From positions 96,001 through 160,000 of the forward strand of contig JBGPQV010000003.1 in the NCBI GenBank assembly GCA_041489255.1: 64,000 bases of DNA, read 5' to 3'. The translations under genes and the position numbers were made by a program. Within the stretch, counting starts at the first letter, position 1. The number at the start of each line of letters is the position of its first letter. Source of the stretch: Thermoplasmata archaeon. GTDB taxonomy: Archaea; Thermoplasmatota; Thermoplasmata; RBG-16-68-12; JAFNFQ01. Shown piece by piece: positions 1 to 64,000 of the stretch. The notes beneath the pieces are model-generated. The model was given only the letters and a program-made list of their open reading frames with translations. It searched no databases and had not been told where the DNA came from.

Positions 1-196
1 TGTCAACGCCACCGCCATTGCCGTGATCAGAGTTATTCTCGGAGTCGAATCACCTGGCACGAGGACTCCTCCAGATACTGGAAAGACGTGCGGACAAATC
101 AAAGTATCGTCGGGACCTTGGATCGCTCGTTTCGACTTCTTTTTCGCGGGGGCAATGCATCCTCTCTGCCTTTGCCCTCCGAGTCAACGATCGAAG

Positions 197-270
197 AGCC
201 ACCAGGGAGATTTGAACTCCCGACCCGCTGCTTACAAGGCAGCTGCTCTGGCCAGCTGAGCTATGGTGGC
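197..270 (-). tRNA. tRNA-Thr (anticodon UGU), no encoded CCA
   Basis: Reverse complement GCCACCATAGCTCAGCTGGCCAGAGCAGCTGCCTTGTAAGCAGCGGGTCGGGAGTTCAAATCTCCCTGGTGGCT folds as a cloverleaf; anticodon loop CT-TGT-AA; T-loop TTCAAAT. Confidence 0.96.
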
Positions 271-329
271 ACCATCGGCTCATATGACCGGCGATATAAA
301 ACCCTAGCCGGTGACGGTGCGCGACCGCA

Positions 330-2885
330 CTAGACCTTCGCTGGATTCGACCTCGGTTTCATTCCTTCCTCTGGCGGCTGCTTGGCGGCGGCGCTGTTGT
401 AGAAACCCTTCTTGATGATCTCCACCAGCGTCACGTACACCACGATCATGCCCAGCAACACCAGCAGGAACGCCCAGGGCAGGGGCTTGAACTCGAACAG
501 CTCGCCGAGGGGCGTGTACGGTATGATCCAGGCAAGAGCGACGACTCCGATGCTCGTCACGGTGAGTATCCTGCTCGGCTTGCTCTTGTAGAACGGGATC
601 CTCCGAGTCCGTATGACGAATATGATGAGCGTCTGCGTCGACAGCGACTCGACGAACCAGGCGGTCTGGAACAGGGATGCGTCCAGCACGTGGGGTTCCT
701 GAAAGGTGAAGTAGGCGATCATCGTGAAGAATGTGAGGAAGTCGAACACCGAGCTTACCGGGCCGAACGTGAGCATGAATTTCCGTATGAACTTGATATC
801 CCATTTGCGCGGCTTCTCCAGATATTCCTGGTCTACATTGTCCGTCGGTATGCCCAGTTCGGACATGTCGTAGAGCAGGTTGTTCAGCAGGATCTGAATC
901 GGCAGCATCGGGAGGAACGGGAGGAACACCGCCGCGCCAGCCGCGCTGAACATGTTGCCGAAGTTCGAACTCGTTCCCATCATCACGTACTTCATCGTGT
1001 TCCCGAACGTCTTCCTCCCCTCGAAGACGCCTTCCGCGAGCACCCTGAGGTCCTTCTTCAAGAGGATGATGTCCGCGGATTCCTTCGCGACGTCGACGGC
1101 GGTATCGACGGATATGCCGACATCAGACGTCTTGAGCGAGGGAGCGTCGTTGATCCCGTCCCCCAGGAATCCGACGACGTGCCCGTTCTTCTTCAGTATG
1201 CCGATTATCCTGTTCTTCATGTCCGGCGTCAGCCGCGTGAAGACGTTGCTTTTCTCGACGACCTCGGCGAGCTTCTCGTCGGTCATCTCGGTTATCTCGT
1301 GCCCCGTCGCGACGCCCTTCGGCCTGAAGCCGAGGCTATGGCACACCATCGCCGTCACTAGCTCGTTGTCGCCGGTGAGTATCTTGAGCTCGATCCCCGC
1401 ACGTCCAAGGAGGTTGAGCGCCTCCTTGGCCGATTCCCTCGGAGGATCGAGGAAAGCCCCGAACCCGAGGAACACCATGTCCGTCTCGTCCGCGGGCGTG
1501 TAAAGGGACTTGTCCGCAGCGACGCGCTTGTACGCGACCCCGAGGACCCTGAAACCCTGGAAGCTGAGCTCGTAGTAGACCTCCTCCATCTTCATCCTCA
1601 GATCTGATGTGGAGTCACTGACTTGGTCGCGTAGCTCGACGCGAGTGCACACCTTGAATATCTCCTCGGGCGCGCCCTTCGTCACGATGTACCTCTGCCC
1701 CTCGAGCTCCACGACGACCGAGATGCGCCTCCTCATGAAGTCGAACGGGATCTCGTCGATCTTCTTGTACGCCTTCAGGTCGACCTCCTCGTGCTCGAGG
1801 ATCGCGGCATCCAGTGGAGACTTGAGCCCGGTCTGGAAACGGCTGTTGATGTAGGAGAAGAGGAGGACCTTCTCGTCCTCTGCATTCTCCAGATTGGGAT
1901 GGCGGATGAGCTTGATCTTATTCTCCGTGAGCGTGCCGGTCTTGTCTGCACAGAGCACGTCCATGCTCCCGAAGTCCTGTATCGAAGCGAGTCGCTTGAC
2001 GATGACGTCCTTCTTCGACATGGCGACCGCGCCCTTGGATAGGTTGACCGTGAGAATCATCGGCAGGAGCTCGGGGGTCAGGCCGACCGCGAGGGCGACC
2101 GCGAAAAGGAGCGACTCCAGCATGTCCTTCTTCAGGAGCGCGAGGACGAGGAACACGAACATCACGAGGGCGAACGTGACCTCCATGATCAGGACGCCGA
2201 ACTGTTTGAGCCCCTTGCCTGACTCCGACACCGGCGCGCGGGGCAGCAGCTTCTGAGCGATGCCACCATACTCAGTCGACGTCCCGGTCTTCGTGACGAT
2301 TGCGGTGGCGGTGCCGCTCACGACCGAAGTGCCGAGGAACACATAGTTCCTCCATCCGGTGATCTCGTCCGGCGGTTTCGGGATCGCTTCGGCCGACTTC
2401 TCCACGGGGAACGATTCCCCGGTGAGCGCGGACTCGTTGACGTGAAAGTCCTTTGCGGTGACGAGTCTCGAGTCCGCAGGAACCATGTCTCCTGCGGAAA
2501 GGAAGATGACATCTCCAGGGACTATCTCGGAGAGCTTGCATTCCTTCTTGACCCCGTCCCGCAACACCGTGGCGGTTGTCGTGATTCTCTCCGTGAGCTT
2601 CTCCGCCGCCTTGTTGGCTTTCCTCTCCTGGTAGAAGTTGAGAGAGACGCTGAGCAAAACCATTGTGAATATCAATGCGGAGTTGACCCTCTCGCCAAGG
2701 AATCCCGATATGAACCCGGCCAGCAGCAGTATTATGACCAGGGGATTCCTGAAAAGACTCGCGAACTCGGCGACGGCCGTCCTCTTCTGCTTCCTCATGA
2801 TGACGTTCGGGCCGTACATCTCGAGGCGCTTCTCGACGTCCTGCGCGGACAGTCCCTCGATCGACGTCTCCATCTTCGAGGGCAC
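330..2885 (-). CDS. mgtA: Magnesium-translocating P-type ATPase (P3B)
   Basis: TGES, PELLP, DKTGTLT phosphorylation site, KGAPEE, GDGINDAP, SSNFGNMFS, LLNNLLYD and FQTAWFVES motifs typical of MgtA/MgtB. Confidence 0.93.
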   Translation of the reverse strand: MPSKMETSIEGLSAQDVEKRLEMYGPNVIMRKQKRTAVAEFASLFRNPLVIILLLAGFISGFLGERVNSALIFTMVLLSVSLNFYQERKANKAAEKLTERITTTATVLRDGVKKECKLSEIVPGDVIFLSAGDMVPADSRLVTAKDFHVNESALTGESFPVEKSAEAIPKPPDEITGWRNYVFLGTSVVSGTATAIVTKTGTSTEYGGIAQKLLPRAPVSESGKGLKQFGVLIMEVTFALVMFVFLVLALLKKDMLESLLFAVALAVGLTPELLPMILTVNLSKGAVAMSKKDVIVKRLASIQDFGSMDVLCADKTGTLTENKIKLIRHPNLENAEDEKVLLFSYINSRFQTGLKSPLDAAILEHEEVDLKAYKKIDEIPFDFMRRRISVVVELEGQRYIVTKGAPEEIFKVCTRVELRDQVSDSTSDLRMKMEEVYYELSFQGFRVLGVAYKRVAADKSLYTPADETDMVFLGFGAFLDPPRESAKEALNLLGRAGIELKILTGDNELVTAMVCHSLGFRPKGVATGHEITEMTDEKLAEVVEKSNVFTRLTPDMKNRIIGILKKNGHVVGFLGDGINDAPSLKTSDVGISVDTAVDVAKESADIILLKKDLRVLAEGVFEGRKTFGNTMKYVMMGTSSNFGNMFSAAGAAVFLPFLPMLPIQILLNNLLYDMSELGIPTDNVDQEYLEKPRKWDIKFIRKFMLTFGPVSSVFDFLTFFTMIAYFTFQEPHVLDASLFQTAWFVESLSTQTLIIFVIRTRRIPFYKSKPSRILTVTSIGVVALAWIIPYTPLGELFEFKPLPWAFLLVLLGMIVVYVTLVEIIKKGFYNSAAAKQPPEEGMKPRSNPAKV

Positions 2886-3414
2886 GAACTCTGGAGGAAT
2901 CGTGAGGAACGACTTCGCGCTCTGCGACGGCTTGATTATGTGGTTGCCCTGTCTCGTGATTAGTCCCCCGTCCGCGCTGCGTCTAGAATGTTCTCCAATC
3001 CATCATGGGATGTCAGGATGCGATTCGCGCCGATTCCGGAGCGCGAGAAGGCCACGCTCCTGCGGCCAGAGGCCCGTGAGCTTGCCCGCCGCTCACCCAT
3101 CTGTATGAAGCCGATCAAGAAAGCAACCAGCGCCAACCGCAAGGTTCATTCAATCCACCGGCCCGCGTGCCTTTGATATCCTGAGCACTGCGCTCTGGCA
3201 GCCACTTGAAACCGGGCATTGCCTGAGGCACTATTTAGGTTTCACCCTCCACACAATCGCTGGCCCGGAGCCGCACGTAGTCCCACGTCTGACCTTCGGA
3301 CATGAGAGCCGGCCGAACGACCTTGACGAACCTCCCGGCTAGTCTTCCTTTTTTTTGGAATCACTCGTCACCAAAGATATATAAACGAACCTTCCGCTAA
3401 CGGACTCGATTCCC

Positions 3415-5187
3415 ATGGTCGCCTGTCCGACGTGCGGTGGCGAACTCGAGTTCATCGCCCAATACGACCGCTATTATTGCTACACGTGCAAAAAGTATGC
3501 GCCCAAGGAATTGGGGAAAGCTGCGGAACCGGCAGCAGCCACGCCGATACCATGCCCGACGTGCGGCAGGAATCTCACGTTCATTCCAGAGTATGACCGC
3601 TACTACTGCTACTCCTGCAACAAGTACGCGCCCAAGGGCATCGAGAAGCCGCCGGCCGAGCAGAAGCCTGCCGAGGAGAAGACTCCCGACGAGAAGCTCT
3701 GTCCAACGTGCGGCAAGCCGCTCCAGTACGTCGAGGCGTACGGGCGATGGTATTGTTATTCCTGCAAGAAGTACGCGCCGAAGGAAGAGGAGAAAACGCC
3801 AGAGGCCGTCACGTTCGCCCCCGCGGTCATCCCGGAGGAGAAGCCCGCGGCCGAAATGCCGCCGGCTGAAGCACCTGTCGAAGTCACCCCGCCTGTTGCC
3901 GCAAAGGTCGAGGAGGCCCGCGTGGAATCGCCAAAGGAAGAGGCGCCACCCGCAACCACGCCGGTTCCCGAAGCGGCAGCGCCGGCGCCTGTCGCACCCG
4001 CCGCCGAACCTGCGCCAACGGACAGACCGCCTCTCGAGAAGAGGGCGATCGAGACGGGCAAGAAATCATACCTGGTGAGCCTCTGCCAGGCGTATGGACT
4101 CGATTCGTCCGGCAACAGGTCAGTCCTTAAGCAGCGCCTCCTGGATTACATGACCACGCAGGGATTGATCCCGAAGGAGGAAGAAGAGGAGGAGGGAGTC
4201 CCAGCGGAGGTCGCCCCGACGGTGACCGAAAAGCCGCCTGAGGCCATCGTTCCTCCTGAGAAGCCTGCGGAAGCGCCAGTACCAGAGGAGAAACCGCAGG
4301 AAGTGCAAGCGGCCGCAGAGAAGCCGCCGGAGGCGGCGGTGCCCGTCATTGCTCCTCCTGTTGCAGAGAGACCTCCAGAGGCCGCCGCAGCTCCGGAAAT
4401 AACCCCGGAAATGCCGAAACCCGCCGTTGCAGCGGTCGAAGCCCCGCCAGTCGAGAAAATCCCGGAGAAGCCGCCTGAGGTGGCTCCCACGCCCCAGCCG
4501 AAGCTGATCGTCGTCAAGGCGATCAGCCCGTGCCCGACATGCGGCAGGGAGCTGACATTCATCAAGACCTACAACAGATACTACTGCTACAACTGCAGGA
4601 AGTACGCGCCGGAAGAGGCCAAGACCGCACTCCCGCAACCCGTGGCTCCGAAGCCTGCCGCGCCTGCGCCCATCGCGGCAAAGCCAGCGGTCCGCGCGGG
4701 GCCTGAGGCGAAACCTTGCCCCACGTGCGGCGGCGCATTGAGCTACATCAGGCAGTACAACAAGTGGTACTGCTACACCTGCAAGAAGTACGTCGCGGAT
4801 AAGCCGTCCAACCGTTGCCCGACTTGCGGCGGTCCACTCGAGTACCTGGCGCAATACGACCGCTATTACTGCTATGACTGCAAGAAGTACGCACCCGAGA
4901 GGGCGGTGCAGGCGGCCGCCCAGGTCGTCAGGGTGGGAAGGGTCGGCGCCGCTGCGCACACGCATGGCGGCATCGGAGCCGGAGTGGGCCTCGCCGTCGT
5001 GGCGCTGGTGATGTTCATCCTGGTACAGCTGCTCTCTTCTGTTCCGGACATGCTGGGAGTGACCGTGTTCGTGATACCAAACCAACTCCAGATCGTTTTC
5101 CTGCTCCAGTTCCTGTCAGGGCTGTTCCTCATATTCGCAGTCATCGCCGGCCTCGTCGGGGTCAGGAAGAAGGAGAAGAAACCGTAG
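3415..5187 (+). CDS. Membrane-anchored protein with six CPTCG..YCYxCxKY zinc ribbons, Pro/Ala/Glu linkers, a central SAP-like motif and two C-terminal TM helices
   Basis: Six CxxC-x~13-CxxC repeats visible; KKSYLVSLCQAYGLDSSGNRSVLKQRL resembles the SAP consensus; hydrophobic C-terminus; TATA-like GATATATAAA about 30 nt upstream. Confidence 0.85.
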   Translation: MVACPTCGGELEFIAQYDRYYCYTCKKYAPKELGKAAEPAAATPIPCPTCGRNLTFIPEYDRYYCYSCNKYAPKGIEKPPAEQKPAEEKTPDEKLCPTCGKPLQYVEAYGRWYCYSCKKYAPKEEEKTPEAVTFAPAVIPEEKPAAEMPPAEAPVEVTPPVAAKVEEARVESPKEEAPPATTPVPEAAAPAPVAPAAEPAPTDRPPLEKRAIETGKKSYLVSLCQAYGLDSSGNRSVLKQRLLDYMTTQGLIPKEEEEEEGVPAEVAPTVTEKPPEAIVPPEKPAEAPVPEEKPQEVQAAAEKPPEAAVPVIAPPVAERPPEAAAAPEITPEMPKPAVAAVEAPPVEKIPEKPPEVAPTPQPKLIVVKAISPCPTCGRELTFIKTYNRYYCYNCRKYAPEEAKTALPQPVAPKPAAPAPIAAKPAVRAGPEAKPCPTCGGALSYIRQYNKWYCYTCKKYVADKPSNRCPTCGGPLEYLAQYDRYYCYDCKKYAPERAVQAAAQVVRVGRVGAAAHTHGGIGAGVGLAVVALVMFILVQLLSSVPDMLGVTVFVIPNQLQIVFLLQFLSGLFLIFAVIAGLVGVRKKEKKP

Positions 5188-5227
5188 AGGCCAAAGCTAC
5201 TTGTGCTCCGTCGGAGTGAGCGACAGC

Positions 5228-6238
5228 ATGGGCCACGAAAGAGGAAGGCATCGCGAGCCCGACCCACGGAGCTTCGTCTCCGCCTGGACGGAGAAGGACC
5301 TTCTCGACGGCAAAGTGGTCGACTCCTTCGTGGTGATCTTCCGGACTACCGGGTGCTACTGGGCGCGGAGCGGCGGGTGCTCGATGTGCGGCTACGTTTT
5401 CGACACGTCGCTCGATGTCTCGGAGGACGACCTGATGCACCAGCTCAAGACGGCTGGCGAGAAGCATCAGGGGCAGCCGGTCACCAAGATATTCACTTCC
5501 GGGAGCTTCTTCGACGAGCACGAGGTGCCGCCGCAGTTCAGGAAGGCGGTGCTCAGGGAGTTTGGCGGGAAATCGAGGAAGGTCCTGGTGGAGACTCTCG
5601 CCCCCTTCACGAAGAAAGAGCTCGTTGAGGAGGCGGTGAGTCTTTGCGACAGGTTCGAGGTCGCGTTCGGCCTCGAGTCGGCGACGCCCGCTGTCCTGAA
5701 GTATTCAGTGAACAAGCCGTTCGGACTTGAGCAGCACTTGAAGGCCGCTTCAATCGTGCATGATTGCGGCGGGAGCGTCAAGACCTACCTGCTCGTCAAA
5801 CCCCCTTTCCTCACGGAGAGAGAGGCCATCGAGGATGCCGTGACATCTGCTCAGAAGGTAGCTGACTGCTCCGATACTATTTCGTTCAACCCCGTGAACG
5901 TGCAGAGGGGCACGCTCGTCGAGAGACTGTGGCGGCGGGGGCAGTTCCGCCCGCCATGGCTGTGGTCCGTCACTGAAGTGATGACACGGACGAGGCAGCT
6001 CAAACCTCGCGTCATGAGCGATCCGACGGCGGCGGGACTGCCGAGGGGAGCGCACAATTGCGGGAAGTGCGACACCACTGTTGCGGCGGCAATCAAGGAC
6101 TTCTCACTGGGACTCCGCCAAGACTTTGGCGGCATGGAATGCGAGTGCGTGCAGAGATGGCTCGATACATTGGAACTGGAAGGACCACTTCAGGCTTCAC
6201 TCGATATGGAGACGCTATTAGACCGGATGAAATGGTGA
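5228..6238 (+). CDS. raSEA: Archaeosine biosynthesis radical SAM protein RaSEA
   Basis: RTxGCxWxxxGGCSMCGY, KIFTSGSFFD, KTYLLVKPPFLTE, PPWLWS and GAHNCGKCD motifs; likely ATG at 5228. Confidence 0.9.
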   Translation: MGHERGRHREPDPRSFVSAWTEKDLLDGKVVDSFVVIFRTTGCYWARSGGCSMCGYVFDTSLDVSEDDLMHQLKTAGEKHQGQPVTKIFTSGSFFDEHEVPPQFRKAVLREFGGKSRKVLVETLAPFTKKELVEEAVSLCDRFEVAFGLESATPAVLKYSVNKPFGLEQHLKAASIVHDCGGSVKTYLLVKPPFLTEREAIEDAVTSAQKVADCSDTISFNPVNVQRGTLVERLWRRGQFRPPWLWSVTEVMTRTRQLKPRVMSDPTAAGLPRGAHNCGKCDTTVAAAIKDFSLGLRQDFGGMECECVQRWLDTLELEGPLQASLDMETLLDRMKW

Positions 6239-6313
6239 AGACTCACTGCGAGTCCCGCCGGTCTTGAAAGCGCAACGTTTTTGTTGCGTTGGCCATTCCA
6301 TTGGCAAGAGAAT

Positions 6314-6634
6314 ATGCAGACGTATGATATCAGGAGAGGACAGGAGAAGAACCTGCAGACGCCCCAGCTCAAGGATCTGGCGATCGAGGTCTTTGGCGGT
6401 GCGGGCGAGGAGCAGGGGAAGGTCATCGTCTCGTTCGGCGCTCTCGCGAAGCTCACCGTCTGGCTGGACGGCAAGAGCCTCTGCGTGGAGACCCAGATGA
6501 AGACAGATGTGCCCAACGATGTCGCCTCTGACACTATCAAGAGGTACAACGCCTTCCTGGAAAGGGCGACTGGCTACACTACGAAAGAGCGGGCGAAGAA
6601 GGCACAGGGGAAGGCGAAGAAGGGCGGCAGGTAG
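6314..6634 (+). CDS. Small conserved archaeal protein (DUF5611-like)
   Basis: MQTYDIRRG start, SFGAL, and C-terminal FLERATGYTTKERAKK typical of this family. Confidence 0.75.
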   Translation: MQTYDIRRGQEKNLQTPQLKDLAIEVFGGAGEEQGKVIVSFGALAKLTVWLDGKSLCVETQMKTDVPNDVASDTIKRYNAFLERATGYTTKERAKKAQGKAKKGGR

Positions 6635-6707
6635 GCGGCGTTCCGCTTCAGGCGATACTGACAACCTTATCTACAATCGCGCTTTGGCCAGTGCTCAAAG
6701 GTAGCGC

Positions 6708-7985
6708 TTGAACCAGGAAGAGAAGGCAGAGCCCGGGCGCGTCCCTCGGTCCATTTATGCCAACCAAGTCGTAGGGTCTTTCGGAAGCGGCATGGCCGCG
6801 TCCTCGGTGCCCGTCTATGCCCTTCGTCTGAACGCCACGAGCATAGACCTCGGCTGGCTTCAGGCCATCCAGAACTTCTTCCCGAACGCCCTGCAGATTC
6901 CCTGGGGGAAGCTCAGCGACCGCATGGGCCGCAGGACTCCGTTCATCATCGTCGGCACATCGCTGGCCGCCGTCGCCTATCTCATGATGATCGCGTCGTC
7001 GACCGCCCTCCTCGTGATCCTCGCCGCCTTGTTCCAGGCAATCGCGACTTCGGCGGTCATCCCGGCGTGGTCAGCCCTGATCGGAGAGAAGATCCCGGTA
7101 ACCAAGCGAGGGAAGAGCCTCGGCAGCATTGGGCGCTGGGCTGGGCTCGCGGGCATCGTGGGGAGCCTTGTCGCGATATTCGTCGTCTCGGGCGCGCCGC
7201 CGGACAGCTCTTCCGTTTTCCACATGCTTTTCCTTCCCGCGTTCGTGGCGGGGCTCGCCGCGGCGCTCATCATTCTCGCGCTCCGCGAGCATAGGTCCGT
7301 GCCAAAGACCGAGGCTGGCGGCGACCCGGACAGCGGGAACGGGGACGAGAAGCTGTGCGATTTCAGGTTCTTCGTCAAGACTCAGGTGTTCTACAACTTC
7401 TTCATGTCGTTCATCTGGCCGATCATGACGATCACCCAGATCACGGTGCTCAAGGCGAGCAACCTCGAGGTGGCGATACTCTCGCTGATCGGCTCCGTCG
7501 CGACCGTGGCCGTCCAGAGCCAGGTGGGGAAGCTCATGGACCGAGTCGGTCCGGTCAACATGATCAGCGCTAGCAGGTTCATGCTGGTGATCGTGCCGCT
7601 GGTCTACGGCTTCGCGACGAGCATGTACCACCTCTACGTGATGAACCTCCTCCTTGGCGTTGCTCTGGCGATCGGGAACGTGGCCTTCTCCGGCTACATC
7701 CTCGACATCGCCCCGCCGCGGAAAAGGGGCGAGTACTTCGCGAACTTCAACACCGCGATAGGCTCGGTCACGTTCGTGGGGAGCCTCATCGGGGGATACA
7801 TGGCCAACTACCTCATGGGCTTCTGGGGACTCTGGTACGGGCTCCTGGCGGTCTACATGGTGTCGTTCGCCGGACGGCTCGCAGGTGCGATCTGGACGCT
7901 GAAGGTGAAAGAGTGCCGCAATTACCCGGAGAGGATGAGGGACGTGATGATGGACAACATACCGTTCATCCGCCCGCCGCCATAG
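6708..7985 (+). CDS. MFS transporter
   Basis: About 12 hydrophobic segments; motif A GKLSDRMGRR and repeat GKLMDRVG. Confidence 0.9.
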   Translation: MNQEEKAEPGRVPRSIYANQVVGSFGSGMAASSVPVYALRLNATSIDLGWLQAIQNFFPNALQIPWGKLSDRMGRRTPFIIVGTSLAAVAYLMMIASSTALLVILAALFQAIATSAVIPAWSALIGEKIPVTKRGKSLGSIGRWAGLAGIVGSLVAIFVVSGAPPDSSSVFHMLFLPAFVAGLAAALIILALREHRSVPKTEAGGDPDSGNGDEKLCDFRFFVKTQVFYNFFMSFIWPIMTITQITVLKASNLEVAILSLIGSVATVAVQSQVGKLMDRVGPVNMISASRFMLVIVPLVYGFATSMYHLYVMNLLLGVALAIGNVAFSGYILDIAPPRKRGEYFANFNTAIGSVTFVGSLIGGYMANYLMGFWGLWYGLLAVYMVSFAGRLAGAIWTLKVKECRNYPERMRDVMMDNIPFIRPPP

Positions 7986-8687
7986 TCAGCGCAGGCCGTA
8001 CATGAGTCTGTGATCCTCGTCTATCGGCCCCGCACCGCCGAGGAACAGGTGGTCCACCGCAACGACCCCGCTTACTACGAGGAAAGTCTCCACGCCGAAG
8101 TGGTACCTGTCCTCCGTCTTGTTCTCCAGCCTCGCGAAGAAGTCGGGGCCGTCAGCCGCCAGATGGAAGTAGTGATTCGTGAGGCAGTCCGACATCACTG
8201 AGCTGCTCGCATGCATTTCGTAGGGATGGTAGGGATCCTCCCGCCATTCCCAGTCCAGGCCTAATCTGATCGCGAGCAGGGGGTCCCTCACGCCGTCGAG
8301 CCTGAACCTCGCCGAGATCTCTCCCGCCGTGACGTCGAAGTGGAATCCCGCGAGGGGATCGAAATCGTTGGTCCTCACAATACTCACGTCCACGCCGGTG
8401 AAACCCGCCGAGCGCAGATGCAATGCGATGAGGTGACTGAGGTGCGATTCCGAGTCTTTCAGCCCGCCCTTGAGGATCGCTTCCTTCACCGCATCGTCGA
8501 CCGCTAGCCTAGTCGCCGCCAAGGTATCCGCCGACGTCAAATTGGGCCTGTGCCTGGCATACGCCACCGCGAATATCGCGGCGGTCGCGACGCAGCAGGC
8601 GATGACCACCGCCAATGCCTTGTGCAGCTCCCTCACGCAGGGGCATCCATCAAGTGCGACGATAGAACTTCCCCATGGAGCAAGCAA
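7986..8687 (-). CDS. Hypothetical protein with N-terminal hydrophobic anchor (start uncertain)
   Basis: Long ORF convergent on the MFS gene; N-terminal TM ALAVVIACCVATAAIFAVAYA; conserved-looking GPDFFARLE / GVETF / VDHLF blocks. Confidence 0.65.
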   Translation of the reverse strand: MLAPWGSSIVALDGCPCVRELHKALAVVIACCVATAAIFAVAYARHRPNLTSADTLAATRLAVDDAVKEAILKGGLKDSESHLSHLIALHLRSAGFTGVDVSIVRTNDFDPLAGFHFDVTAGEISARFRLDGVRDPLLAIRLGLDWEWREDPYHPYEMHASSSVMSDCLTNHYFHLAADGPDFFARLENKTEDRYHFGVETFLVVSGVVAVDHLFLGGAGPIDEDHRLMYGLR

Positions 8688-8799
8688 ACCGAGAAGCTAC
8701 CGCCTTATCGCATCCGCGGTGTCCCCCTGAGTGAATTCACGACCCTATGGAGGAATCCTTAACTATCCTATGGACATACTCCAGTTAGAGTGAAAGGGA

Positions 8800-8931
8800 A
8801 TGGTGACAGCTAGGAATGCGGGAGCGATGGTCGTCATCTTTCTATCCTCAAGGCTGGGACAGACGATTCTTGTCGTTGTGGTCTCAATCGTGATGATTCT
8901 TCTAATGTTGGTGATTGCTCGACCGATTTGA
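8800..8931 (+). CDS. Putative 43-aa hydrophobic small protein
   Basis: ATG 8800 to TGA 8931, MVTARNAGAMVVIFLSSRLGQTILVVVVSIVMILLMLVIARPI, preceded by purine-rich GAAAGGGA; fills an otherwise empty intergenic space. Confidence 0.35.
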   Translation: MVTARNAGAMVVIFLSSRLGQTILVVVVSIVMILLMLVIARPI

Positions 8932-9081
8932 GAGATCCCTTCTGGCTTCATCGGATTGAGAAAATCCGTTGACCTCGATGATGCCTCATGGAATGTCAAG
9001 GCAGTAGCAAGTTGCTAAACGCTCCCAAGTGCTGAGTCTTCGGGCTGAAATCGAGCATGAGCGTTCCTGTCCCAATCACAT

Positions 9082-10341
9082 ATGAGCAGCCCAATCCCAT
9101 TTTTTAGTATAGTCCACGGCCTGATAAATAATCCTATAAGCTACCGCCATATTGCATCCGCGGTGGCCCTCCTACCAGACTACGGCAACGCGAAGGATCC
9201 CGCGGTCAGGGCGAAGTACGCGTACCTGCAGTCGGGGATATGCCTTGCAGGGAACGCCTTCCTTCTGTCTTCCAAGCTCTACCTCTCGATCATCTGGGGT
9301 TCGGTGGCGGTGCTCGGGGACGCGCTCAACCACACTGCCGACGTCGCGGTTTCCGCCACGATACTGCTCGCTTTCAGGTGGTCCAAGAAGGAGGCTGACG
9401 AAGAGCATCCCCAAGGCCATGGACGCATAGAGCACGTCCTGGCCATCGTTGTCGCATCGATGGTCGTGACCATGGGAATCCTCATCATCCGGGAGGCATC
9501 TGGGAAGTTCAGCAATCCTACGATCGAGGGCAGCATGCTCTTCGCAGCCCTGATGGTCGCCTTCGCCTGCGTGAAGGCGATGATGGCCGCCCTCAGTTTC
9601 GCGGTGGCGAAAAGGATAGAGAGCAACGCGATCAGGGGAGACGCCTGGAACCACACCACCGATGTCCTAATCTCCATGTCACTGGCCGCCGCAATCTTCG
9701 TCACGACGCTCAACCCCGAATACAGGATACTCGACCCCGTCTTCGGCATCGTCGTGGCGTGCATCGTCATGTACGCCGGCGGTTCCCTCATCCGCGAGTC
9801 AGCGAGCGTGCTCATAGGCGAGGCACCGCCCGAGGAGATGGTCAGGAAGATCCGCCAGACCGCCGTGGCGGTCAAAGGCGTCAGGGACGTGCACGACATC
9901 GTCGTACATGACTACGCCACCAGGAAGGTCGTCTCCCTCCATGTCGTCGTCGATGAGAGCATCACCGCGCAGGAGGCGCACCGCATCGCCACTGAAGTCG
10001 AGGACAACATCCAGGAGCACACGGAATGCCTGCCGACCGCCCACATCGAGGTGACTGAGCCCAGGCTCGACCCGGATCAGATTGAGGAATTGGTGCGCAC
10101 CGCCGTGGCGGCTCACAAGGCCGTCAAGGAGTGCGTGAGCGTGGAAATCATCCCTTGCGCCGATGGCGGCGACATCATGCTGACCGTCGCGGTGGAGGGA
10201 GACCTCAGAGTGAGGGACACGGACCGCATCCTACGTGAGCTGGAGGGGGACATCAAGGTCCGCCTGCCGCATTACCGCCCGATCGCCCGTGCGGTGCCTT
10301 ACGGCGGGGGACCGAGACCCCCCGTTCGCCAGGGGTCCTAG
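9082..10341 (+). CDS. Cation diffusion facilitator transporter with duplicated C-terminal dimerisation domain
   Basis: [25 protein letters not shown] and VHDIVVHDY motifs; true start may be slightly downstream. Confidence 0.9.
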
Positions 10342-10649
10342 AGGCCGAATAGGGCGCTGAGGCCGGCCGCAGCCTCTTCCTCAGTGACCTTCTCTTCCTC
10401 TTTCTTCTTCTCTGCTTTCTTCTCTTCCTTCTTCTCCGGCGCAAGTGCGGCCGCTGACGCGGCAGCTGGCACCGCCACGGCCTTCGCGAGGGCCTCCTCT
10501 ATGTTGACTCCCTCGAGGGCCGCGGTCAATGCCTTGATCCGCGTCTCGTCCGGCTTCACGCCAGCCGCGGTGAGGATCTTCTTCAGACCGTCCTCCGTGA
10601 CAGGCTTGCCGGCCGCGTGCAGCACTAGCGCGCTGTACACATATTCCAT
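10338..10649 (-). CDS. rpl12: 50S ribosomal stalk protein P1/L12
   Basis: [14 protein letters not shown] start with GGAGG upstream; Ala-rich hinge; [13 protein letters not shown] terminus. Confidence 0.96.
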
Positions 10650-10669
10650 GTTTGTTACCTCCTTGAGCG

Positions 10670-11659
10670 TCATCCTGGACCGGGCTCAGAAGCCGCGTCC
10701 CCGGTCCCTTTCTTCTCCTCCTTCTTCCCCTTCTTCTTCTCTACCTTGCCGCCCTCCGGCTTCGCTTCAGGCGGTTGCCCCGACGGCACACTCTTCTTTT
10801 CCGCGCTGACATCGACCGATGCGAGCGAGGCGAGCGCGAGCATGCTTGCCTTCGCCTTCGCGAGGATCAGCGGCAGCGACTGCTTCGTCAAAATGCCCGC
10901 GTTGACGGCGAGGTTGAGCGCATCGGTGTGCGCCTTGCCCAGCATCGGCCTGATTGTGCTCTTCGTCGGGTAGCCGATGTTCACGGACAGGTTGAACGCC
11001 CTCAGGCCTGCGGTCTGGAAGTCCGCCATGACCTTCGCCTCGTCGATCGCCAGGACGTCGCGTCCGTAGAACATGCCGTCCTCGTAGGCCCCCCTGAGGT
11101 CGAGGCCGACCGTCATTGGGAATATCTCGAGGCGCGTGAGCGCCTGCGCGGTGAGCCGCGGGATCTTCTCGCCCTTGGGGACGAGCAGCTTCTCCTTCTT
11201 GATCACGACCTTGCCCTTCTCTATCGCGGCGGGGATCCCCGCCTTCTGCAGGTCTCCGACCACCGGCCCGGGCTTGAACGGCGTCTCGCCCTCGTGGATC
11301 CAGATGTCATCAGGCGCGACATCCCCTCCCTTGGCGGGAGCCTTGGTCTTCGTCGACTCCATTTCCTTGAACAGCCTGAACGGGTTGATGTTGGCGGTGA
11401 CGACCGCCGACTGCCCGGAGATGGCGGTCTTGAGCTTGTCGATTCCGGCCTTCTGAGTTGCCGCCTGCTCCAGCGCTATCGCGAGCAGGTTCGACTTCGT
11501 CACGCGGAGGTTTACCTTGCCCCTGAGCTTGCGCCGCATCTTCTGGAACTGCGCCGCGGGTATGCCGTGGATATTGACAATCCCGATGACCTGAGACTGG
11601 CCGAACTCCTTCACGAGCTTCTCGACCAGTTCCTTCTTGCGGGGGGATACGTGCGCCAT
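10670..11659 (-). CDS. rplP0: 50S ribosomal protein uL10 (P0)
   Basis: [12 protein letters not shown] start, NPFRLF, APAKGG.VAPDDI, TPFKPGP; between rpl1 and rpl12. Confidence 0.95.
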
Positions 11660-11669
11660 TTCCTTCACC

Positions 11670-12308
11670 TCACAAGAACCTCACTGCCGGCCCCATGGTC
11701 GTCTTCAGGTAGGCGGAATGGATGTTGAACCGCCCCCGTTCGAGCTTCGTCAGCACCCTTTTGAAGAGGAAGTCCACGTTCTCCGCGATGTCCTCGGGGG
11801 TCATGTCCCTCGTGCCCACCGGGGCGTGGAACGTCCTGCGCTCCCCGCTCTTCACGCGGACGGTGTTGCGCATGGCGGTGATTGTCGGAACCGGGTCGGC
11901 GTTTGGCAGGATTGGCTTCGGCATCTTGCCGTGCGGGCCGAGGATCTGACCCATGCGCTTGCCGATCACGGGCATGAGTGGCGCCTCTGCGATGAAGAAA
12001 TCGAACTTCCTCGCGAGGTCCCTCACCTTCTTCTTGTTTCCCGCGAGCTCCTCGAGTTGGTCAGGCTGGATAACGAGGTCTGCAACATTCTTAGCTTTGA
12101 GGGCTAGCTCGGCCGAGCCTATCAGGCAGATCTTGATGGCCTTGCCGCGTCCCTTAGGCAGTGCGACCTCCACATCAACTCTGTTCTTTGGGACGGAGAG
12201 GTCCACGTCTCTCAGGTTGAAAGAAATCTCGACTGATTCCTTGAACTTGCGGGGCGGGGCCGATTCCAGGACTTTCTTGACCGTGTCGACCGTCCGTTTT
12301 TCTGCCGT
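11670..12308 (-). CDS. rpl1: 50S ribosomal protein uL1; probable ACG start at 12308
   Basis: RKFKESVEISFNL, GQILGPHGKMPKP, KTTMGP; 212 aa from ACG-GCA-GAA-AAA, about 9 nt after GGAGG. Confidence 0.95.
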   Translation of the reverse strand, partial: TAEKRTVDTVKKVLESAPPRKFKESVEISFNLRDVDLSVPKNRVDVEVALPKGRGKAIKICLIGSAELALKAKNVADLVIQPDQLEELAGNKKKVRDLARKFDFFIAEAPLMPVIGKRMGQILGPHGKMPKPILPNADPVPTITAMRNTVRVKSGERRTFHAPVGTRDMTPEDIAENVDFLFKRVLTKLERGRFNIHSAYLKTTMGPAVRFL

Positions 12309-12321
12309 ATGCCTCGCCTCC

Positions 12322-12354
12322 TGTAGTACCAGCGGCCAATCTAGGCCTCCTACA
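12322..12354 (-). promoter_or_regulatory. uL1-binding mRNA leader (translational autoregulation site)
   Basis: TGTAG-GA-GGCC-TAGATT-GGCC-GCTGGTA-CTACA: two helices around an asymmetric internal loop, like known L1 target sites; abuts the SD of rpl1. Confidence 0.8.
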
Positions 12355-12611
12355 TGGGAGAATCGATGCAAAGAGGGTCTGGTTAATAAGCCTTGCTAAT
12401 GCGTTCCGCGGTTGCGCCAGATGGATAGTCATGGTAAGGGATGAGCGCTTCTTCGGAGTTGACCCCTGATGCCATGGCCGGCATCCATATCGCGCCATCA
12501 TTGGCGTCCTCCTCAATGCCGCCTAGTCGGATCGCCTCCTCGCAGTCCGTGTCCCGGTCGCCCCCGCTTCCGCCGCCGTCGGCCCCGATTTTCCGCCAAT
12601 CCGGAGATGAT

Positions 12612-12920
12612 TTCTCCACATGTGGACCTTCCGGGTCACCATGCGGAGGAATAGGGTCACCATGGTGATTTCACATTTCGCCACATAGACTCATCTCGTC
12701 ACCACCCCCGCAGGTGCTTCGCGACCCTCATTCATCGGTTCTCCACGTAGACCTCCGGGGTCTGCTTGGTGACCTTCCGGGTCACCGCGTGGACGTCGGA
12801 GGTCACCATGGTGACATCGCAGGTCACCACGGTGGAAGGCCAATCCTGACTCGGAAACGCAGGTCGCAATGGTGGAGGTCACGGGTCACCATGGTGAGAT
12901 AGGGGGTCTACTTGGTGAGG
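12612..12920. repeat. Degenerate ~21-bp tandem repeats with GGTCACC(ATGGTGA) core
   Basis: GGTCACC at 12634/12655, 12780/12801/12822 and 12884; variants at 12759, 12862, 12905; palindrome GTCACCATGGTGAC at 12802-12815. Confidence 0.75.
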
Positions 12921-13130
12921 AGAGAGGCGCGGATGGTGATTCATGCCGCGCTATGGAGAAACGGGTCGGCGCGGGTTTGCCGCCCTCGAATCCAGGCGAT
13001 AACGAGGTTTGCTCGTTCGTTCAAGACTCAGAGGCTTTGGCGGAACCTCGCCGCGGGCATGGGCCCGTGCAGCACGAGCGCCTCACCGAACATCCGCTTT
13101 GCGGACTCTCCGCCATAGAAAGACGCGATG

Positions 13131-13164
13131 AAAAAAAGAAGAATGAGGCCCCGTGAGGGGCCTC
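13131..13164 (-). terminator. Hairpin plus U-tract terminator for the 13215-13640 gene
   Basis: Minus strand GAGGCCCC-TCAC-GGGGCCTC followed by ATTCTTCTTTTTTT. Confidence 0.7.
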
Positions 13165-13214
13165 TTCGGTCGCATGACCTCTGTCCGGATTCCAAGGAAT
13201 CCCGGTCATTACTG

Positions 13215-13640
13215 CTAAGGCTTCCCCGGCGCGGGCTCAGCGGTCAGGTTCTGCGCGGGCTCGACCCCGGTGTCGTTGTCAGGCCTCTTCATCCTGCTCC
13301 GGATGCGCCTGAAGTTCTTGGCGGGGACGCTGTTCTTGTCGACGGCTCCGATCATCATGTCAAGCTGGCTGGAGCCGACGACGTAGAGCTGCTTCAGGTC
13401 CGCCTCGTGCTCCTCGGTGATCTCCCTCAGCTCCCGCTTCTTCTGCTCCTGCTTCTCGTTCGAGGCGTTCGCCTTCCTGTGCTGTGCAAGGAGCTTCTGA
13501 TGCATAACGTCGATGTCGAGGTTCCCCTTCATCAGGGCCGCTCTCTCGGTGACCTGGAGGTCCTCGACCTTCTCGATGGTACCTAGGATCTGCGCTTCAC
13601 TGTATCCCAGTCTCTTCACCTCCTCCCCCATCAAAGACAC
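13215..13640 (-). CDS. Hypothetical helical/coiled-coil protein
   Basis: 141-aa ORF with host-like codon usage, GAGGTG upstream of GTG, terminator downstream. Confidence 0.75.
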   Translation of the reverse strand: MSLMGEEVKRLGYSEAQILGTIEKVEDLQVTERAALMKGNLDIDVMHQKLLAQHRKANASNEKQEQKKRELREITEEHEADLKQLYVVGSSQLDMMIGAVDKNSVPAKNFRRIRSRMKRPDNDTGVEPAQNLTAEPAPGKP

Positions 13641-13709
13641 GCACCGCGCACCTCATCCGAGGAGGTTAATGACGTTGGCGGGAAGATACTTCAACCCTCC
13701 CCGCTCGTG

Positions 13710-13770
13710 CACTGTGAAAACACTGTGAATGAACTGTGAAAACACTGTTAATACACTCTAAATACACTCT
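13710..13770. repeat. 11-bp tandem repeat array (about 5.5 units, CACTGTGAAAA-like)
   Basis: CACTGTGAAAA CACTGTGAATG AACTGTGAAAA CACTGTTAATA CACTCTAAATA CACTCT. Confidence 0.85.
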
Positions 13771-13787
13771 CGCCAAGGATAGGGATG

Positions 13788-14261
13788 TCAGTGCTCCGAA
13801 ACACCTTCTTGCGGACGCGCAGCTCCCAGAAGCTTGGACGACTTCGCCGCATCTGCACCGGAACCTCCGAGGCGAGGCGGGGGCGGCTGGAACCTCGCCG
13901 GTTGCTCATGCGGAACGCCTTTGTGCTCGCGCGTGTCCTCGCGCGGACGGCCGCCTCTGCTCTCGGACGCGGATTTACCGCCCGGCTTGGCGGTGAACCG
14001 CTTGCCGAGGGACCTCCCCACCGGCGTGAGCTCGTACACGATCATCCGCCTCGTTCCCGTATCGATGTAGGCTGTCTTGACCTCGATGCAGCCCTCCTCT
14101 ACCAGCTTCCTCAGCTCGTTCCCGGCGTGTGTCCTGCCGATCCCGAGGGCACTGGCCATGCCCGCCTGGGTCATCTCCACAGGGAAGACGTAATCATCGC
14201 GCGAACGCGGGCAGGTCATCAGGTGCGTGATGAGCTTTACCTTTATCGTGCATTCCGCCAT
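13788..14261 (-). CDS. Winged helix-turn-helix DNA-binding protein
   Basis: MTQAGMASALGIGRTHAGNELRKLVEEG helix-turn-helix plus wing VYELTPVG; TATA-like CTTATAC upstream. Confidence 0.8.
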   Translation of the reverse strand: MAECTIKVKLITHLMTCPRSRDDYVFPVEMTQAGMASALGIGRTHAGNELRKLVEEGCIEVKTAYIDTGTRRMIVYELTPVGRSLGKRFTAKPGGKSASESRGGRPREDTREHKGVPHEQPARFQPPPPRLGGSGADAAKSSKLLGAARPQEGVSEH

Positions 14262-14420
14262 AGAAGTCTCCTAGCGTAATACATTGACTAGGAAGTATAA
14301 GAAAAGTCCGGAGAATCGTTGAATTTAATGGGATAGTCTTGATATCGATAATGTCAATGAACGCGTTTCAGTGTCAAACGGGAATATTGATTGTGATAAT
14401 GAGGAGGAGCACGCCCATCT

Positions 14421-14560
14421 GCCGTCAGAGCAGTCAGTGGCGCCCTCGGTTACGCGGCGGACCGCGGCATAGAGTACCTGCAGACCGGGACGCTGGAGTG
14501 GGACTGGGGGCAGTTCGGGCTCAGCGTGGGCACAGAGGCCGCGGCGGGGGCGACGAGGGA
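14421..14560 (+). pseudogene. Startless fragment resembling the Gly/Ala-rich pre-toxin segment of Rhs/polymorphic toxins
   Basis: Frame reads AVSGALGYAADRGIEYLQTGTLEWDWGQFGLSVGTEAAAGA with host-like codons; stop codons immediately upstream, no start. Confidence 0.4.
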
Positions 14561-14619
14561 GACACGTATCCGGATGCCGGGAAGGCTGAAATCCCCGGAC
14601 GGCATGCGATGGCGGGAAC

Positions 14620-15510
14620 ATGGATGCGTTGACTCTGGCGGGAATCGTCCAGGACTGCCTCCCCGAGGTCCGCGTGAGGAGCGTTTCACGGCTGCAGGAA
14701 GGCTGGGCCAGCTTCGTCATCGAGGTCAACGGCGAGCTGATCTTCAGGTTTCAGAAGAGGCCGGAAGTGGAGGACAACCTGAGGAAGGAGATACGGCTGA
14801 TGCCCAAGCTGTCAGAACACCTCTCCTTTCGAGTTCCTTACTTCGAATATATCTGGGAAGGCGGCAAGGAATATGATGGTTGGTTCGTGGGCTACAGGAA
14901 GATCGATGGCGTTCCGATCGGCAGGTGGTGCACGAAGAAAGCGCACTCCGCCAGGATGATCCGCAACCTCGCCAGGATGCTCACCGAGATCCACCACTTC
15001 CCTGTGAAACGCTACCCAGTGCTCAAGCTGCTCTTCTTCGGACCAAGACAGCGGAAGGACAAGCTGAAGAACCTCTACGCGCAGGTAATGGAGAAGGTCC
15101 TGCCGATCCTCAGCGCGACGGAACGGCGCAGGACAATCGACTTCTTCGAACAGCAATTGGCGGTCGCGGAGAACTTCCGCTTCAACTCGACGTTGACACA
15201 CGACGACCTGAGCGGACCGCACATCCTGTGCGACAGGGGCGGCGACAGAATCAACGGAGTCATCGACTGGGAGGACGGCTGCACCGGGGACCCGGCGGTA
15301 GATTTCTACGGCATCCTCCAGGATTGTGGCCCATCCTTGACGAAAAAGGTGCTGGAGGGGTACAAGGGTGAGCCAGACCCCGGCATCATGCAGAGGGCCC
15401 GGCTCTATCTGGGTGTCGTCCCGTTCTACGAGGTCCTGTACGGTCAGGAGCACGACGAGGCGACGGCCAAGTTTGGACTGGCACGCCTGCGCGCAACCAT
15501 TCTGAGATGA
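14620..15510 (+). CDS. Aminoglycoside phosphotransferase (APH)/choline kinase-like protein
   Basis: EGW..V..VNGELIFRF, HDDLSGPHIL (Brenner motif), GVIDWED, GDPAVDF. Confidence 0.88.
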   Translation: MDALTLAGIVQDCLPEVRVRSVSRLQEGWASFVIEVNGELIFRFQKRPEVEDNLRKEIRLMPKLSEHLSFRVPYFEYIWEGGKEYDGWFVGYRKIDGVPIGRWCTKKAHSARMIRNLARMLTEIHHFPVKRYPVLKLLFFGPRQRKDKLKNLYAQVMEKVLPILSATERRRTIDFFEQQLAVAENFRFNSTLTHDDLSGPHILCDRGGDRINGVIDWEDGCTGDPAVDFYGILQDCGPSLTKKVLEGYKGEPDPGIMQRARLYLGVVPFYEVLYGQEHDEATAKFGLARLRATILR

Positions 15511-15533
15511 TGCGGCGCAGTCCGATGCTGTGC

Positions 15534-15791
15534 CTATTCCTTGCTGCCCCAGCGGCTGAACATTATGATGAAGATTATCATCACGACGGTCAGCACGACA
15601 GCGACGACCATGTAGCCAATCCAGCCCATCAGGCTGATGGTGGCGAATGTCGTGTCGATCCCCGCGACCTTCAGCCCGCCCATGACGACCTGGTTCCAGA
15701 TCAGGGCGATCACCAGCCCGAAGGCTGTGGCCATAGAGGCCGCGACAGTCTTGCGCACTTCTGCTTTTGACAGTTTCCGTTCCTCTGGCAT
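15534..15791 (-). CDS. Small two-TM protein (DUF5654-like)
   Basis: TAFGLVIALIWN and YMVVAVVLTVV motifs. Confidence 0.75.
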   Translation of the reverse strand: MPEERKLSKAEVRKTVAASMATAFGLVIALIWNQVVMGGLKVAGIDTTFATISLMGWIGYMVVAVVLTVVMIIFIIMFSRWGSKE

Positions 15792-15976
15792 ATAGGAGAT
15801 TCCTCCTCGCGGCGAGCAAGAATGTCGGTTTATATTAATTCTTTGGAATTCACGCGCGGAGCCGCACGCGATTTCGGTTCACCGGCATGCTCAGACCGAT
15901 GAAAAGAGAAAAATAGTCGGGGCGCGCATCGGATGTCCGGCGAAGAGCCTCAGTCAGATGGGATGGTGTTCGAGCA

Positions 15977-16603
15977 ATGGATCCCGCTACGGTAGTCCTG
16001 CGACTGTTCATAGGCTTCAATCTGGCCCTCGGCATCGGACTCGAGAGGCAGCTGAGCAGGAAGCCCGCGGGCTTCGGCACGTTCACCTTCGTCTCCACCG
16101 GCGCCTGCGTCATCGCGATAATGGCTGAGGAACTCGAGCCCGACAACATGCTTGCGCTCCTCGGCGGCGCGATCACGGGCATAGGTTTCCTCGGAGCCGG
16201 CTCTCTGATAAGGAGCCAGGACAGGGTTTTCGGGTTCACCACCGCCGCGCTCATATGGGCCATGGCGGCGATGGGGCTGGCCATTGGGGTCGGATTGTTC
16301 TACCTGGCTTTCTCCTTCTATGGCGTAGTATGGGTAGTCATAATGACGGACAGGCTGCTCGAGCGGCAAGGCTTCGGTTCGCACGCGAAAGTCCTGGATA
16401 TCGTCCTTGCCGAGCCCGCCAATCTCGATGACATCAAGGCGATCGTGCCCGTGAAATCCGCCTACTACGAGCGGTATTACTTCGACAAAGGCACGCAGGT
16501 GATGCAGTTCAAAGCGCATGTCCGCATCAAGCCTGCCGATGTGGAGAACCTTCTATTGAGCTTGCAGCGGAACGCGAAGGTGAAGAGCGTCTCTCTGGAG
16601 TAG
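15977..16603 (+). CDS. MgtC/SapB family membrane protein
   Basis: IGLERQ..KPAG..TF, ITGIGFLGAG, GFTTAALIW..AAMGLAIG. Confidence 0.92.
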   Translation: MDPATVVLRLFIGFNLALGIGLERQLSRKPAGFGTFTFVSTGACVIAIMAEELEPDNMLALLGGAITGIGFLGAGSLIRSQDRVFGFTTAALIWAMAAMGLAIGVGLFYLAFSFYGVVWVVIMTDRLLERQGFGSHAKVLDIVLAEPANLDDIKAIVPVKSAYYERYYFDKGTQVMQFKAHVRIKPADVENLLLSLQRNAKVKSVSLE

Positions 16604-16817
16604 TTCTTGGTGAATCGTAAGCGCCAATAGACAAGGTTTGCGAGGGAGATTCTTGGTTGATGGCTCGCTCGTTCACATACGCTGCATGCCTTCCGAGTCC
16701 GAAGCCTCGAACTCCGCTTCCTCCTTGGCTGGAGCCACCATCTCTTCCCGGATAAGTTGAGCGTCACGAGGATTTTAACCGTTATGGTGACAACGGCCAG
16801 GATGGCAGTTAGAACTC

Positions 16818-18584
16818 ATGGTGGCTGGCCCCACGGCAATCAACAAGATATCGGGGTGGAAACAAAAGAAGTGGGGAATGCTTTTATCATTGTTCGGAGA
16901 ATCCCCGAATGTGCGAGAAGGGGCAAGGTTGGGGCGGTCGGAACCGCTGGTATTGGTCAGAAGAATTCCAACTGTCGTGATTATCGTCACGATCTCCATT
17001 TCACTACTGTGTGGTGGTGTGGCGGCGCAGGATCAGCGCAAACCGGTTGTTGGCGACTTTTTTGAATATGAATACGACATTTGGCTCGACAGAGGATGGG
17101 GCAACTACGAAGGTTATACGGAGCATACCTTTTCGCACGGCCTCTACACCGTCATCAACGTCACCCAGAACACCTGCACCATGAAGGCGGTTGTCTCCTG
17201 GGAATATCGTGCTTCCGACGGAACATATCAGGCCGGAGGTTTCGACCACAACATCACATTCTCGCTTGACACACGGCTCTATATTTCCGGCTATGAACTT
17301 GACGAGAACGTGACCGATCCCGCGGTATGGTTTTACGCCGGCACCGGCCTGCAGACCGGCCAGCATGTGAAGATCATCGGACAGGACTTCGTCGTCCAGA
17401 GCACATCGTCCTCCGTCTGGATGGGTTGGCTTCCCATATCAGGGGTGGAGCTGAAGAACACTGGCAGTTTCTATAGGAACGATGTATACGGAGCTTTCAC
17501 AGCGACATTCACCGACATTTATCATTTCGATGGATCTACGGGGTACCTTCTCCATGAGTGGTACGAAGAGGTCGATGCTGACGGGCATGGAAATGGATTC
17601 AGATGGAGAGAGGAAGTTAGGGTAATACAATCCAGCTATGCCGCGCCGGTTCACATCTCGACCTTACTGGTCTCATATGTGGTCGTACCTGGCATTATCA
17701 TTGGCCCAATCATCGCAGTGATCTACCGCTCCTACGGACCACGTAGAGTCCGTTTGGCGATGCAGAGCGCGCTCGCGTTCGGCTCTCCCACAAAGGAGCG
17801 TTTTGTTATGAAACGCGTCCGGAGGAGAAGGATGCCGAGGCTGGCGCTCGAAGTGAAGGCGACGGCTGGCCTGACTTTGTACTTTGAACCTTTCATGGAG
17901 CGATTCGTCAACAGGGCCGTGGCGACGAAGTCAAAGATCGCTGTTGCGCGGCAAGACGGAAAGCTCAGAGCGATAATATTGCGTGAGAGGAAAACGCGTT
18001 TCGGATCATACTTCGGGCCACAAGAGCTCGCGGTCCCCATGGTGAAGTACCTGCGAGTCATTTACTTCCACTCTGAGCACCCGGACGGTGGTGAGATTCT
18101 TGAGAGATACAAGGTCCTTCAGCTCTCGCCAATCCCCGACAGGGATTACGACACAGAGGCCGCGCGTCCGTTGAACATCAGTGACTGGGGCGCCGTGACA
18201 AGAATCTGGAGGAAGGTCTACGGTGAGGACGATGAATTCCTCACGACCGCTAGAGAGGACGGGGATATGTGTATTGTCGGCGTCGATGAAGGGGCTTTGG
18301 CCGGGTTCGGCCTCTGCTCGGTTACGGGAGATGTCGGCCGCATGCACAGCCTGACCGTTTCTCCGGAGCGAAGGAACAGAGGCATTGGGCGGCAAATCAG
18401 CTTAGCCCGCCTGCAGGCTATGCGCACCCTGGGTGTTTCACGGGTGATCATGGAAGTCGATATCGGCAACATTCCCTCACTCAGAATCGCCGCGGCCCTG
18501 GGATTTTCGGAAATCGGCGAGACCTACATAGTGACAAGGAAGAAAGGCGGTCTGGGGGATGTCCCGTTCCGGAGATGGATATGA
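16818..18584 (+). CDS. Single-pass membrane protein: extracellular beta-rich domain plus cytoplasmic GNAT acetyltransferase (start uncertain)
   Basis: Signal-like VVIIVTISISLLCGGVAAQ, TM YVVVPGIIIGPIIAVIY, GNAT motif A LTVSPERRNRGIG and motif B NIPSLRIAAALGF. Confidence 0.8.
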   Translation: MVAGPTAINKISGWKQKKWGMLLSLFGESPNVREGARLGRSEPLVLVRRIPTVVIIVTISISLLCGGVAAQDQRKPVVGDFFEYEYDIWLDRGWGNYEGYTEHTFSHGLYTVINVTQNTCTMKAVVSWEYRASDGTYQAGGFDHNITFSLDTRLYISGYELDENVTDPAVWFYAGTGLQTGQHVKIIGQDFVVQSTSSSVWMGWLPISGVELKNTGSFYRNDVYGAFTATFTDIYHFDGSTGYLLHEWYEEVDADGHGNGFRWREEVRVIQSSYAAPVHISTLLVSYVVVPGIIIGPIIAVIYRSYGPRRVRLAMQSALAFGSPTKERFVMKRVRRRRMPRLALEVKATAGLTLYFEPFMERFVNRAVATKSKIAVARQDGKLRAIILRERKTRFGSYFGPQELAVPMVKYLRVIYFHSEHPDGGEILERYKVLQLSPIPDRDYDTEAARPLNISDWGAVTRIWRKVYGEDDEFLTTAREDGDMCIVGVDEGALAGFGLCSVTGDVGRMHSLTVSPERRNRGIGRQISLARLQAMRTLGVSRVIMEVDIGNIPSLRIAAALGFSEIGETYIVTRKKGGLGDVPFRRWI

Positions 18585-19807
18585 CGGCCGAGGCTGGATT
18601 CGAACCAGCGTATCTCGCGGGCAAGAGCTGGTTCTCGCTGGCCAAAATCCCTCTCGAGATTCCACCGATGCGCAATCCGAACATCAAGTGGCCTAATGAC
18701 GACGATCTCGATTGCGCGTACGTCCCCAGCGCGATGGTTCAACTGGTGGGCGATGGAGTCCCGGTGATGAAAGCGCTCCGCGACGAGAACAGGAGCGGTT
18801 TCCTTCCTGACAAGAGAATGATTGTGGCGGGGCAAGAACTCGTGCTCAATGTGAAAGGATGCGGCTCAATCATGGCCCCATATGAATTGAGCACGATTGA
18901 CGGTGCCACGTTGGCGGGAATATGGCGCGGCGATGTCCAAGTTCAAGAGAAGTTGAGGACGCTGCAATCTGACGGCATCATAACAAGCGAGCAGTGGTTC
19001 TCTGGCGAGAGCCCCTATGGCGGTCAGGGCTACGAGAACGCGGTCGACTCCCTTCGAATCAGTGAACTCGCAGGCAGAGGACTGCACATCGAAGGATTCC
19101 ACATCTGCCCGGTGCTCCAGGCATGCATCTTGCCGAGGCGATACTGGAATCTCGCAAGGCACCTCTACTGGTTCAGGAGGCACGAAGGACCGATTTGCCA
19201 AACGATTCGTATGATGCCGTCCGATGTCAGGCTGTACTTCCACGGATCAACCACCCTTGGCGCGGACCCCATGTCTGTGTGTAAGAGCTTCGACGTACGC
19301 GAGGACGAAGAGTACAAAGCATTCGAGCTGAACCTCGCTCGCACAGGGGTTGCCGCATTGACCCTTCTGGCACGGACGTTGCGCTACGATCAATCATCCG
19401 GCAACTGGCGGGGGCTGGATTATGAAGACGTATGGCTGGACAAGGACGCAGTTCTCGCACCCGATGGGAAGCTCTACTTCGCGGACCTAGATGGTCTGGC
19501 TTCGGTGAAGCTCGCAGAGGAAGGGATTGAAGGCGCGATCAGGAAACAGTTCGACAAACACGCCTACGAGTTCTTCTATGCACTCATGGCCATCGAGCGT
19601 GAGAGACAACGGACGCATGGTAGGATGGATTGGCAGGAAACTGCACGCTATGTCGGGGAGATGTTGCGGCTCGCCATGAACGGCGATAAGCACGTGCAGG
19701 TGGAATGGGACGGGGGGGATATCCTGATGCTGTACACCAGAGGCGCTATGCCAAGCTCATCATTTGAATTGCTGAACCTTCGGAGGGATGCACAAGATGC
19801 TCACTAG
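18581..19807 (+). CDS. Hypothetical protein, possibly SelO/protein-kinase-like fold
   Basis: ATGA overlap with upstream gene; LNVKGCG..GESPYGGQG and DKDAVLAPDGKLYFADLD motifs suggest a kinase-like fold. Confidence 0.7.
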   Translation: MTAEAGFEPAYLAGKSWFSLAKIPLEIPPMRNPNIKWPNDDDLDCAYVPSAMVQLVGDGVPVMKALRDENRSGFLPDKRMIVAGQELVLNVKGCGSIMAPYELSTIDGATLAGIWRGDVQVQEKLRTLQSDGIITSEQWFSGESPYGGQGYENAVDSLRISELAGRGLHIEGFHICPVLQACILPRRYWNLARHLYWFRRHEGPICQTIRMMPSDVRLYFHGSTTLGADPMSVCKSFDVREDEEYKAFELNLARTGVAALTLLARTLRYDQSSGNWRGLDYEDVWLDKDAVLAPDGKLYFADLDGLASVKLAEEGIEGAIRKQFDKHAYEFFYALMAIERERQRTHGRMDWQETARYVGEMLRLAMNGDKHVQVEWDGGDILMLYTRGAMPSSSFELLNLRRDAQDAH

Positions 19808-21269
19808 CAGATTGCGCGCGATCTTGGAGGCGCTCTCCGCGCGTGTCCAGGTGTCAATGCAGGAAGACGAGTTGTTTTACTTAATGGGCAAGAAGGTCGT
19901 CACGTTCGTTTCGAATGATGAATACAGGCGTCTCTCAGCGGGAGCATACTCACACGACACCGCAGCATCAGAGGTCCGCGAGGGAGAGCGGAATCTTGAG
20001 AGCCTCGACGCAAGCTACGCTCGATCGGCATCGCCAGACGAGAAAGAATACCTCAAAGCGCGAGCTGATGCCATGCAGAAGCTCCGCGAGGCTCAGCAGC
20101 AGATGCTGATGCTAATGCACCAAGCCACTTCGATCCACCGCTTCGTGCAGCTGAAATCGCTGGGCGGTTATGTCGCGATATCAGAGCACGGCAGGGAAGT
20201 CCTCGATGCTCTCCCCGCGCTCGCTTCCATTCAGACGGGGTCCGAACCAGCTGAGGCTGACGGCGTGCTCTATTCGCTCGAAGCGGGTGTGACTAGAGTC
20301 GGTAAAATCGCGAAGGCGATCCAGACCGCCCTCCAAAAGTGGGATACATCCTACGTGGCGACCAATTTCTCCGACACGCAATTGCTCGCGGCAGCCAGTG
20401 ATATCGCACCCTTTGGCGGCGATTACATCTCGTTTCTCAAGACGGCGCAGCAACTGGCCGAGATTCTGGCGAAAGCGAGACACGTCTCCCTCTACGCAGC
20501 AGGGCCAGAGCCTGACAAATGCCAACGCGCTTCCGTTGTGGCGACAGAAATGATGGATATCCTAGGTTCAAAGGTCCAATGGGGCAATCGCAAGTCCTCG
20601 CTTACAGCGGCTTCAATGTCATCGGAGCTGAATAGGTACTCGGGATTTGACACAATCAATGCAGTCATCGCTATTCACGCGGACATGCTTGGTGCGAAAC
20701 CTATTTCATCGCGGGACACAGACAAGCCGCGCAACCCAAGTTACCAAGATTCGTCTCTGGGCTTCCAGAGGCTTCTGTTGATGCTCCCCGTGAGCCCTGA
20801 GGTTCTCGCGCTCAGGATGCAAACCATTGTGGACCATTTAAAGAAACGCGTGCCCGACGCACCCATTGTGGAGATCTGCGATTCGGCTGCGATTCTGTGT
20901 GCCGTCAAGGAGCGATCGCCAGACGATCTCATGGCTTCCTTCGACGCAGCAGATGCGTGGCTGAAGAATGCGCTGAGCAGTCATGTCGTCGCCGCGGCAC
21001 TCGCAGCCGCGCTTCCGGGCCCTGTGGAGACCACGAAGCTTTGGACGCGTCACCTGATCTCCAAGCTTGAAGCAACGAACAAGACAGCGGGAAACGTCGA
21101 GCCTTTACACCTCTCTCTCAAAGCGCTTTGGTCCTCGGTTTTCGGTCCGAAGCGGGACATCCCCATGCTGTTCGGCATGGCGGCATACTGGATGTACCTC
21201 TACGAGGAGACGATACGGGAATTCCGCGCACATCCATTGCACGTCCACTACGTGCCGTGGTTTGGCTGA
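19788..21269 (+). CDS. Hypothetical alpha-helical protein with His-rich C-terminus
   Basis: 493-aa ORF overlapping the upstream gene; N-terminal coiled-coil tendency; ends HPLHVHYVPWFG. Confidence 0.75.
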   Translation: MHKMLTSRLRAILEALSARVQVSMQEDELFYLMGKKVVTFVSNDEYRRLSAGAYSHDTAASEVREGERNLESLDASYARSASPDEKEYLKARADAMQKLREAQQQMLMLMHQATSIHRFVQLKSLGGYVAISEHGREVLDALPALASIQTGSEPAEADGVLYSLEAGVTRVGKIAKAIQTALQKWDTSYVATNFSDTQLLAAASDIAPFGGDYISFLKTAQQLAEILAKARHVSLYAAGPEPDKCQRASVVATEMMDILGSKVQWGNRKSSLTAASMSSELNRYSGFDTINAVIAIHADMLGAKPISSRDTDKPRNPSYQDSSLGFQRLLLMLPVSPEVLALRMQTIVDHLKKRVPDAPIVEICDSAAILCAVKERSPDDLMASFDAADAWLKNALSSHVVAAALAAALPGPVETTKLWTRHLISKLEATNKTAGNVEPLHLSLKALWSSVFGPKRDIPMLFGMAAYWMYLYEETIREFRAHPLHVHYVPWFG

Positions 21270-21285
21270 GCCCGAAGAAAGATAA

Positions 21286-21360
21286 TGCTCCCGCCGGGAT
21301 TTGAACCCGAGTCGAAAGCTCGAGAGGCTTTCATGATTGACCGGACTACACTACGGGAGC
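21286..21360 (-). tRNA. tRNA-Glu (anticodon CUC)
   Basis: Reverse complement GCTCCCGTAGTGTAGTCCGGTCAATCATGAAAGCCTCTCGAGCTTTCGACTCGGGTTCAAATCCCGGCGGGAGCA; loop CT-CTC-GA. Confidence 0.95.
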
Positions 21361-21481
21361 TTTGCGTCGACTAAGTAGGAGGATATCATAAACCTTGCTC
21401 AGAGAACCGCAGCGACTCCCGAAGTTGAGAAATAGCCAAGGGAACTTCTCCTCTCCGCAGTCCGCTTGATGGCGGGAGAGA

Positions 21482-22084
21482 ATGACAGAGGCGATACTGA
21501 GAAGGCACTTTCTGAATCGCGAGAATTGGCGTGCGTGGCTCGAAGTGAATCACGCGTCCGCGAATGAGCTCTGGCTGATTCTCTACAAGAAGCACACGAA
21601 GAAATCCAGCATCCGCCTCGACGAGGCTGTCGAGGAAGCGCTGTGCTTCGGGTGGATCGACGGGAAGCTGAGGAGGATCGATGACGAGAAGCATGAGATC
21701 CGGTTCACCCCTCGGAAGATGGGCAGCACTTGGTCCGAAACCAACATCAACAGGGTCAAGAGGCTAATCAAGGAAGACCGGATGACCAGCGTGGGGCTGA
21801 AAAAGTACAGGGACGGCATGAGAGATCCGAGGATGAAGCTGCTCAGGAAGGATTTCGAGATACCTCAGTTCATCGTCGCCGCATTGAAACGGAACAAGAG
21901 GGCGTGGGACGCCTTCGACAAGCTCGCTCCCTCTCGGAAGCAACAGATCGTGTGGTGGATAGCGACCGCCAAGAGGGAGGAGACCCGCGAGAAAAGGATC
22001 AAGGAGACGATCAGGCGAAGTCTGACGGGGAAGTTCACCTGGTGGGACGACCAATACAGCAAGCCCGAGCCGTCAAAGGTCTGA
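21482..22084 (+). CDS. YdeI/OmpD-associated family protein
   Basis: WRAWLE.NH, EAVEEALCFGWIDG, RFTPRK.GS.WS.TN, AKREETREKRI. Confidence 0.9.
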   Translation: MTEAILRRHFLNRENWRAWLEVNHASANELWLILYKKHTKKSSIRLDEAVEEALCFGWIDGKLRRIDDEKHEIRFTPRKMGSTWSETNINRVKRLIKEDRMTSVGLKKYRDGMRDPRMKLLRKDFEIPQFIVAALKRNKRAWDAFDKLAPSRKQQIVWWIATAKREETREKRIKETIRRSLTGKFTWWDDQYSKPEPSKV

Positions 22085-22132
22085 ATCCGCGCATTTAATA
22101 TCCGTCGAACCGGTGTCGCCGCCGGTGTTAAC

Positions 22133-22957
22133 ATGAAGGTCCTCCTCGCTCAGCTCTCGCCCAAGGTCGGGGACAAAGAAGCCAACATCGCCATGATGGA
22201 GAAGGCGATCAGAAAAACGAAACCCGACCTCGCCGTCTTCGGTGAACTCTTCCTCACAGGGTACATGGCCCGCGACTCGTGGAGGACGCTCGCAGAGCCC
22301 GTGCCCGGACCGAGCACGCAAGCGGTCTCCGAGATAGCGCGCAAGAACTCGACCCACATCATCTTCGGGATGCCCGAGAGGGACACGAAGGCCAGACTGC
22401 TCTACAACGTGGCGGTACTCGTCACTCCAGATGGCACCGTGGAGAAGTACCGCAAGATCCACCCCGCCAACTTCGGGCCCTTCGAGGAGGGAATCTACTT
22501 CGCACGAGGGCGGGAGCCGAAGCTTGTCGAGACGGAGCTGGGCAAGATTGGCCTGATGATCTGCTTCGATTCCTTCTTCCCCGAGCTCGCGAAGGTCCTC
22601 GCTCTTCAGGGCGCCGATATCTTGGCGGTAATCTCCGCCGCGCCGAACACGAGCAAGCCGATGTTCGACAAGGTGCTGCCCGCCAGGGCGGTGGAGGACA
22701 CGTGCTTCGTGCTCTACTGCAACCTCGTCGGCACAGAACTCAACATTGTCTTCGCTGGCGGGACTCAGGCAATAGGGCCTCGCGGGGAGTACATCGGTGT
22801 CGCCAAGGACTACAAGGAGGACCTCGTGTTGGTTGATCTCGACCTCGCTGACCTGGGACCCGCCAGGCAGGCAAGGCCGACAATCAGAGACACCGACCCT
22901 CATCTGGTCGACCTCGCCCTCGGTCGCGGCGGGAAGAAGGGGCGGCGCAGGGACTAG
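22133..22957 (+). CDS. Carbon-nitrogen hydrolase (nitrilase superfamily)
   Basis: Catalytic E (FGELFLTGY), K (YRKIH), C (ICFDSFFPE). Confidence 0.92.
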   Translation: MKVLLAQLSPKVGDKEANIAMMEKAIRKTKPDLAVFGELFLTGYMARDSWRTLAEPVPGPSTQAVSEIARKNSTHIIFGMPERDTKARLLYNVAVLVTPDGTVEKYRKIHPANFGPFEEGIYFARGREPKLVETELGKIGLMICFDSFFPELAKVLALQGADILAVISAAPNTSKPMFDKVLPARAVEDTCFVLYCNLVGTELNIVFAGGTQAIGPRGEYIGVAKDYKEDLVLVDLDLADLGPARQARPTIRDTDPHLVDLALGRGGKKGRRRD

Positions 22958-25900
22958 CCGTCGTCTGGCGGTGGCGGCGGGGCCTTCCTTTCAGCTAGCT
23001 CCTGCTGTTGCTCAGATTCCTTCCTCTTCCTTCGCTTCATCAGCAGGAGAATCACCGCCATGATGATGACGATGATGATCGCGACTGCGATGAGGATGAC
23101 CGATGTGTCGGTTCCTGAGGACCGCGACAGGGTCGTGCCGTCCTCTTGGGCCGGAGCGGACTCAATCCCTCGCGAGTTCACCGCGGTCACGTTGTAGTAA
23201 TAGATAGTCCCATCCGCCAGCCCGAGACCGACATTGTCATCGAGGAAGGTCGTCACCGTGACCAGGGGGCCGTTGACCTTCGTCCTCTGACCATTAGGCT
23301 GCGTCATCCTGTAGACGTTGTAGCCCCTCAGATCTGTCAATGGCGATGAGTCCGTGTTCAGGCTCGGCGCGGCCCAGCTCAGCCTGAGGGCTCCGAAGCC
23401 CTCCGGCACGACGGTGAGACCCGCCGGCGGGTTCGGCACCCTCTCGATGATCGAGGTCGTGTAGGTTTGACTCCGGACTCCGTTCAGGCTGCCGTCGACC
23501 GCCCAGATGTAGTAGGAGATCGAACCTGCGTGCGGCTGGCCCGCCACCTCGTAAGAGTACTCATCGGCGGTCACGACAGCCATGCTCACATTCCGCCTGA
23601 CGCCGTCGACATCCGTGTAGTCCAGCTTCACTTCCTGGACGAGGATGTTGTCGGTCACATTGGCGGTGATATTGAGCGCGACGGTGACCGGCCATGTCGC
23701 CCGGGGCGTATGTTCGATCGAGGGCGGCACCGACTCGGTTGTCTGGAAGATGCCCGTGTTCGTCTCCCAGTTCCCGCTGCTGTCGACCGCGGAGACCTTG
23801 TATTGATATGCGCCGACCAGATTCACCGCGTATTCGTAGTAGAAGGTCGGGCCACCGTCCATCGACTGATTCTCCGGCGTCTGGCCCGGGGCGGTGATTT
23901 CCACCCAGACCCCGGCGAGCAGGTAGTTGTCGGTGACATCCGCCGTGATGTTCGTCGAAGAGAGAAGCGCGACCGGGCTCGGCGTGGCGGCAAGATTGAC
24001 GATCAGCGGGGGCGTGTTGTCCTCGACATCGAAGGTGCTGACCGCCACCGCCCACAGGTCGACCGAATCCTTCGCAGACACTTTGAATATGTAAGCTCCG
24101 AGCTGGTCGGGAATCGTCTCCCTGGAGTACCTCGGTCCCGCGATCATCGACCGGTTCGTCCGCGTGAGGTCCGGCGCCGTCACCTCGACCCAGACCTCCG
24201 AGAGCAGGTAGTTGTCGGATACGAGCGCCGAGAGGTTCGTCGATGCGAACACTTCCACCGGGTTCGGGACTGCCCTCAAGTCCGAGATGGATGGTCTCGT
24301 CGTGTCCTCACATGTGAATTGACCCGAGGTCGAGTTCCGGTTACCGCTGGTGTCGGATGCCCAAATCACGAACGTGTGCAGACCGAGCATCCCGCAGTTC
24401 CTCTCCAGGAAGTAGCGCATCCCGAATGGGTCATACGACATCGTGGAGTTGATGGTACCGGCAGCGGGATTCGTAACGTTGAGCCAGACTTGGCCAACGG
24501 CGACATTGTCGCGAATCACGGCTGACACATTTACGGGGAAGTAGACCTCCTGAGGATCCGGGATTGCCGTGGCTGACGTGAGCGTCGGCCTCTCGACATC
24601 CACGAATGAGGCGGTGGTGAAGGTCCAACTGTATGGCGTTGCGAGGTTGTTGCCAGGGTCGGATGCGTCTCTGGCCGATGTCGTGAAGTTCGCGGAGTAC
24701 TGGGTGCCCGACGCAAGCACGCTCGTCGGGCCGAAGGTCATTATGCTCCCTGCCCAAGACAGCGTTCCCGCCACGGGAGTCCATGTGGCAGTGTCCTTCA
24801 GCGAGAAAGCCGACTCCGCCGATGTCCTCATCATCGGCTCGGACCATGCTGCCTGGACATTCGCGCTGGTCGGAACGCCGGTCTCCCCCGAGAACGGGCT
24901 TGTGGAGGAGACTATTGGCGGTGTCGAGTCGATCTCGAGCGCGGGAGAATATCCGTACCCGGTTCCCCCAATTGTGTCGACGACGACGGCCTGCAAAACG
25001 ACCGCAGTGCTGTCTTCAAATGGGACTGTCCAAGCGTATGGCCTGGCATCGCCTGCCACGCCCTGGAGTCCAGCGATCTGATGGTCGAAGGGACCAGCTC
25101 CCGTCACTGAGTAATTGACCCAGACCTTGAGGTTCCCGATGGAATCCTCGGCGTCATACGCCGTCCAATCGATGTTGTGAATCGTCCCGCCGGTCCAGCT
25201 CTCCCCGCCTGCAGGTGCGGTGATGCCGATCGTCGGCGGCGTATTGACAATCGTGGTGAAGGACCATATATAATCAAGGATCATGGAATTGCCTGGATTG
25301 GATACGTCCCTCGCGCCGGTCCAGACCGTCGCGGTGTAGGTCGTGGAATATGAGAAATCCACATGATCAATGGTCAACGTGTCATCTGGGAAGATCCTCT
25401 GCGACCAGCTGAATATCAAGGTGCCCATATTCGGCACCAGAGTGAAGGCTGATTCAACTGAGGCGGTGTCCATTCTCTCCGAGAACTGGACAACGATAGG
25501 AGCAGTGAGAGCGACCCCCGTGCCCGTCGGTGACGCGCTCACGACGAATGGCCACGTCGAGTCTATCTGGGGGACCAAGACCGTGCTGTACCCTTTTAGT
25601 CCGTTTGCGTCGATGACGGTCGCGTTTATCCTCACATCGGTTGCGTCGATTGTCGGCACTGTCCATCCGTAGATGGTCGCGCCAGCAAGCGGTCCTGCAA
25701 TCGTGCCTGAGCTCGGCGTCGAGGTGTAGTTGAGGTAGATCCTGAGGCTACCGGGCGGAGTCGTGTCGTCGCTCATTGTCCAAGTGATCATCTGCGAAGA
25801 ACCGCCCGTCCAGTCCTGCGCGCCACTCGGGTTTGTCAGAGAAATCGAAGGTGGGTTGTTCACAGGCGGAGCCGTGCCGCTTCCGAAGCAGTAGATCCTT

Positions 25901-27141
25901 CCACCGTTGCCCCATGTGCCGACGCAAACCCTCCCGTCTGAGATCGCAGGTGAAGAGTCAACGTCCCCATACAACGGCGCTTGCCACCTGTATGCGGCGG
26001 GATTCGTCTGGTTCGCGTTGAACGAGTAGAGGTAGTTCGATTTAGATCCGATGAAGACCTTGCCGTCCGAAATGGCGGGGGAAGACCAGATGTCTCCTCC
26101 TGTCGCGTAGTTCCAGACCACGGCACCTGTCTGCGCATCAAGCGCGTAGAGATTGTCGTCGACGGAACCCACGAAGACCTTGCCGTAAGCCACCGCAGCC
26201 GAGGAGAAGAATGATTGCGAGCCCGAAGGCGGGAATGCCCATATCTGGCTCAGGTCATTCGCGCTGAGGGCGCGGAACTTGGCTGCTGTGGTCGTGAATG
26301 TGTAGCCATCCCCGATGTAGACTTTCCCATCGTAGATCACCGGAGAACCGTACATGCTCTTGTACCTGGCAGATGTGGCGCTGGCAACCGCAGCTCCCGA
26401 TTGGGCGAGGCTAATCTTGTAGACGTACCCGTCGGGTGCCGCGAGGTACGCGTAGCCATTGCAGATCGCTGGTGCACCATACAGGCCGTAATTGGTGCCA
26501 TCGGGGTGAGCCGACTGTGTTTGGAAGTACCAGACCTCGCTCCCTGTGTTCTGATTCAGGGCATGCAGCCGCCTGTCAGCCCCTCCTATGAAAACCATGC
26601 CCTGGGCGACCGCAGGCGTCCCGCTCCCCCATAGAGTGTTCGGGACCGTGAACCTCCATTTGACGGTGCCGTTGTTGGCATGAAGGGCATAGAGCTTATC
26701 GGCTCCAAAGAACAGCAGTCCGTTGGAATATGCTGGAGTGGCGCTCACGCCAGTGTTGCTCGAAACCTGTGCGTCAGTTCTCATCCTCCAAGCCAGGGTG
26801 CCGTTGTTGATGTGGAAGGCGAGCATCGAGTCCCCTGAGGGAGAACCCATCCCGATGAACACCTTGCCCTCGGCAATCGTTGGCGAACCGTACATGTTCG
26901 GGCCGGTGGAATTGTACCAAAAGACCCTCTCATCGTCCGGGGAAGGTGACTTCGTGAGCGACGAATGCGTCTCGTTGTAGGTGTACATCGGCCAGGGATA
27001 TGTGGTGGTGGCCATAGGTTGAAGCGAGTCACTGCCACTGTTCCCCCAAGGCCGAACCGGTTCGCTGGCGGTGAGCCAAGGTGCCTGCGCCACAACCATG
27101 AATCCTGCTGCCAGCACGAACACGAGGCCAAGGCGACTCAA
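22954..27141 (-). CDS. Large surface protein: PQQ-like beta-propeller, Ig-like repeats, FN3, C-terminal TM anchor
   Basis: Signal peptide; repeated SSPAI.DGKVF.G / LYAL.A.TG..VW blades; SP..G..GV...FSE.M Ig repeats; PNPPAGL..W..GYNVYR FN3; TM followed by KRRKRK. Confidence 0.88.
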   Translation of the reverse strand: MSRLGLVFVLAAGFMVVAQAPWLTASEPVRPWGNSGSDSLQPMATTTYPWPMYTYNETHSSLTKSPSPDDERVFWYNSTGPNMYGSPTIAEGKVFIGMGSPSGDSMLAFHINNGTLAWRMRTDAQVSSNTGVSATPAYSNGLLFFGADKLYALHANNGTVKWRFTVPNTLWGSGTPAVAQGMVFIGGADRRLHALNQNTGSEVWYFQTQSAHPDGTNYGLYGAPAICNGYAYLAAPDGYVYKISLAQSGAAVASATSARYKSMYGSPVIYDGKVYIGDGYTFTTTAAKFRALSANDLSQIWAFPPSGSQSFFSSAAVAYGKVFVGSVDDNLYALDAQTGAVVWNYATGGDIWSSPAISDGKVFIGSKSNYLYSFNANQTNPAAYRWQAPLYGDVDSSPAISDGRVCVGTWGNGGRIYCFGSGTAPPVNNPPSISLTNPSGAQDWTGGSSQMITWTMSDDTTPPGSLRIYLNYTSTPSSGTIAGPLAGATIYGWTVPTIDATDVRINATVIDANGLKGYSTVLVPQIDSTWPFVVSASPTGTGVALTAPIVVQFSERMDTASVESAFTLVPNMGTLIFSWSQRIFPDDTLTIDHVDFSYSTTYTATVWTGARDVSNPGNSMILDYIWSFTTIVNTPPTIGITAPAGGESWTGGTIHNIDWTAYDAEDSIGNLKVWVNYSVTGAGPFDHQIAGLQGVAGDARPYAWTVPFEDSTAVVLQAVVVDTIGGTGYGYSPALEIDSTPPIVSSTSPFSGETGVPTSANVQAAWSEPMMRTSAESAFSLKDTATWTPVAGTLSWAGSIMTFGPTSVLASGTQYSANFTTSARDASDPGNNLATPYSWTFTTASFVDVERPTLTSATAIPDPQEVYFPVNVSAVIRDNVAVGQVWLNVTNPAAGTINSTMSYDPFGMRYFLERNCGMLGLHTFVIWASDTSGNRNSTSGQFTCEDTTRPSISDLRAVPNPVEVFASTNLSALVSDNYLLSEVWVEVTAPDLTRTNRSMIAGPRYSRETIPDQLGAYIFKVSAKDSVDLWAVAVSTFDVEDNTPPLIVNLAATPSPVALLSSTNITADVTDNYLLAGVWVEITAPGQTPENQSMDGGPTFYYEYAVNLVGAYQYKVSAVDSSGNWETNTGIFQTTESVPPSIEHTPRATWPVTVALNITANVTDNILVQEVKLDYTDVDGVRRNVSMAVVTADEYSYEVAGQPHAGSISYYIWAVDGSLNGVRSQTYTTSIIERVPNPPAGLTVVPEGFGALRLSWAAPSLNTDSSPLTDLRGYNVYRMTQPNGQRTKVNGPLVTVTTFLDDNVGLGLADGTIYYYNVTAVNSRGIESAPAQEDGTTLSRSSGTDTSVILIAVAIIIVIIMAVILLLMKRRKRKESEQQQELAERKAPPPPPDDG

Positions 27142-27282
27142 CTCAGAATCTGCCTCCTTGATGAAACCGTCCAGCGCTCACGCCGAAGACTTCGACTGAT
27201 TGGTCTCTGCGAGTCTTCAAAATGAGTGCCCACAGACGAGTTTGAAACATTCTGCCCATATAAGTAGCTACCCCACCCATAC

Positions 27283-27816
27283 TCACGACCCGCTTCTCGC
27301 GTCCGCATCCGGCACCGTGCATCCCCGCCAGTATTCGCAGCAACCAGCCACCTTCGAGATGGCGGGAGTGATCAGGAACGCCATCAGCGCGAACACAGTC
27401 ACGGCGATGAACAGGAACCATGAGAACTGAAACACGAGAATCGGCGCGGCGGCGAACACCGGCGCGAGCCACGAGGGGGCGACGTAGGCCCAGATGAGCC
27501 TATACCGCTTGGGCATCAGTCTGACGTCCCCTTTCCTGAAGAGCGCTGTCGACATCGTGCTGTAGCCGCACGGGCAGACACCGCCATAGTACGGGCAGTT
27601 CACGCAGACAGTCGCCCACATCGCCACGGTGCTCGCTACGCAGTAGAAGGCGTAGATTACGGCGGCGGGCCAGCAGAACAGGGAGATCGTCGTCACCCCG
27701 ACCGCGTATGTCGCGAATGTAGCGGTGTTCCCCTGGAAGAACGCCCTCGGGAACCTGTACTCCCGTTCGATGACTGTCGCAGCAGCCTTGTCCACGACCG
27801 ATGTCGACGACTCCAT
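27283..27816 (-). CDS. Cys-rich four-TM membrane protein
   Basis: ATG at 27816, 17 nt after nifB stop; CVNCPYYGGVCPCG and GCCEYWRGC motifs flank TM pairs. Confidence 0.75.
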   Translation of the reverse strand: MESSTSVVDKAAATVIEREYRFPRAFFQGNTATFATYAVGVTTISLFCWPAAVIYAFYCVASTVAMWATVCVNCPYYGGVCPCGYSTMSTALFRKGDVRLMPKRYRLIWAYVAPSWLAPVFAAAPILVFQFSWFLFIAVTVFALMAFLITPAISKVAGCCEYWRGCTVPDADARSGS

Positions 27817-27833
27817 CTTCTGCCCACTTCTCC

Positions 27834-28673
27834 CTAGTAGAATGCGGATGAAATGTCGCAGCCAAGCAGCCCTATCGCGTCGGCCCTGCACCTAGCGCAG
27901 TGCTCGATCTGCCTTATGTGCTTCCTGCACTCATTTCTGACTGTTCGAATCTCCAGCCCGCTCGGCGCCTTCCTCTCTTCGAACTCGCTCCCCTTGACAG
28001 CCAGGAACGGGATGACATTCTGGACCAGCGCACCCGCCTCGCTCGCCCTCAGTGCAATCTTCGGAAGCTCCTCCTCGTTGATGCCTGGGATGAGCACCGA
28101 GTTGACCTTGACGATAAGACCCTCGTCGACGCACTTCGCCAACCCGTCCCATTGCTTATCGGACAATGTCTGGAATGCGTCCTGACCTGTCAGCGTCTCG
28201 CCGCTGTCCCTCACCCACGAGTAGATCTCCGCCCCGATCCGCGGCTCGAGCGCATTGATTGTCACAGTAACGTACTTGACCCCGAGGGACACGATTTCAT
28301 CGACATATTGCGGGAGGAGGAGGCCGTTCGTCGCGAGGCAGAGCGTCATGTCCGGGAACTCCCCGCCGACGAGCCTTAGCGTCTCGAATGTCTCCTTGTT
28401 CGCGAGCGGTTCGCCCGGACCCGCGATCCCAATGACGGAGAGATTTCCCAGCTTATCGCGGACGCGGCGCACCAGCGCGGCCGCCTCTTCCGCCTTGAGC
28501 AGCTTCGACGTTACCCCTGGACGCGTCTCGTTCGAGCAGTCGAAGGCCCTGTTGCAGAACCTGCATTGGATATTGCACGCGGGAGCGACAGGCAGATGCA
28601 TCCTCGCGTACTTCCAGTGAGCCTCGGCGCTGTAGCAGGGATGAACCGATATTGACTCAGGGATCGCGCTCAA
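27834..28673 (-). CDS. nifB: NifB-type radical SAM protein (stand-alone, no NifX-like domain)
   Basis: HPCYS..AH.KYARMHLPVAPACNIQCRFC, ETRPGVTS, IAGPGEPLAN, CLATNGL, KVNSVLIPGIN and C-terminal HCARCRADAIG match NifB hallmarks. Confidence 0.88.
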   Translation of the reverse strand: MSAIPESISVHPCYSAEAHWKYARMHLPVAPACNIQCRFCNRAFDCSNETRPGVTSKLLKAEEAAALVRRVRDKLGNLSVIGIAGPGEPLANKETFETLRLVGGEFPDMTLCLATNGLLLPQYVDEIVSLGVKYVTVTINALEPRIGAEIYSWVRDSGETLTGQDAFQTLSDKQWDGLAKCVDEGLIVKVNSVLIPGINEEELPKIALRASEAGALVQNVIPFLAVKGSEFEERKAPSGLEIRTVRNECRKHIRQIEHCARCRADAIGLLGCDISSAFY

Positions 28674-28676
28674 GCC

Positions 28677-30035
28677 CTACTCCACCCCCTCTCGGTTCGC
28701 TTGAATCATCTCGAGGAAGGCCTCGACTCTTATCCTGATCTGGCCGATGTCCCCGTCGCTCAGCTCGCTCCTGATCGTCAGCGCGGGGATGCCCATTCTC
28801 TTGAGCAGGTTTGTGAGCCTCGTCGCGTCGAGCGTGTGAAGGTGACATCCCTGCATCGCGTGGAAGATGACGCCCTCGACTCCGCCATTCTTCACCTCGT
28901 TGATGATGTTCTCCTCTCTCTCGACGTTCGGAGTGAAGCATGGGCAGGTCGATGGGAACAGGTAGCGGTCCGCGATCGCGTCCAGCATGGCCCTCTCGGT
29001 CCACTCGTCAACGACGACAGGGTCGTAGAGCACCCTGGTCCCTGAACAGAGTTCATCTGAGACGATGACCGCACCGACCTCCTCGACGATGTCCGGCAGC
29101 TTCCAGTTCGGCCACATGACGGGCGAGCCCGCAAGCATCACGCGGGGGGCATCCCCGTTCGCTACGTTCTTCTTCGCCAAGACCATCTTCTCCAGCTCGT
29201 CTGAAAGCCTGTTCACGTTCTCCGTCCACCGCGCGATGTCGTCGACGTATGCGAGCCAAGCAATCAGGAGGAAATGCCTGCCCCAGAGCACGTCGCCCTT
29301 CCTCCTCGTGTCCAGCAGCCTCCTCCAGGCCTTGTGCGCGCGCTGGTACTTCTCGATGGACGCCCGGAGGCTCTTCCTCGTTATCTTGTTCCCCGTGAGC
29401 ATCTCCATCCTGTTCCTGACCGTTATGATTTCCTGGATCCACTGCCTGCGGATCGACTCTCCCTGCTTGATGCGGGGAACGTTCATGGGGACTATCGCCC
29501 TGACCTCCCTGAACTCGTCGGAGATCTTCAGCTTCGCATCGCACGGCGCGGGAGCGATGATGGCGTCGCACTGGGAGAACAGCGGGAAGTCGTCTATCAT
29601 CATGCACCCCGCGCACGCCTTCACTATGGAGCACATGTTCGGGTCGCCGAGGTACGCCTCGCCCAGGCCAACTGGCGGTAAATAGCCGCATCCGAGGGCC
29701 ACCGGGAGGGCGCCCGCCGCATCGACCAGCTCGACCGGCACGAAGTTGCAGAGCGTGCCGACCACCTTCCCGCCGCCCGCCTTGAACTGGTTGATCTCCT
29801 TGACGCGCCTGTCGTGAATCCTCGCGACATCGATGAAGTAGTCCATTACGGCCGGCTTGTTCTTCAGGGAGGCGAGCTTCTGCGCCTCGTCCTCGATCTT
29901 CTTGATGCTGTTCGCGGTCATATCGGCTCCCCGGCCCGCCACGAGAGACTTGATCCTCTCTCGCGCGCCGGAGTCCGCCTGCGCCTTCGCATCGTTCTTC
30001 GCCGGCTCAATTCCCTTTCTCTTCTGTAGGCTCAC
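28677..30035 (-). CDS. 2-hydroxyacyl-CoA dehydratase (HgdB/FldB) family, double-cubane-cluster protein (DCCP) type
   Basis: GTLCNFVP, NMCSIVK, PCDAKLK, DELCSG.R, TCPCFTPN.ER, GCH and GQIRIRVEAFLEM motifs; single ~450-aa chain with Cys-rich halves. Confidence 0.82.
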   Translation of the reverse strand: MSLQKRKGIEPAKNDAKAQADSGARERIKSLVAGRGADMTANSIKKIEDEAQKLASLKNKPAVMDYFIDVARIHDRRVKEINQFKAGGGKVVGTLCNFVPVELVDAAGALPVALGCGYLPPVGLGEAYLGDPNMCSIVKACAGCMMIDDFPLFSQCDAIIAPAPCDAKLKISDEFREVRAIVPMNVPRIKQGESIRRQWIQEIITVRNRMEMLTGNKITRKSLRASIEKYQRAHKAWRRLLDTRRKGDVLWGRHFLLIAWLAYVDDIARWTENVNRLSDELEKMVLAKKNVANGDAPRVMLAGSPVMWPNWKLPDIVEEVGAVIVSDELCSGTRVLYDPVVVDEWTERAMLDAIADRYLFPSTCPCFTPNVEREENIINEVKNGGVEGVIFHAMQGCHLHTLDATRLTNLLKRMGIPALTIRSELSDGDIGQIRIRVEAFLEMIQANREGVE

Positions 30036-30047
30036 TTCAATCTCCCC

Positions 30048-30983
30048 TTAGACAGGATAATCGACCATTGACTTCGAGGTGAGGATCTTCTTCCCCATGA
30101 ACGTCGCAGAGAGCGCGCCGTCCTCGGGGCACGCCTCAAGGCAGGAATAGCAGTGTGTGCAATTCCGCGCTGTCACGTTGCGGCTCGTCTTCTCCTTGTA
30201 CATGTCCTCGATGCCCATGGGGCAGACCCTTGCGCAGATCCTGCAGCTCGTGCACTTCGTCGCGTCCTTCGTCAGCTGCATGAAGGACCTCCTGTGCACT
30301 AAGCCCATGAGCGCCCCTGCGGGGCAGATGTGACACCAGAACCGCCTGATCACGAAGCACATGACGATGAAGAATATCGCGGTGCCTATGGAGACTATCG
30401 GGACGATTGTCGTCGGCGGCAAGATGCCTAGCCAGATCTGCGGATAAACGTAGAGCGCCCTGTTCGGGTCGACCCACTCGTAAGGTATCGGCAGCCCGGT
30501 CCTCAGCTGGCTCAGGCCGGTGCCAGGCATCCCCAGCGCGACCGTGTATGAGAGAATCAGGAACAGGGCCAGGTACTTCGTAGCGTGCAGAGCATCGCTC
30601 ACCATCTTCGACATCCTGTAATACGGGATGCCGAGCCGCTTCCTGAGACCGGAGAGCAGGTCCTGCGGCAATCCGAGGGGGCAGAGCCAAGCGCACCAGA
30701 CCCGCCCGAGTATGAGCACCAGTATGATGAAGAGGAAAATCGGCAGCACGATGTCGGTGTAGAGCGTCTTGAACTCCGCCACCGCGGTGTCCTGCAGCTT
30801 GTAGACGAGCGAGTAGGTCGGAGCGTCCGCGAAGAACTTCGTCGTGGCGTTCGGCCAGTAGATGTCCCTCAGGTAAGGCGTCTCGCCGAACGACGCGACC
30901 CCGAAGACCATACAATTGAAGAGCACCAGGGCTGCGACCTGGAACGCCAGCCTCGGCCTCGAAATCCTGTGCTGCCTTTTCAT
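30048..30983 (-). CDS. NapH/MauN-like membrane polyferredoxin
   Basis: GRVWCAWLCPLG, RFWCHICPAG, and two CxxCxxCxxxCP motifs at the C-terminus. Confidence 0.88.
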   Translation of the reverse strand: MKRQHRISRPRLAFQVAALVLFNCMVFGVASFGETPYLRDIYWPNATTKFFADAPTYSLVYKLQDTAVAEFKTLYTDIVLPIFLFIILVLILGRVWCAWLCPLGLPQDLLSGLRKRLGIPYYRMSKMVSDALHATKYLALFLILSYTVALGMPGTGLSQLRTGLPIPYEWVDPNRALYVYPQIWLGILPPTTIVPIVSIGTAIFFIVMCFVIRRFWCHICPAGALMGLVHRRSFMQLTKDATKCTSCRICARVCPMGIEDMYKEKTSRNVTARNCTHCYSCLEACPEDGALSATFMGKKILTSKSMVDYPV

Positions 30984-30989
30984 GATCCT

Positions 30990-31679
30990 CTACTGACCTC
31001 CGTGCGTGCTCACGAATGCGTTCACGATGAAGTAGACGCCAAGGACGATCATCATCAACGCCGCGCCCACCCTCATGTAGAGCGCGTACCTCTTCGACTC
31101 GCGGATGATGTTGCCCGAAAGGAATCCGATGACCGGGTAGATCGTCGATGCCGCGGCGAAGACCATGACCATGCCGATCGCGAGGCCGAAGTCGACGGAG
31201 ATTAGCAGCGGAGCCAGCACCATGATCTTCACGCATGGCGTCGCTCCCCTGACGACACCGAGGAGGAATATGTAGGCAATCTTCGCCTTCGAATTCCCCT
31301 CGAAGTCTATCTCGCCGCCATCGGCCATGACCGCCCTCTGGCCCTTCCCGTGGTGCATTCCCCGGTGGAACAGCCTGAGGAGAGGATGACCGTGCTTCGC
31401 CATGTGGTGTCTTGTGAGGACTCTAATCAGGACGAAGGCGCCGAGCGCGACGGTCAGAGCGCCGAACGTGACGAGGAAGAAGACCGGGTTCAGGTCCTGG
31501 ACGAGGCCGAGACCGGCTATCGCGCCTCCGAGGAGGACGAGCCCCAGGAACCTTCCAGCGATGAACGCGGCTCCTCCCTTCTTGCTGTCGATGGAGCAAC
31601 CCAGGGAGAGCAGCGCGCAGACCCACGCGTTGCCGAGTGAACCGCCGACCGCTGCCGCCGCTAGCAATTCCTCAATCAT
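30990..31679 (-). CDS. Six-TM protein with His-rich loop (DsbD/CcdA/UreH/TauE-like)
   Basis: WVCALLSLGC, GRFLG, HHMAKHGH..HRGMHH loop, GATPC. Confidence 0.7.
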   Translation of the reverse strand: MIEELLAAAAVGGSLGNAWVCALLSLGCSIDSKKGGAAFIAGRFLGLVLLGGAIAGLGLVQDLNPVFFLVTFGALTVALGAFVLIRVLTRHHMAKHGHPLLRLFHRGMHHGKGQRAVMADGGEIDFEGNSKAKIAYIFLLGVVRGATPCVKIMVLAPLLISVDFGLAIGMVMVFAAASTIYPVIGFLSGNIIRESKRYALYMRVGAALMMIVLGVYFIVNAFVSTHGGQ

Positions 31680-32998
31680 TTCGCATCCTCCTCCTTCGCC
31701 GCCTTCGGCTTTCTGACCTTGATGTAGATGTTGATGCCGATGAGCAACATGATCACGAGGGAGGCGATGGCCAACTCGAAAGCCCAGCCCGTGTAGTCCC
31801 TCCCGCCAAGCGTGTACTCGATCGTGTGCTTCGCGCCATCGATCACGAAGATGTGCGGGGCGGTGTACGCGCTGGTGAAGTCCGCCTTGCCCTGATAGCC
31901 GCCCTGGCCGGCCACTATCTCGATCTGTCCGTCGCCGTCGACATCGCCGAGGGCGAGCCCAAGCACATCAGAGCCGAGCAGGGGGCTCTTCCATTCGATC
32001 GAGCGACTCACCCCGTCGAATATCCAGATGTACCCCGCCCCGTTCCCGATGACGATCTCGTTGATCGAGTCGCCGTCGATGTCGGCCACGTCCAGTCCCC
32101 AGGCCTTCGGGCCTATGTTCTCGCTCTCCCAGAGGCGCTGGTATATCGGCGGGTTACCTTCGCCGCCGGAACCGACATATCGGAAGATGAACGCGAAGCC
32201 CGGGCCCTCCCTGTATCCATTCGACGTGATTATCTCCAGATTCCCATCCCCGTCGACGTCCACGACCTTGACGCTCACGCAGTCGCCGTTCAGGTCGTCG
32301 CTCTTCCACTCCTGGACCACGTTCTGACCGTTGATCTGATAGACGTACAGGTGACCGATGCCGGGCGTCTCACCGAGAGCCTCGCCTGTACCGAATATCA
32401 GCTCGTTGTAGGAGTCGTGGTCGATGTCAGCGATCTCGAACGACCTCATCCTGCTGGCGTTCCCTGGCAGGAAGGAGTTCTCTATCGAGCCGTTGAGCGG
32501 GTTGATGATGTAGACCGCGCTGAGCGGGTAGTCCATCTTGTAGCCGCCTCCCGCCACGATCTCCTTGTCGCCGTCGTTGTCCACATCTCCCACCGCGATT
32601 CCGTGCACATCTCTGACGAGACCATCAATCTCCCATCGCAGCTGGAGGTTTGTCGCGTTGAACACCCTGAGGCTGCCCTCCCCGTCCCCCGCCAGGATCT
32701 CATTGCGGCCGTCGGAGTCGATGTCGTCGACGTGGATCCCCCAGAGGCGGGAGCCGAAAGGTCCGAGGTGCGCCTCCGACTTGAACTCGCCCCCCTTCCA
32801 TTGGATCATGTTGACGTAGCCCTCGTAGTTGCCGAAGATGACCTCCTTGTTCCCGTCCTTGTCGACATCGTTGATCTCGATCGAGTTGAACCGCCCGGGA
32901 GCGCTGCCTAGGAAAGCTGCATCGACAGTGATTGCAGATGCGTTTGGCAGAAGGAGAAGGAAAGCGAACAGAATGGTGAAGGCCACATTCAACTTCAA
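31676..32998 (-). CDS. FG-GAP/VCBS repeat beta-propeller, secreted with C-terminal TM
   Basis: Seven DVDxDGxxEI repeats; signal peptide; C-terminal TM and basic tail. Confidence 0.88.
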   Translation of the reverse strand: MKLNVAFTILFAFLLLLPNASAITVDAAFLGSAPGRFNSIEINDVDKDGNKEVIFGNYEGYVNMIQWKGGEFKSEAHLGPFGSRLWGIHVDDIDSDGRNEILAGDGEGSLRVFNATNLQLRWEIDGLVRDVHGIAVGDVDNDGDKEIVAGGGYKMDYPLSAVYIINPLNGSIENSFLPGNASRMRSFEIADIDHDSYNELIFGTGEALGETPGIGHLYVYQINGQNVVQEWKSDDLNGDCVSVKVVDVDGDGNLEIITSNGYREGPGFAFIFRYVGSGGEGNPPIYQRLWESENIGPKAWGLDVADIDGDSINEIVIGNGAGYIWIFDGVSRSIEWKSPLLGSDVLGLALGDVDGDGQIEIVAGQGGYQGKADFTSAYTAPHIFVIDGAKHTIEYTLGGRDYTGWAFELAIASLVIMLLIGINIYIKVRKPKAAKEEDAK

Positions 32999-33004
32999 GT
33001 GCCC

Positions 33005-34240
33005 TCACCTCCTCTCCGTTCTTCTGACTCTCCGCTTCATGACCGCATAGGTCACGAGGGTCGCAACGACTATGATGGAAACGAATACTGCCACGCCAAG
33101 CACCCAGCCGGGGATAGCTGACTCGGTCGTCGACCTCGTCAGACCGAAGGCATAGACCCTAATCGTCATCTCCTTGCCTGATGCGATCGCCAACTTCTGT
33201 CCATCAGGGGACCATCTCGCCGACATTATCGCCCCGACCGGCACGCCACTGGCGTCCTTGTTGTCCTCGAGAGTCTGCAGCACCACTCCCGTCGTGGCGT
33301 TCCTGATCATCACCATGGCCTCGGACACACCGGAAGCCGCGATGTTGTCCCCGTCCATGTGCCAGTCCACGGACCGCACGCAATTGGGCGCGGTCCACTT
33401 CGCGATCTGCTTTCCATCGCTGGCGTTCCACAACGCCATCTTGTAGTCACGGCTCCCCGAGACGAGTCTCTCGCCGTCGGGCGACCAGTCGACCGCCAGG
33501 ACACCGCCAGCGTGCCCCCTAAGAGTGAACATGTAGGACCAATCCGTTGTGTTCCACATCCTCATCGTCTTGTCATCAGAAGCCGAGACGAGCCGGCTCC
33601 CATCCGGGGACCACTTCACCTCCATGACGCCGTCTGTGTGCCCGGTCATGTTCGCGATGGGCGTCCCTTTTTCGAAGTCCCAGACCTTTATCAGGTTCTC
33701 CGGGACGTTGTTCATGAAGACCTTGTCCGTGCCAGAGCCCGAGGCCAGATAATTCCCGTCGGGAGAGAAATCGAGCGTCAGTACGCTGCCCAGATGACCG
33801 GTCAATTTCTTGGCCAGTCCCCAGTTCGTCGTGTTGAATACCCAGATGATCGTGTCGTCGCCGCCAACGGCCAGGTACTTCCCGTCTGGCGACCATGCCG
33901 TGACTCTCGTCGGCAGATGAGCCGTGATTGTGCATGTCTGGTTGCCGTCGCATCTCGTCCTGCTCTCCGCGGTCGAGTTCGCGTGGGAACCCAGCTTGAT
34001 GATCCTCATGCCCGTCGTCGAGTTCCAGACGACCGTGCTGTTGTCGAAGAACGTCTGGGAGATCATCGTCCCGTCGGGCGACCACCTGACCGACCATGAT
34101 GTCGCGTTGTGTCCGTCCGATCTGCTCCACACCGGCGAGAGATCGCCGAGGCTGCCAGCGGCCTTCACATGCGGCCCCGTCGACAGGAGAACCATCGCCA
34201 ACGCTGTCAGGATGAGCACGCTCCGTGTGGTACCTCTCAA
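33005..34240 (-). CDS. WD40 repeat protein, secreted with C-terminal TM
   Basis: GH..V..V.WSPDG..L.SGS.D repeats; signal peptide; C-terminal TM. Confidence 0.9.
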   Translation of the reverse strand: MRGTTRSVLILTALAMVLLSTGPHVKAAGSLGDLSPVWSRSDGHNATSWSVRWSPDGTMISQTFFDNSTVVWNSTTGMRIIKLGSHANSTAESRTRCDGNQTCTITAHLPTRVTAWSPDGKYLAVGGDDTIIWVFNTTNWGLAKKLTGHLGSVLTLDFSPDGNYLASGSGTDKVFMNNVPENLIKVWDFEKGTPIANMTGHTDGVMEVKWSPDGSRLVSASDDKTMRMWNTTDWSYMFTLRGHAGGVLAVDWSPDGERLVSGSRDYKMALWNASDGKQIAKWTAPNCVRSVDWHMDGDNIAASGVSEAMVMIRNATTGVVLQTLEDNKDASGVPVGAIMSARWSPDGQKLAIASGKEMTIRVYAFGLTRSTTESAIPGWVLGVAVFVSIIVVATLVTYAVMKRRVRRTERR

Positions 34241-35889
34241 GTCCGCGACCTCCTCCTGACTTTGAAAACAATAGCAACGTAGATCGCTATGTTCGCGACC
34301 ACCAAGACTGCAATCACCGCCAACAGCAGAGAGTAGTTGTCGAGGGAGAATGCCGTCCCGGAAGTGGTCCCGTAGTCCTGCGCCGGGATGATGGTGATGT
34401 AGGTGAACGCCGAAGCCTTCGCCATCCCATACTTCGTCGCCTCGGCGGTGATCTTGACGGTCGTGTTCTCCGTGACCCTCGGTGCGAGGTACTTCACCTT
34501 CTGTTGGCCGTCGGCCAAGGTGCTCGCCCCGCCCTGCGAGAGAGTCCCTGCCGTCACGGCGAACGAGACGAACGCGCCTTCGACAGGGAAGCCACTCGCC
34601 GTCACGTTGAAGATTATCTCCATCGCACGCTGACCCTCGATCACGGTCAAAGCGGGGAATATCGTCACCGACATCCCCGGCGCAGACGCCCCGAACCCGT
34701 ACATCGCCCCGTCAGAGAGCCCGACGAAGACCCGCCCGTCCACGACAGTCGGCGAGGAGAACGAGCGACGGTTCGTTTGCATAGACTGATAGCTCCAGAC
34801 CTCGGCCCCCGTCGCCTCGTCCAGGCAGTAGATGTATCCGGTCCTCGCAGCGACGAGCACCTTGCCGTCCGCGATGGCGGGAGACGAACCGCCTTCCCCG
34901 GCGGTGCCGTCGCCGGTGTGGAACTGCCACAGGACCTCGCTGGCGGATATCAGCCCATCGTGGTTCGGATCGTCGAACGGGAGCGCATATAGTTCACCGT
35001 CCACTGAATGAATGAAGACTCTCCCCGCGTGCACTCCCGGCGTCGCGTAGACATAGTTGCCCGTCTGGAACCGCCACACGAGCGCCCCCGTCTCGAGGTC
35101 AAGGGCATATGCGCTATTGTCATCGCTTCCGATGAAGACCCTGCCTGCATCAACAGCAGCCGATGAAGTCGATACCAGATGCGGGCTTGCAGGCAACGGG
35201 TACTTCCACATCACGAACCCGTCGCTGATTCGGACCCTCGACACATTCCCATCGTTCGAGCCGACGATCACCGTCCCATTGACCACGGCGGGGGTGCCCC
35301 AGATCTGATCGCCGATCGAGTACGCCGGGCGGTCCTCGAGGCCTGTCGTCGCATTGACGAAGTAAACCTTGCCGTCCTGAGAGGAGAAGATGACCGAACC
35401 ATCGTAGTACTTTGCGGACGACACTATGCTGTTGTTGGCGGTGAAGTACCAGAGGCGAGAGCCGTTGAACCGGTTGAAGGCGTACAGGTTCGCGTCCATG
35501 CCGCCGATGTAGAGCGTGTCCCCCACCACAACACCTGATGCCCAGACGTCGCTCCCGGTGGTGTAGTTCCAGAGCTCTTTCCCCGTGGCCAGATTCACCG
35601 CGTAGACCTTGTAGTCGTCTGAACCGAAATAGAGGATGTCCGTGCTCACCACGGCGGAGGAATGTATCGGCCAGCCGGTGTCAAACTTGAGGAACATGTT
35701 ATTGGTCGACGGGACGGTCGAGGTGGAGTAACCCGTGTTGTTCAGGTTGCCCCTGAACTCGGTCCAGGAGCCCGTCGTGTCAGACCCGCGGCTCCCGGCC
35801 AGGTTCCCGCCAGCAATTTGGTGCGGCATGAAGAGAGCCGCGACCAGCACGGCGACTGACGCCAATGATGTGAACCTGCCCACATTCAT
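34237..35889 (-). CDS. PQQ-like (BamB-type) beta-propeller plus Ig-like domain, C-terminal TM
   Basis: WTEFRGN..NTG start; repeated SS..V....YFGS.D..YA....TG..LW blades. Confidence 0.88.
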   Translation of the reverse strand: MNVGRFTSLASVAVLVAALFMPHQIAGGNLAGSRGSDTTGSWTEFRGNLNNTGYSTSTVPSTNNMFLKFDTGWPIHSSAVVSTDILYFGSDDYKVYAVNLATGKELWNYTTGSDVWASGVVVGDTLYIGGMDANLYAFNRFNGSRLWYFTANNSIVSSAKYYDGSVIFSSQDGKVYFVNATTGLEDRPAYSIGDQIWGTPAVVNGTVIVGSNDGNVSRVRISDGFVMWKYPLPASPHLVSTSSAAVDAGRVFIGSDDNSAYALDLETGALVWRFQTGNYVYATPGVHAGRVFIHSVDGELYALPFDDPNHDGLISASEVLWQFHTGDGTAGEGGSSPAIADGKVLVAARTGYIYCLDEATGAEVWSYQSMQTNRRSFSSPTVVDGRVFVGLSDGAMYGFGASAPGMSVTIFPALTVIEGQRAMEIIFNVTASGFPVEGAFVSFAVTAGTLSQGGASTLADGQQKVKYLAPRVTENTTVKITAEATKYGMAKASAFTYITIIPAQDYGTTSGTAFSLDNYSLLLAVIAVLVVANIAIYVAIVFKVRRRSRT

Positions 35890-36032
35890 TTAGAGAACCT
35901 TGGCTGAGTCGGTGTGTCGTACCACAAATGACCTGCTTTAGTATGGCTTGACAGTATCATCATTGTTATTGGCATATTCCGCCTCCTAAAAGGCGTTTCC
36001 ATTGCCTTTCGATTTCAGATAATAAAGCGAGG

Positions 36033-39000
36033 TCACTGTTCTTTCCTGAGCGCGTCGACCGGATGCATGCTCGCCGCCCTATTCGCCGGGATTATCGCGG
36101 CAAAGAGAGCCGTGGCGTCGACCACGATGACTATGAGGAGCATCGCCAGCCAGGGGATTGCCACGTTGTTGCTGAGGAGCGTGCCTCTGCCGAAGAAAAG
36201 GAACGATGTCAGCAGGCCCGCCACGATGCCGATGATCGCACCCAGAGACGCCGTGTAGACGCTCTCGAGCAGAAGCGAGTTCATGACCATCGACCTGCCG
36301 AATCCAATCGCCCGCAAAATGCCGATCTCCGCTTTCCTCTCCTCCACCGCCCGCGCGGAGCTCACGGCGAGACCGAAGATGCCGACAAGCAGTCCGAGCA
36401 ACAACAAAGCCTGGAACAGGCCCATATAGGACCATTCGACCGAGAGGTTGCTCCTCGCCAGGTCCTCGACAAGCGTCCCGTCCATGCCGTACGCCTGCAT
36501 CTTCGATTCGAGGTAGGAGACCATGGCGGGAGGGTCCGGCGTCTTGAACAGGAAAAGGCGGTACTCCGCTGTCGTCGGGTAGAGGCGGTTGATGTTGCCC
36601 TCGGAGATGAAGACCGATCCGGGGAATATCGAGTTCTCCGTGATCCCGACGATCACCAGCTGCACCTCATTCCCGCGTTCATCGGCTATTGTAATGTGGT
36701 CGCCCACACCCTTGCCGAGGATCCAGACGACCGTGTTCGAGTCGCCTATGGCGGGAATCGCCCCATCCGCCTCGACGGTCTCGAGCGCGTCCCACGTCGA
36801 TTGCCCGCCGCTGGCCGGAGCCTGGAATCGCAGAAGGCTGTCCAGCATGAACGATTCGTTCGCTCCAATGAGCCGTGGCGGGAGGTTCTTCTTTAAGTTC
36901 GAGCAGCTCCCGCCGATCTGACCGTAAGTCAGGAATTGAACGACCGAGGAATTGGCGGGGAAATTGACGATGCCGTTGCTCGCCCTGTCTGTCTGATTGC
37001 CAAGGTCGAACCTCACGGAGATCGAGCTCTCGCCCATGACGTCATATCCCGCCCCCTGCCTCACGACCATGTTATCGATGTTGGCCTGCTGACCCTGAAT
37101 GTTCACTGAGAGGCCGAGGTATGTGAAGATGACGATGGCGAAAAGCGAGACCGCGAGACAGGTCCTCCCGACTTTCTTGGCGGGAGTTAGAAAAGCGATT
37201 CTGAGAGTGCCGCCATTGGCGCCGGCGATGGTAAGGATTCGGGAAAGGCCTGAGGCGATTCTTCTTAGACCGACGGACAGCACCCCGATCAGGGCGGCGA
37301 TGATCGCGAATCCGCTTGCGAAGAAGAGAACGAACGGCACGGATTCGGAAGTGCTGGCAACGATGAATGAGATGACGATTGCCAGAACAATCAAAGCAAT
37401 CGACCAAGTGAGCAGCAGATATACCCGCAATCTCGGGGTCCACGCGACCCACGGCAGCGAGAAAAACATAAGTGCGGCTCCCGCCAAAAAAACGGCGGAT
37501 CCCGTTGGGAAATCTATCGGCATGAAATTGCTCCCAATCATCACGATGCCGCCGAGGAGAATAAGGGCGGGGGCAAGGGTGCGTTTACTTCTCCAACCAC
37601 CATGTTCCCGAAGGGCGGTGGCGAGCAACTGCCCCGATATCTTATGAGCTGACAGCACGAAAGCGAAGAACGAAACGAGAAAACCCGCGACGAAGCCGAC
37701 GACGACCGTGTCCGGCGTGAAATACAGTCGGACCGTGGTGCCCTCGACGATGTTGCTCCAGAACGCGTTGGTGAGAAGGATGCACAGAAAAGCGATGAGC
37801 AGGCCGACGAGGATTCCGACGGCAGAGGAAATCACGGAGACGAGGAACGCCTCGATCGCGAACGTCCTCGTCACCTGAACTCTCTTCATGCCGATTGTCT
37901 TGAGGACGCCAATCTCCCGCCTCCTGCCCTCCATGACCATGCCGACGAGCGCCACCGCCAAGATGATCCCGGAGATCATGACGACGACACCAAACGAGAG
38001 GAACGTCTCCGTGAGGAGCTGAACACCTTCGGCTGATTCGATGCCGTTCGCCTTGACAGGCAGAACGCTCAATCCGGCATCACCGCCAAGTATCGTCGCG
38101 TTGAGGCGGGAGCTGATGTCGGATCTCAATTGCGGCAGGTTCGTCCCCTTGACCTTGATCGTCGTGATGTTGCCGAGGTCGTTGACCCACAGCCCCTTGG
38201 CCTTGTCCAACGTGATGTAAGCCTTAGGAGTCCCGCCATAGAGTAGCCAATAGTCCAGGTCGGCATAGCTCATCTGGCTACGCATCTCGTCCCCGCTCAC
38301 CCATGTCGGGTCCCAGTCTACGCAGCTGGCCTTGCCTTTTATCCCAGGGAATGGCGGCATGATGTCCGGGTCCAGAGCCTTCCCCGTCAAGTCCACGACA
38401 TGCTTCACGGCGAATGTGGCGTTCCTGTAGACCTGCCTGAACGTGCTGGTGTAGACTGAATAATTCAGGCTCACGGTGTCGCCGACTCTGGCGCCGAGCC
38501 TCGCGGCGGTGTAGTTGGTGATGATGATCTCGTTGTCTTGGATGCCGCCGATGATTGGCGACTTGGTGATGTTGTCTGTGAATGCGCCGAACGCGTAGTC
38601 AGCATGAGGATTGAGCCCCGTCACCGTGGAGTAGGGAATCGAGACGGCGCCGAACGAGATGTTGTTGACGAAATACGACGTCAGCGCGGAGACATTCTCC
38701 ATCCCCGCCACGCTTCCGATCATCGCACCGACCGCATCGACGTATCGCTCGTCGAAGAAGACGTTCTCGTTCTCTATGCGCACGTAGCTGGACGCGATTA
38801 TGTTGAACCGGAGATCCCTGAAGCCCACCGCCTCGTCGATGGCGATCTGCAGTCGTGATGTCGCATCCCCACTCGTCTTCACTCCCTCGCGATCATCGCC
38901 GATGTTCGACACGACAATGGTGTTGATGTACGAAGGCGCTCCGATGGCCTGCTGGAGGTAGCTGAGATTCGCGAACACGTTCTGGGCGATTGTCCCGCCG

Positions 39001-39686
39001 CTCGAGAGGCTGAACCGGCCCATGCCGCCGTCCTTGACGACCATGAGAACCGATAGATCAATCGAGACCTGCTTGGTGAAGCTGGAGTAGATGCTCTCGA
39101 CGGAGAACTCCGGGCTCCTTGTGGTGATCCTCAGTGAGCTACCTGCGGACGCGTCGAGCGCATCCGCCAACTTCTGGTTGATTATCGCCTCACCGGGAGC
39201 AACCTCCGGCGTGAGGCTCCCGCCATCGAGAGTCTGGAAATTGCCGAAAGAATAGAACAAGCCGTTGTATCCGACGATGTTCACGCTCGACTCGACCGGC
39301 CCCGACGCTCCCTGCCTCACCGAACCCCCTAGAATCAGCAGAGGGGCAAGGCCATCGGTTGCTGCCGCCACGGAGGGATCTGCGGAGACGCTGTCGAAGA
39401 TCATCTCGTTGAACAGTCCATCGGAATGTATGACCTCGTCAACCGCCCCGAGGTTCGCATAGACCTGTTCCACGACCCCGTGCTTCATCGAATCGCCGAC
39501 CGCCAGTGAGCCCGTCACCATCGCGGAGCCGACGATCAGCCCCGCCACCGTGAGCGCGGTCAGTCGCTTCTTCTTGAGGAAGAAGCTGAGGGCGAGCTTG
39601 AGCAATGCCGGCGATCTCGCCGCCATGGCCAGGACGGCAACGACGACCGCCAAGAACACGACCAGCGAGGGAACGAGCGCGTCCAT
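36033..39686 (-). CDS. Giant FtsX/MacB-like ABC transporter permease (tandem modules)
   Basis: Two RRREIGVLKTIG / ERKAEIGILRAIG FtsX motifs, PANRAASMHPVDALR terminus, large extracellular loops. Confidence 0.88.
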   Translation of the reverse strand: MDALVPSLVVFLAVVVAVLAMAARSPALLKLALSFFLKKKRLTALTVAGLIVGSAMVTGSLAVGDSMKHGVVEQVYANLGAVDEVIHSDGLFNEMIFDSVSADPSVAAATDGLAPLLILGGSVRQGASGPVESSVNIVGYNGLFYSFGNFQTLDGGSLTPEVAPGEAIINQKLADALDASAGSSLRITTRSPEFSVESIYSSFTKQVSIDLSVLMVVKDGGMGRFSLSSGGTIAQNVFANLSYLQQAIGAPSYINTIVVSNIGDDREGVKTSGDATSRLQIAIDEAVGFRDLRFNIIASSYVRIENENVFFDERYVDAVGAMIGSVAGMENVSALTSYFVNNISFGAVSIPYSTVTGLNPHADYAFGAFTDNITKSPIIGGIQDNEIIITNYTAARLGARVGDTVSLNYSVYTSTFRQVYRNATFAVKHVVDLTGKALDPDIMPPFPGIKGKASCVDWDPTWVSGDEMRSQMSYADLDYWLLYGGTPKAYITLDKAKGLWVNDLGNITTIKVKGTNLPQLRSDISSRLNATILGGDAGLSVLPVKANGIESAEGVQLLTETFLSFGVVVMISGIILAVALVGMVMEGRRREIGVLKTIGMKRVQVTRTFAIEAFLVSVISSAVGILVGLLIAFLCILLTNAFWSNIVEGTTVRLYFTPDTVVVGFVAGFLVSFFAFVLSAHKISGQLLATALREHGGWRSKRTLAPALILLGGIVMIGSNFMPIDFPTGSAVFLAGAALMFFSLPWVAWTPRLRVYLLLTWSIALIVLAIVISFIVASTSESVPFVLFFASGFAIIAALIGVLSVGLRRIASGLSRILTIAGANGGTLRIAFLTPAKKVGRTCLAVSLFAIVIFTYLGLSVNIQGQQANIDNMVVRQGAGYDVMGESSISVRFDLGNQTDRASNGIVNFPANSSVVQFLTYGQIGGSCSNLKKNLPPRLIGANESFMLDSLLRFQAPASGGQSTWDALETVEADGAIPAIGDSNTVVWILGKGVGDHITIADERGNEVQLVIVGITENSIFPGSVFISEGNINRLYPTTAEYRLFLFKTPDPPAMVSYLESKMQAYGMDGTLVEDLARSNLSVEWSYMGLFQALLLLGLLVGIFGLAVSSARAVEERKAEIGILRAIGFGRSMVMNSLLLESVYTASLGAIIGIVAGLLTSFLFFGRGTLLSNNVAIPWLAMLLIVIVVDATALFAAIIPANRAASMHPVDALRKEQ

Positions 39687-39840
39687 TCTCTCCTATGGGT
39701 GGCGCCATTGCGGCTCGCTTACTTGAAGGCTTTCAACTGCGGTTATGGAAAACATGCATCTCGGTCGCATGTGACGATGCGAGCCTTTCATCGGCCGCGG
39801 TCCTTCGGCTGCCCTCGACATTCTTCCCGACGCTGCATGT

Positions 39841-39905
39841 AGAAAGAGTCTTATACCTCACTCAGCTATGATATTGAGACTCGGCAAAAGGCCTTTATAC
39901 AAAAG
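39841..39905 (+). promoter_or_regulatory. Probable tandem BRE/TATA promoters for the 16S gene
   Basis: GAAAGAGTCTTATAC and CAAAAGGCCTTTATAC about 200-250 nt upstream of the 16S start. Confidence 0.5.
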
Positions 39906-40098
39906 GCTGTTAAGCCGGGTTCGTCGACAGCTTCCGGCGAAGGCCCGGACCTATGATGGGTCATCTTCCGAAGCTGCCAACATAATGGAGGTTTGAGAAA
40001 ACCGGAAAGCCGTGACCTCTCAAATCCGACGTCCGATGAACCAGAGGTGTCATAGCTTCCCTGCTAATTTCTAAAGATAAGTCGCTAGGTGTGGACCA

Positions 40099-41565
<1,467 letters not shown>

Positions 41566-41730
41566 AAGAAATTTCGAGGCGATCTGCGAGGCCGCGGTAA
41601 CCGCGGTCAATGAAGCAGGTCTACCTTGGGCAGGAAGGCTCTGACCCTCTGTTCGTCGGACGTCCCTCCACCCTTTTTTGGGGACTCATGTGAGGCCACC
41701 CCCTAGACATTCTGGCGGGGACCTGCCGGC

Positions 41731-42696
41731 CTACAGCCATTTCTTGCGTCTGAGGTAGATGAACGTGATGAGCGAGAAGACGATCATCAGGCCGAGGGCG
41801 ATGCCCAGGCCGAGCGGCTCGAGGAAGCCCGGGTACCAGACGTTCATCCCGAAGGCGCTCGTGATTATGCTTGCGGGGATCGTGATCGTGAAGATGACCG
41901 TGAGGACCTTGATGACCTCGTTGAGCGAGTTGGACACGAGGGTCGACTGGACCTCCATGAGGCTGGTGACGACCTCCCTGTGAGTGTCCAGGTTGTCCAG
42001 GACGAGGATCATGTGATCGTAGATGTCCCTCAGGTAGACCCGCATCTCCTTCCTGAAGACCGGCATCTCGGCCCGCGACAGCTGCGCGACCATGTCCCTC
42101 TCCGGCGTCAGGAGGTTCCTCAGCCTGAGGAGGTCCGTGCGTATGTCGTGTATCTGGTTGATGCTCGTCTTCATCGGCGCCTTGATGACCTCGTCCTCGA
42201 GCTTCGAGATGACCTCGCTGAAATGATCCAGGTGCGGGAAGTAGCTGTCCACTATCGTGTCCATGATGACGTAGAACAGGTAGTCGGTCCCGCTCTTGAG
42301 CAGCTTGGGGTTCTTCCTCCTGATCCTGACGCGGATATCCTCGAGCTGCGGGAAGACCTTGTCGTGTATGGTGATGAGGAAGTGCCTGGACAGGAACATG
42401 CTCAGCTGGTCCGTCGTGATCTCCTCGGTCCAGACAATCGTCCTGGCCACGATGAACAGCGTGTCGTCGTAGACCTCGACCTTCGGTGTGACGTACGACC
42501 TCGTGCTGTCCTCGAGCGCGAGGGGATGGAGGGCGAAGAGGGTCTCGAGCTCCTGCATCGTCCTCGAGTCAGGGTCGACAACGTTGACCCATGTGACGTT
42601 GAACTTCTCGACCAGCTCGCGGCATCGCCCGACCGTGGCATCCTGCTCCTCGACCATCTCGGTAGGAGAGTACGCGATGACTTCGATGCGGGCCAC
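41731..42696 (-). CDS. corA: CorA Mg2+/Co2+ transporter
   Basis: LHPLALED, YLRDIYDH, NEVIKVLT, FGMN signature. Confidence 0.95.
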   Translation of the reverse strand: MARIEVIAYSPTEMVEEQDATVGRCRELVEKFNVTWVNVVDPDSRTMQELETLFALHPLALEDSTRSYVTPKVEVYDDTLFIVARTIVWTEEITTDQLSMFLSRHFLITIHDKVFPQLEDIRVRIRRKNPKLLKSGTDYLFYVIMDTIVDSYFPHLDHFSEVISKLEDEVIKAPMKTSINQIHDIRTDLLRLRNLLTPERDMVAQLSRAEMPVFRKEMRVYLRDIYDHMILVLDNLDTHREVVTSLMEVQSTLVSNSLNEVIKVLTVIFTITIPASIITSAFGMNVWYPGFLEPLGLGIALGLMIVFSLITFIYLRRKKWL

Positions 42697-42735
42697 GCTG
42701 GCGGGAAGCCACGGCGGTGTATTTAGGTGTTAGGT

Positions 42736-43335
42736 CTATCGCGCCGCCGTCCGTCTCAGTCGTGCGATGGAATCTTTGCGGACCAAACGCGTCTCCTTCT
42801 CTCCATGTACCGCAAGATAATGGTCCCAGCCCATGTAGGTGATCGGCGTTGCTTTCTCCAGATTCACCTTTCCATTCTTCCTGAAAGCCGCCTTCGACCA
42901 GTGCGTGGCCACGACCTTGCCCACAAACCAGTCATGGTCACCGCACTTGAGCTTCGAGAGAAGCCTGCACTCGATGGCGAAGTAGGCCTTCTTCAGGATT
43001 GGCACATCCAATATGCGAGGCTTTGATTTCTCGATCCCAAACTCCGCGAACTTGTCCACGGCTCTACCGGAGCAGCCACCGACCGCGGCGATCAGCTCCG
43101 CGTCCTTGGCTGGCATGAAGTTCACCGCAAACGCCCTGCTCTTAGTTATCAGTCCGTGAGTGAACCTCTTCGGCGAAATCGAGACACCGTACGCGGGCGG
43201 ATCCATGGATACAATCACGTGCCATGCCACCGCCATCGCGTTCTCCCTCTTGCCGGACTTGGCGGTGACTATCGTTGCGAGCGTCGGGTAATATCCGTAG
43301 ATGTCCGCGAGTCCTTTCGCGCTTGTCTTCAACAC
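42736..43335 (-). CDS. Flavin reductase-like (split barrel) protein
   Basis: NAMAVAW, SGR.VDKF, IECRL, GDHDWFVG. Confidence 0.9.
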   Translation of the reverse strand: MLKTSAKGLADIYGYYPTLATIVTAKSGKRENAMAVAWHVIVSMDPPAYGVSISPKRFTHGLITKSRAFAVNFMPAKDAELIAAVGGCSGRAVDKFAEFGIEKSKPRILDVPILKKAYFAIECRLLSKLKCGDHDWFVGKVVATHWSKAAFRKNGKVNLEKATPITYMGWDHYLAVHGEKETRLVRKDSIARLRRTAAR

Positions 43336-43485
43336 AAATCGCCTCCATGAAGTGCCGATTCACACCCGGATATGCGGAGCGCCATCTAAACATATTCTTT
43401 ATAGGGCAGCGCCAAATCCTCATGACACGGAGCGGGAGACCCGGAATCTGGCCACAGTTCCCGCCACGAAGATGAAGGTGACAAC

Positions 43486-46400
43486 ATGGTGACGAAGAAA
43501 GCCCGCCACTCCCCGAAGGAGTCGTACGCGGATATGGTGTTCAACAAGACGCTCGTGGAGATCGACGAGGTCGCGAAGAAGCTGGCGGACCTCGAGCAGG
43601 CGCGTCAGAACAACAAGCTGATCATGATCGCCTCGGAGGCCATGTGCCCCAAGCCAGTGCGAGAGGCGCTCTCCTCCACATACACGAACCTCTATGCCGA
43701 GGGCTACCCCCGCAGGAGGATGATGACGGAGGAGCGCAAGTCCCTGGAGGACCTCGACAGGCAGATGGTGCTCCACAGGCGCTACCAGGACAGGCGCTAT
43801 TACAAGGGATGCGACTACATCAACATGGTAGAGGCCATCGCGCAGAGGAGGGTCGCCGAGCTGTTCGCGACCGAGAAGACGCCGGCGGAACACATCTTCG
43901 CGAACGTACAGCCGCACTCAGGCGCGACAGCGAACAACGAGATCTACGAAGCCTTCCTGAAGATTGGCGACACGGTCATGGGCATGGCCCTCTCCAGCGG
44001 CGGTCACCTGACCCACGGCAGCAGGGCGAACAGGTCGGGGAAGCATTACAAGATAGTCTCCTACGACGTCGACCTCACGACGGGCAAGGTGGACTACGAG
44101 AAGGTGAGGCAGCTCGCGCTGCAGCACAAGCCTAGGATGATCATCGGCGGCTACAGCGCGCACACCTGGGATGTTGACTGGAAGAAGCTCAGGGAGATCG
44201 CTGACGAGGTCGGCGATTGCTTCGTGCACGCTGACATCTCTCACATCGCCGGGCTCATCGCCGGCGGCATGCTCTCGAACCCTATCGATTACGCGCAGAC
44301 TGTCGTGTTCACCACGCAGAAGACGCTCTGCGGCCCGAGGGGCGCGGTCATCCTGACGACCGACATCGACAGGGCAAGGAGGATCGACTCCGCGGTCTTC
44401 CCTGGCGAGCAGAGCGGGGCGCACTTCAACAACATACTAGCCAAGGCGGTCTGCTTCGAGATCGCGAAGACGGACGCCTTCAGGGCGCTGCAGAGGCAGA
44501 TAGTCAGGAACGCGCAGGCGCTGGCGAAGGAGCTGCAGAGGCTCGGGATGCACATCGCCTATGGGGGGACCGAGAACCACATCGTCCTCATAAGCCTCCG
44601 AGAGCTGAGGCAGGGAGGGTTCAACTTAACGGGCGAGGTCGCCTCGCGCATACTCGACCTGTGCGGCATCACGTGCAACAAGAACGAGATCTCAGGAGAC
44701 GAGACAGCGGTCCACCCGTCCGCCGTCAGGCTCGGGACCACCTGGATCACCCAGAAGGGGCTCAAGGAGGAGCACATGGCCCGCCTCGCGAGGATTATCC
44801 ACTCCGTGCTGACCGGCATCATCCCGTTCGACTACATCGGCACCTCGAAGGACATGGCGAGGGGCAAGGTCAGCTTCGACAGGATCGTGAAGGCGAGGAA
44901 GGGCGTGGCGGAGCTGGTCGGGGAGATGGAATCCGAGGGCGAGCCGATGGCGCTCGACTACCCGCACTTCACCGTCGCCCCGAAGATGAAGGGGAGGACG
45001 ACGCCCCTCTTCGACACCTACAAGTCCGCAGGTGCGAAGTTCGTCGAGAGGAACGGCTGGAAGGTCCCGAGGGAAGTCTCGGGGCTGAAGAGCGAATTGA
45101 AAGCATCCAAGAAGAACGCGGTCCTCATCGATTCATCGGACATTCCCGCCATCGATATCTCTGGCGAGAAGTCGACGGAATTCCTGCAGGGCATCATCAC
45201 GAAGAATGTTTACGGCCTCCGGGAGAACCAGGGGCTGCAGTCGCTGATGCTCGATCCAGACGGTGGTGTCATGGCCACGGTCGACCTGTTCAGAATGGGT
45301 GACAGCGAGCACGGTCCGAGGTATGTCCTCACGGGGCTGAACGCCCTCGGGGATGAGGTGAAGGAATGGATGTGCGCGCTCTCGGACGGCTACACCCGAC
45401 ATGACATCGACGTTTTCATGAAGATTGAGGGGCCGGTCATGATCCGCGACATGTCCGCGGGCGACGGGCTGTGGGCGGCGTTCGATGTGGCGGGAAGGGG
45501 AGCTGCGAAGGTCGTCGGACGCATCGCGGGGCGGCTGCCAGAGAGCGGCTCGCCTTGGCTGAAGCATTTCAATCATGGCGGGAACCTCGTCGAACTGATG
45601 AAGCTGAGCAAGAAAGGCCAGCCTGACAGGTTCAGGCTGTGCGGGAGTGGAGGCGTGATCGCCCGCGTCTTCCAGAAGATGCTCTCGCTAGATGGCGGGA
45701 AGGCTGCCTCGGCGGCGGGAATACTTGCGAGAGATGTGATAGGCCGTCTGCAAGGCATCCCTGATGGCGGGAAAGTGGCGGGCCACCAAGTCCTGAGGCG
45801 CAGACCAGATCTGTTCGACGTCACGAAGCCCTACTTCGTCGGCGTCGACATGCTAAAGCTCAAGGACGAGGCCAGGCCGATAATCTTCACCGAGCCAAAG
45901 CCCAAGGAAGGCGAACTCAAGAAGAGCTTCCTGCTCGACCTGCACCGGGAACTGTACCCGAGCGTCGCCATGCACCCGTTCGCCGGGTGGGAGATGCCGG
46001 TCGTCTTCGAGTCGATCCGCTCCGAGCACGCGAACGTGCGGGAGAACGCGGGCCTGTTCGACCTGTCGCACATGGGCATTTTCGAGATAACAGGGCCGTA
46101 TGCAGCCAGGTTCATCGACATCGTCGCGAGCAACTACCTGAAGTCGATGCACCCGGGCCACTCGCACTACTCATACGTCCTAGGCACCCAGGGGAGAGTC
46201 TTGGACGACATCTTCGTCTACTGCCTCGGGAAGGAGCGCTTCATCATCGTCGCCAACGCGGCCAACTCCGACAAGGTCGAGAAGTGGCTCGACTCCGTCA
46301 ACGAGGGCAAGGTCTCGCTCACCTATGGCGGGAGGAAGATCAAACTCGAAGGCAATGCGGACATCAGGAACCTCAAGACCCCGCAAGCGCAGAACAACAG

Positions 46401-47151
46401 GAAGATGCTCATCGCGCTGCAGGGCCCGAAGTCCCGCCAGATGCTCTCCCAGGTCGTCACCAAGGACCACGCGAAGTTCATGAGGATGAAGAAGTTCGAG
46501 ATCGGCGAGTTCAGCATCAAGGGGACGCCCTGCTTCCTTTCGAGGACGGGCTACACGGGCGAGGACGTCGGCTACGAGATATTCGTGCACCCGCAGAAGG
46601 CCGCCGCCATGTGGAAGCTGCTGCTGAGCCTCGGCGCGAAGCCTGCGGGTCTTGGTGCGAGGGATTCCACGAGGACAGAGGCCGGCCTGCCTCTCTGGGG
46701 CCACGAGCTCGCGGGGCCGGACGGCATCAGCCCGATAGAGGCCGGCTACGGCATGTTCGTCAAGCTGCACAAGCCGTTCTTCATAGGGCGCGACGAGATG
46801 ATGCGCCAGGCCCTCAACAGGAAGAGGGATGTGGTCAGGTTCAAGATCGACAAGAAGGGCGCGCGCATAGTCCGGAGGGGAGACGCAGTCGCGACGAATG
46901 AGGGCGAGATCATAGGCGAGGTCACCAGCAGCGTCGTCGTAGGAACGGTGCAGGTCGGACTTGCGCTGCTCTCCCGCGGTCGCGTCGCGAGCAAGGACAC
47001 GATCATCGTAGGGCTGACGCATGCCCTGAGCGAGCCGGACCGCCAGAAGTTCAAGGTCGGCGGGAAGCTGGACATCGCGATACAGAGCGAGACGGGCGCG
47101 GTGCTGCCAAGGTTCCCGCCAAGGTTGCAGCGCGGGACCGTCTGGCACTAG
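43486..47151 (+). CDS. glyA-gcvT: Fusion: serine hydroxymethyltransferase + divergent GcvT-like module + intact GcvT aminomethyltransferase
   Basis: YAEGYP, NVQPHSGA, GGHLTHG, TTQKTLCGPRG (PLP Lys); then RTTPLFD..GWKVP; then FAGWEMP, LFDLSHMG, RTGYTGED.GYE, GLGARDSTRTEAG. Confidence 0.92.
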   Translation: MVTKKARHSPKESYADMVFNKTLVEIDEVAKKLADLEQARQNNKLIMIASEAMCPKPVREALSSTYTNLYAEGYPRRRMMTEERKSLEDLDRQMVLHRRYQDRRYYKGCDYINMVEAIAQRRVAELFATEKTPAEHIFANVQPHSGATANNEIYEAFLKIGDTVMGMALSSGGHLTHGSRANRSGKHYKIVSYDVDLTTGKVDYEKVRQLALQHKPRMIIGGYSAHTWDVDWKKLREIADEVGDCFVHADISHIAGLIAGGMLSNPIDYAQTVVFTTQKTLCGPRGAVILTTDIDRARRIDSAVFPGEQSGAHFNNILAKAVCFEIAKTDAFRALQRQIVRNAQALAKELQRLGMHIAYGGTENHIVLISLRELRQGGFNLTGEVASRILDLCGITCNKNEISGDETAVHPSAVRLGTTWITQKGLKEEHMARLARIIHSVLTGIIPFDYIGTSKDMARGKVSFDRIVKARKGVAELVGEMESEGEPMALDYPHFTVAPKMKGRTTPLFDTYKSAGAKFVERNGWKVPREVSGLKSELKASKKNAVLIDSSDIPAIDISGEKSTEFLQGIITKNVYGLRENQGLQSLMLDPDGGVMATVDLFRMGDSEHGPRYVLTGLNALGDEVKEWMCALSDGYTRHDIDVFMKIEGPVMIRDMSAGDGLWAAFDVAGRGAAKVVGRIAGRLPESGSPWLKHFNHGGNLVELMKLSKKGQPDRFRLCGSGGVIARVFQKMLSLDGGKAASAAGILARDVIGRLQGIPDGGKVAGHQVLRRRPDLFDVTKPYFVGVDMLKLKDEARPIIFTEPKPKEGELKKSFLLDLHRELYPSVAMHPFAGWEMPVVFESIRSEHANVRENAGLFDLSHMGIFEITGPYAARFIDIVASNYLKSMHPGHSHYSYVLGTQGRVLDDIFVYCLGKERFIIVANAANSDKVEKWLDSVNEGKVSLTYGGRKIKLEGNADIRNLKTPQAQNNRKMLIALQGPKSRQMLSQVVTKDHAKFMRMKKFEIGEFSIKGTPCFLSRTGYTGEDVGYEIFVHPQKAAAMWKLLLSLGAKPAGLGARDSTRTEAGLPLWGHELAGPDGISPIEAGYGMFVKLHKPFFIGRDEMMRQALNRKRDVVRFKIDKKGARIVRRGDAVATNEGEIIGEVTSSVVVGTVQVGLALLSRGRVASKDTIIVGLTHALSEPDRQKFKVGGKLDIAIQSETGAVLPRFPPRLQRGTVWH

Positions 47152-47294
47152 AGCCGCAATCACCGCCAACCGTGGTCACGTCCGCGGTCAAGCCTTGAGG
47201 ATACTTGCCAAATCCTTAAGATTCCGACCCGCTGTCTTCGCGACCGACAAGACCCAGCGCAGCCGCAACGCAGTTTGGAAGCTAGGTGTCAATC

Positions 47295-48041
47295 ATGGCG
47301 GGAGATTCGGGCAAGCACCACGGCGCATCCGACCTTGTTCTTCTCGTCGAGGAGAACGCGAAGGCGCTCATGCCCGAAGTTGATCTTCAAATCCTCACGA
47401 TCGAGCCGGCTGATGGCGGTGGCCCTGACACGATGAGGGTCCATCCCGCCACCGTGGACAAGGCGCTGTGCGCGCACTGCCTCGCGTGCATCAAGCTTTG
47501 CCCGTCCCTCACCTGGGACATGGAGAAGGCGCGGGTGATTGTGAACGAGGTCTCGTGCAAGGGATGCGGGATATGCGGCTCGGTCTGCCCGACCGGAGCT
47601 ATATCCCAGAGGCAGTTCAGCCCCGGCATGGTCCTCGATGCTCTGGGGAGAATCTGGGATGGAGAGGGAAACGGAGAGGAAATCACCAGCTGCGGCTCCT
47701 GCCCCGTCGAGCCTCTAGGAGCGAGGATGGCGAAGAAGGTCGAAATCAATGGTCTCCCGGTCAGGCTTCTCTGCTCCGGACGCGCCGAGCCGATACAGGT
47801 CCTCGAGAGCCTTCAGCTCGGAGTCCACGGCATCCTCATGGTCGACTGCTTCAGCAACGTGAAGCAGAAGGAGCGGTTCGAGAAGGGGAGGAAGCGCCTC
47901 GAGAGCGGTCAGAAGCTCCTCAGGACGCTCGGCTCGGGGAGCGTGCAGATCGAGGCGGCGAACATCTCCTCGGACAACATCAACGAACTTGGTCGCGCTT
48001 TGAGCAAGTTCTCCGGTCATCGCGGCGGTGATAAAGTATGA
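47295..48041 (+). CDS. 2x[4Fe-4S] ferredoxin fused to a degenerate MvhD/FlpD-like domain
   Basis: CAHCLACIKLCP, CKGCGICGSVCP; VRLLCSGR..P....GVHGILMVDC. Confidence 0.75.
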   Translation: MAGDSGKHHGASDLVLLVEENAKALMPEVDLQILTIEPADGGGPDTMRVHPATVDKALCAHCLACIKLCPSLTWDMEKARVIVNEVSCKGCGICGSVCPTGAISQRQFSPGMVLDALGRIWDGEGNGEEITSCGSCPVEPLGARMAKKVEINGLPVRLLCSGRAEPIQVLESLQLGVHGILMVDCFSNVKQKERFEKGRKRLESGQKLLRTLGSGSVQIEAANISSDNINELGRALSKFSGHRGGDKV

Positions 48042-49189
48042 AGAGCGAGCTGGAGAGCATGCTCAAGGAGACGAGGGCTTTCCTGTGCCTCGATTGCGGG
48101 AAGTGCACCGGCTCGTGCCCGATAGCCCGCCTCGGCGGCAACTATTCGCCTCGCATGCACATCGCGCGCATGGTGTACGGATACGGGAGCGACGTCCTCG
48201 CGGACCTAGATATGTTCTCCTGCTTGACGTGCGGGCTCTGCGAGACGCATTGTCCCAGCAACGTCGGCTTCGTCGACTTCATGAGCAGGGTCAGGGCCAT
48301 GTCTGCAGAGGAGAGGAGGGGCGGCTTCTGCGCTCACGCGGGCATCACGCAGACTCTCGCGCGGATGATGGCCGACGATGGCGGGAACCAGGATAGACTT
48401 TCCTGGGTAGATGGCGGTCTGAAGACGGCGGAGAGCGGCGAGGTGCTCTATTTCGTCGGCTGCCTGCCCTACTTCGACACGATATTCGATTACATCAAGA
48501 TCGAGGGCACGGGGATTGCGAAGAGTACGGTCGAGTTGCTCAACAAGCTCGGCGTGACTCCCGCGGTGATGAGGAACGAGGTCTGCTGCGGGCACGACCT
48601 GTTCTGGTCTGGGGACCGTGAGAACTTCGAGAAGCTCGTGAGAAAGAACATCGAGGCGATCGTGAAGACCGGGGCAAAGACGATCGTCACCAGCTGCGCG
48701 GAGTGCTTCAGGACACTAAAGACGGAATATCCCAAGTTCGCGAAGTTCGACTTCGAGGTAAAGCACATCTCGCAGTTCGTCTCAGAGAAGCTAGGAACAT
48801 CTTCACTGAAGATGTCGAAGCTCGAAGGTGTCGTCACGTACCAGGACCCATGCAGGCTCGGGCGGCACATGAAGGTCTACGAGCCACCCAGGGAGGTGCT
48901 GGCGAAGATACCGGGCGTGCGGCTCGTCGAGATGGACAGGAACAGGAGCGACGCAATCTGCTGCGGCACGACTCACTTCCTCAACTGCGACAACATCTCC
49001 GAGGCGATCCGCAGGGACAGGTTCGCGGAGGCCCTCGACACCGGCGCACAGACCCTGGTCACGGCATGCCCCAAGTGCCAGATACACTTCAAGTGCTCCC
49101 AGTCGAACAGGATGCAACAAGAGGGCGTTGGAAGACTTCGAATCACGGACTTCGCGACTCTGGTGAATGCGCAGCTGTCAAAGGCATAG
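48038..49189 (+). CDS. HdrD/GlpC-like Fe-S oxidoreductase (two CCG domains)
   Basis: CLDCGKCTGSCP, CLTCGLCETHCP, YFVGC, EVCCG, YQDPCRLGR, ICCG, TACPKC. Confidence 0.9.
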   Translation: MKSELESMLKETRAFLCLDCGKCTGSCPIARLGGNYSPRMHIARMVYGYGSDVLADLDMFSCLTCGLCETHCPSNVGFVDFMSRVRAMSAEERRGGFCAHAGITQTLARMMADDGGNQDRLSWVDGGLKTAESGEVLYFVGCLPYFDTIFDYIKIEGTGIAKSTVELLNKLGVTPAVMRNEVCCGHDLFWSGDRENFEKLVRKNIEAIVKTGAKTIVTSCAECFRTLKTEYPKFAKFDFEVKHISQFVSEKLGTSSLKMSKLEGVVTYQDPCRLGRHMKVYEPPREVLAKIPGVRLVEMDRNRSDAICCGTTHFLNCDNISEAIRRDRFAEALDTGAQTLVTACPKCQIHFKCSQSNRMQQEGVGRLRITDFATLVNAQLSKA

Positions 49190-49275
49190 TCCATTGAGAC
49201 GACATCCGACACCCGCAAGGGCTCCTTTAAATTCCCACATGCTACACGATGATTCCACCAAGCAAAAGGCTTAAA

Positions 49276-49297
49276 TGATATCAGTTTGATATATCAA
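49276..49297. promoter_or_regulatory. Palindromic operator upstream of the RHH gene
   Basis: TGATATCA (49276-49283) and TTGATATATCAA (49286-49297) palindromes just downstream of TTAAAT. Confidence 0.55.
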
Positions 49298-49307
49298 GGG
49301 AGACCTC

Positions 49308-49562
49308 ATGGCGGAGAACCAGATTCTGTTCCGAGTATCGAAGGAGACATTGGACGAGCTGGACGAAGCCATTTCAGTTCGAGGATTCAAGACGCGCAAC
49401 GAGTGGCTTCGGGCGCAGATCAGGCTGTTCCTTGAGGAGACGAGGCAAAGCAGGCTTCAAGAACTCCTGGACAAGACGACGACGAAAGGCGTTAGGGAGG
49501 AAGACATCGTCGCAATGGTCAAGGAATGGCGGGAGAAGAAGCGCAACCGCGGCAGGCCGTAG
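49308..49562 (+). CDS. CopG/ribbon-helix-helix protein (antitoxin-like)
   Basis: QILFRVSKETLDELDEAI..GFKTRNEWLRAQIR. Confidence 0.82.
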   Translation: MAENQILFRVSKETLDELDEAISVRGFKTRNEWLRAQIRLFLEETRQSRLQELLDKTTTKGVREEDIVAMVKEWREKKRNRGRP

Positions 49563-49723
49563 CAGACCGTGTAGCTGCGGCCTCAGGCAATGATGATAGC
49601 CCTTCTCCGAGACTTCGTCTTCCCCGGGCAGGATTGAGGCACTTCCTGCGCAGTCTTGAAGTCGATAATCGAACATAACGTTTATAATGTCGATGTTGCA
49701 TACTTGACATCGGGATTATAATC

Positions 49724-51193
49724 ATGATGTCTGCAAAAGGCGAAGCGCAGCTCCTCCGCATGCTGACGGACCAAAACCCATGGTGGGCGTCCGGGAGTGT
49801 CCCCGATGTCCTCGCCCCGCCCTTCCGGAGGAGGGACTTCTTCGTCCTGCGAGGGGAGCTGTCGACCGAACGCATCACTGCTGTCGTGGGCCCCCGCCAG
49901 GTCGGCAAGACCGTGCTCCTTTATCAGACAATCCAGGACGTCCTGGCCGCAGACCGCAAGAACCCGAGGAATGTGCTCTTCCTGGCCATGGACTTCCCCC
50001 AACTGCAGACAGGAGGCGGCGATGCGGTCACGGCTGCGCTCGATGTCTACTCCGAGCGGATAATCGCCACCCCATGGCGGGAACTCAAGGACACCTGTTA
50101 CGTGTTCCTTGACGAAATCGCGAAGCTGCCCGACTGGGACCGGATCCTGAAGGGTTGGTACGACAGGAAGCTGCCGCTCAAGTTCGTCATCTCCGATTCA
50201 TCTAATTCGGCAGTCCGGCACGGCATCGAGACGTCGCTCGTCGGCCGTTGCGACGTCCAGCTCGTCCTCCCTATGAAGTTCGTCGACGTGCTCACGTTCC
50301 ATGAGGGCCGCGAAGACTACAACGATGTGTCCCTCTCGCTTCGGAAAGCGTTCGCGCAGAGCGTCGAGAAGGGGTCACCCGACGGCCTTTTGCGGGCGTT
50401 GCGCCTCGCCTCCGGGCAACTCGCGCCGTTCGAGCGGAGGCTGAAGTCGCGACTCCAGCAATACCTCTACACCGGCGGCTACCCCGAGTTCCTCCGCGTC
50501 GAGGACCTGAACCTGGCAGGCCGCAGGCTGCGCGAGTACGTCGATCTGATATTCGCGAGGGACCTGCTCCGCTTCTTCGACGTCCGCAACCCGAAGGCGC
50601 TCAGCGCCATGGTCGGGCTCATAGCGGATCAGACCGGCCAGAGGTTCGACTACACGACGCTGGCGAAGAACGTGAACCTCTCCCCCCAGGTGGTCCGCGA
50701 GTACCTGGACTACCTTGAGTCAGTCCTCGTGGTGACGAGATCGGAGTTCTGGACGAAGAGCCGAGCGTCTCGGGTGAGGAAGCAGAGGAAGCTCTACATG
50801 GCCAACGCAGCTCTGGCCAACGGACTCACGGGCAACGTCGGACCACAGGTCCTCCACGAACCCTCCTATTTCGGTCGCCTGATCGAGACCGTCGTTGCAG
50901 ACCACGCGCTGCGCCTTCTGTTCGTGATGAATCCGGGCCAGAGTCCCGAGCTGTTCTACTGGCGGAACTACAGGGGGCAGGAGGTGGATATCATCCTGCG
51001 ACTTGGCAAGCGGGCAATCCCCCTTGAGGTCAAGTATCAGGAGCAGGCCACGCCCGCCGACCGCAGACCGGTCATCGACTTCCTCAATGAGGAGAAGTCC
51101 GCGCCCTTCGGCCTCATTGTGACCAAGGACGAACTGGGGGCGAGCGACAATATCCTCGCCATCCCGCTCTTCCTGTTCCTGTTGTTGGCCTGA
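49724..51193 (+). CDS. AAA+ ATPase (AAA_14) with DUF4143 C-terminus
   Basis: NPWW, GPRQVGKT, FLDEI, GGYPE, KLY, YWR...EVD.I..IPLEVKY. Confidence 0.92.
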   Translation: MMSAKGEAQLLRMLTDQNPWWASGSVPDVLAPPFRRRDFFVLRGELSTERITAVVGPRQVGKTVLLYQTIQDVLAADRKNPRNVLFLAMDFPQLQTGGGDAVTAALDVYSERIIATPWRELKDTCYVFLDEIAKLPDWDRILKGWYDRKLPLKFVISDSSNSAVRHGIETSLVGRCDVQLVLPMKFVDVLTFHEGREDYNDVSLSLRKAFAQSVEKGSPDGLLRALRLASGQLAPFERRLKSRLQQYLYTGGYPEFLRVEDLNLAGRRLREYVDLIFARDLLRFFDVRNPKALSAMVGLIADQTGQRFDYTTLAKNVNLSPQVVREYLDYLESVLVVTRSEFWTKSRASRVRKQRKLYMANAALANGLTGNVGPQVLHEPSYFGRLIETVVADHALRLLFVMNPGQSPELFYWRNYRGQEVDIILRLGKRAIPLEVKYQEQATPADRRPVIDFLNEEKSAPFGLIVTKDELGASDNILAIPLFLFLLLA

Positions 51194-51199
51194 GATTGA

Positions 51200-51311
51200 C
51201 CTCCGTCAAGCTCGCCTTGGCACACATGTCCGGGATCACCCTCACCCGCCTCCGCTCGGTCATCGCCCTGAGCTTCTCCGCGACGATGTTCTCGTTGGCA
51301 TAGACTCTCAC
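51200..51311 (-). pseudogene. Fragment of an AbiEii-type nucleotidyltransferase toxin
   Basis: VYANENIVAEKLRAMTERRRVR matches the AEK.RA...R block; the following RDxYD is degraded and there is no N-terminus. Confidence 0.55.
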
Positions 51312-51436
51312 CCTCTGGGCCGCCTGAAGCCATCGCTGCCCAGCTTCTCCCTGAGAACACAGACGACGCGACTACTGAGTGCCCTCCGATGAATCCGCCG
51401 CGAGAATATTTAATAGGCGGCAACAACTATTCCATC

Positions 51437-51640
51437 ATGATGGATTACCGCATTCTCCTCAAGAAAGGCCAGGATGGATATTATGTGGCACAATGCCTGG
51501 AGGTCCCCGGGGCAATCAGCCAGGGCCGGACGAAGGCGGAAGCCCTGCGCAACGCCGAAGAAGCCCTGAGACTCATCCTCGAGGTCCTCAAGGAAGAGGC
51601 CAAAGAAGGGGAGATCGCGCGGGTGACCGTGGATGCCTAG
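51437..51640 (+). CDS. hicB: HicB-family antitoxin
   Basis: DGYYVAQCLEVPGAISQGRTKAEALRNAEEA; TATTTAATA upstream. Confidence 0.88.
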   Translation: MMDYRILLKKGQDGYYVAQCLEVPGAISQGRTKAEALRNAEEALRLILEVLKEEAKEGEIARVTVDA

Positions 51641-51660
51641 TTCCCTCTGGAATATGATTC

Positions 51661-52167
51661 GTGGAGGCTTATTCAGATAGGTGGTATGGCATGGAAGAAA
51701 AATCGGCCGAATTCATCGAGTTTAAAGACACTGGGCTCGACATCAAAGGATTGATTAGTGCCAGAATCGTGCCCAATGGCACCATCTCGATTTTCCTCGC
51801 ATTAGGTCCTGAAGGGAACCGTGGAAACGATTGCGGCCTCACGATGGATGCCAATGGGGTTATGGCGCTCCTCCGAGTTGTAGGAAGGGCACTCCTCATC
51901 TCTACGACAATGGGTGGAGATGTGGAGCATATTGGGAGCGCGAGATACTTGACGAGCGAACGGGATGATCAGCGGCTGGTCGACACTGTGGGTAACATTA
52001 CCGTGCAGGCCCTTAAATCACGAGTAAGATTGGTGGTCAGATTTGACCCACGCAGTGAACAGGAGGACTTCACAATGACTCTGGATGCTACGTCAGCCAA
52101 ACGCTTGAATGCAATGCTGGACAGAATCGCATCAAAGATGACCAGAGAGCGACTGGAGCCGCTCTGA
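51661..52167 (+). CDS. Hypothetical protein (atypical, more AT-rich codons)
   Basis: 168-aa ORF with no recognised motif. Confidence 0.55.
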   Translation: MEAYSDRWYGMEEKSAEFIEFKDTGLDIKGLISARIVPNGTISIFLALGPEGNRGNDCGLTMDANGVMALLRVVGRALLISTTMGGDVEHIGSARYLTSERDDQRLVDTVGNITVQALKSRVRLVVRFDPRSEQEDFTMTLDATSAKRLNAMLDRIASKMTRERLEPL

Positions 52168-52648
52168 CTGTCGGCAGAATGAAAATGACACTACGGCCAA
52201 TGTCTGGTCGCTCGGGTCTCGGAACTGGTGCGCGTTCCAAGAACCAGTGCGCGCACCAATTAGCCTATCAACCGGTCTTTTCCGACTTCAGAGCCCTCGC
52301 TGTTCGATATTGTGAACGACGAAATCACGAAGTGCGGAGGCTGCTCCCGCAAGGGGAACCTGCTAAACTTCTCCATACCACTCCAGCTGAGTGAAGAGGA
52401 TTCCGCGCACCGGCTGCGCCTAAATTACCGGGTTCCGAGACCTCTCCTGCCACGGCATGATGCCTTCGTCGACGGCGGGGACGTAGCCGACACTAGCAGC
52501 ATCGTCACCGAGGGACACATGGGACCACCGGCACATCGTGGCTTTCCTGAGGACATCGAGGCGACCTGCGATTCTCTCGACGAAAACTACTTAGCGGCCT
52601 CGATATTCGGCATGAATACCGAAGCGCCCACACTTAAACGGTGAGAGC

Positions 52649-53482
52649 ATGACCCTATCCCTCCAGCCAACACCTCCCGCCAAAGGACCGAGGATGGTCG
52701 TCTGCATCAAGCAGGTCCCCAAGGCGCAGGAGATCCAGGTGGACCCGGTCACGCACACCCTGAAGAGGGTCGGGGTCCCGAGCGAGATAAACCCGCCGGA
52801 CAGGCACGCGCTCGAGGTCGCGCTCCAGCTGAAGGACAAGCATGGCGGGGAGATAGTCGCGCTCACCATGGGCCCCACAGTTTTCATCCAGTCGTTGGAG
52901 AGGGCGATGGCGATGGGGGTGGACAGGGCCGTTCTGCTCTCGGATAGAGCGCTCGGCGGCTCCGACACCGTGCCCACAGGTCTGGCGCTGAGCGAAGCGA
53001 TCCACAAGATAGGCAAGTTCGACATCATCCTGTGCGGGGAGGAGACCACAGACAGCTCAACTGGGCATGTCGGCCCTGGCATTGCCGGTCATCTCGACCT
53101 CCCTCAGATCACTTACTGCGTCGACGTGCAAATCGTTGAAGGCAAGGTCCGCGGGAAGAGGGCGGTGGAGGACGGCTTCGAGGTCTGGGAGTGCCCGATG
53201 CCCTGCCTCGTGACAGTCAACTTCGGGTGCAACAAGCCGAGGGAGCCTTCCCTGTCCGGCAAGATCAGGGTAAAGCGCGGCGGGCTCGTCACGCAATGGT
53301 CCGCGGCTGATGTCGGCCTCGCGCCGGAGAAGCTCGGACTGAAGGGCTCGCCGACAGTCGTGAACCGCGTGGACACCGTCGTGCTGCCCGCGCGCGGCGG
53401 GAAGATATTCAAGGGAGAGCCGAGCCAGACCGTCGCCGAGCTCGTGAAAGCATTGAGGAACGACAAGATTGCGGGGGTCTGA
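52649..53482 (+). CDS. etfB: Electron transfer flavoprotein beta subunit
   Basis: VVCIKQVP, INPPD..ALE.AL, MGP, GSDT..T, D..TGHVGP, GLKGSPT.V. Confidence 0.95.
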   Translation: MTLSLQPTPPAKGPRMVVCIKQVPKAQEIQVDPVTHTLKRVGVPSEINPPDRHALEVALQLKDKHGGEIVALTMGPTVFIQSLERAMAMGVDRAVLLSDRALGGSDTVPTGLALSEAIHKIGKFDIILCGEETTDSSTGHVGPGIAGHLDLPQITYCVDVQIVEGKVRGKRAVEDGFEVWECPMPCLVTVNFGCNKPREPSLSGKIRVKRGGLVTQWSAADVGLAPEKLGLKGSPTVVNRVDTVVLPARGGKIFKGEPSQTVAELVKALRNDKIAGV

Positions 53483-53483
53483 G

Positions 53484-54488
53484 ATGCCGCCGCCGGAGAG
53501 CAAGGGCGTCTGGGTCTTCCTCGAGCAGAGGCGCGGGAGGCTGAGGGACGTCTCGATCCAGATCATCGGCGAGGGCAGGCGCATAGCGGACGAGATGAAG
53601 GTCCCGCTGTCCGGCGTCATGCCCGGCTGGAAGACAGAAGGCATCGCGCGCGAGGCGGTGGAGTACGGAGTGGACAAGGTCTACCTCGTGGAGGACCAGC
53701 GCCTGGAGAACTACCTCTCGAGGCCCTATGCGAAGGTCATGGTCACACTCATCAGAAAGCACAAGCCCGAGGTCGTGCTGTACGGGGCGTCGAAGAACGG
53801 CAGGGACCTCGGCGGCAGGGTGCACGCGATCATCGAGACAGGGCTCGCCGCAGACTGCGTCAAGTTCGAGGTCACGAAGGAGCGCAACCTGGACATGATC
53901 AGGCCCGCCTATGGCGGGAGGAGCCTGGCGCACATCATCTGCGCGAACCACAGGCCGCAGATGGCCTCGGCCCGCGCGAACGTCTTCAAAAGGGCGGCGA
54001 AGACGCCGGACAGGAAGGGCAGCATCGTCCGCGAGAAGGTCGACTTCGAGGACAGGGACTTCGACACGAGGCTGGTCGAGTTCATCGAGTCGACGGGGCA
54101 GCAGGGGGCGAAGCTCGAGGACGCGAAGGTCGTCGTGGCGGGAGGATACGGGCTGAGGAACCAAGCGAACTTCAGGATGGTGGACGAGCTCGCGAAGCTC
54201 GTTGGCGGGTCTGTCGCCGCATCGAGGAAGGCCGTTGACGCGGGCTGGTTCGCCAAGGAGTACCAGGTCGGCCAGACTGGAAAAACAGTACGGCCAGAGG
54301 TGTATTGGGCCATCGGAATCTCCGGGGCGGTGCAGCACCTGGCGGGAATGCAGGAGTCCGGCAAGATCATCGCGATCAACTCGGACCAAAACGCCGCAAT
54401 CTTCGAGATGGCGGACTACGGGATAGTCGGGGACCTCTTCCACGTCGTCCCTGAGCTGGTCAAGGCGCTCAAGGGATCAGGGCGCTAG
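53484..54488 (+). CDS. etfA: Electron transfer flavoprotein alpha subunit
   Basis: GLAADC, RPAYGG, ASRKAVDAGW, QVGQTGKTVRP, GISGAVQH.AGM. Confidence 0.95.
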   Translation: MPPPESKGVWVFLEQRRGRLRDVSIQIIGEGRRIADEMKVPLSGVMPGWKTEGIAREAVEYGVDKVYLVEDQRLENYLSRPYAKVMVTLIRKHKPEVVLYGASKNGRDLGGRVHAIIETGLAADCVKFEVTKERNLDMIRPAYGGRSLAHIICANHRPQMASARANVFKRAAKTPDRKGSIVREKVDFEDRDFDTRLVEFIESTGQQGAKLEDAKVVVAGGYGLRNQANFRMVDELAKLVGGSVAASRKAVDAGWFAKEYQVGQTGKTVRPEVYWAIGISGAVQHLAGMQESGKIIAINSDQNAAIFEMADYGIVGDLFHVVPELVKALKGSGR

Positions 54489-54604
54489 CCTGTGCTCGAA
54501 ATCGCTATCGAGATTGATATCATCCCTGCTTTCAGTCCGAAAAGGGCATTCGGGTGGAAATCATCATATATGCCTGAAAACAACTTACAATAGAGGCTCA
54601 GCTC

Positions 54605-54808
54605 ATGACAGGGAGCAGGCGGAAGACCAATTTTGAGCCGGGGATGATCTTCACCCTGGACCACATCAAGAAAGACGACCTCCAGTTCGACATAGACGCC
54701 GAGACTGCAAGGTTCAGGGAAAAGAAGGACATGGAGAAGAAGAGCCCCCCCGCCGCAAGGAGCGAGCCTCGACCGAAAGCCCCCACGGCCGAGCCTGGGC
54801 TCAAGTAG
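54605..54808 (+). CDS. Small hypothetical protein
   Basis: 67-aa ORF with host-like codons; CATATATG TATA-like element upstream. Confidence 0.5.
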   Translation: MTGSRRKTNFEPGMIFTLDHIKKDDLQFDIDAETARFREKKDMEKKSPPAARSEPRPKAPTAEPGLK

Positions 54809-54953
54809 CCCAGCCTCTCCCCGACTTTGTTGCGCGTCCCGCGCGATCGTCCACCTCAGAGTCTTGTCTGCGGCTACCCGATCTGGTTCTAAAACGGTCG
54901 GGGGACCTGCGACAGCGTCAGCAATCGCCCGTCTTCATCTCTGGCGGCTCACC

Positions 54954-55619
54954 TCATCTCACCGTGTCCACGGCCAATAGCCTGCGGAGCTTGCGGGATT
55001 GGGCTTTACGTTCAGTCGGGACCGCCGCGGAGCGCGCCGCCCAGTACGCCGTCGAACGGACCCATGCCGCCGCCGAATGCGCTTTCGAGTCCGCCGCCGA
55101 GGGCGCCGTCGAATGCGCCGCAGAGACCGCCGCAAAGCGCCCCGCCGAGTTCCTCGCCGAGACCGCCGCCGCGCGCGCCGCCCAGTACGCCACCCCAAGT
55201 TCCCCGTCCGTCGCCCTGCCGTCCAGCCATGCACGCTTGACCTTGAGGGCCGCGCATGAGCGAGGGTCGGGCTTGCGCCCGGCCTTGCGCTCGCCCTTGA
55301 GGGCGCGCTCGGCGCACCAGAGGGCGAACTCGTACAGCTCGCGGGTCACGTCACGGGCGGAGAGCACCTTGCATTCGGTGGCCACCGCCTTGCCGGTGCC
55401 GTGGATGATTGTGCCGCGAAGTTCCACGCGGCAAAGGATCGGGGCTGGGGCATAGCCGAGCGCGTCGAGCACATCCGCCGAAGCGTGGTAGCCCCGCTTA
55501 CGGAGCACTGGTTTGGCCCCGGGTGGCATGCGGTAGACCTTTCCCACGCGGAGCTTCTGACCATCGCGGAGCCTGCGGTCCTCGCTGACGAATTGATAGC
55601 CGTGCATGATTTCGATCAT
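54954..55619 (-). CDS. Phage-type hypothetical protein with Ala-rich AAxSAA repeats
   Basis: GYHAS..VLDALGYA...CRVEL.G..K.VA N-terminal block, FALWCAERAL, WLDG.AT, then AA.SAA repeats; GGGAGG SD. Confidence 0.7.
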   Translation of the reverse strand: MIEIMHGYQFVSEDRRLRDGQKLRVGKVYRMPPGAKPVLRKRGYHASADVLDALGYAPAPILCRVELRGTIIHGTGKAVATECKVLSARDVTRELYEFALWCAERALKGERKAGRKPDPRSCAALKVKRAWLDGRATDGELGVAYWAARAAAVSARNSAGRFAAVSAAHSTAPSAADSKAHSAAAWVRSTAYWAARSAAVPTERKAQSRKLRRLLAVDTVR

Positions 55620-55635
55620 CCGTTCCTCCCTCCCG

Positions 55636-56280
55636 TCAGCTCGTCGACGACACTTCTTTCTGCTCGAGCTTCGTCTCGAACAGCTCCTCGAACCTCGCCA
55701 GCAGCTTCTCCCTGAACTCCCGCAACCCGACCTCGCGCCCGGTGGAGACGCTTAGAGAGGTCATCATGGAACCCTCCATGCCGCAAGGCTTGAGGAGCAT
55801 GAAGCGCGAGAGGTCCGTGCTCACGTTCACCGCGAAGCCATGGTACGTGACCCTGTTCTTAACCGCGAGGCCGATGGACGCGAGCTTCCTCTGCCCGACC
55901 CAGACGCCGGTCTGAGCGCTCCTGCCCGCCTCCGCCCCCAGGTCCCTCGATGCGCGGATGATGACCTCCTCCAGCTTCCTGACGAAGTCCATGACCCCGG
56001 GCCATTCCTTCAGGGAGAATATCGGGTAGCCGACTAGCTGCCCCGGGCCGTGGTAGGTCGCCTCCCCGCCGCGCTCGATCTTGAAGACGGGCACTTCGGA
56101 GGTGAAGACGTCGTCCTGCTTCCCCCGCACGCCAAGGGTGATGACTTCAGGATGTTCAACCAGCAGCAGCACATCGGGGATCTCGCCGGATATCCTCCTC
56201 TGGACGAGGGCCTTCTGGAGCTCCCACGCCTTCCCGTATTCCATCGTCCCAAGGTCGACGAGCCAGGTCATCTCGGTCAT
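55636..56280 (-). CDS. lipB: Lipoyl(octanoyl) transferase
   Basis: LLVEHP.V.TLG, RGGEATYHGPGQLVGYPI, KLASIG, HGFAVN, PCG; ATG overlaps the lpdA stop. Confidence 0.94.
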   Translation of the reverse strand: MTEMTWLVDLGTMEYGKAWELQKALVQRRISGEIPDVLLLVEHPEVITLGVRGKQDDVFTSEVPVFKIERGGEATYHGPGQLVGYPIFSLKEWPGVMDFVRKLEEVIIRASRDLGAEAGRSAQTGVWVGQRKLASIGLAVKNRVTYHGFAVNVSTDLSRFMLLKPCGMEGSMMTSLSVSTGREVGLREFREKLLARFEELFETKLEQKEVSSTS

Positions 56281-57677
56281 CTGTTGAGGATGTGAATCGC
56301 CTTGCCGAGCGCGGCCTCGGCTGTCTCCATGATCGCCTCGGGGAAGGTCGGATGCGGGTGCATAGTATACGCGAGGTCCTCCGCGGTGGCGCCCATCTCT
56401 ATCGCGAACGCGAGCTCGCTGATGAGGTCCGACGCGCACGGTCCGACGATGACCGCGCCGAGGACGAGCCCGGACTTCTCGTCGGTGATTATCTTGACGA
56501 AGCCCTCTGATTCTCCCGCCGCGAGCGCCCTGCCGAGCGCCGCGAAGTTCACCTTGCCGACCTTCACCTTGAGGCCTTTCTCCACCGCCTCCTTCTCGCC
56601 CATGCCCACGACCGCCAGCTCAGGGTCCGTGAACACCGCCGAGGGTATCGCCTTGAAGTCCGCCTCGCTCTTCATGCCTGCACAGACCTCGGCGGCCACG
56701 ATGCCCTGCTTCGAGGCGCGGTGCGCGAGGAAGGGCGGTCCCGTCACGTCGCCGACCGCGAAGATGTGCGGGACGCTTGTCCTCATCTGCTTATCGACGA
56801 CGATCTGACCCCTGTTGTCGAGGGCGACCTTCGTCTTGTCCAAACCGAGGCCGTCTGTGTTCGCCTTCCTGCCGACCGTCAAGAGGAGGAAATCCCCGAC
56901 AACGTCAATCGGGCCTTGGGGCGTCTCGGCGGTCGCGATGATCTTTCCCGCCTCCTCCCGCCAGGATTTGACGACAGAGCCTGTGTGGACCTCCACCCCG
57001 AACTTGGTCAACTTTCTGGATATGACCCGCACCGCCTCGGGGTCCGTCCCCGGGAGTATCTGATCCATGATCTCGATGACCGTGACCTTGCTCCTGAGCT
57101 TCGCGTAGAACGTGCCGAGCTCCAGGCCTATCGCCCCGCCGCCGACCACGATGAGGTACTCGGGTACGTTCGTGAGCTCCAAGGCCTCCTTCGAGCTGAT
57201 CACCCTCTTGCCGTCGAGCGCCAGCCCGGGTAGGTCGGAAGGCCTCCCGCCGGTCGCGATGATGCAGTTCTTGAACGTCACGATCTCCTTGCCCGCCGCG
57301 GTCGTCACGTCCACCTCGTGCTCGGAGAGAAAGGTCGCGCTGCCCGAGATTATCTCCACATTGTTCCCGCGGCACAGCTGCCCGACGCCGCTCGTGAGCT
57401 TATCCACGACCTTCTGCTTCCAGGTCTGGAGCTTCTTCATGTCGAGCGAGAGCTCCCTGACGTTCAGGCCCCATTCGGAACCTGTGTCGATCTTGTGGAC
57501 GATGTTGCCCGCGTGTATGAGCGCCTTCGAGGGTATGCAGCCCCAGTTCAGGCATTCGCCCCCGAGCTTCCCGCGCTCGATGAGTATGACCTTCTTGCCA
57601 AGGCGCCCGGCGCGGATCGCGGCGACGTAGCCGCCAGGGCCAGCCCCTATCACGAGGATGTCGCACTCTCGCGTCAT
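56277..57677 (-). CDS. lpdA: Dihydrolipoyl dehydrogenase
   Basis: GAGPGGY, GGECLNWGCIPSK, GGGAIGLE, HPHPTFPE. Confidence 0.96.
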   Translation of the reverse strand: MTRECDILVIGAGPGGYVAAIRAGRLGKKVILIERGKLGGECLNWGCIPSKALIHAGNIVHKIDTGSEWGLNVRELSLDMKKLQTWKQKVVDKLTSGVGQLCRGNNVEIISGSATFLSEHEVDVTTAAGKEIVTFKNCIIATGGRPSDLPGLALDGKRVISSKEALELTNVPEYLIVVGGGAIGLELGTFYAKLRSKVTVIEIMDQILPGTDPEAVRVISRKLTKFGVEVHTGSVVKSWREEAGKIIATAETPQGPIDVVGDFLLLTVGRKANTDGLGLDKTKVALDNRGQIVVDKQMRTSVPHIFAVGDVTGPPFLAHRASKQGIVAAEVCAGMKSEADFKAIPSAVFTDPELAVVGMGEKEAVEKGLKVKVGKVNFAALGRALAAGESEGFVKIITDEKSGLVLGAVIVGPCASDLISELAFAIEMGATAEDLAYTMHPHPTFPEAIMETAEAALGKAIHILNR

Positions 57678-57932
57678 GTCAGATTCGCAAACGGAATGAT
57701 GAATAAGGACTTTACTAAATTGCAGGCTGATTCACAATCCGGTTTCATTAATCGGCTGGCGGTTGCGGAAACGGCTTTCCTGGATCAGGTTCGGCACTTG
57801 AAAACGGGAACGCTCCGTGAAGGTCGCTTGTCCGGTCTCTGTCCCCCCAAGCTCCCGCTCGCGGAGCGAGGGCGTGGGCACCGTTCCCCTTCTCCTCGCG
57901 ACGGCAAGTTCTGCCATCCAACGGGTCCCAGA

Positions 57933-58232
57933 CTAGTCCCTGAAGAACTCGTCATGACGACCGCAGTCGACGAATGTTACCGTATCACCCTTCACCCGCC
58001 AGAAAAGGACCCACTTGCTCTTGACGTGAATGTGCCGGGTATCCGATGGCTCCACACACCTCTTGCCCATCCCGAGGGAGTTCTGAAGGACGGCTCGGAT
58101 CCTCTTCTCGAATGCATCCAAAAGGGCTGCGTCCCGCTTGGTGAGGGTCTCAAGCTTCTTCTTGAAGCCTTCTTCGACAGCTTCCTTCCAGTGCTGTTTC
58201 TGCACGTCACCAGGCGGGGAAATGCCTGCCAC
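57933..58232 (-). CDS. RelE/ParE-superfamily toxin-like protein
   Basis: FKKKLE.L, RHIHV...VL.WRV....V.FVDCGRHDE, as in archaeal RelE/YafQ-like toxins. Confidence 0.7.
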   Translation of the reverse strand: MAGISPPGDVQKQHWKEAVEEGFKKKLETLTKRDAALLDAFEKRIRAVLQNSLGMGKRCVEPSDTRHIHVKSKWVLFWRVKGDTVTFVDCGRHDEFFRD

Positions 58233-58238
58233 CCCGCT

Positions 58239-58928
58239 CTATGACAGAAGATAGGCCATCAATTGCTCAGTGTCAGGGAATGTCCGGACCCTGCCCTGCT
58301 CGATGGACCGAAGGGCCTGTTCCAATCTCTCGCGGCCTTTCGGGGACAGCTCCTCGCCTCCCTCACATCGCTCCTCTTTGAGCATGTTCCAATCCAGGTA
58401 TTCGCCCTTCTTGGCGTAGATGAACGGGGAGGTGGACTTCGCGGCGGCAATAAGAGCCCTGGTCTTCAGGAAGCCCCACTCGGAAAGGACCCTGGCCACG
58501 GCCTTGACGACATGCTCGGGCGGGTTCTCCTGCGGCTCACCCCTCCTACCGATGCACCTGATGGTTCGACCTATACCCTCCTCGCTCTCGATGCCAACGA
58601 CCTCCAAGCGGTCTGCCTTGCGGTCGAGGGCATTGATGATCCTACTGAGGGTCGGGGAGTACATGCCAAACTGGTCGTAGCGGTAGGCCAGATTGAAGCA
58701 CCGCTCACCGGTCTCCAAGACGCACTCGCGCTCGATTAGGTAGAAGAGCTTCTGCACCCTGCTGGTGGTCAGGTAAGCGCCCTTCCTGGCGAGAAGGCGC
58801 AGTACTCTCTTGACCATGCCGATGTCCACGTCCTGATCGGGTCTCATTGCCTCATCTTGACCTATGCGGATTAGCCGCTTGAACTTCTCGGAATGATTAT
58901 CATCATTTAGCATGTATTCATCTCCCAC
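58239..58928 (-). CDS. Panacea/SocA (DUF4065)-like antitoxin with RelB-like tail
   Basis: RVQKLFYLIE, Y....FGMYSP motifs; C-terminal ELSP...RLEQAL.SIEQGR. Confidence 0.7.
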   Translation of the reverse strand: MGDEYMLNDDNHSEKFKRLIRIGQDEAMRPDQDVDIGMVKRVLRLLARKGAYLTTSRVQKLFYLIERECVLETGERCFNLAYRYDQFGMYSPTLSRIINALDRKADRLEVVGIESEEGIGRTIRCIGRRGEPQENPPEHVVKAVARVLSEWGFLKTRALIAAAKSTSPFIYAKKGEYLDWNMLKEERCEGGEELSPKGRERLEQALRSIEQGRVRTFPDTEQLMAYLLS

Positions 58929-59463
58929 GAACGACAGATAGCTGCCTTCCTCCTCTCAAGGCATCATCCCATATGTGGCGCGTTGGCCTTCAAGGTTTCG
59001 GCGGGGTTGATGGAAGTGAAATTCCGAAGTGACTCTCCTTGAGAGACCGCCGGGACAGCGTTTCATCCGCCCTGGGCCCGAAGACCCTCCTTCTGGCGCT
59101 CGTCCTTTGCGAAGGCTTCAACGGCCAAGCCTATGTCTTGGACGATGTTCAAAGGCCGAGATTGGATCTTGAAAAGGCGTTCCCTGATTCAGTTCGGCAA
59201 TTGAGAATGGATGCGCTCTTCGGAGTCTGCGTTGTCCTGTCTTGTCCCCCCAAGTCCTCAGCCTGGAGTGAGGGCGGGAGCACTTTTGCCTCCCGTTACG
59301 GCTCACTGAGGAGCCTCGCTGCGAGTGCGTGAAGACCATTGCATTGACACTTGCGGGGGCCTCTCCGAGGTGAATCGATGTCGCATTGCGGGACGTTTGC
59401 TCTTGCGGTCGAGAGAGCGAAGGGCGGCGGCCGAATCCCTGCTTTTAGACTTGCTGGCTAGCC

Positions 59464-59760
59464 TGTACTACGCAATAATTAGTGGAACGGGAGTGGGTCT
59501 GCAAGGAACACCTCCAAAGGCTTCTCGTAGTCCAAGGACTGGTGAGGCCTGACCTGGTTGTAGTAGAACAGGAAGTCGTCAAGGGTCTCGAACCACCAGG
59601 CCTCCCTATCGTACGTGCCGGACCGCCACTCGATCTTTCCCGTGGTCGTGGACTTCCCTGCCGCCGCCAGGATGTGCCTGATTCCGAGCTCCTCCAGCCT
59701 CAGCAGATGTTCGTCGTCGATGTCCCGGCGGGCCATAAGTGAGCACCTCCGACGGTCCGC
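59464..59760 (-). mobile_element. IS481-family transposase remnant with one surviving end
   Basis: LGIRHIL....TTGKIE...YYNQVRPHQSL integrase-core C-terminus; TGT terminus at 59464 just past the stop; N-terminus missing. Confidence 0.7.
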
Positions 59761-59882
59761 TTGGTCCGTACCGCAATCATAAGCGTAGCGCACGACCGGC
59801 CATCGCCCGAAACGCTTAGATATCCGTAAAACGCGGTTCAAGAACAGCTAAGTAATCTTGCAGCCCTTCGCTCCTCGGGAGC

Positions 59883-62093
59883 TTGATGAACGTGGAAACG
59901 CCAGAGTCTTTGCCTCCGCCACCTATCCCGTCAAAGTCGAAGTTGAAAGTTGCGACCGTTGGCATCGCGCTGGTCCTGGTTATCAGCGCGTTCGCCGCGG
60001 GCTACTACTTGGGCTCCAGCCCATCCGGGAACCTGCCGGGTCCCTTGACCCAGCTCTACGTGACAGGCCTGGTCACGCTGGACAGTGGATCCACAGCATC
60101 TGGCGCGTCCGTGGTCCTCAGGGCGGAGGATGGCTCCGCCGTCGCCACGGGAACGACGGGGGCCGACGGGCGGTTCGACATCGCCCTCACTCCGCAGTTC
60201 CCGAACCGCGTCCTCGTCAAAGCCACCTACGAAAAAGCCGGCCTGCCCCCGGCCATTGGATTCCGCTGGAGCACCCGCCAATCGGACGGCGGCGCGGTCG
60301 ATGTGGGCCGTATCGTCCTCCCCGACCCCGCGGGAAAGGAGCTCACCCTCGCTGGGAGCGTTGCCACCAGCGGGGACGGGAGCATCCGCGTGTCCGGGGT
60401 ACCTGCGGGCATCGACTCCATCTGGGCACGCGGCTATGTCGCCGACGACTTCCCTGATGTCTTCCCCGGCGACCTCGCCGAGGGGACCGCCCAGCCGATA
60501 GTCAATCAGGTCGTCCTCTGGATCTCCGCCCTTGACGGCGCCGGGAACCTCGTGACCGCGGTGAATCCCCCAGCCGACATCCGCCTTCTCATACCGCCGA
60601 GCGAGTGGGAGGAGCTTGAGGACCTCGTGGCGGGGAACGGAGTCCTCGACACGGGCGTGTACTCCTTCAACCAGACCTCGGGGTACTGGGAACGCGAAGC
60701 AAACGGCGTCCTCGTGAACGCCGCTGGCAGCGCGATCCCAGAGTCAGAGGGCAGCGCGATTCGGCGCGGAACGCATGTCGGGGACGTCTACGCGCAGTTC
60801 GCCGCAGGCCACTTCTCCTACTGGAACATCGACCACCCCGCAACGGAGTGCGATCCGGACTTCGGCGACGCCCCCGATCCCCCCTACCCCAGTCTGACGG
60901 CGAGCGGGGGTGCCGTTCACTTGAAACCCTGCAGCGCGTGGCTCGGACACTTCGCCGACGGAGAGAGCGACGCCGAGGTGCCGGACCTCGACCTCTACGA
61001 CGACGGCCTGGAGTCCTCCTCCCCCCTGAAGGTCAAAGTCGCGAACTGGGACTGGCCCGACCCGCTCTACATCAACGTGCTCATCGACCAAGGCAGGGAC
61101 GGGGATTGGAGCGATGCGGGAGACTGGGTTGTCCGGAACGTCGAGGTCAGCGTTCCCAAGGTAAGCGAGGTCACCTTCAATCTGGACGCCGAGTGGGACG
61201 GGATATCTTGGATGCGGATCACCCTGACCGGCATCACGATCGCCAACTACGACGGCCATGGGAGCTTCGCGATCGGGGAGACGGAGGACTACGGGCCACC
61301 AATGGACCTCCTCCAGGTCGCCGTCTGGGGGAACGGCACGGTTTCGAGCACGCCCTCGGGAATCGACTGCCGCGAGGGTTCGGGCACCTGCTCCTGGTCG
61401 TTCGAACGCGGAACCAAGGTCGATCTCGCCGCGTCGCCCGACCCCGGAGAGAGCTTCATCGGCTGGGAAGGCGCCTGCGGCGGGGTGCCTCCGGGCAGCG
61501 GGGTCTGCACGCTGGACATCCTTGGACCGACGAGTGTCGGTGCGCTTTTCAGCCAACCTTTCGTGGACTTGTCCGTCTACATCTGGGGGAACGGGATGAT
61601 CACGAGCGCCCCTCCAGGGGTTTCGTGCGCAGGGACGGGGATCATGGACTACACGATCCCGCCGGCCTGCGTGACGCGCTTCCCCTTCGGGACGGGCTCG
61701 GTGGTCCTTACCGCCACGCCGGACCCCAGTGAGACCTTCTACGGATGGTCCAGCGAATGCTCGTCCTCATGGACAAACGCGACATGCGGCGTCGTGATGG
61801 ACCGCGACAGGACCGTGGACGCCTTCTTCGCCAATTTGACAATGGGGCTGACGGTCGATGGGTGGAACCAGAGCGGATTCGGGAACGTCACCAGCTGGCC
61901 GCCGGGTATCAACTGCAGCTTCCCAGGTCCGAGCTGCCTATGGCATTTCCTTTTCAGGGCTGTCGTGACTCTCACCGCCACGCCGGGGCCCGGATACAGC
62001 TTCGACTCCTGGGAAGGCGACTGTTCCGGAACGTCGCCAGTCTGCACCGTCCGCATGGACCAGCCCCGGTGGGTCTTCGCGATATTCGTGTAG
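59883..62093 (+). CDS. Surface protein: N-terminal TM, carboxypeptidase-regulatory-like Ig, HFS motif, GEVED-like domain, three InlB-B/Flg_new-like repeats
   Basis: TM VGIALVLVISAFAAGYY; TGADGRF; HFSYWNID; DFGDAP...GETEDY; three G.G.V.S.P.GI.C...LTA.P....F.GW...C repeats. Confidence 0.82.
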   Translation: MMNVETPESLPPPPIPSKSKLKVATVGIALVLVISAFAAGYYLGSSPSGNLPGPLTQLYVTGLVTLDSGSTASGASVVLRAEDGSAVATGTTGADGRFDIALTPQFPNRVLVKATYEKAGLPPAIGFRWSTRQSDGGAVDVGRIVLPDPAGKELTLAGSVATSGDGSIRVSGVPAGIDSIWARGYVADDFPDVFPGDLAEGTAQPIVNQVVLWISALDGAGNLVTAVNPPADIRLLIPPSEWEELEDLVAGNGVLDTGVYSFNQTSGYWEREANGVLVNAAGSAIPESEGSAIRRGTHVGDVYAQFAAGHFSYWNIDHPATECDPDFGDAPDPPYPSLTASGGAVHLKPCSAWLGHFADGESDAEVPDLDLYDDGLESSSPLKVKVANWDWPDPLYINVLIDQGRDGDWSDAGDWVVRNVEVSVPKVSEVTFNLDAEWDGISWMRITLTGITIANYDGHGSFAIGETEDYGPPMDLLQVAVWGNGTVSSTPSGIDCREGSGTCSWSFERGTKVDLAASPDPGESFIGWEGACGGVPPGSGVCTLDILGPTSVGALFSQPFVDLSVYIWGNGMITSAPPGVSCAGTGIMDYTIPPACVTRFPFGTGSVVLTATPDPSETFYGWSSECSSSWTNATCGVVMDRDRTVDAFFANLTMGLTVDGWNQSGFGNVTSWPPGINCSFPGPSCLWHFLFRAVVTLTATPGPGYSFDSWEGDCSGTSPVCTVRMDQPRWVFAIFV

Positions 62094-62158
62094 TGCGGCT
62101 CTTTTGCCCGTATTCAGCCCTACGCTGACGGACTCGTGGATGACCGCCACACCGACGA

Positions 62159-62491
62159 TCAACGGCTCCCCGGACCTTCTCCCTCCTCCGGTCCTGGCGT
62201 CTCCGGCCTCAGAGCCCTGAGTATCGCCACTGAGATTCCCGCCATCAGGATTGACAGATCGACAGCCGTACCTACTCCCATCAGCGGGGGTATCGAGAGT
62301 TGTCCCGTGAAGAGGGACACGATTCCGGTTCCCGCCTCCGCAACGACGAAAGGCAGTGAAGCGATCGTGAACGCCTTCGCCACCGCCATCTTGCTCCTCC
62401 TGCCCTTCCAAGGCCTCCTCTTCGAAGACCAAGACCCGACAATCGCCAGCAGAGCTGCGAAAATCCCCGCCACTATCGGCTTGTAGTTCAC
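62159..62491 (-). CDS. Small three-TM membrane protein
   Basis: Three hydrophobic segments; GTG start. Confidence 0.55.
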   Translation of the reverse strand: MNYKPIVAGIFAALLAIVGSWSSKRRPWKGRRSKMAVAKAFTIASLPFVVAEAGTGIVSLFTGQLSIPPLMGVGTAVDLSILMAGISVAILRALRPETPGPEEGEGPGSR

Positions 62492-62659
62492 CTCGACCTT
62501 TGGCGGTGGCGGTTCCTTTGTTAGTCATGAGGAAGGCTGGCAAGTGCAGCGAGGACAGCCTTGTCTTGGAGGGCGGGAGCGGACGAGCAAGAGGGAGCCC
62601 CCGACTTCGTCATCCGCCACATCTGGCCACTCCATGACGACCGGAGGCGCGCGAGATGA

Positions 62660-63367
62660 TCAACCCGGGTGGACATGAGACTGCGGCGAAGGCTTGTACT
62701 CTTCCATGAATCCCATTCGCAGCCTCAAGATGATGTCCGCATAGAACTTCTTGTATCCCTCTGGGTCCGAATTGAACTTCTCGATCTCCTCCCTCGGCAT
62801 GGGCTCGCAGACGCTCTTCACCCATGCGTCTTCGAAGAGCAGGTTCAGGGGGATATGAACGTGTTCCACGATGTTGATCCACTTCGACTTCGGCCCCATC
62901 GGAATCCCATATTCCTCGAGAACGCTCAGGACCTGGCGCGATGACTTGCAGAAGACCGTGAAGTTCTTGTGGTCTTCGACTGCAATCTCGATTTCATCGG
63001 AAGAGATGCCGAAGGAGACGAAGCCGTCATTCACGAGCTGGAAGGAGTGCCGCGTGAAGGCGTCAAGCACCTCCCCCTTCGTCAAGTCCCCTGAGACAAA
63101 AGCCATCTCGGGTCTGGGGAGGTGGTGGACCAAGAATCCCGCGCAAGGCTCGCCGACGAACTCGCTGAGGGCTATGAACAGGGGGAACATCCTATCCCTG
63201 CTCGCGACAATGAGGAAGCCATAGTCGTATGGCGCGTGCCTGAGGCCTTCGACAAGGTAGCACTCGGTGAATTCCCTGACCGCGGCCCCGCACCGCCCTC
63301 CTTCCAGAGAGAGGCCGAAAGGCAACAGGAACTTGTTTTTCTTCTTTCGCGGGGGCTTGAGTATCAT
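62660..63367 (-). CDS. Hypothetical protein
   Basis: 235-aa ORF; TATA-like CCTATAAG upstream; NDGF..FG...EDHK block. Confidence 0.65.
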   Translation of the reverse strand: MILKPPRKKKNKFLLPFGLSLEGGRCGAAVREFTECYLVEGLRHAPYDYGFLIVASRDRMFPLFIALSEFVGEPCAGFLVHHLPRPEMAFVSGDLTKGEVLDAFTRHSFQLVNDGFVSFGISSDEIEIAVEDHKNFTVFCKSSRQVLSVLEEYGIPMGPKSKWINIVEHVHIPLNLLFEDAWVKSVCEPMPREEIEKFNSDPEGYKKFYADIILRLRMGFMEEYKPSPQSHVHPG

Positions 63368-63604
63368 CTTCAGTCAACTTGCTGAGGGGGCAGGACTTCT
63401 TATAGGTGACACATCTGAATCTCGATTTAGGAGAACGATGATTCTCCTGATTACCGCACGGGTGATTGCAGACACGCAGATCGATGGCAGGGATGTACGC
63501 CACCCACCGACCCCCCGGCTCAAATGAGTTGTCTCCTATAGCCGATCGGGATTAGATTTAATACGATGGACTCCGATAGGAAACAAGGATGAGGGGGGTC
63601 TGGA

Positions 63605-64000
63605 ATGGCTAAGCTCAAGCCCTGTCCGATCTGCGGACAGAACGTTTCGCTGGAGAAACTCGGGATACATTTGAAGAAGGTGCACCCGAGGGAGAAGGTC
63701 GAGGTCAAGCTCGAAAAGGAGGAGCGGACTGAGGTCGAGGAGGCGGCGAAAGCCCGCAGGCGTTCAGCTCGCCCCAAGGGTAGATGGATCGTCCTGGTGG
63801 CCCTGCTGGTCATCGTTGCGGTCGTCATCGCCTTCGTCTATGTGCCGAGAGGAATCAAGGTGGGGGACATGGCGCCGGGCTTCAATCTCCCTGATACGTA
63901 CGGGGTCGACTGGAACCTTGACAGTCACCTGGCGGAGAAGAAGCCGATCCTCCTCGAATTCATGCACCCGTGGTGCGTGTACTGCAACAACTCCGTCGCG
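63605..64000 (+). CDS. Membrane redoxin (TlpA/AhpC-like) with N-terminal C2H2 zinc finger; truncated by the window end
   Basis: Absent from the ORF track. Translates MAKLKPCPICG..HLKKVH, TM WIVLVALLVIVAVVIAFVY, GDMAPGFNL, LLEFMHPWCVYC. Confidence 0.8.
   Translation, partial: MAKLKPCPICGQNVSLEKLGIHLKKVHPREKVEVKLEKEERTEVEEAAKARRRSARPKGRWIVLVALLVIVAVVIAFVYVPRGIKVGDMAPGFNLPDTYGVDWNLDSHLAEKKPILLEFMHPWCVYCNNSVA

What the first reader, a model, noticed from the sequence alone, without database searches (positions are those of the whole stretch)
16818..21269. Coupled three-gene module beside tRNA-Glu: receptor-like GNAT, SelO/kinase-like protein and helical protein
Seen: three overlapping ORFs (ATGA overlap at 18581; overlap at 19788-19807) with visibly more A/T-ending codons than their neighbours, ending 16 nt from the tRNA-Glu 3' end. 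Gene 1 has receptor topology (ectodomain, TM, cytoplasmic GNAT). Gene 2 has KGxG and a late D..D...ADLD arrangement reminiscent of SelO-type AMPylase/kinase folds. Gene 3 is helical with a HPLHVH tail. Inference: a horizontally acquired transmembrane signalling or conflict system using acetylation plus phosphorylation/AMPylation. I recognise no named system with this organisation.
Basis: partly seen in the sequence, partly recalled or inferred. Interest (0 to 1): 0.72.

Follow-up and report, generated by a model that had tools for sequence, protein, structure and literature searches.

The report
Archaeal SelO-like enzyme, acetyltransferase, glycine-tailed partner
These three genes are one copy of a conserved but undescribed archaeal gene set that pairs a SelO-like enzyme and an acetyltransferase with a large helical protein that always ends in a histidine motif and a final glycine, which suggests a new way of modifying a protein at its tail.

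Summary
The three overlapping ORFs, the ATGA overlap, the lower GC3 and the 16-nt gap to tRNA-Glu are all present.

- **Gene 1:** two hydrophobic segments flank a ~200-aa ectodomain, followed by a RimI-like GNAT.
- **Gene 3:** an orphan helical family.

The set is conserved. In all 69 related loci long enough to judge, the four modules (anchor, GNAT, gene 2, gene 3) co-occur, in two layouts. The window has the rarer fused layout.

Gene 3 proteins always end in HPxH…Gly. The last residue is Gly in 75 of 75 and in 83 of 84.

The nearest precedent is microcin maturation by MceJ/MchC (SelO-like) with MceI/MchD (GNAT fold). That pair modifies a C-terminal carboxylate.

A same-genus genome has 58 unrelated bases in place of this 4,682-bp cassette. 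Gain versus loss is unresolved.

I found no support for a defence role. Activity and substrate are inferred, not shown.

The parts
16604..21285 (.). 4,682-bp block present here and replaced by 58 unrelated bases in a genome of the same genus. It holds the three genes and 214 nt upstream of them.
   Evidence: blastn of G001 contig C52 against the window: collinearity stops at 16603 (MgtC stop codon) and resumes at 21286 (tRNA-Glu 3' end).
16772..16778 (+). ATTTTAA, a TATA-box-like word 40 nt upstream of the gene 1 ATG (read by eye, untested).
   Evidence: Sequence read. Inference only; no tool here scores archaeal promoters.
16818..18584 (+). Gene 1: membrane anchor fused to an acetyltransferase module (588 aa from the first ATG; the true start may lie further downstream).
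   Evidence: ORF; tblastn to 6 of 6 related loci at 32-35% identity; HMM hits in 77 of 80 loci.
16944..17033 (+). First hydrophobic segment (aa 43-72), a signal peptide or N-terminal anchor.
   Evidence: Kyte-Doolittle window of 19, peak 2.35.
17034..17639 (+). Ectodomain (aa 73-274), fold unknown, with three N-x-S/T sequons. It is homologous to the separate anchor protein of the split layout.
   Evidence: The Atlas gave only unnamed archaeal clusters, score <= 0.87.
17640..17735 (+). Transmembrane segment (aa 275-306), followed by an Arg-rich stretch.
   Evidence: Hydropathy peak 2.5.
17871..18581 (+). Cytoplasmic module (aa ~352-588), homologous to the free-standing ~256-298-aa GNAT protein of the split layout. 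It comprises an N-terminal ~100-aa part without a known family plus a GNAT domain.
   Evidence: Alignment A4; HMM positions 305-555 lie on a separate convergent gene in 57 loci.
18219..18506 (+). GNAT domain (Pfam Acetyltransf_1, aa 468-563). The R-x-x-G-x-G CoA-binding motif RNRGIG is at 18372-18389.
   Evidence: Pfam E 1.1e-11. In a PDB profile search the best hit is RimI, E 6e-12. R and the second G of the motif are invariant in 17 sequences.
18575..19807 (+). Gene 2: SelO-like kinase-fold protein (410 aa, or 408 aa from the ATG at 18581).
18854..18856 (+). K94 of VKGCG, invariant. It aligns with E. coli SelO K107 in LKGAG.
19208..19231 (+). R212-x2-P-S-x2-R219, invariant. It resembles SelO R170-x2-P-S-x2-R177, which holds the gamma-phosphate of the flipped ATP.
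   Evidence: Invariance. The alternative hhalign alignment is weak (E 0.33). Residue roles come from PMC8097203, section 3.1.1.
19439..19495 (+). D289-K-D291-A ... F-A-D304-L-D-G307, invariant. Likely the counterpart of SelO N-T-D-N ... D256-Y-G (catalytic loop and metal-binding Asp).
   Evidence: Invariance. The correspondence is read by eye only.
19788..21269 (+). Gene 3: all-helical 493-aa protein of an orphan family that always follows gene 2.
   Evidence: AF2 pLDDT 83.4. Profile search found 180 representatives. Found adjacent to gene 2 in 79 of 80 loci.
21231..21266 (+). Gene 3 tail HPLHVHYVPWFG. H482, P483 and H485 are invariant, and the terminal Gly is conserved across the family.
21286..21360 (-). 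tRNA-Glu(CTC). Its 3' end is the right border of the variable block. It is not part of the system in other genomes.
   Evidence: A tRNA lies within the flanks in only 6 of 80 related loci, and none is tRNA-Glu.

Best explanation
The three genes are one copy of a conserved archaeal protein-modification system with four modules: an ectodomain-plus-transmembrane anchor, a RimI-like GNAT acyltransferase module, a SelO-like kinase-fold enzyme, and a ~490-aa helical protein with an invariant tail (HPxH, a short variable stretch, then a terminal glycine). In this genome the anchor and the GNAT are fused into gene 1. In most other genomes they are separate, and the anchor ends in a cytoplasmic zinc ribbon. 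I think the most likely working is this. Gene 2 is an active AMP (nucleotidyl) transferase that binds ATP in the flipped SelO manner. Gene 3 is its dedicated partner and probable substrate, recognised and modified at its C-terminal tail. The modified site would be either the invariant histidines or the terminal glycine carboxylate, the latter as in the MceJ/MceI microcin maturation pair. The GNAT module, held at the membrane by the anchor, would carry out a coupled acyl-transfer step. Shown here: gene structure, conservation, the two layouts, the folds and the conserved motifs. Inferred: catalytic activity, the identity of the substrate, the modified atom and the order of steps.
Against: Gene 2 does not match Pfam SelO (no hit at E <= 0.1; PF02696 finds nothing in this genome). 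The profile-profile alignment to SelO is statistically weak (probability 3%, E 0.015), and global alignment fails. The Arg and Asp correspondences rest on an alignment with E 0.33 and on reading by eye. At the position I align with the SelO Asn of N-T-D-N, gene 2 has an invariant Ala. No residue-level superposition was possible. No similarity to MchC was detected (E 0.45 against a single sequence). The GNAT here is RimI-like with a CoA motif, while the MceI type lacks the CoA-binding elements, so the parallel holds only at fold level. Gene 3 is a large cytosolic protein and not a small exported peptide, and no exporter was among the conserved neighbours. There is no biochemical or expression evidence.
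Confidence: 0.45

Rival explanations
1. This is a transmembrane signalling system. The ectodomain senses an outside cue. The cytoplasmic GNAT and the SelO-like enzyme then modify side chains of gene 3 protein, which acts as a regulator through its N-terminal helix-strand domain and coiled coil.
For: Receptor-like topology of gene 1. Fusion of the ectodomain anchor to the GNAT. The N-terminal 140 residues of gene 3 are the best-predicted part (pLDDT 93-98), with a helix-helix-strand unit and a long helical hairpin.
Against: No DNA-binding family was found in gene 3 by Pfam on 55 members or by a PDB profile search. The only strictly conserved part of gene 3 is its extreme C-terminus, which side-chain signalling does not need. 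The ectodomain has no known sensor fold.
Confidence: 0.2
2. This is a small-molecule pathway. Gene 2 acts like an NIS synthetase or small-molecule kinase and the GNAT acylates the same metabolite (a metallophore, or an antibiotic to be inactivated). Gene 3 would be a scaffold or a metal-binding helper through its HPxHxH tail.
Against: SelO stands 4 Z units above the NIS synthetases. Gene 2 is 410 aa against the 548-595 residues of the listed NIS chains. The closest solved GNAT relatives are dominated by protein N-terminal acetyltransferases, although phosphinothricin acetyltransferases also score. No transporter or other biosynthetic gene was among the conserved neighbours: no cluster outside the module is shared by more than about 12 of 80 loci, apart from the one scanned as alaS.
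Confidence: 0.13
3. This is a mobile anti-virus or conflict island inserted at tRNA-Glu.
For: A presence/absence difference within one genus, bordered by a tRNA 3' end. Low GC3. Patchy distribution: 7 of 41 genomes among the relatives searched and 12 of 301 in the phylum sample.
Against: No PADLOC match for any of the three proteins. No integrase and no repeat of the tRNA end. A tRNA lies nearby in only 6 of 80 loci. The position next to a cluster scanned as alaS is stable in about 31 loci. No nuclease, protease or other effector-like domain was found.
Confidence: 0.07
4. Gene 2 is a catalytically dead pseudokinase that only scaffolds the GNAT and gene 3 protein. The only chemistry in the system is acetylation.
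For: No match to any kinase or SelO sequence family. An Ala stands where I align the SelO Asn (by eye).
Against: 47 columns are invariant across 46 sequences at 57% mean column identity. They cluster in the motifs that bind nucleotide in SelO, which is unusual for a dead enzyme.
Confidence: 0.1

Closest known systems
SelO / YdiU protein adenylyltransferases (Pfam PF02696)
   Different: No Pfam match and only a weak profile alignment. It is 410 aa against 478 aa. An Ala stands where I align the SelO Asn. It is always encoded with gene 3, a GNAT and a membrane anchor. Canonical SelO occurs in other families of the same phylum (44 of 301 genomes). None of those families is among the ones holding gene 2 relatives (12 of 301).
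MceJ/MchC with MceI/MchD, the siderophore-microcin maturation pair of enterobacteria
   Same: A SelO-related protein and a GNAT-fold acyltransferase encoded side by side with their substrate, whose Gly-rich tail is modified at the very C-terminus. The E. coli CFT073 gene order is mchB-mchC-mchD, and the MchB tail ends ...SSAGGGS.
   Different: No detectable sequence similarity of gene 2 to MchC. The GNAT is RimI-like with a CoA motif, not HlyC-type. The substrate candidate is a 490-aa cytosolic helical protein ending in Gly, not a ~75-aa exported peptide ending in Ser. There is no exporter. It is archaeal.
NIS synthetases (IucA/IucC type: SbnC, AcsD, AsbB, IucA)
   Different: They are larger enzymes (548-595 residues in the chains listed) and score lower than SelO.
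RimI and archaeal/eukaryotic N-terminal acetyltransferases (Ard1, Naa30, Naa50)
   Same: Closest solved relatives of the GNAT domain (RimI E 6e-12), with an intact R-x-x-G-x-G motif.
   Different: NCBIfam RimI scores 28.2 bits against a cut-off of 86.4. There is an extra ~100-aa N-terminal part. The module is fused to, or encoded beside, a membrane anchor.

Membership tests
SelO / YdiU (PF02696) | Match to the family's sequence model above its cut-off | tested here: not met
   No Pfam family at E <= 0.1 for gene 2, nor for two relatives. PF02696 finds nothing in the whole genome, while the controls ring.
SelO / YdiU (PF02696) | Protein-kinase-like fold closest to solved SelO structures | tested here: met
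SelO / YdiU (PF02696) | Residues that hold the flipped ATP and catalyse AMP transfer (P. syringae K113, E136, R176, R183, D262) | tested here: inconclusive
   Candidates K94, E164, R212, R219 and D304 are invariant or nearly so. Only K94 is placed by an alignment with E 0.015. The Arg pair is placed at E 0.33, and Glu and Asp by eye. No superposition was available.
SelO / YdiU (PF02696) | AMP or UMP transfer to protein | not testable with these tools
   Needs biochemistry.
GNAT acetyltransferases (PF00583) | Match above the Pfam cut-off and the R/Q-x-x-G-x-G/A CoA-binding motif | tested here: met
   45.4 bits against a cut-off of 20.7. RNRGIG at aa 519-524, with R and the second G invariant in 17 sequences.
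RimI (TIGR01575 equivalog) | Score above the equivalog cut-off | tested here: not met
   28.2 bits against a cut-off of 86.4. It is RimI-like by PDB profile search only.
MceIJ / MchCD-type C-terminal modification system | SelO-related protein encoded with a GNAT-fold acyltransferase and the substrate gene | tested here: met
   All four modules are present in 69 of 69 loci long enough to judge.
MceIJ / MchCD-type C-terminal modification system | Acyltransferase of the HlyC family (PF02794), and a SelO-like partner related in sequence to MchC | tested here: not met
   The GNAT matches Acetyltransf_1 with no HlyC hit. hhalign of the gene 2 family against MchC gives E 0.45, though only against a single sequence.
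MceIJ / MchCD-type C-terminal modification system | Substrate with a Gly-rich tail modified at its terminal carboxylate | tested here: inconclusive
   The tail and terminal Gly are conserved (75 of 75; 83 of 84). Modification itself cannot be tested here.
Known anti-phage defence systems (PADLOC-DB 2.0) | Match of any component to a defence model | tested here: not met
   0 families for all three proteins at E <= 0.1.
tRNA-targeted integrative island | Integrase gene and a direct repeat of the tRNA 3' end at the far border | tested here: not met
   The block holds only the three genes. None of the 14 direct-repeat families in 13500-22500 involves the tRNA end. The 58 bases at the empty site are unrelated to either end of the block.

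The most novel reading that the evidence does not exclude
This is a protein C-terminal activation pathway built on a kinase fold instead of an E1 fold. The SelO-like enzyme adenylates the invariant terminal glycine of the 50-kDa helical protein. The membrane-tethered GNAT then transfers the activated protein to an acceptor at the membrane (a lipid, a cell-surface component or a protein). The transfer would be either direct or through a CoA thioester, which the intact CoA site of the GNAT could hold. This would be a new kind of protein conjugation or anchoring in archaea, with the microcin MceIJ reaction as its only known relative.
Probability: 0.15. Interest if true: 0.9.

Novelty: new variant of a known kind. 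Interest (0 to 1): 0.62.

Why it matters
SelO is a widespread enzyme whose physiological targets are still poorly known. The only SelO-related enzyme known to work with an acyltransferase is the microcin maturation pair, which has been treated as an enterobacterial speciality.

This finding adds three things:

- **A separate SelO-like family.** It occurs in at least 243 archaeal species genomes.
- **A fixed set of partners.** The enzyme is locked to a GNAT, a membrane anchor and a dedicated large protein.
- **A clear candidate substrate.** The only strictly conserved feature of that protein is a histidine motif and a terminal glycine.

This gives a directly testable hypothesis: co-express two or three proteins and weigh one of them. 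If the terminal glycine is the target, it would show that activating a protein's C-terminus for conjugation arose on a kinase fold as well as on the E1 fold.

Four full-text searches listed no paper describing this gene set. The supplements of the SelO survey (PMC3281104, Tables S1 and S2) were not read and might list distant archaeal relatives.

Tried and rejected
**Gene 2**
- PDB sequence-profile search: nothing, best E = 1.
- hhalign against E. coli SelO alone: a meaningless 49-column match.
- hhalign against a 37-sequence SelO profile: only weak. Forced global alignment failed.
- The word-index search seeded with E. coli SelO listed only enterobacterial proteins at least 79% identical among the 120 shown, too similar for a good profile.
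- hhalign against MchC: nothing.

**Gene 3**
- The word-index search found only itself.
- Atlas: no usable hit.
- Foldseek PDB: no match at E <= 0.001.
- PDB profile search: best E 0.012 over 54 residues.
- Pfam on 55 members: no family hit more than once.

**Ectodomain**
- Atlas gave only unnamed archaeal clusters, score <= 0.87.

**Binding and expression**
- Complex prediction with gene 2 and gene 3: no answer (score 0.01, mark 0.32). This is no evidence either way.
- The look-up of sequencing runs listed no RNA holder.
- Read laying used DNA contigs only. Pieces with no differences occur in three further sediment runs, and single contigs span both borders of the block. No joint that skips the block was seen, but contigs cannot show absence.

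**Other**
- The repeat search for an attachment site found nothing at the borders.
- The neighbour clustering was polluted by spurious overlapping ORFs of these high-GC genomes. Only one representative per cluster was scanned, so the alaS association (about 31 loci) is approximate.
- One search failed on a coordinate slip and was corrected.


Full report
**What is in the window.** Three ORFs on the + strand occupy 16818-18584 (588 aa), 18575-19807 (410 aa) and 19788-21269 (493 aa). The gene 1 stop TGA (18582-18584) overlaps an in-frame ATG of gene 2 as ATGA, and a second ATG lies six bases upstream. The gene 2 stop TAG (19805-19807) lies after two possible gene 3 ATGs at 19788 and 19797. tRNA-Glu(CTC) sits on the minus strand at 21286-21360, so its 3' end is 16 nt from the gene 3 stop. 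GC3 is 0.65-0.68 for the three genes, against a median of 0.79 for 42 long ORFs of the window.

**Gene 1.** Hydropathy gives two hydrophobic segments (aa 43-72 and 275-306). About 200 residues with three N-x-S/T sequons lie between them, and an Arg-rich stretch follows the second segment. Pfam finds a GNAT domain at aa 468-563 (E 1.1e-11). No NCBIfam equivalog is reached; RimI scores 28.2 bits against a cut-off of 86.4. A profile of the cytoplasmic module from 17 genomes finds RimI first among solved structures (E 6e-12), then phosphinothricin acetyltransferase, Naa30 and Ard1. The CoA-binding motif R-x-x-G-x-G (RNRGIG, aa 519-524) is conserved. About 100 residues before the GNAT domain are conserved but match nothing.

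**Gene 2.** It has no match in Pfam, NCBIfam, PADLOC or a PDB sequence-profile search. It has 547 detected homologues, all unnamed or 'hypothetical'; the few with an organism name come from Thermoplasmata, and the best non-self hits are 34-43% identical. An alignment of 46 members has 47 invariant columns. The AlphaFold model is confident (pLDDT 90.4, pTM 0.89).
- Foldseek against the PDB puts six YdiU/SelO entries first (E 2.5e-4 to 7.2e-4), followed by protein kinases.

**Is gene 2 a SelO at sequence level?** Only weakly. I built a SelO profile from E. coli SelO, 30 archaeal SelO genes found in the same phylum, and six enterobacterial proteins.
- hhalign gives E 0.015 (probability 3%). It aligns DDNR...VKGxGS..PY of gene 2 with GDGR...LKGAG.TPYSR of SelO, which puts K94 on E. 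coli K107.
- A second, non-significant alignment (E 0.33) puts R212-x2-PS-x2-R219 on R170-x2-PS-x2-R177.
- By eye, DKDA...ADLDG (aa 289-307) corresponds to NTDN...LDYG (aa 244-258), with an Ala in place of the second Asn.

A review states that in P. syringae SelO, K113, E136, R176 and R183 hold the gamma-phosphate of a flipped ATP and that D262 acts in catalysis (PMC8097203, section 3.1.1, passages read). These residues lie six positions later than the E. coli numbers. The candidate counterparts in gene 2 are invariant or nearly so, which speaks for an active enzyme. The mapping was not checked in three dimensions.

**Gene 3.** The word-index search finds only the protein itself. The ORFs that follow gene 2 in related genomes are 18-21% identical to it and share its ends. 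A profile of these finds 180 representatives (88 at E <= 1e-10) in the 1.84-billion-protein library. In a 55-sequence alignment only four columns are invariant: G135, H482, P483 and H485. The model is all-helical (pLDDT 83.4), with a very confident N-terminal 140 residues and a disordered last seven residues. No fold or family match is meaningful. The C-terminal helical domain was barely tested, because the helical hairpin filled the hit list.

**The gene 3 tail.** The striking feature is the extreme C-terminus. Among 75 full-length copies in related loci, the last residue is Gly in 75. Among the 150 listed library hits, 84 carry HPxH in their last 45 residues, and 83 of these end in Gly; the exception is a cut fragment. 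The tail reads HP[VGA]H.H, then either T-V-(A/P)-x-F-G (fused layout) or a Gly-rich stretch ending F/M-x-G (split layout).

**Conservation and layouts.** Gene 2 relatives occur in 7 of 41 related genomes searched, counting this genome, and in 12 of 301 genomes sampled from the phylum. They are present in 243 species genomes of the GTDB collection. The best 80 are Thermoplasmata-type archaea, apart from three Bathyarchaeia and one MAG labelled 'bacterium'. That MAG's gene is nearly identical to one from a Thermoplasmata MAG. Scanning those 80 loci with profiles of the three proteins gave these results:
- All three profiles hit 77 loci. The other three loci stop at a contig end.
- Twelve loci have the window's order: fused anchor-GNAT, then gene 2, then gene 3.
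- Fifty-seven loci have gene 2, gene 3, a separate ectodomain-TM protein, and then a convergent free-standing GNAT protein that matches the second half of gene 1.
- In eight more loci the sequence ends at the anchor gene.

The separate anchor ends in a cytoplasmic zinc ribbon (Pfam Zn_ribbon_3, E 2.5e-6), which the fused form lacks. Thus four modules are present in 69 of 69 loci that can be judged. The window shows a gene fusion that ties the anchor to the GNAT. In a gene 2 tree the fused-layout genes form one clade (13 tips, support 0.999), and the window is its deepest and longest branch.

**Genomic setting.** A genome of the same genus has MgtC (94% identical) and the CN-hydrolase (93%) on one contig, 909 bp apart. 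Its DNA aligns to the window up to 16603 (the MgtC stop) and again from 21286 (the tRNA 3' end). In between it has 58 unrelated bases where this genome has 4,682.
- The block has no integrase and no repeat of the tRNA end.
- A tRNA lies within the flanks of only 6 of 80 related loci, and none is tRNA-Glu.
- MgtC lies within 6 kb in 3 of the 80 loci, all of the fused layout.
- In about 31 split-layout loci the neighbouring divergent ORF falls in a cluster whose one scanned representative is an alanyl-tRNA synthetase.

I therefore treat the block as a cassette-like presence/absence difference whose direction (gain here or loss in the sister genome) is open. The family as a whole behaves as a stably inherited chromosomal operon, with some transfer (Bathyarchaeia nested among Thermoplasmata). 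None of the three proteins matches a known defence model.

**How it most likely works.** The fold and motifs of gene 2 point to transfer of AMP from ATP. The best match is SelO, and the next best are enzymes that adenylate carboxylates. Gene 3 is always translated right after gene 2, evolves fast everywhere except at its tail, and always ends in glycine. That is the behaviour of a dedicated substrate or partner whose terminus enters an active site.

A precedent exists. MchC/MceJ is a remote SelO homologue that acts in a complex with MchD/MceI, an HlyC-type acyltransferase (PMC3281104, section 11, passages read). That type has a GNAT-superfamily fold (PMC8339906, section 9). [quoted passage not shown] That this reaction needs ATP is my recollection of Nolan and Walsh (2008), which I did not read. 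In E. coli CFT073 the order is mchB-mchC-mchD, and MchB ends in ...SSAGGGS.

The archaeal set has the same three ingredients at fold level. I therefore propose that gene 2 nucleotidylates gene 3 protein at its tail, either on the invariant histidines or on the terminal glycine carboxylate. From recall, YdiU is reported to modify His and Tyr. The membrane-held GNAT would then perform a coupled acyl transfer. These steps are inferences.

The parallel has limits. No sequence similarity to MchC was found. The GNAT is RimI-like with an intact CoA site, not HlyC-like. The candidate substrate is a large cytosolic protein. No exporter is present.

**Novelty and verdict.** Four full-text searches listed no paper on this gene set, and earlier notes of this scan hold nothing on it. 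The components belong to known folds, and one known system has a similar logic. I therefore rate it a new variant of a known kind, with a new SelO-like family and an orphan partner family. Interest is 0.62: the system is widespread in uncultured archaea, and its chemistry is testable with two or three recombinant proteins.

Noticed in passing
window 13708-13762: Four or five tandem copies of an 11-nt unit (ACTGTGAA-containing) lie just beside the 3' end of the small HTH_Crp_2 ORF at 13788-14261 (minus strand).
   Followed up: no
window 14620-15510: An APH-family phosphotransferase gene (Pfam E 5.5e-25) lies two genes upstream of the module. It is shared with the sister genome, so it is not part of the variable block.
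   Followed up: partly
window 22954-27141 (minus strand): A 1,395-aa predicted surface protein ending in a hydrophobic stretch and a Lys/Arg-rich, Pro-rich tail. It was not analysed.
   Followed up: no
L085, L086, L088 (Bathyarchaeia MAGs): The gene 2 genes of three Bathyarchaeia MAGs form one group nested among Thermoplasmata sequences in the tree. This suggests transfer of the whole set between archaeal phyla.
   Followed up: partly
L054 ('bacterium isolate DX1.bin10'): The only locus labelled bacterial carries a gene 2 almost identical to that of a Thermoplasmata MAG (L063). The label is probably a binning or naming error.
   Followed up: partly
L095-L124 (genomes of the same phylum): Canonical SelO (PF02696) is present in 44 of 301 sampled genomes of the phylum. 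The hits listed fall in families f38 and f20, none of which is among those carrying the gene 2 family.
   Followed up: partly
G144, G174, G194, G238: More distant gene 2 relatives match in two pieces: profile positions ~50-95 and ~121-390 on adjacent stretches within the same open frame. This suggests a subfamily with an insertion.
   Followed up: no

What the first reader, a model, noticed from the sequence alone, without database searches (positions are those of the whole stretch)
27834..30035. Stand-alone NifB directly coupled to a double-cubane-cluster protein, with no nitrogenase in view
Seen: a NifB with HPC, CxxxCxxC, ExRP, AGPG, TxTxN and CxxCRxDA motifs starts 3 nt after a single-chain HgdB/DCCP-type gene. 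No nifH/D/K/E/N and no BadF/HgdC-type activator ATPase occur in the 64 kb. Established: NifB fuses two [4Fe-4S] clusters into an Fe8S9C carbide cluster, and DCCP binds an [Fe8S9] double cubane that reduces small molecules such as acetylene and azide when driven by an ATPase partner. Inference: this NifB may mature an 8-Fe, possibly carbide-containing, cofactor for a non-nitrogenase enzyme, which would be a new client for NifB chemistry.
Basis: partly seen in the sequence, partly recalled or inferred. Interest (0 to 1): 0.88.

Follow-up and report, generated by a model that had tools for sequence, protein, structure and literature searches.

The report
Orphan NifB beside double-cubane protein
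A sediment archaeon with neither nitrogenase nor methane-making enzymes keeps the nitrogenase-cofactor maker NifB joined to a double-cubane iron-sulfur protein gene inside a conserved membrane and surface-protein gene cluster, which hints at a new, testable use for NifB.

Summary
Window 27834-28673(-) encodes a complete NifB core (TIGR01290 361 bits, above its cut-off). It starts 3 nt after window 28677-30035(-), a long-form 7-Cys double-cubane cluster protein (DCCP) whose best fold match is 6eno (TM 0.86/0.92). The host is a Thermoplasmata MAG, 96.5% complete. No NifDKEN/CfbD, NifH, NifX, MCR alpha, McrC or Mmp7 match was found, so no known acceptor of NifB's cluster was detected.

The pair lies in a tightly packed cluster: FtsX/MacB-like permease, three anchored surface beta-propellers, a DsbD_2-like membrane protein, a NapH-like polyferredoxin, DCCP, NifB, a Cys-rich membrane protein "B" and a giant surface protein. 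DCCP-NifB coupling is kept in 7 genomes of two families. A distant NifB-like gene lies in the same cluster in another class.

Most carry a BadF/G ATPase in the slot where NifB sits here. The DCCP ligand cysteines do not differ with NifB, and a related family keeps NifB 165 kb away.

Verdict: NifB was recruited into a DCCP/NapH-like electron-transfer module. DCCP is the likeliest client (about 0.4) but this is unproven. I found no such link in print.

The parts
36033..39686 (-). FtsX/MacB-type duplicated permease (1217 aa), first gene of the conserved cluster
   Evidence: Pfam FtsX 98 bits and MacB_PCD. NCBIfam ADOP/LolCE/MacB-like, all below cut-offs. Many hydrophobic segments. Syntenic in f2, G076, G093 and G099.
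34237..35889 (-). PQQ/BamB-like beta-propeller with an N-terminal signal-like segment and a C-terminal membrane anchor (550 aa)
   Evidence: Pfam PQQ_2 141 bits and Beta-prop_ACSF4. Hydrophobic segments at 3-27 and 512-546. Syntenic in f1, f2, f3 and other classes.
33005..34240 (-). WD40 beta-propeller, anchored in the same way (411 aa)
   Evidence: Pfam WD40 152.9 bits. Hydrophobic segments at 7-25 and 372-403. Overlaps the upstream gene by 4 nt. Syntenic in most clusters.
31676..32998 (-). FG-GAP beta-propeller, anchored in the same way (440 aa)
   Evidence: Pfam FG-GAP_3 91.5 bits. Hydrophobic segments at 1-30 and 402-429. 6-nt gap to the upstream gene. Syntenic.
30990..31679 (-). Polytopic membrane protein 'unk229' with a His-rich loop; probably DsbD_2/CcdA/UreH-like (229 aa)
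   Evidence: No Pfam or NCBIfam match. Several hydrophobic segments and three Cys. ESM Atlas feature hits to DsbD_2 clusters score 0.93, a lead only. A 29%-identical homologue sits beside a redoxin and NifB in G099. 97% identical in the sister species.
30048..30983 (-). NapH/MauN-like membrane polyferredoxin (311 aa) with two CxxxCP motifs and two 4Fe-4S ferredoxin motifs
   Evidence: Pfam Fer4_5 54.5 bits plus dicluster domains. TIGR02163 napH 82.7 bits, below the cut-off of 213. Motifs and hydrophobic segments read. It lies next to the DCCP gene at the best DCCP locus of 30 of the 36 other cluster-bearing genomes. 98% identical in the sister species.
28677..30035 (-). Long-form 7-Cys double-cubane cluster protein (DCCP-type HGD-D family, 452 aa)
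   Evidence: The AlphaFold2 model has pLDDT 87.1; the best Foldseek match is 6eno, TM 0.86/0.92, E 3e-29. It is the only 7-Cys HGD-D protein among the four in the genome.
27834..28673 (-). NifB, radical-SAM core only with no NifX-like domain (279 aa); the only nifB in the genome
   Evidence: H11-P12-C13, C33/C37/C40, C112 and C259/C262 are invariant across 18 NifB sequences; C46 and C249 are present here.
27283..27816 (-). 'B': Cys-rich membrane protein of an unnamed family (177 aa counted from the ATG at 27816), 17 nt after nifB
   Evidence: No family match. Conserved CxxC-x6-CxC and C-terminal Cys motifs. It lies beside nifB in f1, f3 and G056. The family occurs in 53 of 401 phylum genomes, so it is not specific to NifB.
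22954..27141 (-). Giant anchored surface protein 'A' (1395 aa): PQQ-like propeller, Big_5 and fn3 domains
   Evidence: Pfam. Signal-like and C-terminal hydrophobic segments. Syntenic in f1, f2 and f3, with an A-like giant ORF after nifB in G056.

Best explanation
A functional NifB has been recruited into an older DCCP/NapH-like electron-transfer module of Thermoplasmatota and serves that module. The DCCP encoded 3 nt upstream is its most likely client.

Shown here:
- NifB is complete and is the only copy in the genome.
- No known acceptor of NifB's [8Fe-9S-C] product was found in the genome or, for the Nif and MCR families, in the order.
- nifB is translationally coupled to a 7-Cys DCCP gene within a tightly packed gene run (gaps of -4 to 17 nt).
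- That run also encodes a NapH-like membrane polyferredoxin, a DsbD_2-like membrane protein, a Cys-rich membrane protein and anchored surface beta-propellers.
- In most other lineages the gene after the DCCP is a BadF/G 'archerase' ATPase. In this order that slot holds nifB plus B.

Inferred:
- In the ancestral module, the ATPase drives low-potential electrons into the DCCP's 8Fe cluster, and the NapH-like protein passes them to or from the membrane and the cell surface.
- In this order, NifB builds an 8Fe cluster from two [4Fe-4S] units and hands it to the DCCP. The product could be NifB-co ([8Fe-9S-C]) or a related fused cluster.
- This would give a variant of the module that does without its own ATPase.

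The substrate of the module is unknown.
For: NifB identity: TIGR01290 361.2 bits versus a cut-off of 343.65; 6y1x at 3e-82; conserved Cys/His columns; single copy.

No known client found: PF00148 0, PF00142 0, MCR_alpha 0, MCR_C 0, PF02579 0 and TIGR03274 0 in G000, which is 96.47% complete. PF00148 0 of 41 and MCR_alpha 0 of 41 in the order.

Coupling: the nifB start lies -4 to +4 nt from the DCCP stop in 7 of 7 genomes of families f1 and f3 where both genes are on one contig. Gaps run from -4 to 17 nt from the PQQ-propeller gene through B.

Co-occurrence in the order (41 genomes): NifB in 13, P0001-type DCCP in 13, both in 12, neither in 27. The two discordant genomes are 78% and 86% complete.

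A second NifB lineage in the same cluster: G056, from another class, has unk229 - NapH-like - DCCP - BadF/G ATPase - Kelch propeller - B - NifB-like - giant ORF. Its NifB-like protein falls in a separate clade.

Other links: in G190 a NifB-NifX gene is followed after 126 nt by another HGD-D family gene. In G099 an unk229 homologue lies directly upstream of NifB. In G134 a PQQ propeller and a 1333-aa ORF lie upstream of NifB.

Phylum sample: among the 8 NifB-bearing genomes that lie outside the methanogen families and showed no nif or MCR match (G000 included), 7 have a P0001-like DCCP. This compares with 30 of 330 NifB-less genomes.

No ATPase lies in the cluster in f1, f2 or f3. The single-contig genome G027 has both DCCP and NifB but no BadF/G match at all.
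Against: In the 401-genome phylum sample, 30 of the 37 genomes with a P0001-like DCCP have no NifB. These include orthologues 47-49% identical to P0001 that sit in full clusters.

In family f2 the same cluster lacks nifB, which lies 165 kb away beside hydantoinase, V4R and deaminase genes.

The six ligand-type Cys and C366 are conserved in all 23 orthologues compared, whether or not NifB is present. Only the seventh, non-ligand Cys is shifted by one residue, and that shift is confined to this one order. No sequence sign of a different cofactor was found.

C. hydrogenoformans DCCP was overproduced in E. coli (passage of PMC7317905). Since E. coli has no NifB (recalled), I infer that the double cubane forms without it.

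An L-cluster needs few protein ligands (passages of PMC12176620), which fits poorly with six conserved Cys.

NifB is less conserved than its neighbours between the two species of the genus: 85% against 96-98% for DCCP, NapH-like and unk229.

No NifB-HGD-D fusion appears among the best 120 of 1811 long NifB relatives.

The short HGD-D family found next to NifB in G190 shows no NifB in 0 of 80 metagenome loci.

Related genomes are not independent, so the co-occurrence counts overstate the case.
Confidence: 0.4

Rival explanations
1. NifB serves a client that is not in the cluster and has not been recognised. Alternatively, it is kept from a methanogenic ancestor for some general role. In either case its place after the DCCP gene reflects operon hitch-hiking or shared regulation, not cofactor delivery to the module.
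For: All sampled methanogen families of the same class carry NifB: f8 48/48, f14 6/6, f15 5/5, f16 2/2 and f17 1/1. MCR alpha was found in 5 of 5 genomes tested, one per family. The own-order NifB clades sit in an unresolved polytomy with that group, so vertical inheritance is possible. In f2, NifB stands alone among unrelated genes. Most DCCP clusters need no NifB. NifB is less constrained than the cluster core.
Against: Coupling is tight and conserved across two families. A NifB-like gene of a different clade sits in the same cluster in another class. NifB and the DCCP were lost or kept together in 39 of 41 genomes of the order. No candidate client family was found.
Confidence: 0.3
2. NifB does belong to the module, but its client is another module protein rather than the DCCP. 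Candidates are the Cys-rich membrane protein B, which lies beside nifB in every in-cluster case, and the NapH-like polyferredoxin.
For: B is next to nifB in f1, f3 and G056, although gene order differs between them. B has conserved Cys motifs. In G099, NifB lies next to a homologue of unk229 rather than next to the DCCP.
Against: B occurs in 53 of 401 genomes, mostly without NifB. In f2 no B homologue was found near either NifB or the DCCP. Neither B nor the NapH-like protein has any known 8Fe site. The start-stop coupling is with the DCCP gene.
Confidence: 0.15
3. This NifB no longer makes NifB-co. Instead it does a different radical-SAM job on the module, for example modifying or repairing the DCCP's double cubane in place.
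For: It has the core domain only, with no NifX-like carrier domain, and no NifX was found in the genome. The divergent NifB-like clade (G056, G134, G206, G230) scores below the TIGR01290 cut-off, and some members lack the C46 or C249 equivalents.
Against: The window's NifB scores above the curated cut-off and keeps every conserved Cys/His column. Core-only archaeal NifBs are reported to make NifB-co (passages of bioRxiv 10.1101/2023.10.20.563283).
Confidence: 0.1
4. A canonical client (nitrogenase-like or MCR-activation proteins) exists but lies in the unassembled 3.5% of the genome.
For: The genome is a 41-contig MAG, 96.47% complete.
Against: PF00148 gave 0 of 41 and MCR alpha gave 0 of 41 across the order, 21 of whose genomes are at least 90% complete. 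The same searches ring in the control genomes.
Confidence: 0.03

Closest known systems
NifB of methanogens that lack nitrogenase (e.g. Methanothermobacter NifB, PDB 7bi7), feeding the MCR activation complex
   Same: Core-only radical-SAM NifB, 1e-72 to 7bi7. It is kept in an organism without nitrogenase. This shows that NifB products are used outside the Nif family: L-cluster-like [8Fe-9S-C] clusters sit in McrC and Mmp7 (passages of PMC12176620). NifB is essential in methanogens (passages of bioRxiv 10.1101/2023.10.20.563283).
   Different: This genome has no MCR alpha, McrC or Mmp7 match, and MCR alpha is missing from all 41 genomes of the order. The neighbour here is a DCCP, not mmp genes.
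DCCP/DCCP-R of Carboxydothermus hydrogenoformans (PDB 6eno, 7yyl)
   Same: 7-Cys motif, full-length match at E 1e-66, and predicted fold TM 0.86/0.92 including the N-terminal helices. Orthologous clusters in other Thermoplasmatota have a BadF/G ATPase right after the DCCP gene, like DCCP-R.
   Different: 34% identity, and below the NF040772 cut-off. There is no adjacent ATPase in this order. It is embedded with a NapH-like membrane protein and surface propellers. NifB follows it. The C. hydrogenoformans protein was overproduced in E. coli.
Class I benzoyl-CoA reductase BzdNOPQ/MbdONPQ and 2-hydroxyacyl-CoA dehydratases (HadBC)
   Same: Same HGD-D fold (8s02_B, 9g87_B and 3o3m at TM 0.70-0.75). 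They are ATPase-driven low-potential electron transfer systems. The title of PMC11971306 names an [8Fe-9S] cluster in enzymatic Birch reduction by class I BCR (search listing only).
   Different: Those are hetero-oligomers acting on CoA esters. This is a single-chain 7-Cys protein. The genome has a separate four-gene Bcr-like cluster on contig C10.
NapH / NosH / NosR / MauN membrane polyferredoxins
   Same: Fer4_5 domain, two CxxxCP motifs and two 4Fe-4S motifs. By recall, these proteins carry electrons between cytoplasmic or quinol donors and enzymes outside the membrane.
   Different: Scores far below the NapH model cut-offs (82.7 against 213). No Nap, Nos or Mau partner genes are present. 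Here it is paired with a DCCP.
MarBHDK methylthio-alkane reductase (NifB-like MarB with a nitrogenase-like enzyme)
   Same: A NifB homologue serving a non-nitrogen-fixing reductase. I saw it only as a reference entry in PMC12176620; the rest is recalled.
   Different: The Mar client belongs to the Nif D/K family, which was not found here.

Membership tests
NifB (TIGR01290) | Score above the curated equivalog cut-off | tested here: met
   361.2 bits against 343.65, matching profile positions 4-284 of 441.
NifB (TIGR01290) | Radical-SAM CxxxCxxC motif plus conserved Cys/His for the two further [4Fe-4S] clusters | tested here: met
   C33/C37/C40, H11-P12-C13, H26, C46, C112 and C259/C262 are present. 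All but C46 are invariant in an 18-sequence alignment and align with 6y1x and 7bi7. Which residue binds which cluster is recalled, apart from the statement 'two Cys and a His each'.
NifB (TIGR01290) | C-terminal NifX-like carrier domain | tested here: not met
   The protein ends at residue 279, and no PF02579 match exists anywhere in the genome. This domain is not required for membership: the solved archaeal NifBs matched here are 288-309 residues long.
NifB (TIGR01290) | Genomic company of a Nif-type or MCR-activation client | tested here: not met
   PF00148, PF00142, MCR_alpha, MCR_C and TIGR03274 all gave 0 matches.
NifB (TIGR01290) | Synthesis of NifB-co ([8Fe-9S-C]) | not testable with these tools
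   Needs biochemistry or complementation.
7-Cys double-cubane cluster proteins ('cluster IV' of Jeoung et al. 2020) | 7-Cys motif CX19CX18-19CX29CX166-170CX32-34CX32C | tested here: met
   Present, with the long spacer at 164 residues, two below the published range (motif).
7-Cys double-cubane cluster proteins ('cluster IV' of Jeoung et al. 2020) | HGD-D fold closest to solved DCCP | tested here: met
   Pfam HGD-D 291 bits. Foldseek best hit 6eno, TM 0.86/0.92.
7-Cys double-cubane cluster proteins ('cluster IV' of Jeoung et al. 2020) | Adjacent archerase-type ATPase partner (DCCP-R) | tested here: not met
   None in the window or in the f1, f2 and f3 cluster loci. Present next to the best DCCP locus in 31 of the 36 other cluster-bearing genomes of the phylum sample.
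7-Cys double-cubane cluster proteins ('cluster IV' of Jeoung et al. 2020) | Bound [8Fe-9S] double cubane; ATP-dependent reduction of acetylene and similar small molecules | not testable with these tools
   Needs the purified protein.
NCBIfam NF040772 'double-cubane-cluster-containing anaerobic reductase' (equivalog) | Score above the curated cut-off | tested here: not met
   297.1 bits against 350. I therefore call it DCCP-type, not an equivalog of the characterised enzyme.
NapH/MauN family (TIGR02163) | Score above the cut-off; two CxxxCP motifs and two 4Fe-4S motifs in a membrane protein | tested here: inconclusive
   The motifs and hydrophobic segments are present, but the score is 82.7 against a cut-off of 213. 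It is NapH-like only.

The most novel reading that the evidence does not exclude
In this order of Thermoplasmata the DCCP no longer holds the sulfide-bridged double cubane. Instead it holds a NifB-made, carbide-containing [8Fe-9S-C] cluster. That would make it a third class of L-cluster protein, after the Nif family and McrC/Mmp7. It would allow low-potential electron transfer to a NapH-like membrane protein and the cell surface without a dedicated ATPase.
Probability: 0.2. Interest if true: 0.9.

Novelty: new variant of a known kind. Interest (0 to 1): 0.62.

Why it matters
Until 2025, NifB chemistry (fusing two [4Fe-4S] clusters around a SAM-derived carbide) was tied to nitrogenase. It was then extended to the activation of methyl-coenzyme M reductase.

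This organism, and at least three related families, keep an intact NifB although no match to either system was found. The gene is coupled to a protein family whose hallmark is the only other known biological 8Fe-9S cluster.

If NifB feeds the DCCP, this would:
- link the two known families of large Fe-S clusters;
- give a small two-gene system for studying carbide insertion outside nitrogenase;
- bear on how L-type clusters spread before nitrogenase arose.

Even if the DCCP is not the client, these genomes show that a further NifB client must exist.

Separately, the work defines a widespread and undescribed Thermoplasmatota module: surface propellers, a NapH-like protein, a DCCP and an archerase ATPase. 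It was found in 37 of 401 sampled genomes, and its function is unknown.

Tried and rejected
Co-folding. Complex prediction on DCCP (alignment A1) plus NifB (alignment A3) returned 'no answer', score 0.00. I draw no conclusion from it.

Expression. No RNA holder was listed for window 27283-31679, so this says nothing about expression.

Fusion test. None of the best 120 (of 1811) NifB relatives of 490-2000 aa carries PF06050. They are NifB-NifX and NifB fused to PF00148 domains. This is weak evidence.

Generalising the G190 pair. The short 3-Cys HGD-D protein P0003 next to NifB-NifX in G190 belongs to a widespread, mostly bacterial family (356 hits). None of 80 metagenome loci of that family (the best 80 of 521 confirmed) has a NifB within the flanks fetched. 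About 27 of the 80 have a BadF/G gene beside it. That adjacency is therefore not a general rule.

Ligand signature. I looked for a Cys pattern in the DCCP that tracks NifB presence and found none.

'Clusters without an ATPase always have NifB'. The best DCCP loci without an ATPase belong to this order, G230 and G134 (all NifB+) and to G044 (NifB-). A Fisher test on 3/1 against 4/27 gave p = 0.019. However, the same call showed that a second DCCP copy in G134 does have an ATPase, and lineages are not independent. I drop the test.

B as a NifB marker. Rejected, because B is present in 53 of 401 genomes.

The search for related loci on genome contigs used two very specific peptide patterns and returned only 7 loci. 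That scan therefore says nothing about other phyla. I could not examine gene neighbourhoods outside Thermoplasmatota, apart from the metagenome scan with the P0003 family.

Literature. No paper linking NifB to DCCP or HGD-D proteins was found. Searches were: 'NifB' + 'double-cubane' (3 papers; passages read for two; the third seen as a listing only); 'NifB' + '2-hydroxyacyl-CoA dehydratase' (0); 'NifB' + 'benzoyl-CoA reductase' (5, listing only); 'NifB' + 'Thermoplasmat' (8, listing only); 'double-cubane' + 'NapH' (4, unrelated by their listings). The 2026 Chem Rev review PMC13474568 has no occurrence of 'double-cubane' or 'HgdB'. Supplements were closed. The supplementary NifB trees and tables of PMC12176620 and of bioRxiv 10.1101/2023.10.20.563283 may list NifB from non-methanogenic Thermoplasmata, and I could not see them.

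Full report
**1. The observation**

Two minus-strand ORFs occupy the stated coordinates.

Window 28677-30035 gives a 452-aa protein, P0001.
- Pfam HGD-D scores 291 bits. NCBIfam 'double_cubane' NF040772 scores 297.1 bits, below its cut-off of 350.
- The best solved relatives are the C. hydrogenoformans double-cubane cluster protein entries 7yyl and 6eno, at E about 1e-66 over nearly the whole length.
- It carries the 7-Cys motif that Jeoung et al. use to define DCCPs (passages of PMC7317905). Here it reads C96-x19-C116-x18-C135-x29-C165-x164-C330-x33-C364-x32-C397.
- An AlphaFold2 model built on a 28-row alignment (pLDDT 87.1) matches 6eno best, at TM 0.86/0.92. Hydroxyacyl-CoA dehydratase and Bzd/Mbd subunits follow at TM 0.63-0.75.

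Window 27834-28673 gives a 279-aa protein, P0002.
- It scores 361.2 bits on TIGR01290 nifB, above the cut-off of 343.65.
- It matches the solved NifB structures 6y1x (3e-82) and 7bi7 (1e-72).

The DCCP stop codon TAG, three bases (GGC) and the TTG start of nifB follow one another.

**2. The organism and what it lacks**

Related contigs are labelled Thermoplasmata or Thermoplasmatota MAGs. Near-identical DNA occurs in several sediment metagenomes. Contigs from 2 of 4 such runs bridge the DCCP/nifB junction without a single difference.

The genome is 2.74 Mb and 96.47% complete. It has one nifB. It has no match to any of the following:
- the NifD/K/E/N/CfbD family;
- the NifH family;
- NifX;
- MCR alpha;
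- McrC;
- Mmp7.

These are the acceptors of NifB's product described in the passages I read of PMC12176620. Across 41 genomes of the order, PF00148 and MCR alpha were found in none. Methanogen families of the same class all have NifB, and MCR alpha was found in 5 of 5 genomes tested, one per family.

**3. The surroundings change the picture**

The pair sits in a run of ten minus-strand genes. From the first propeller gene through B, the gaps are -4 to 17 nt. In order, the genes are:
- an FtsX/MacB-type permease;
- three beta-propeller proteins (PQQ-like, WD40, FG-GAP), each with a signal-like N-terminus and a C-terminal hydrophobic anchor;
- a polytopic membrane protein with a His-rich loop (unk229; DsbD_2-like by Atlas features only);
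- a NapH/MauN-like polyferredoxin with two CxxxCP motifs and two 4Fe-4S motifs;
- the DCCP;
- NifB;
- a Cys-rich membrane protein of an unnamed family ('B');
- a 1395-aa anchored surface protein.

The whole order of genes is kept in the sister species, and in a second family (f3) at 54-67% identity. Between the two species of the genus, the DCCP, the NapH-like protein and unk229 are 96-98% identical. NifB is 85% identical and B is 72%.

**4. How conserved is the nifB link?**

Within the order (41 genomes):
- NifB is present in 13 genomes and P0001-type DCCP in 13.
- Both are present in 12 and neither in 27.
- The two discordant genomes are 78% and 86% complete.

The DCCP-nifB-B arrangement with start-stop coupling holds in 7 genomes: 2 of family f1 and 5 of f3. 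In a sixth f3 genome both genes are cut by contig ends.

In family f2 the cluster is intact but has neither nifB nor B. There nifB lies elsewhere, 165 kb away in the single-contig genome G027, among hydantoinase, V4R and deaminase genes.

**5. The phylum sample**

In a 401-genome sample of the phylum:
- NifB (E <= 1e-40) occurs in 71 genomes, 62 of them in the methanogen families.
- A P0001-like DCCP (E <= 1e-60) occurs in 37 genomes.
- Only 7 genomes have both, and 30 DCCP-bearing genomes have no NifB.

I fetched the best DCCP locus of each of the other 36 DCCP-bearing genomes.
- 30 have the NapH-like gene directly upstream.
- 31 have a BadF/G 'archerase' ATPase within about 1.2 kb, usually as the next gene.
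- 3 show no ATPase in the stretch fetched (G230, G134, G044).
- 2 are cut by contig ends.

So the ancestral module is propellers, NapH-like protein, DCCP and ATPase. In the window's order the ATPase slot holds nifB plus B (f1, f3) or nothing (f2).

The window's genome has three BadF/G ATPases. They sit beside other HGD-D genes and are only 32% identical to the cluster-type ATPase. G027 has no BadF/G match at all.

**6. Other links between orphan NifB and the module**

Eight NifB-bearing genomes of the phylum sample lie outside the window's class.
- One (G049) has a nifDK-like pair next to NifB.
- The other seven have neither PF00148 above its cut-off nor MCR alpha.
- Six of those seven have a P0001-like DCCP.

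Individual cases:
- G056, from another class, has unk229 - NapH-like - DCCP - ATPase - Kelch propeller - B - NifB-like - giant ORF.
- G190 has a NifB-NifX gene followed after 126 nt by a short 3-Cys HGD-D protein.
- G099 has a redoxin and an unk229 homologue directly before NifB.
- G134 has a PQQ propeller and a 1333-aa ORF before NifB.

A quick, unrooted NifB tree gives these groups:
- f1+f3 form one clade (support 99) and f2 another (100).
- The methanogen group forms a third (84).
- G056, G134, G206 and G230 form a separate divergent clade (94).

That divergent clade scores below the TIGR01290 cut-off, and some members lack the C46 or C249 equivalents. So two different NifB lineages sit in or near the same module.

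**7. What argues against DCCP as the client**

- Most orthologous clusters have no NifB.
- Family f2 keeps nifB unlinked.
- The six ligand-type Cys are the same in all 23 orthologues compared, with or without NifB.
- The characterised DCCP was overproduced in E. coli.
- L-type clusters use few protein ligands.
- No NifB-HGD-D fusions were seen.
- The HGD-D family next to NifB in G190 is not linked to NifB elsewhere: 0 of 80 loci.
- The co-folding job gave no verdict and is not counted either way.

**8. Reading**

The evidence supports a functional tie between NifB and the module (about 0.55 in total), with the DCCP as the likeliest recipient (0.4). The mechanism I commit to has three steps.
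- The module moves low-potential electrons between a cytoplasmic 8Fe protein and the membrane or cell surface through the NapH-like protein.
- In most lineages an archerase ATPase energises the DCCP.
- In this order NifB supplies the DCCP with a NifB-made 8Fe cluster, which changes or replaces that requirement.

Only the gene content, the coupling and the phyletic pattern are shown. Cluster type, electron path and substrate are all inferred.

The main rival (0.3) is that NifB serves an unseen client, or is a holdover from a methanogenic ancestor, and merely rides in the operon.

**9. Novelty**

The searches listed under Tried and rejected found no paper that connects NifB with DCCP or HGD-D proteins. 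A 2025 paper still treats double-cubane clusters and nitrogenase-type clusters as two separate families (passage of PMC12491067).

NifB and DCCP are each known, and non-nitrogenase use of NifB is known for methanogens. I therefore rate this a new variant of a known kind. The module itself appears undescribed.

Noticed in passing
window 43486-47151 (+), 47286-48041 (+), 48038-49189 (+): A 1221-aa ORF joins a serine hydroxymethyltransferase domain to a GcvT aminomethyltransferase domain. It is followed by an MvhD/FlpD-like ferredoxin gene and an HdrD-like CCG-domain gene. This is an unusual fusion with redox partners.
   Followed up: no
L078 (G190:C1) 8045-9310 and 9436-10449: A NifB-NifX fusion (421 aa) is followed after 126 nt by a 337-aa HGD-D protein with three invariant Cys (P0003). 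The genome shows no PF00148 or MCR alpha match. The family is widespread in bacteria. None of 80 metagenome loci shows a NifB nearby.
   Followed up: yes
L080 (G099:C32) 2273-4904: A redoxin gene, a homologue of unk229 and a NifB-NifX gene lie one after another. In G099's own DCCP cluster I saw no unk229 hit between the NapH-like and FG-GAP genes.
   Followed up: partly
G049:C112:23020-28967: A Thermoplasmatota genome without an MCR alpha match has two PF00148 genes (394 and 359 bits) a few kb from NifB. This is a nif-like or Mar-like cluster in this phylum.
   Followed up: no
G027 (single contig, family f2): It has the DCCP cluster and NifB but no BadF/G ATPase match at E <= 1e-10. The DCCP there may have no archerase partner at all.
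   Followed up: partly
Loci L081-L092, L173-L198: A module of surface propellers, NapH-like protein, DCCP and BadF/G ATPase is widespread in Thermoplasmatota: 37 of 401 sampled genomes, including 21 of 24 in family f32. Its function is unknown, and I found no description in the papers searched.
   Followed up: partly
G000 contigs C10:19908-23890 and C5:106143-108015: The window's genome also holds a four-gene Bcr/Bzd-like set (two HGD-D genes and two BadF/G genes) and a separate HGD-D plus BadF/G pair. Neither has the 7-Cys motif.
   Followed up: partly
NifB loci L043-L072 (methanogen families of the class): Most of these NifB ORFs are 403-425 aa, but most match TIGR01290 only up to about position 285-290 of 441. 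They therefore carry a C-terminal extension that the model's NifX part does not cover. The window's NifB lacks any extension.
   Followed up: no
window 28677-30035, residue 116: The seventh, non-ligand Cys of the DCCP motif is shifted by one residue (G/S-C instead of C-S) in all three families of this order and in no other lineage compared.
   Followed up: partly
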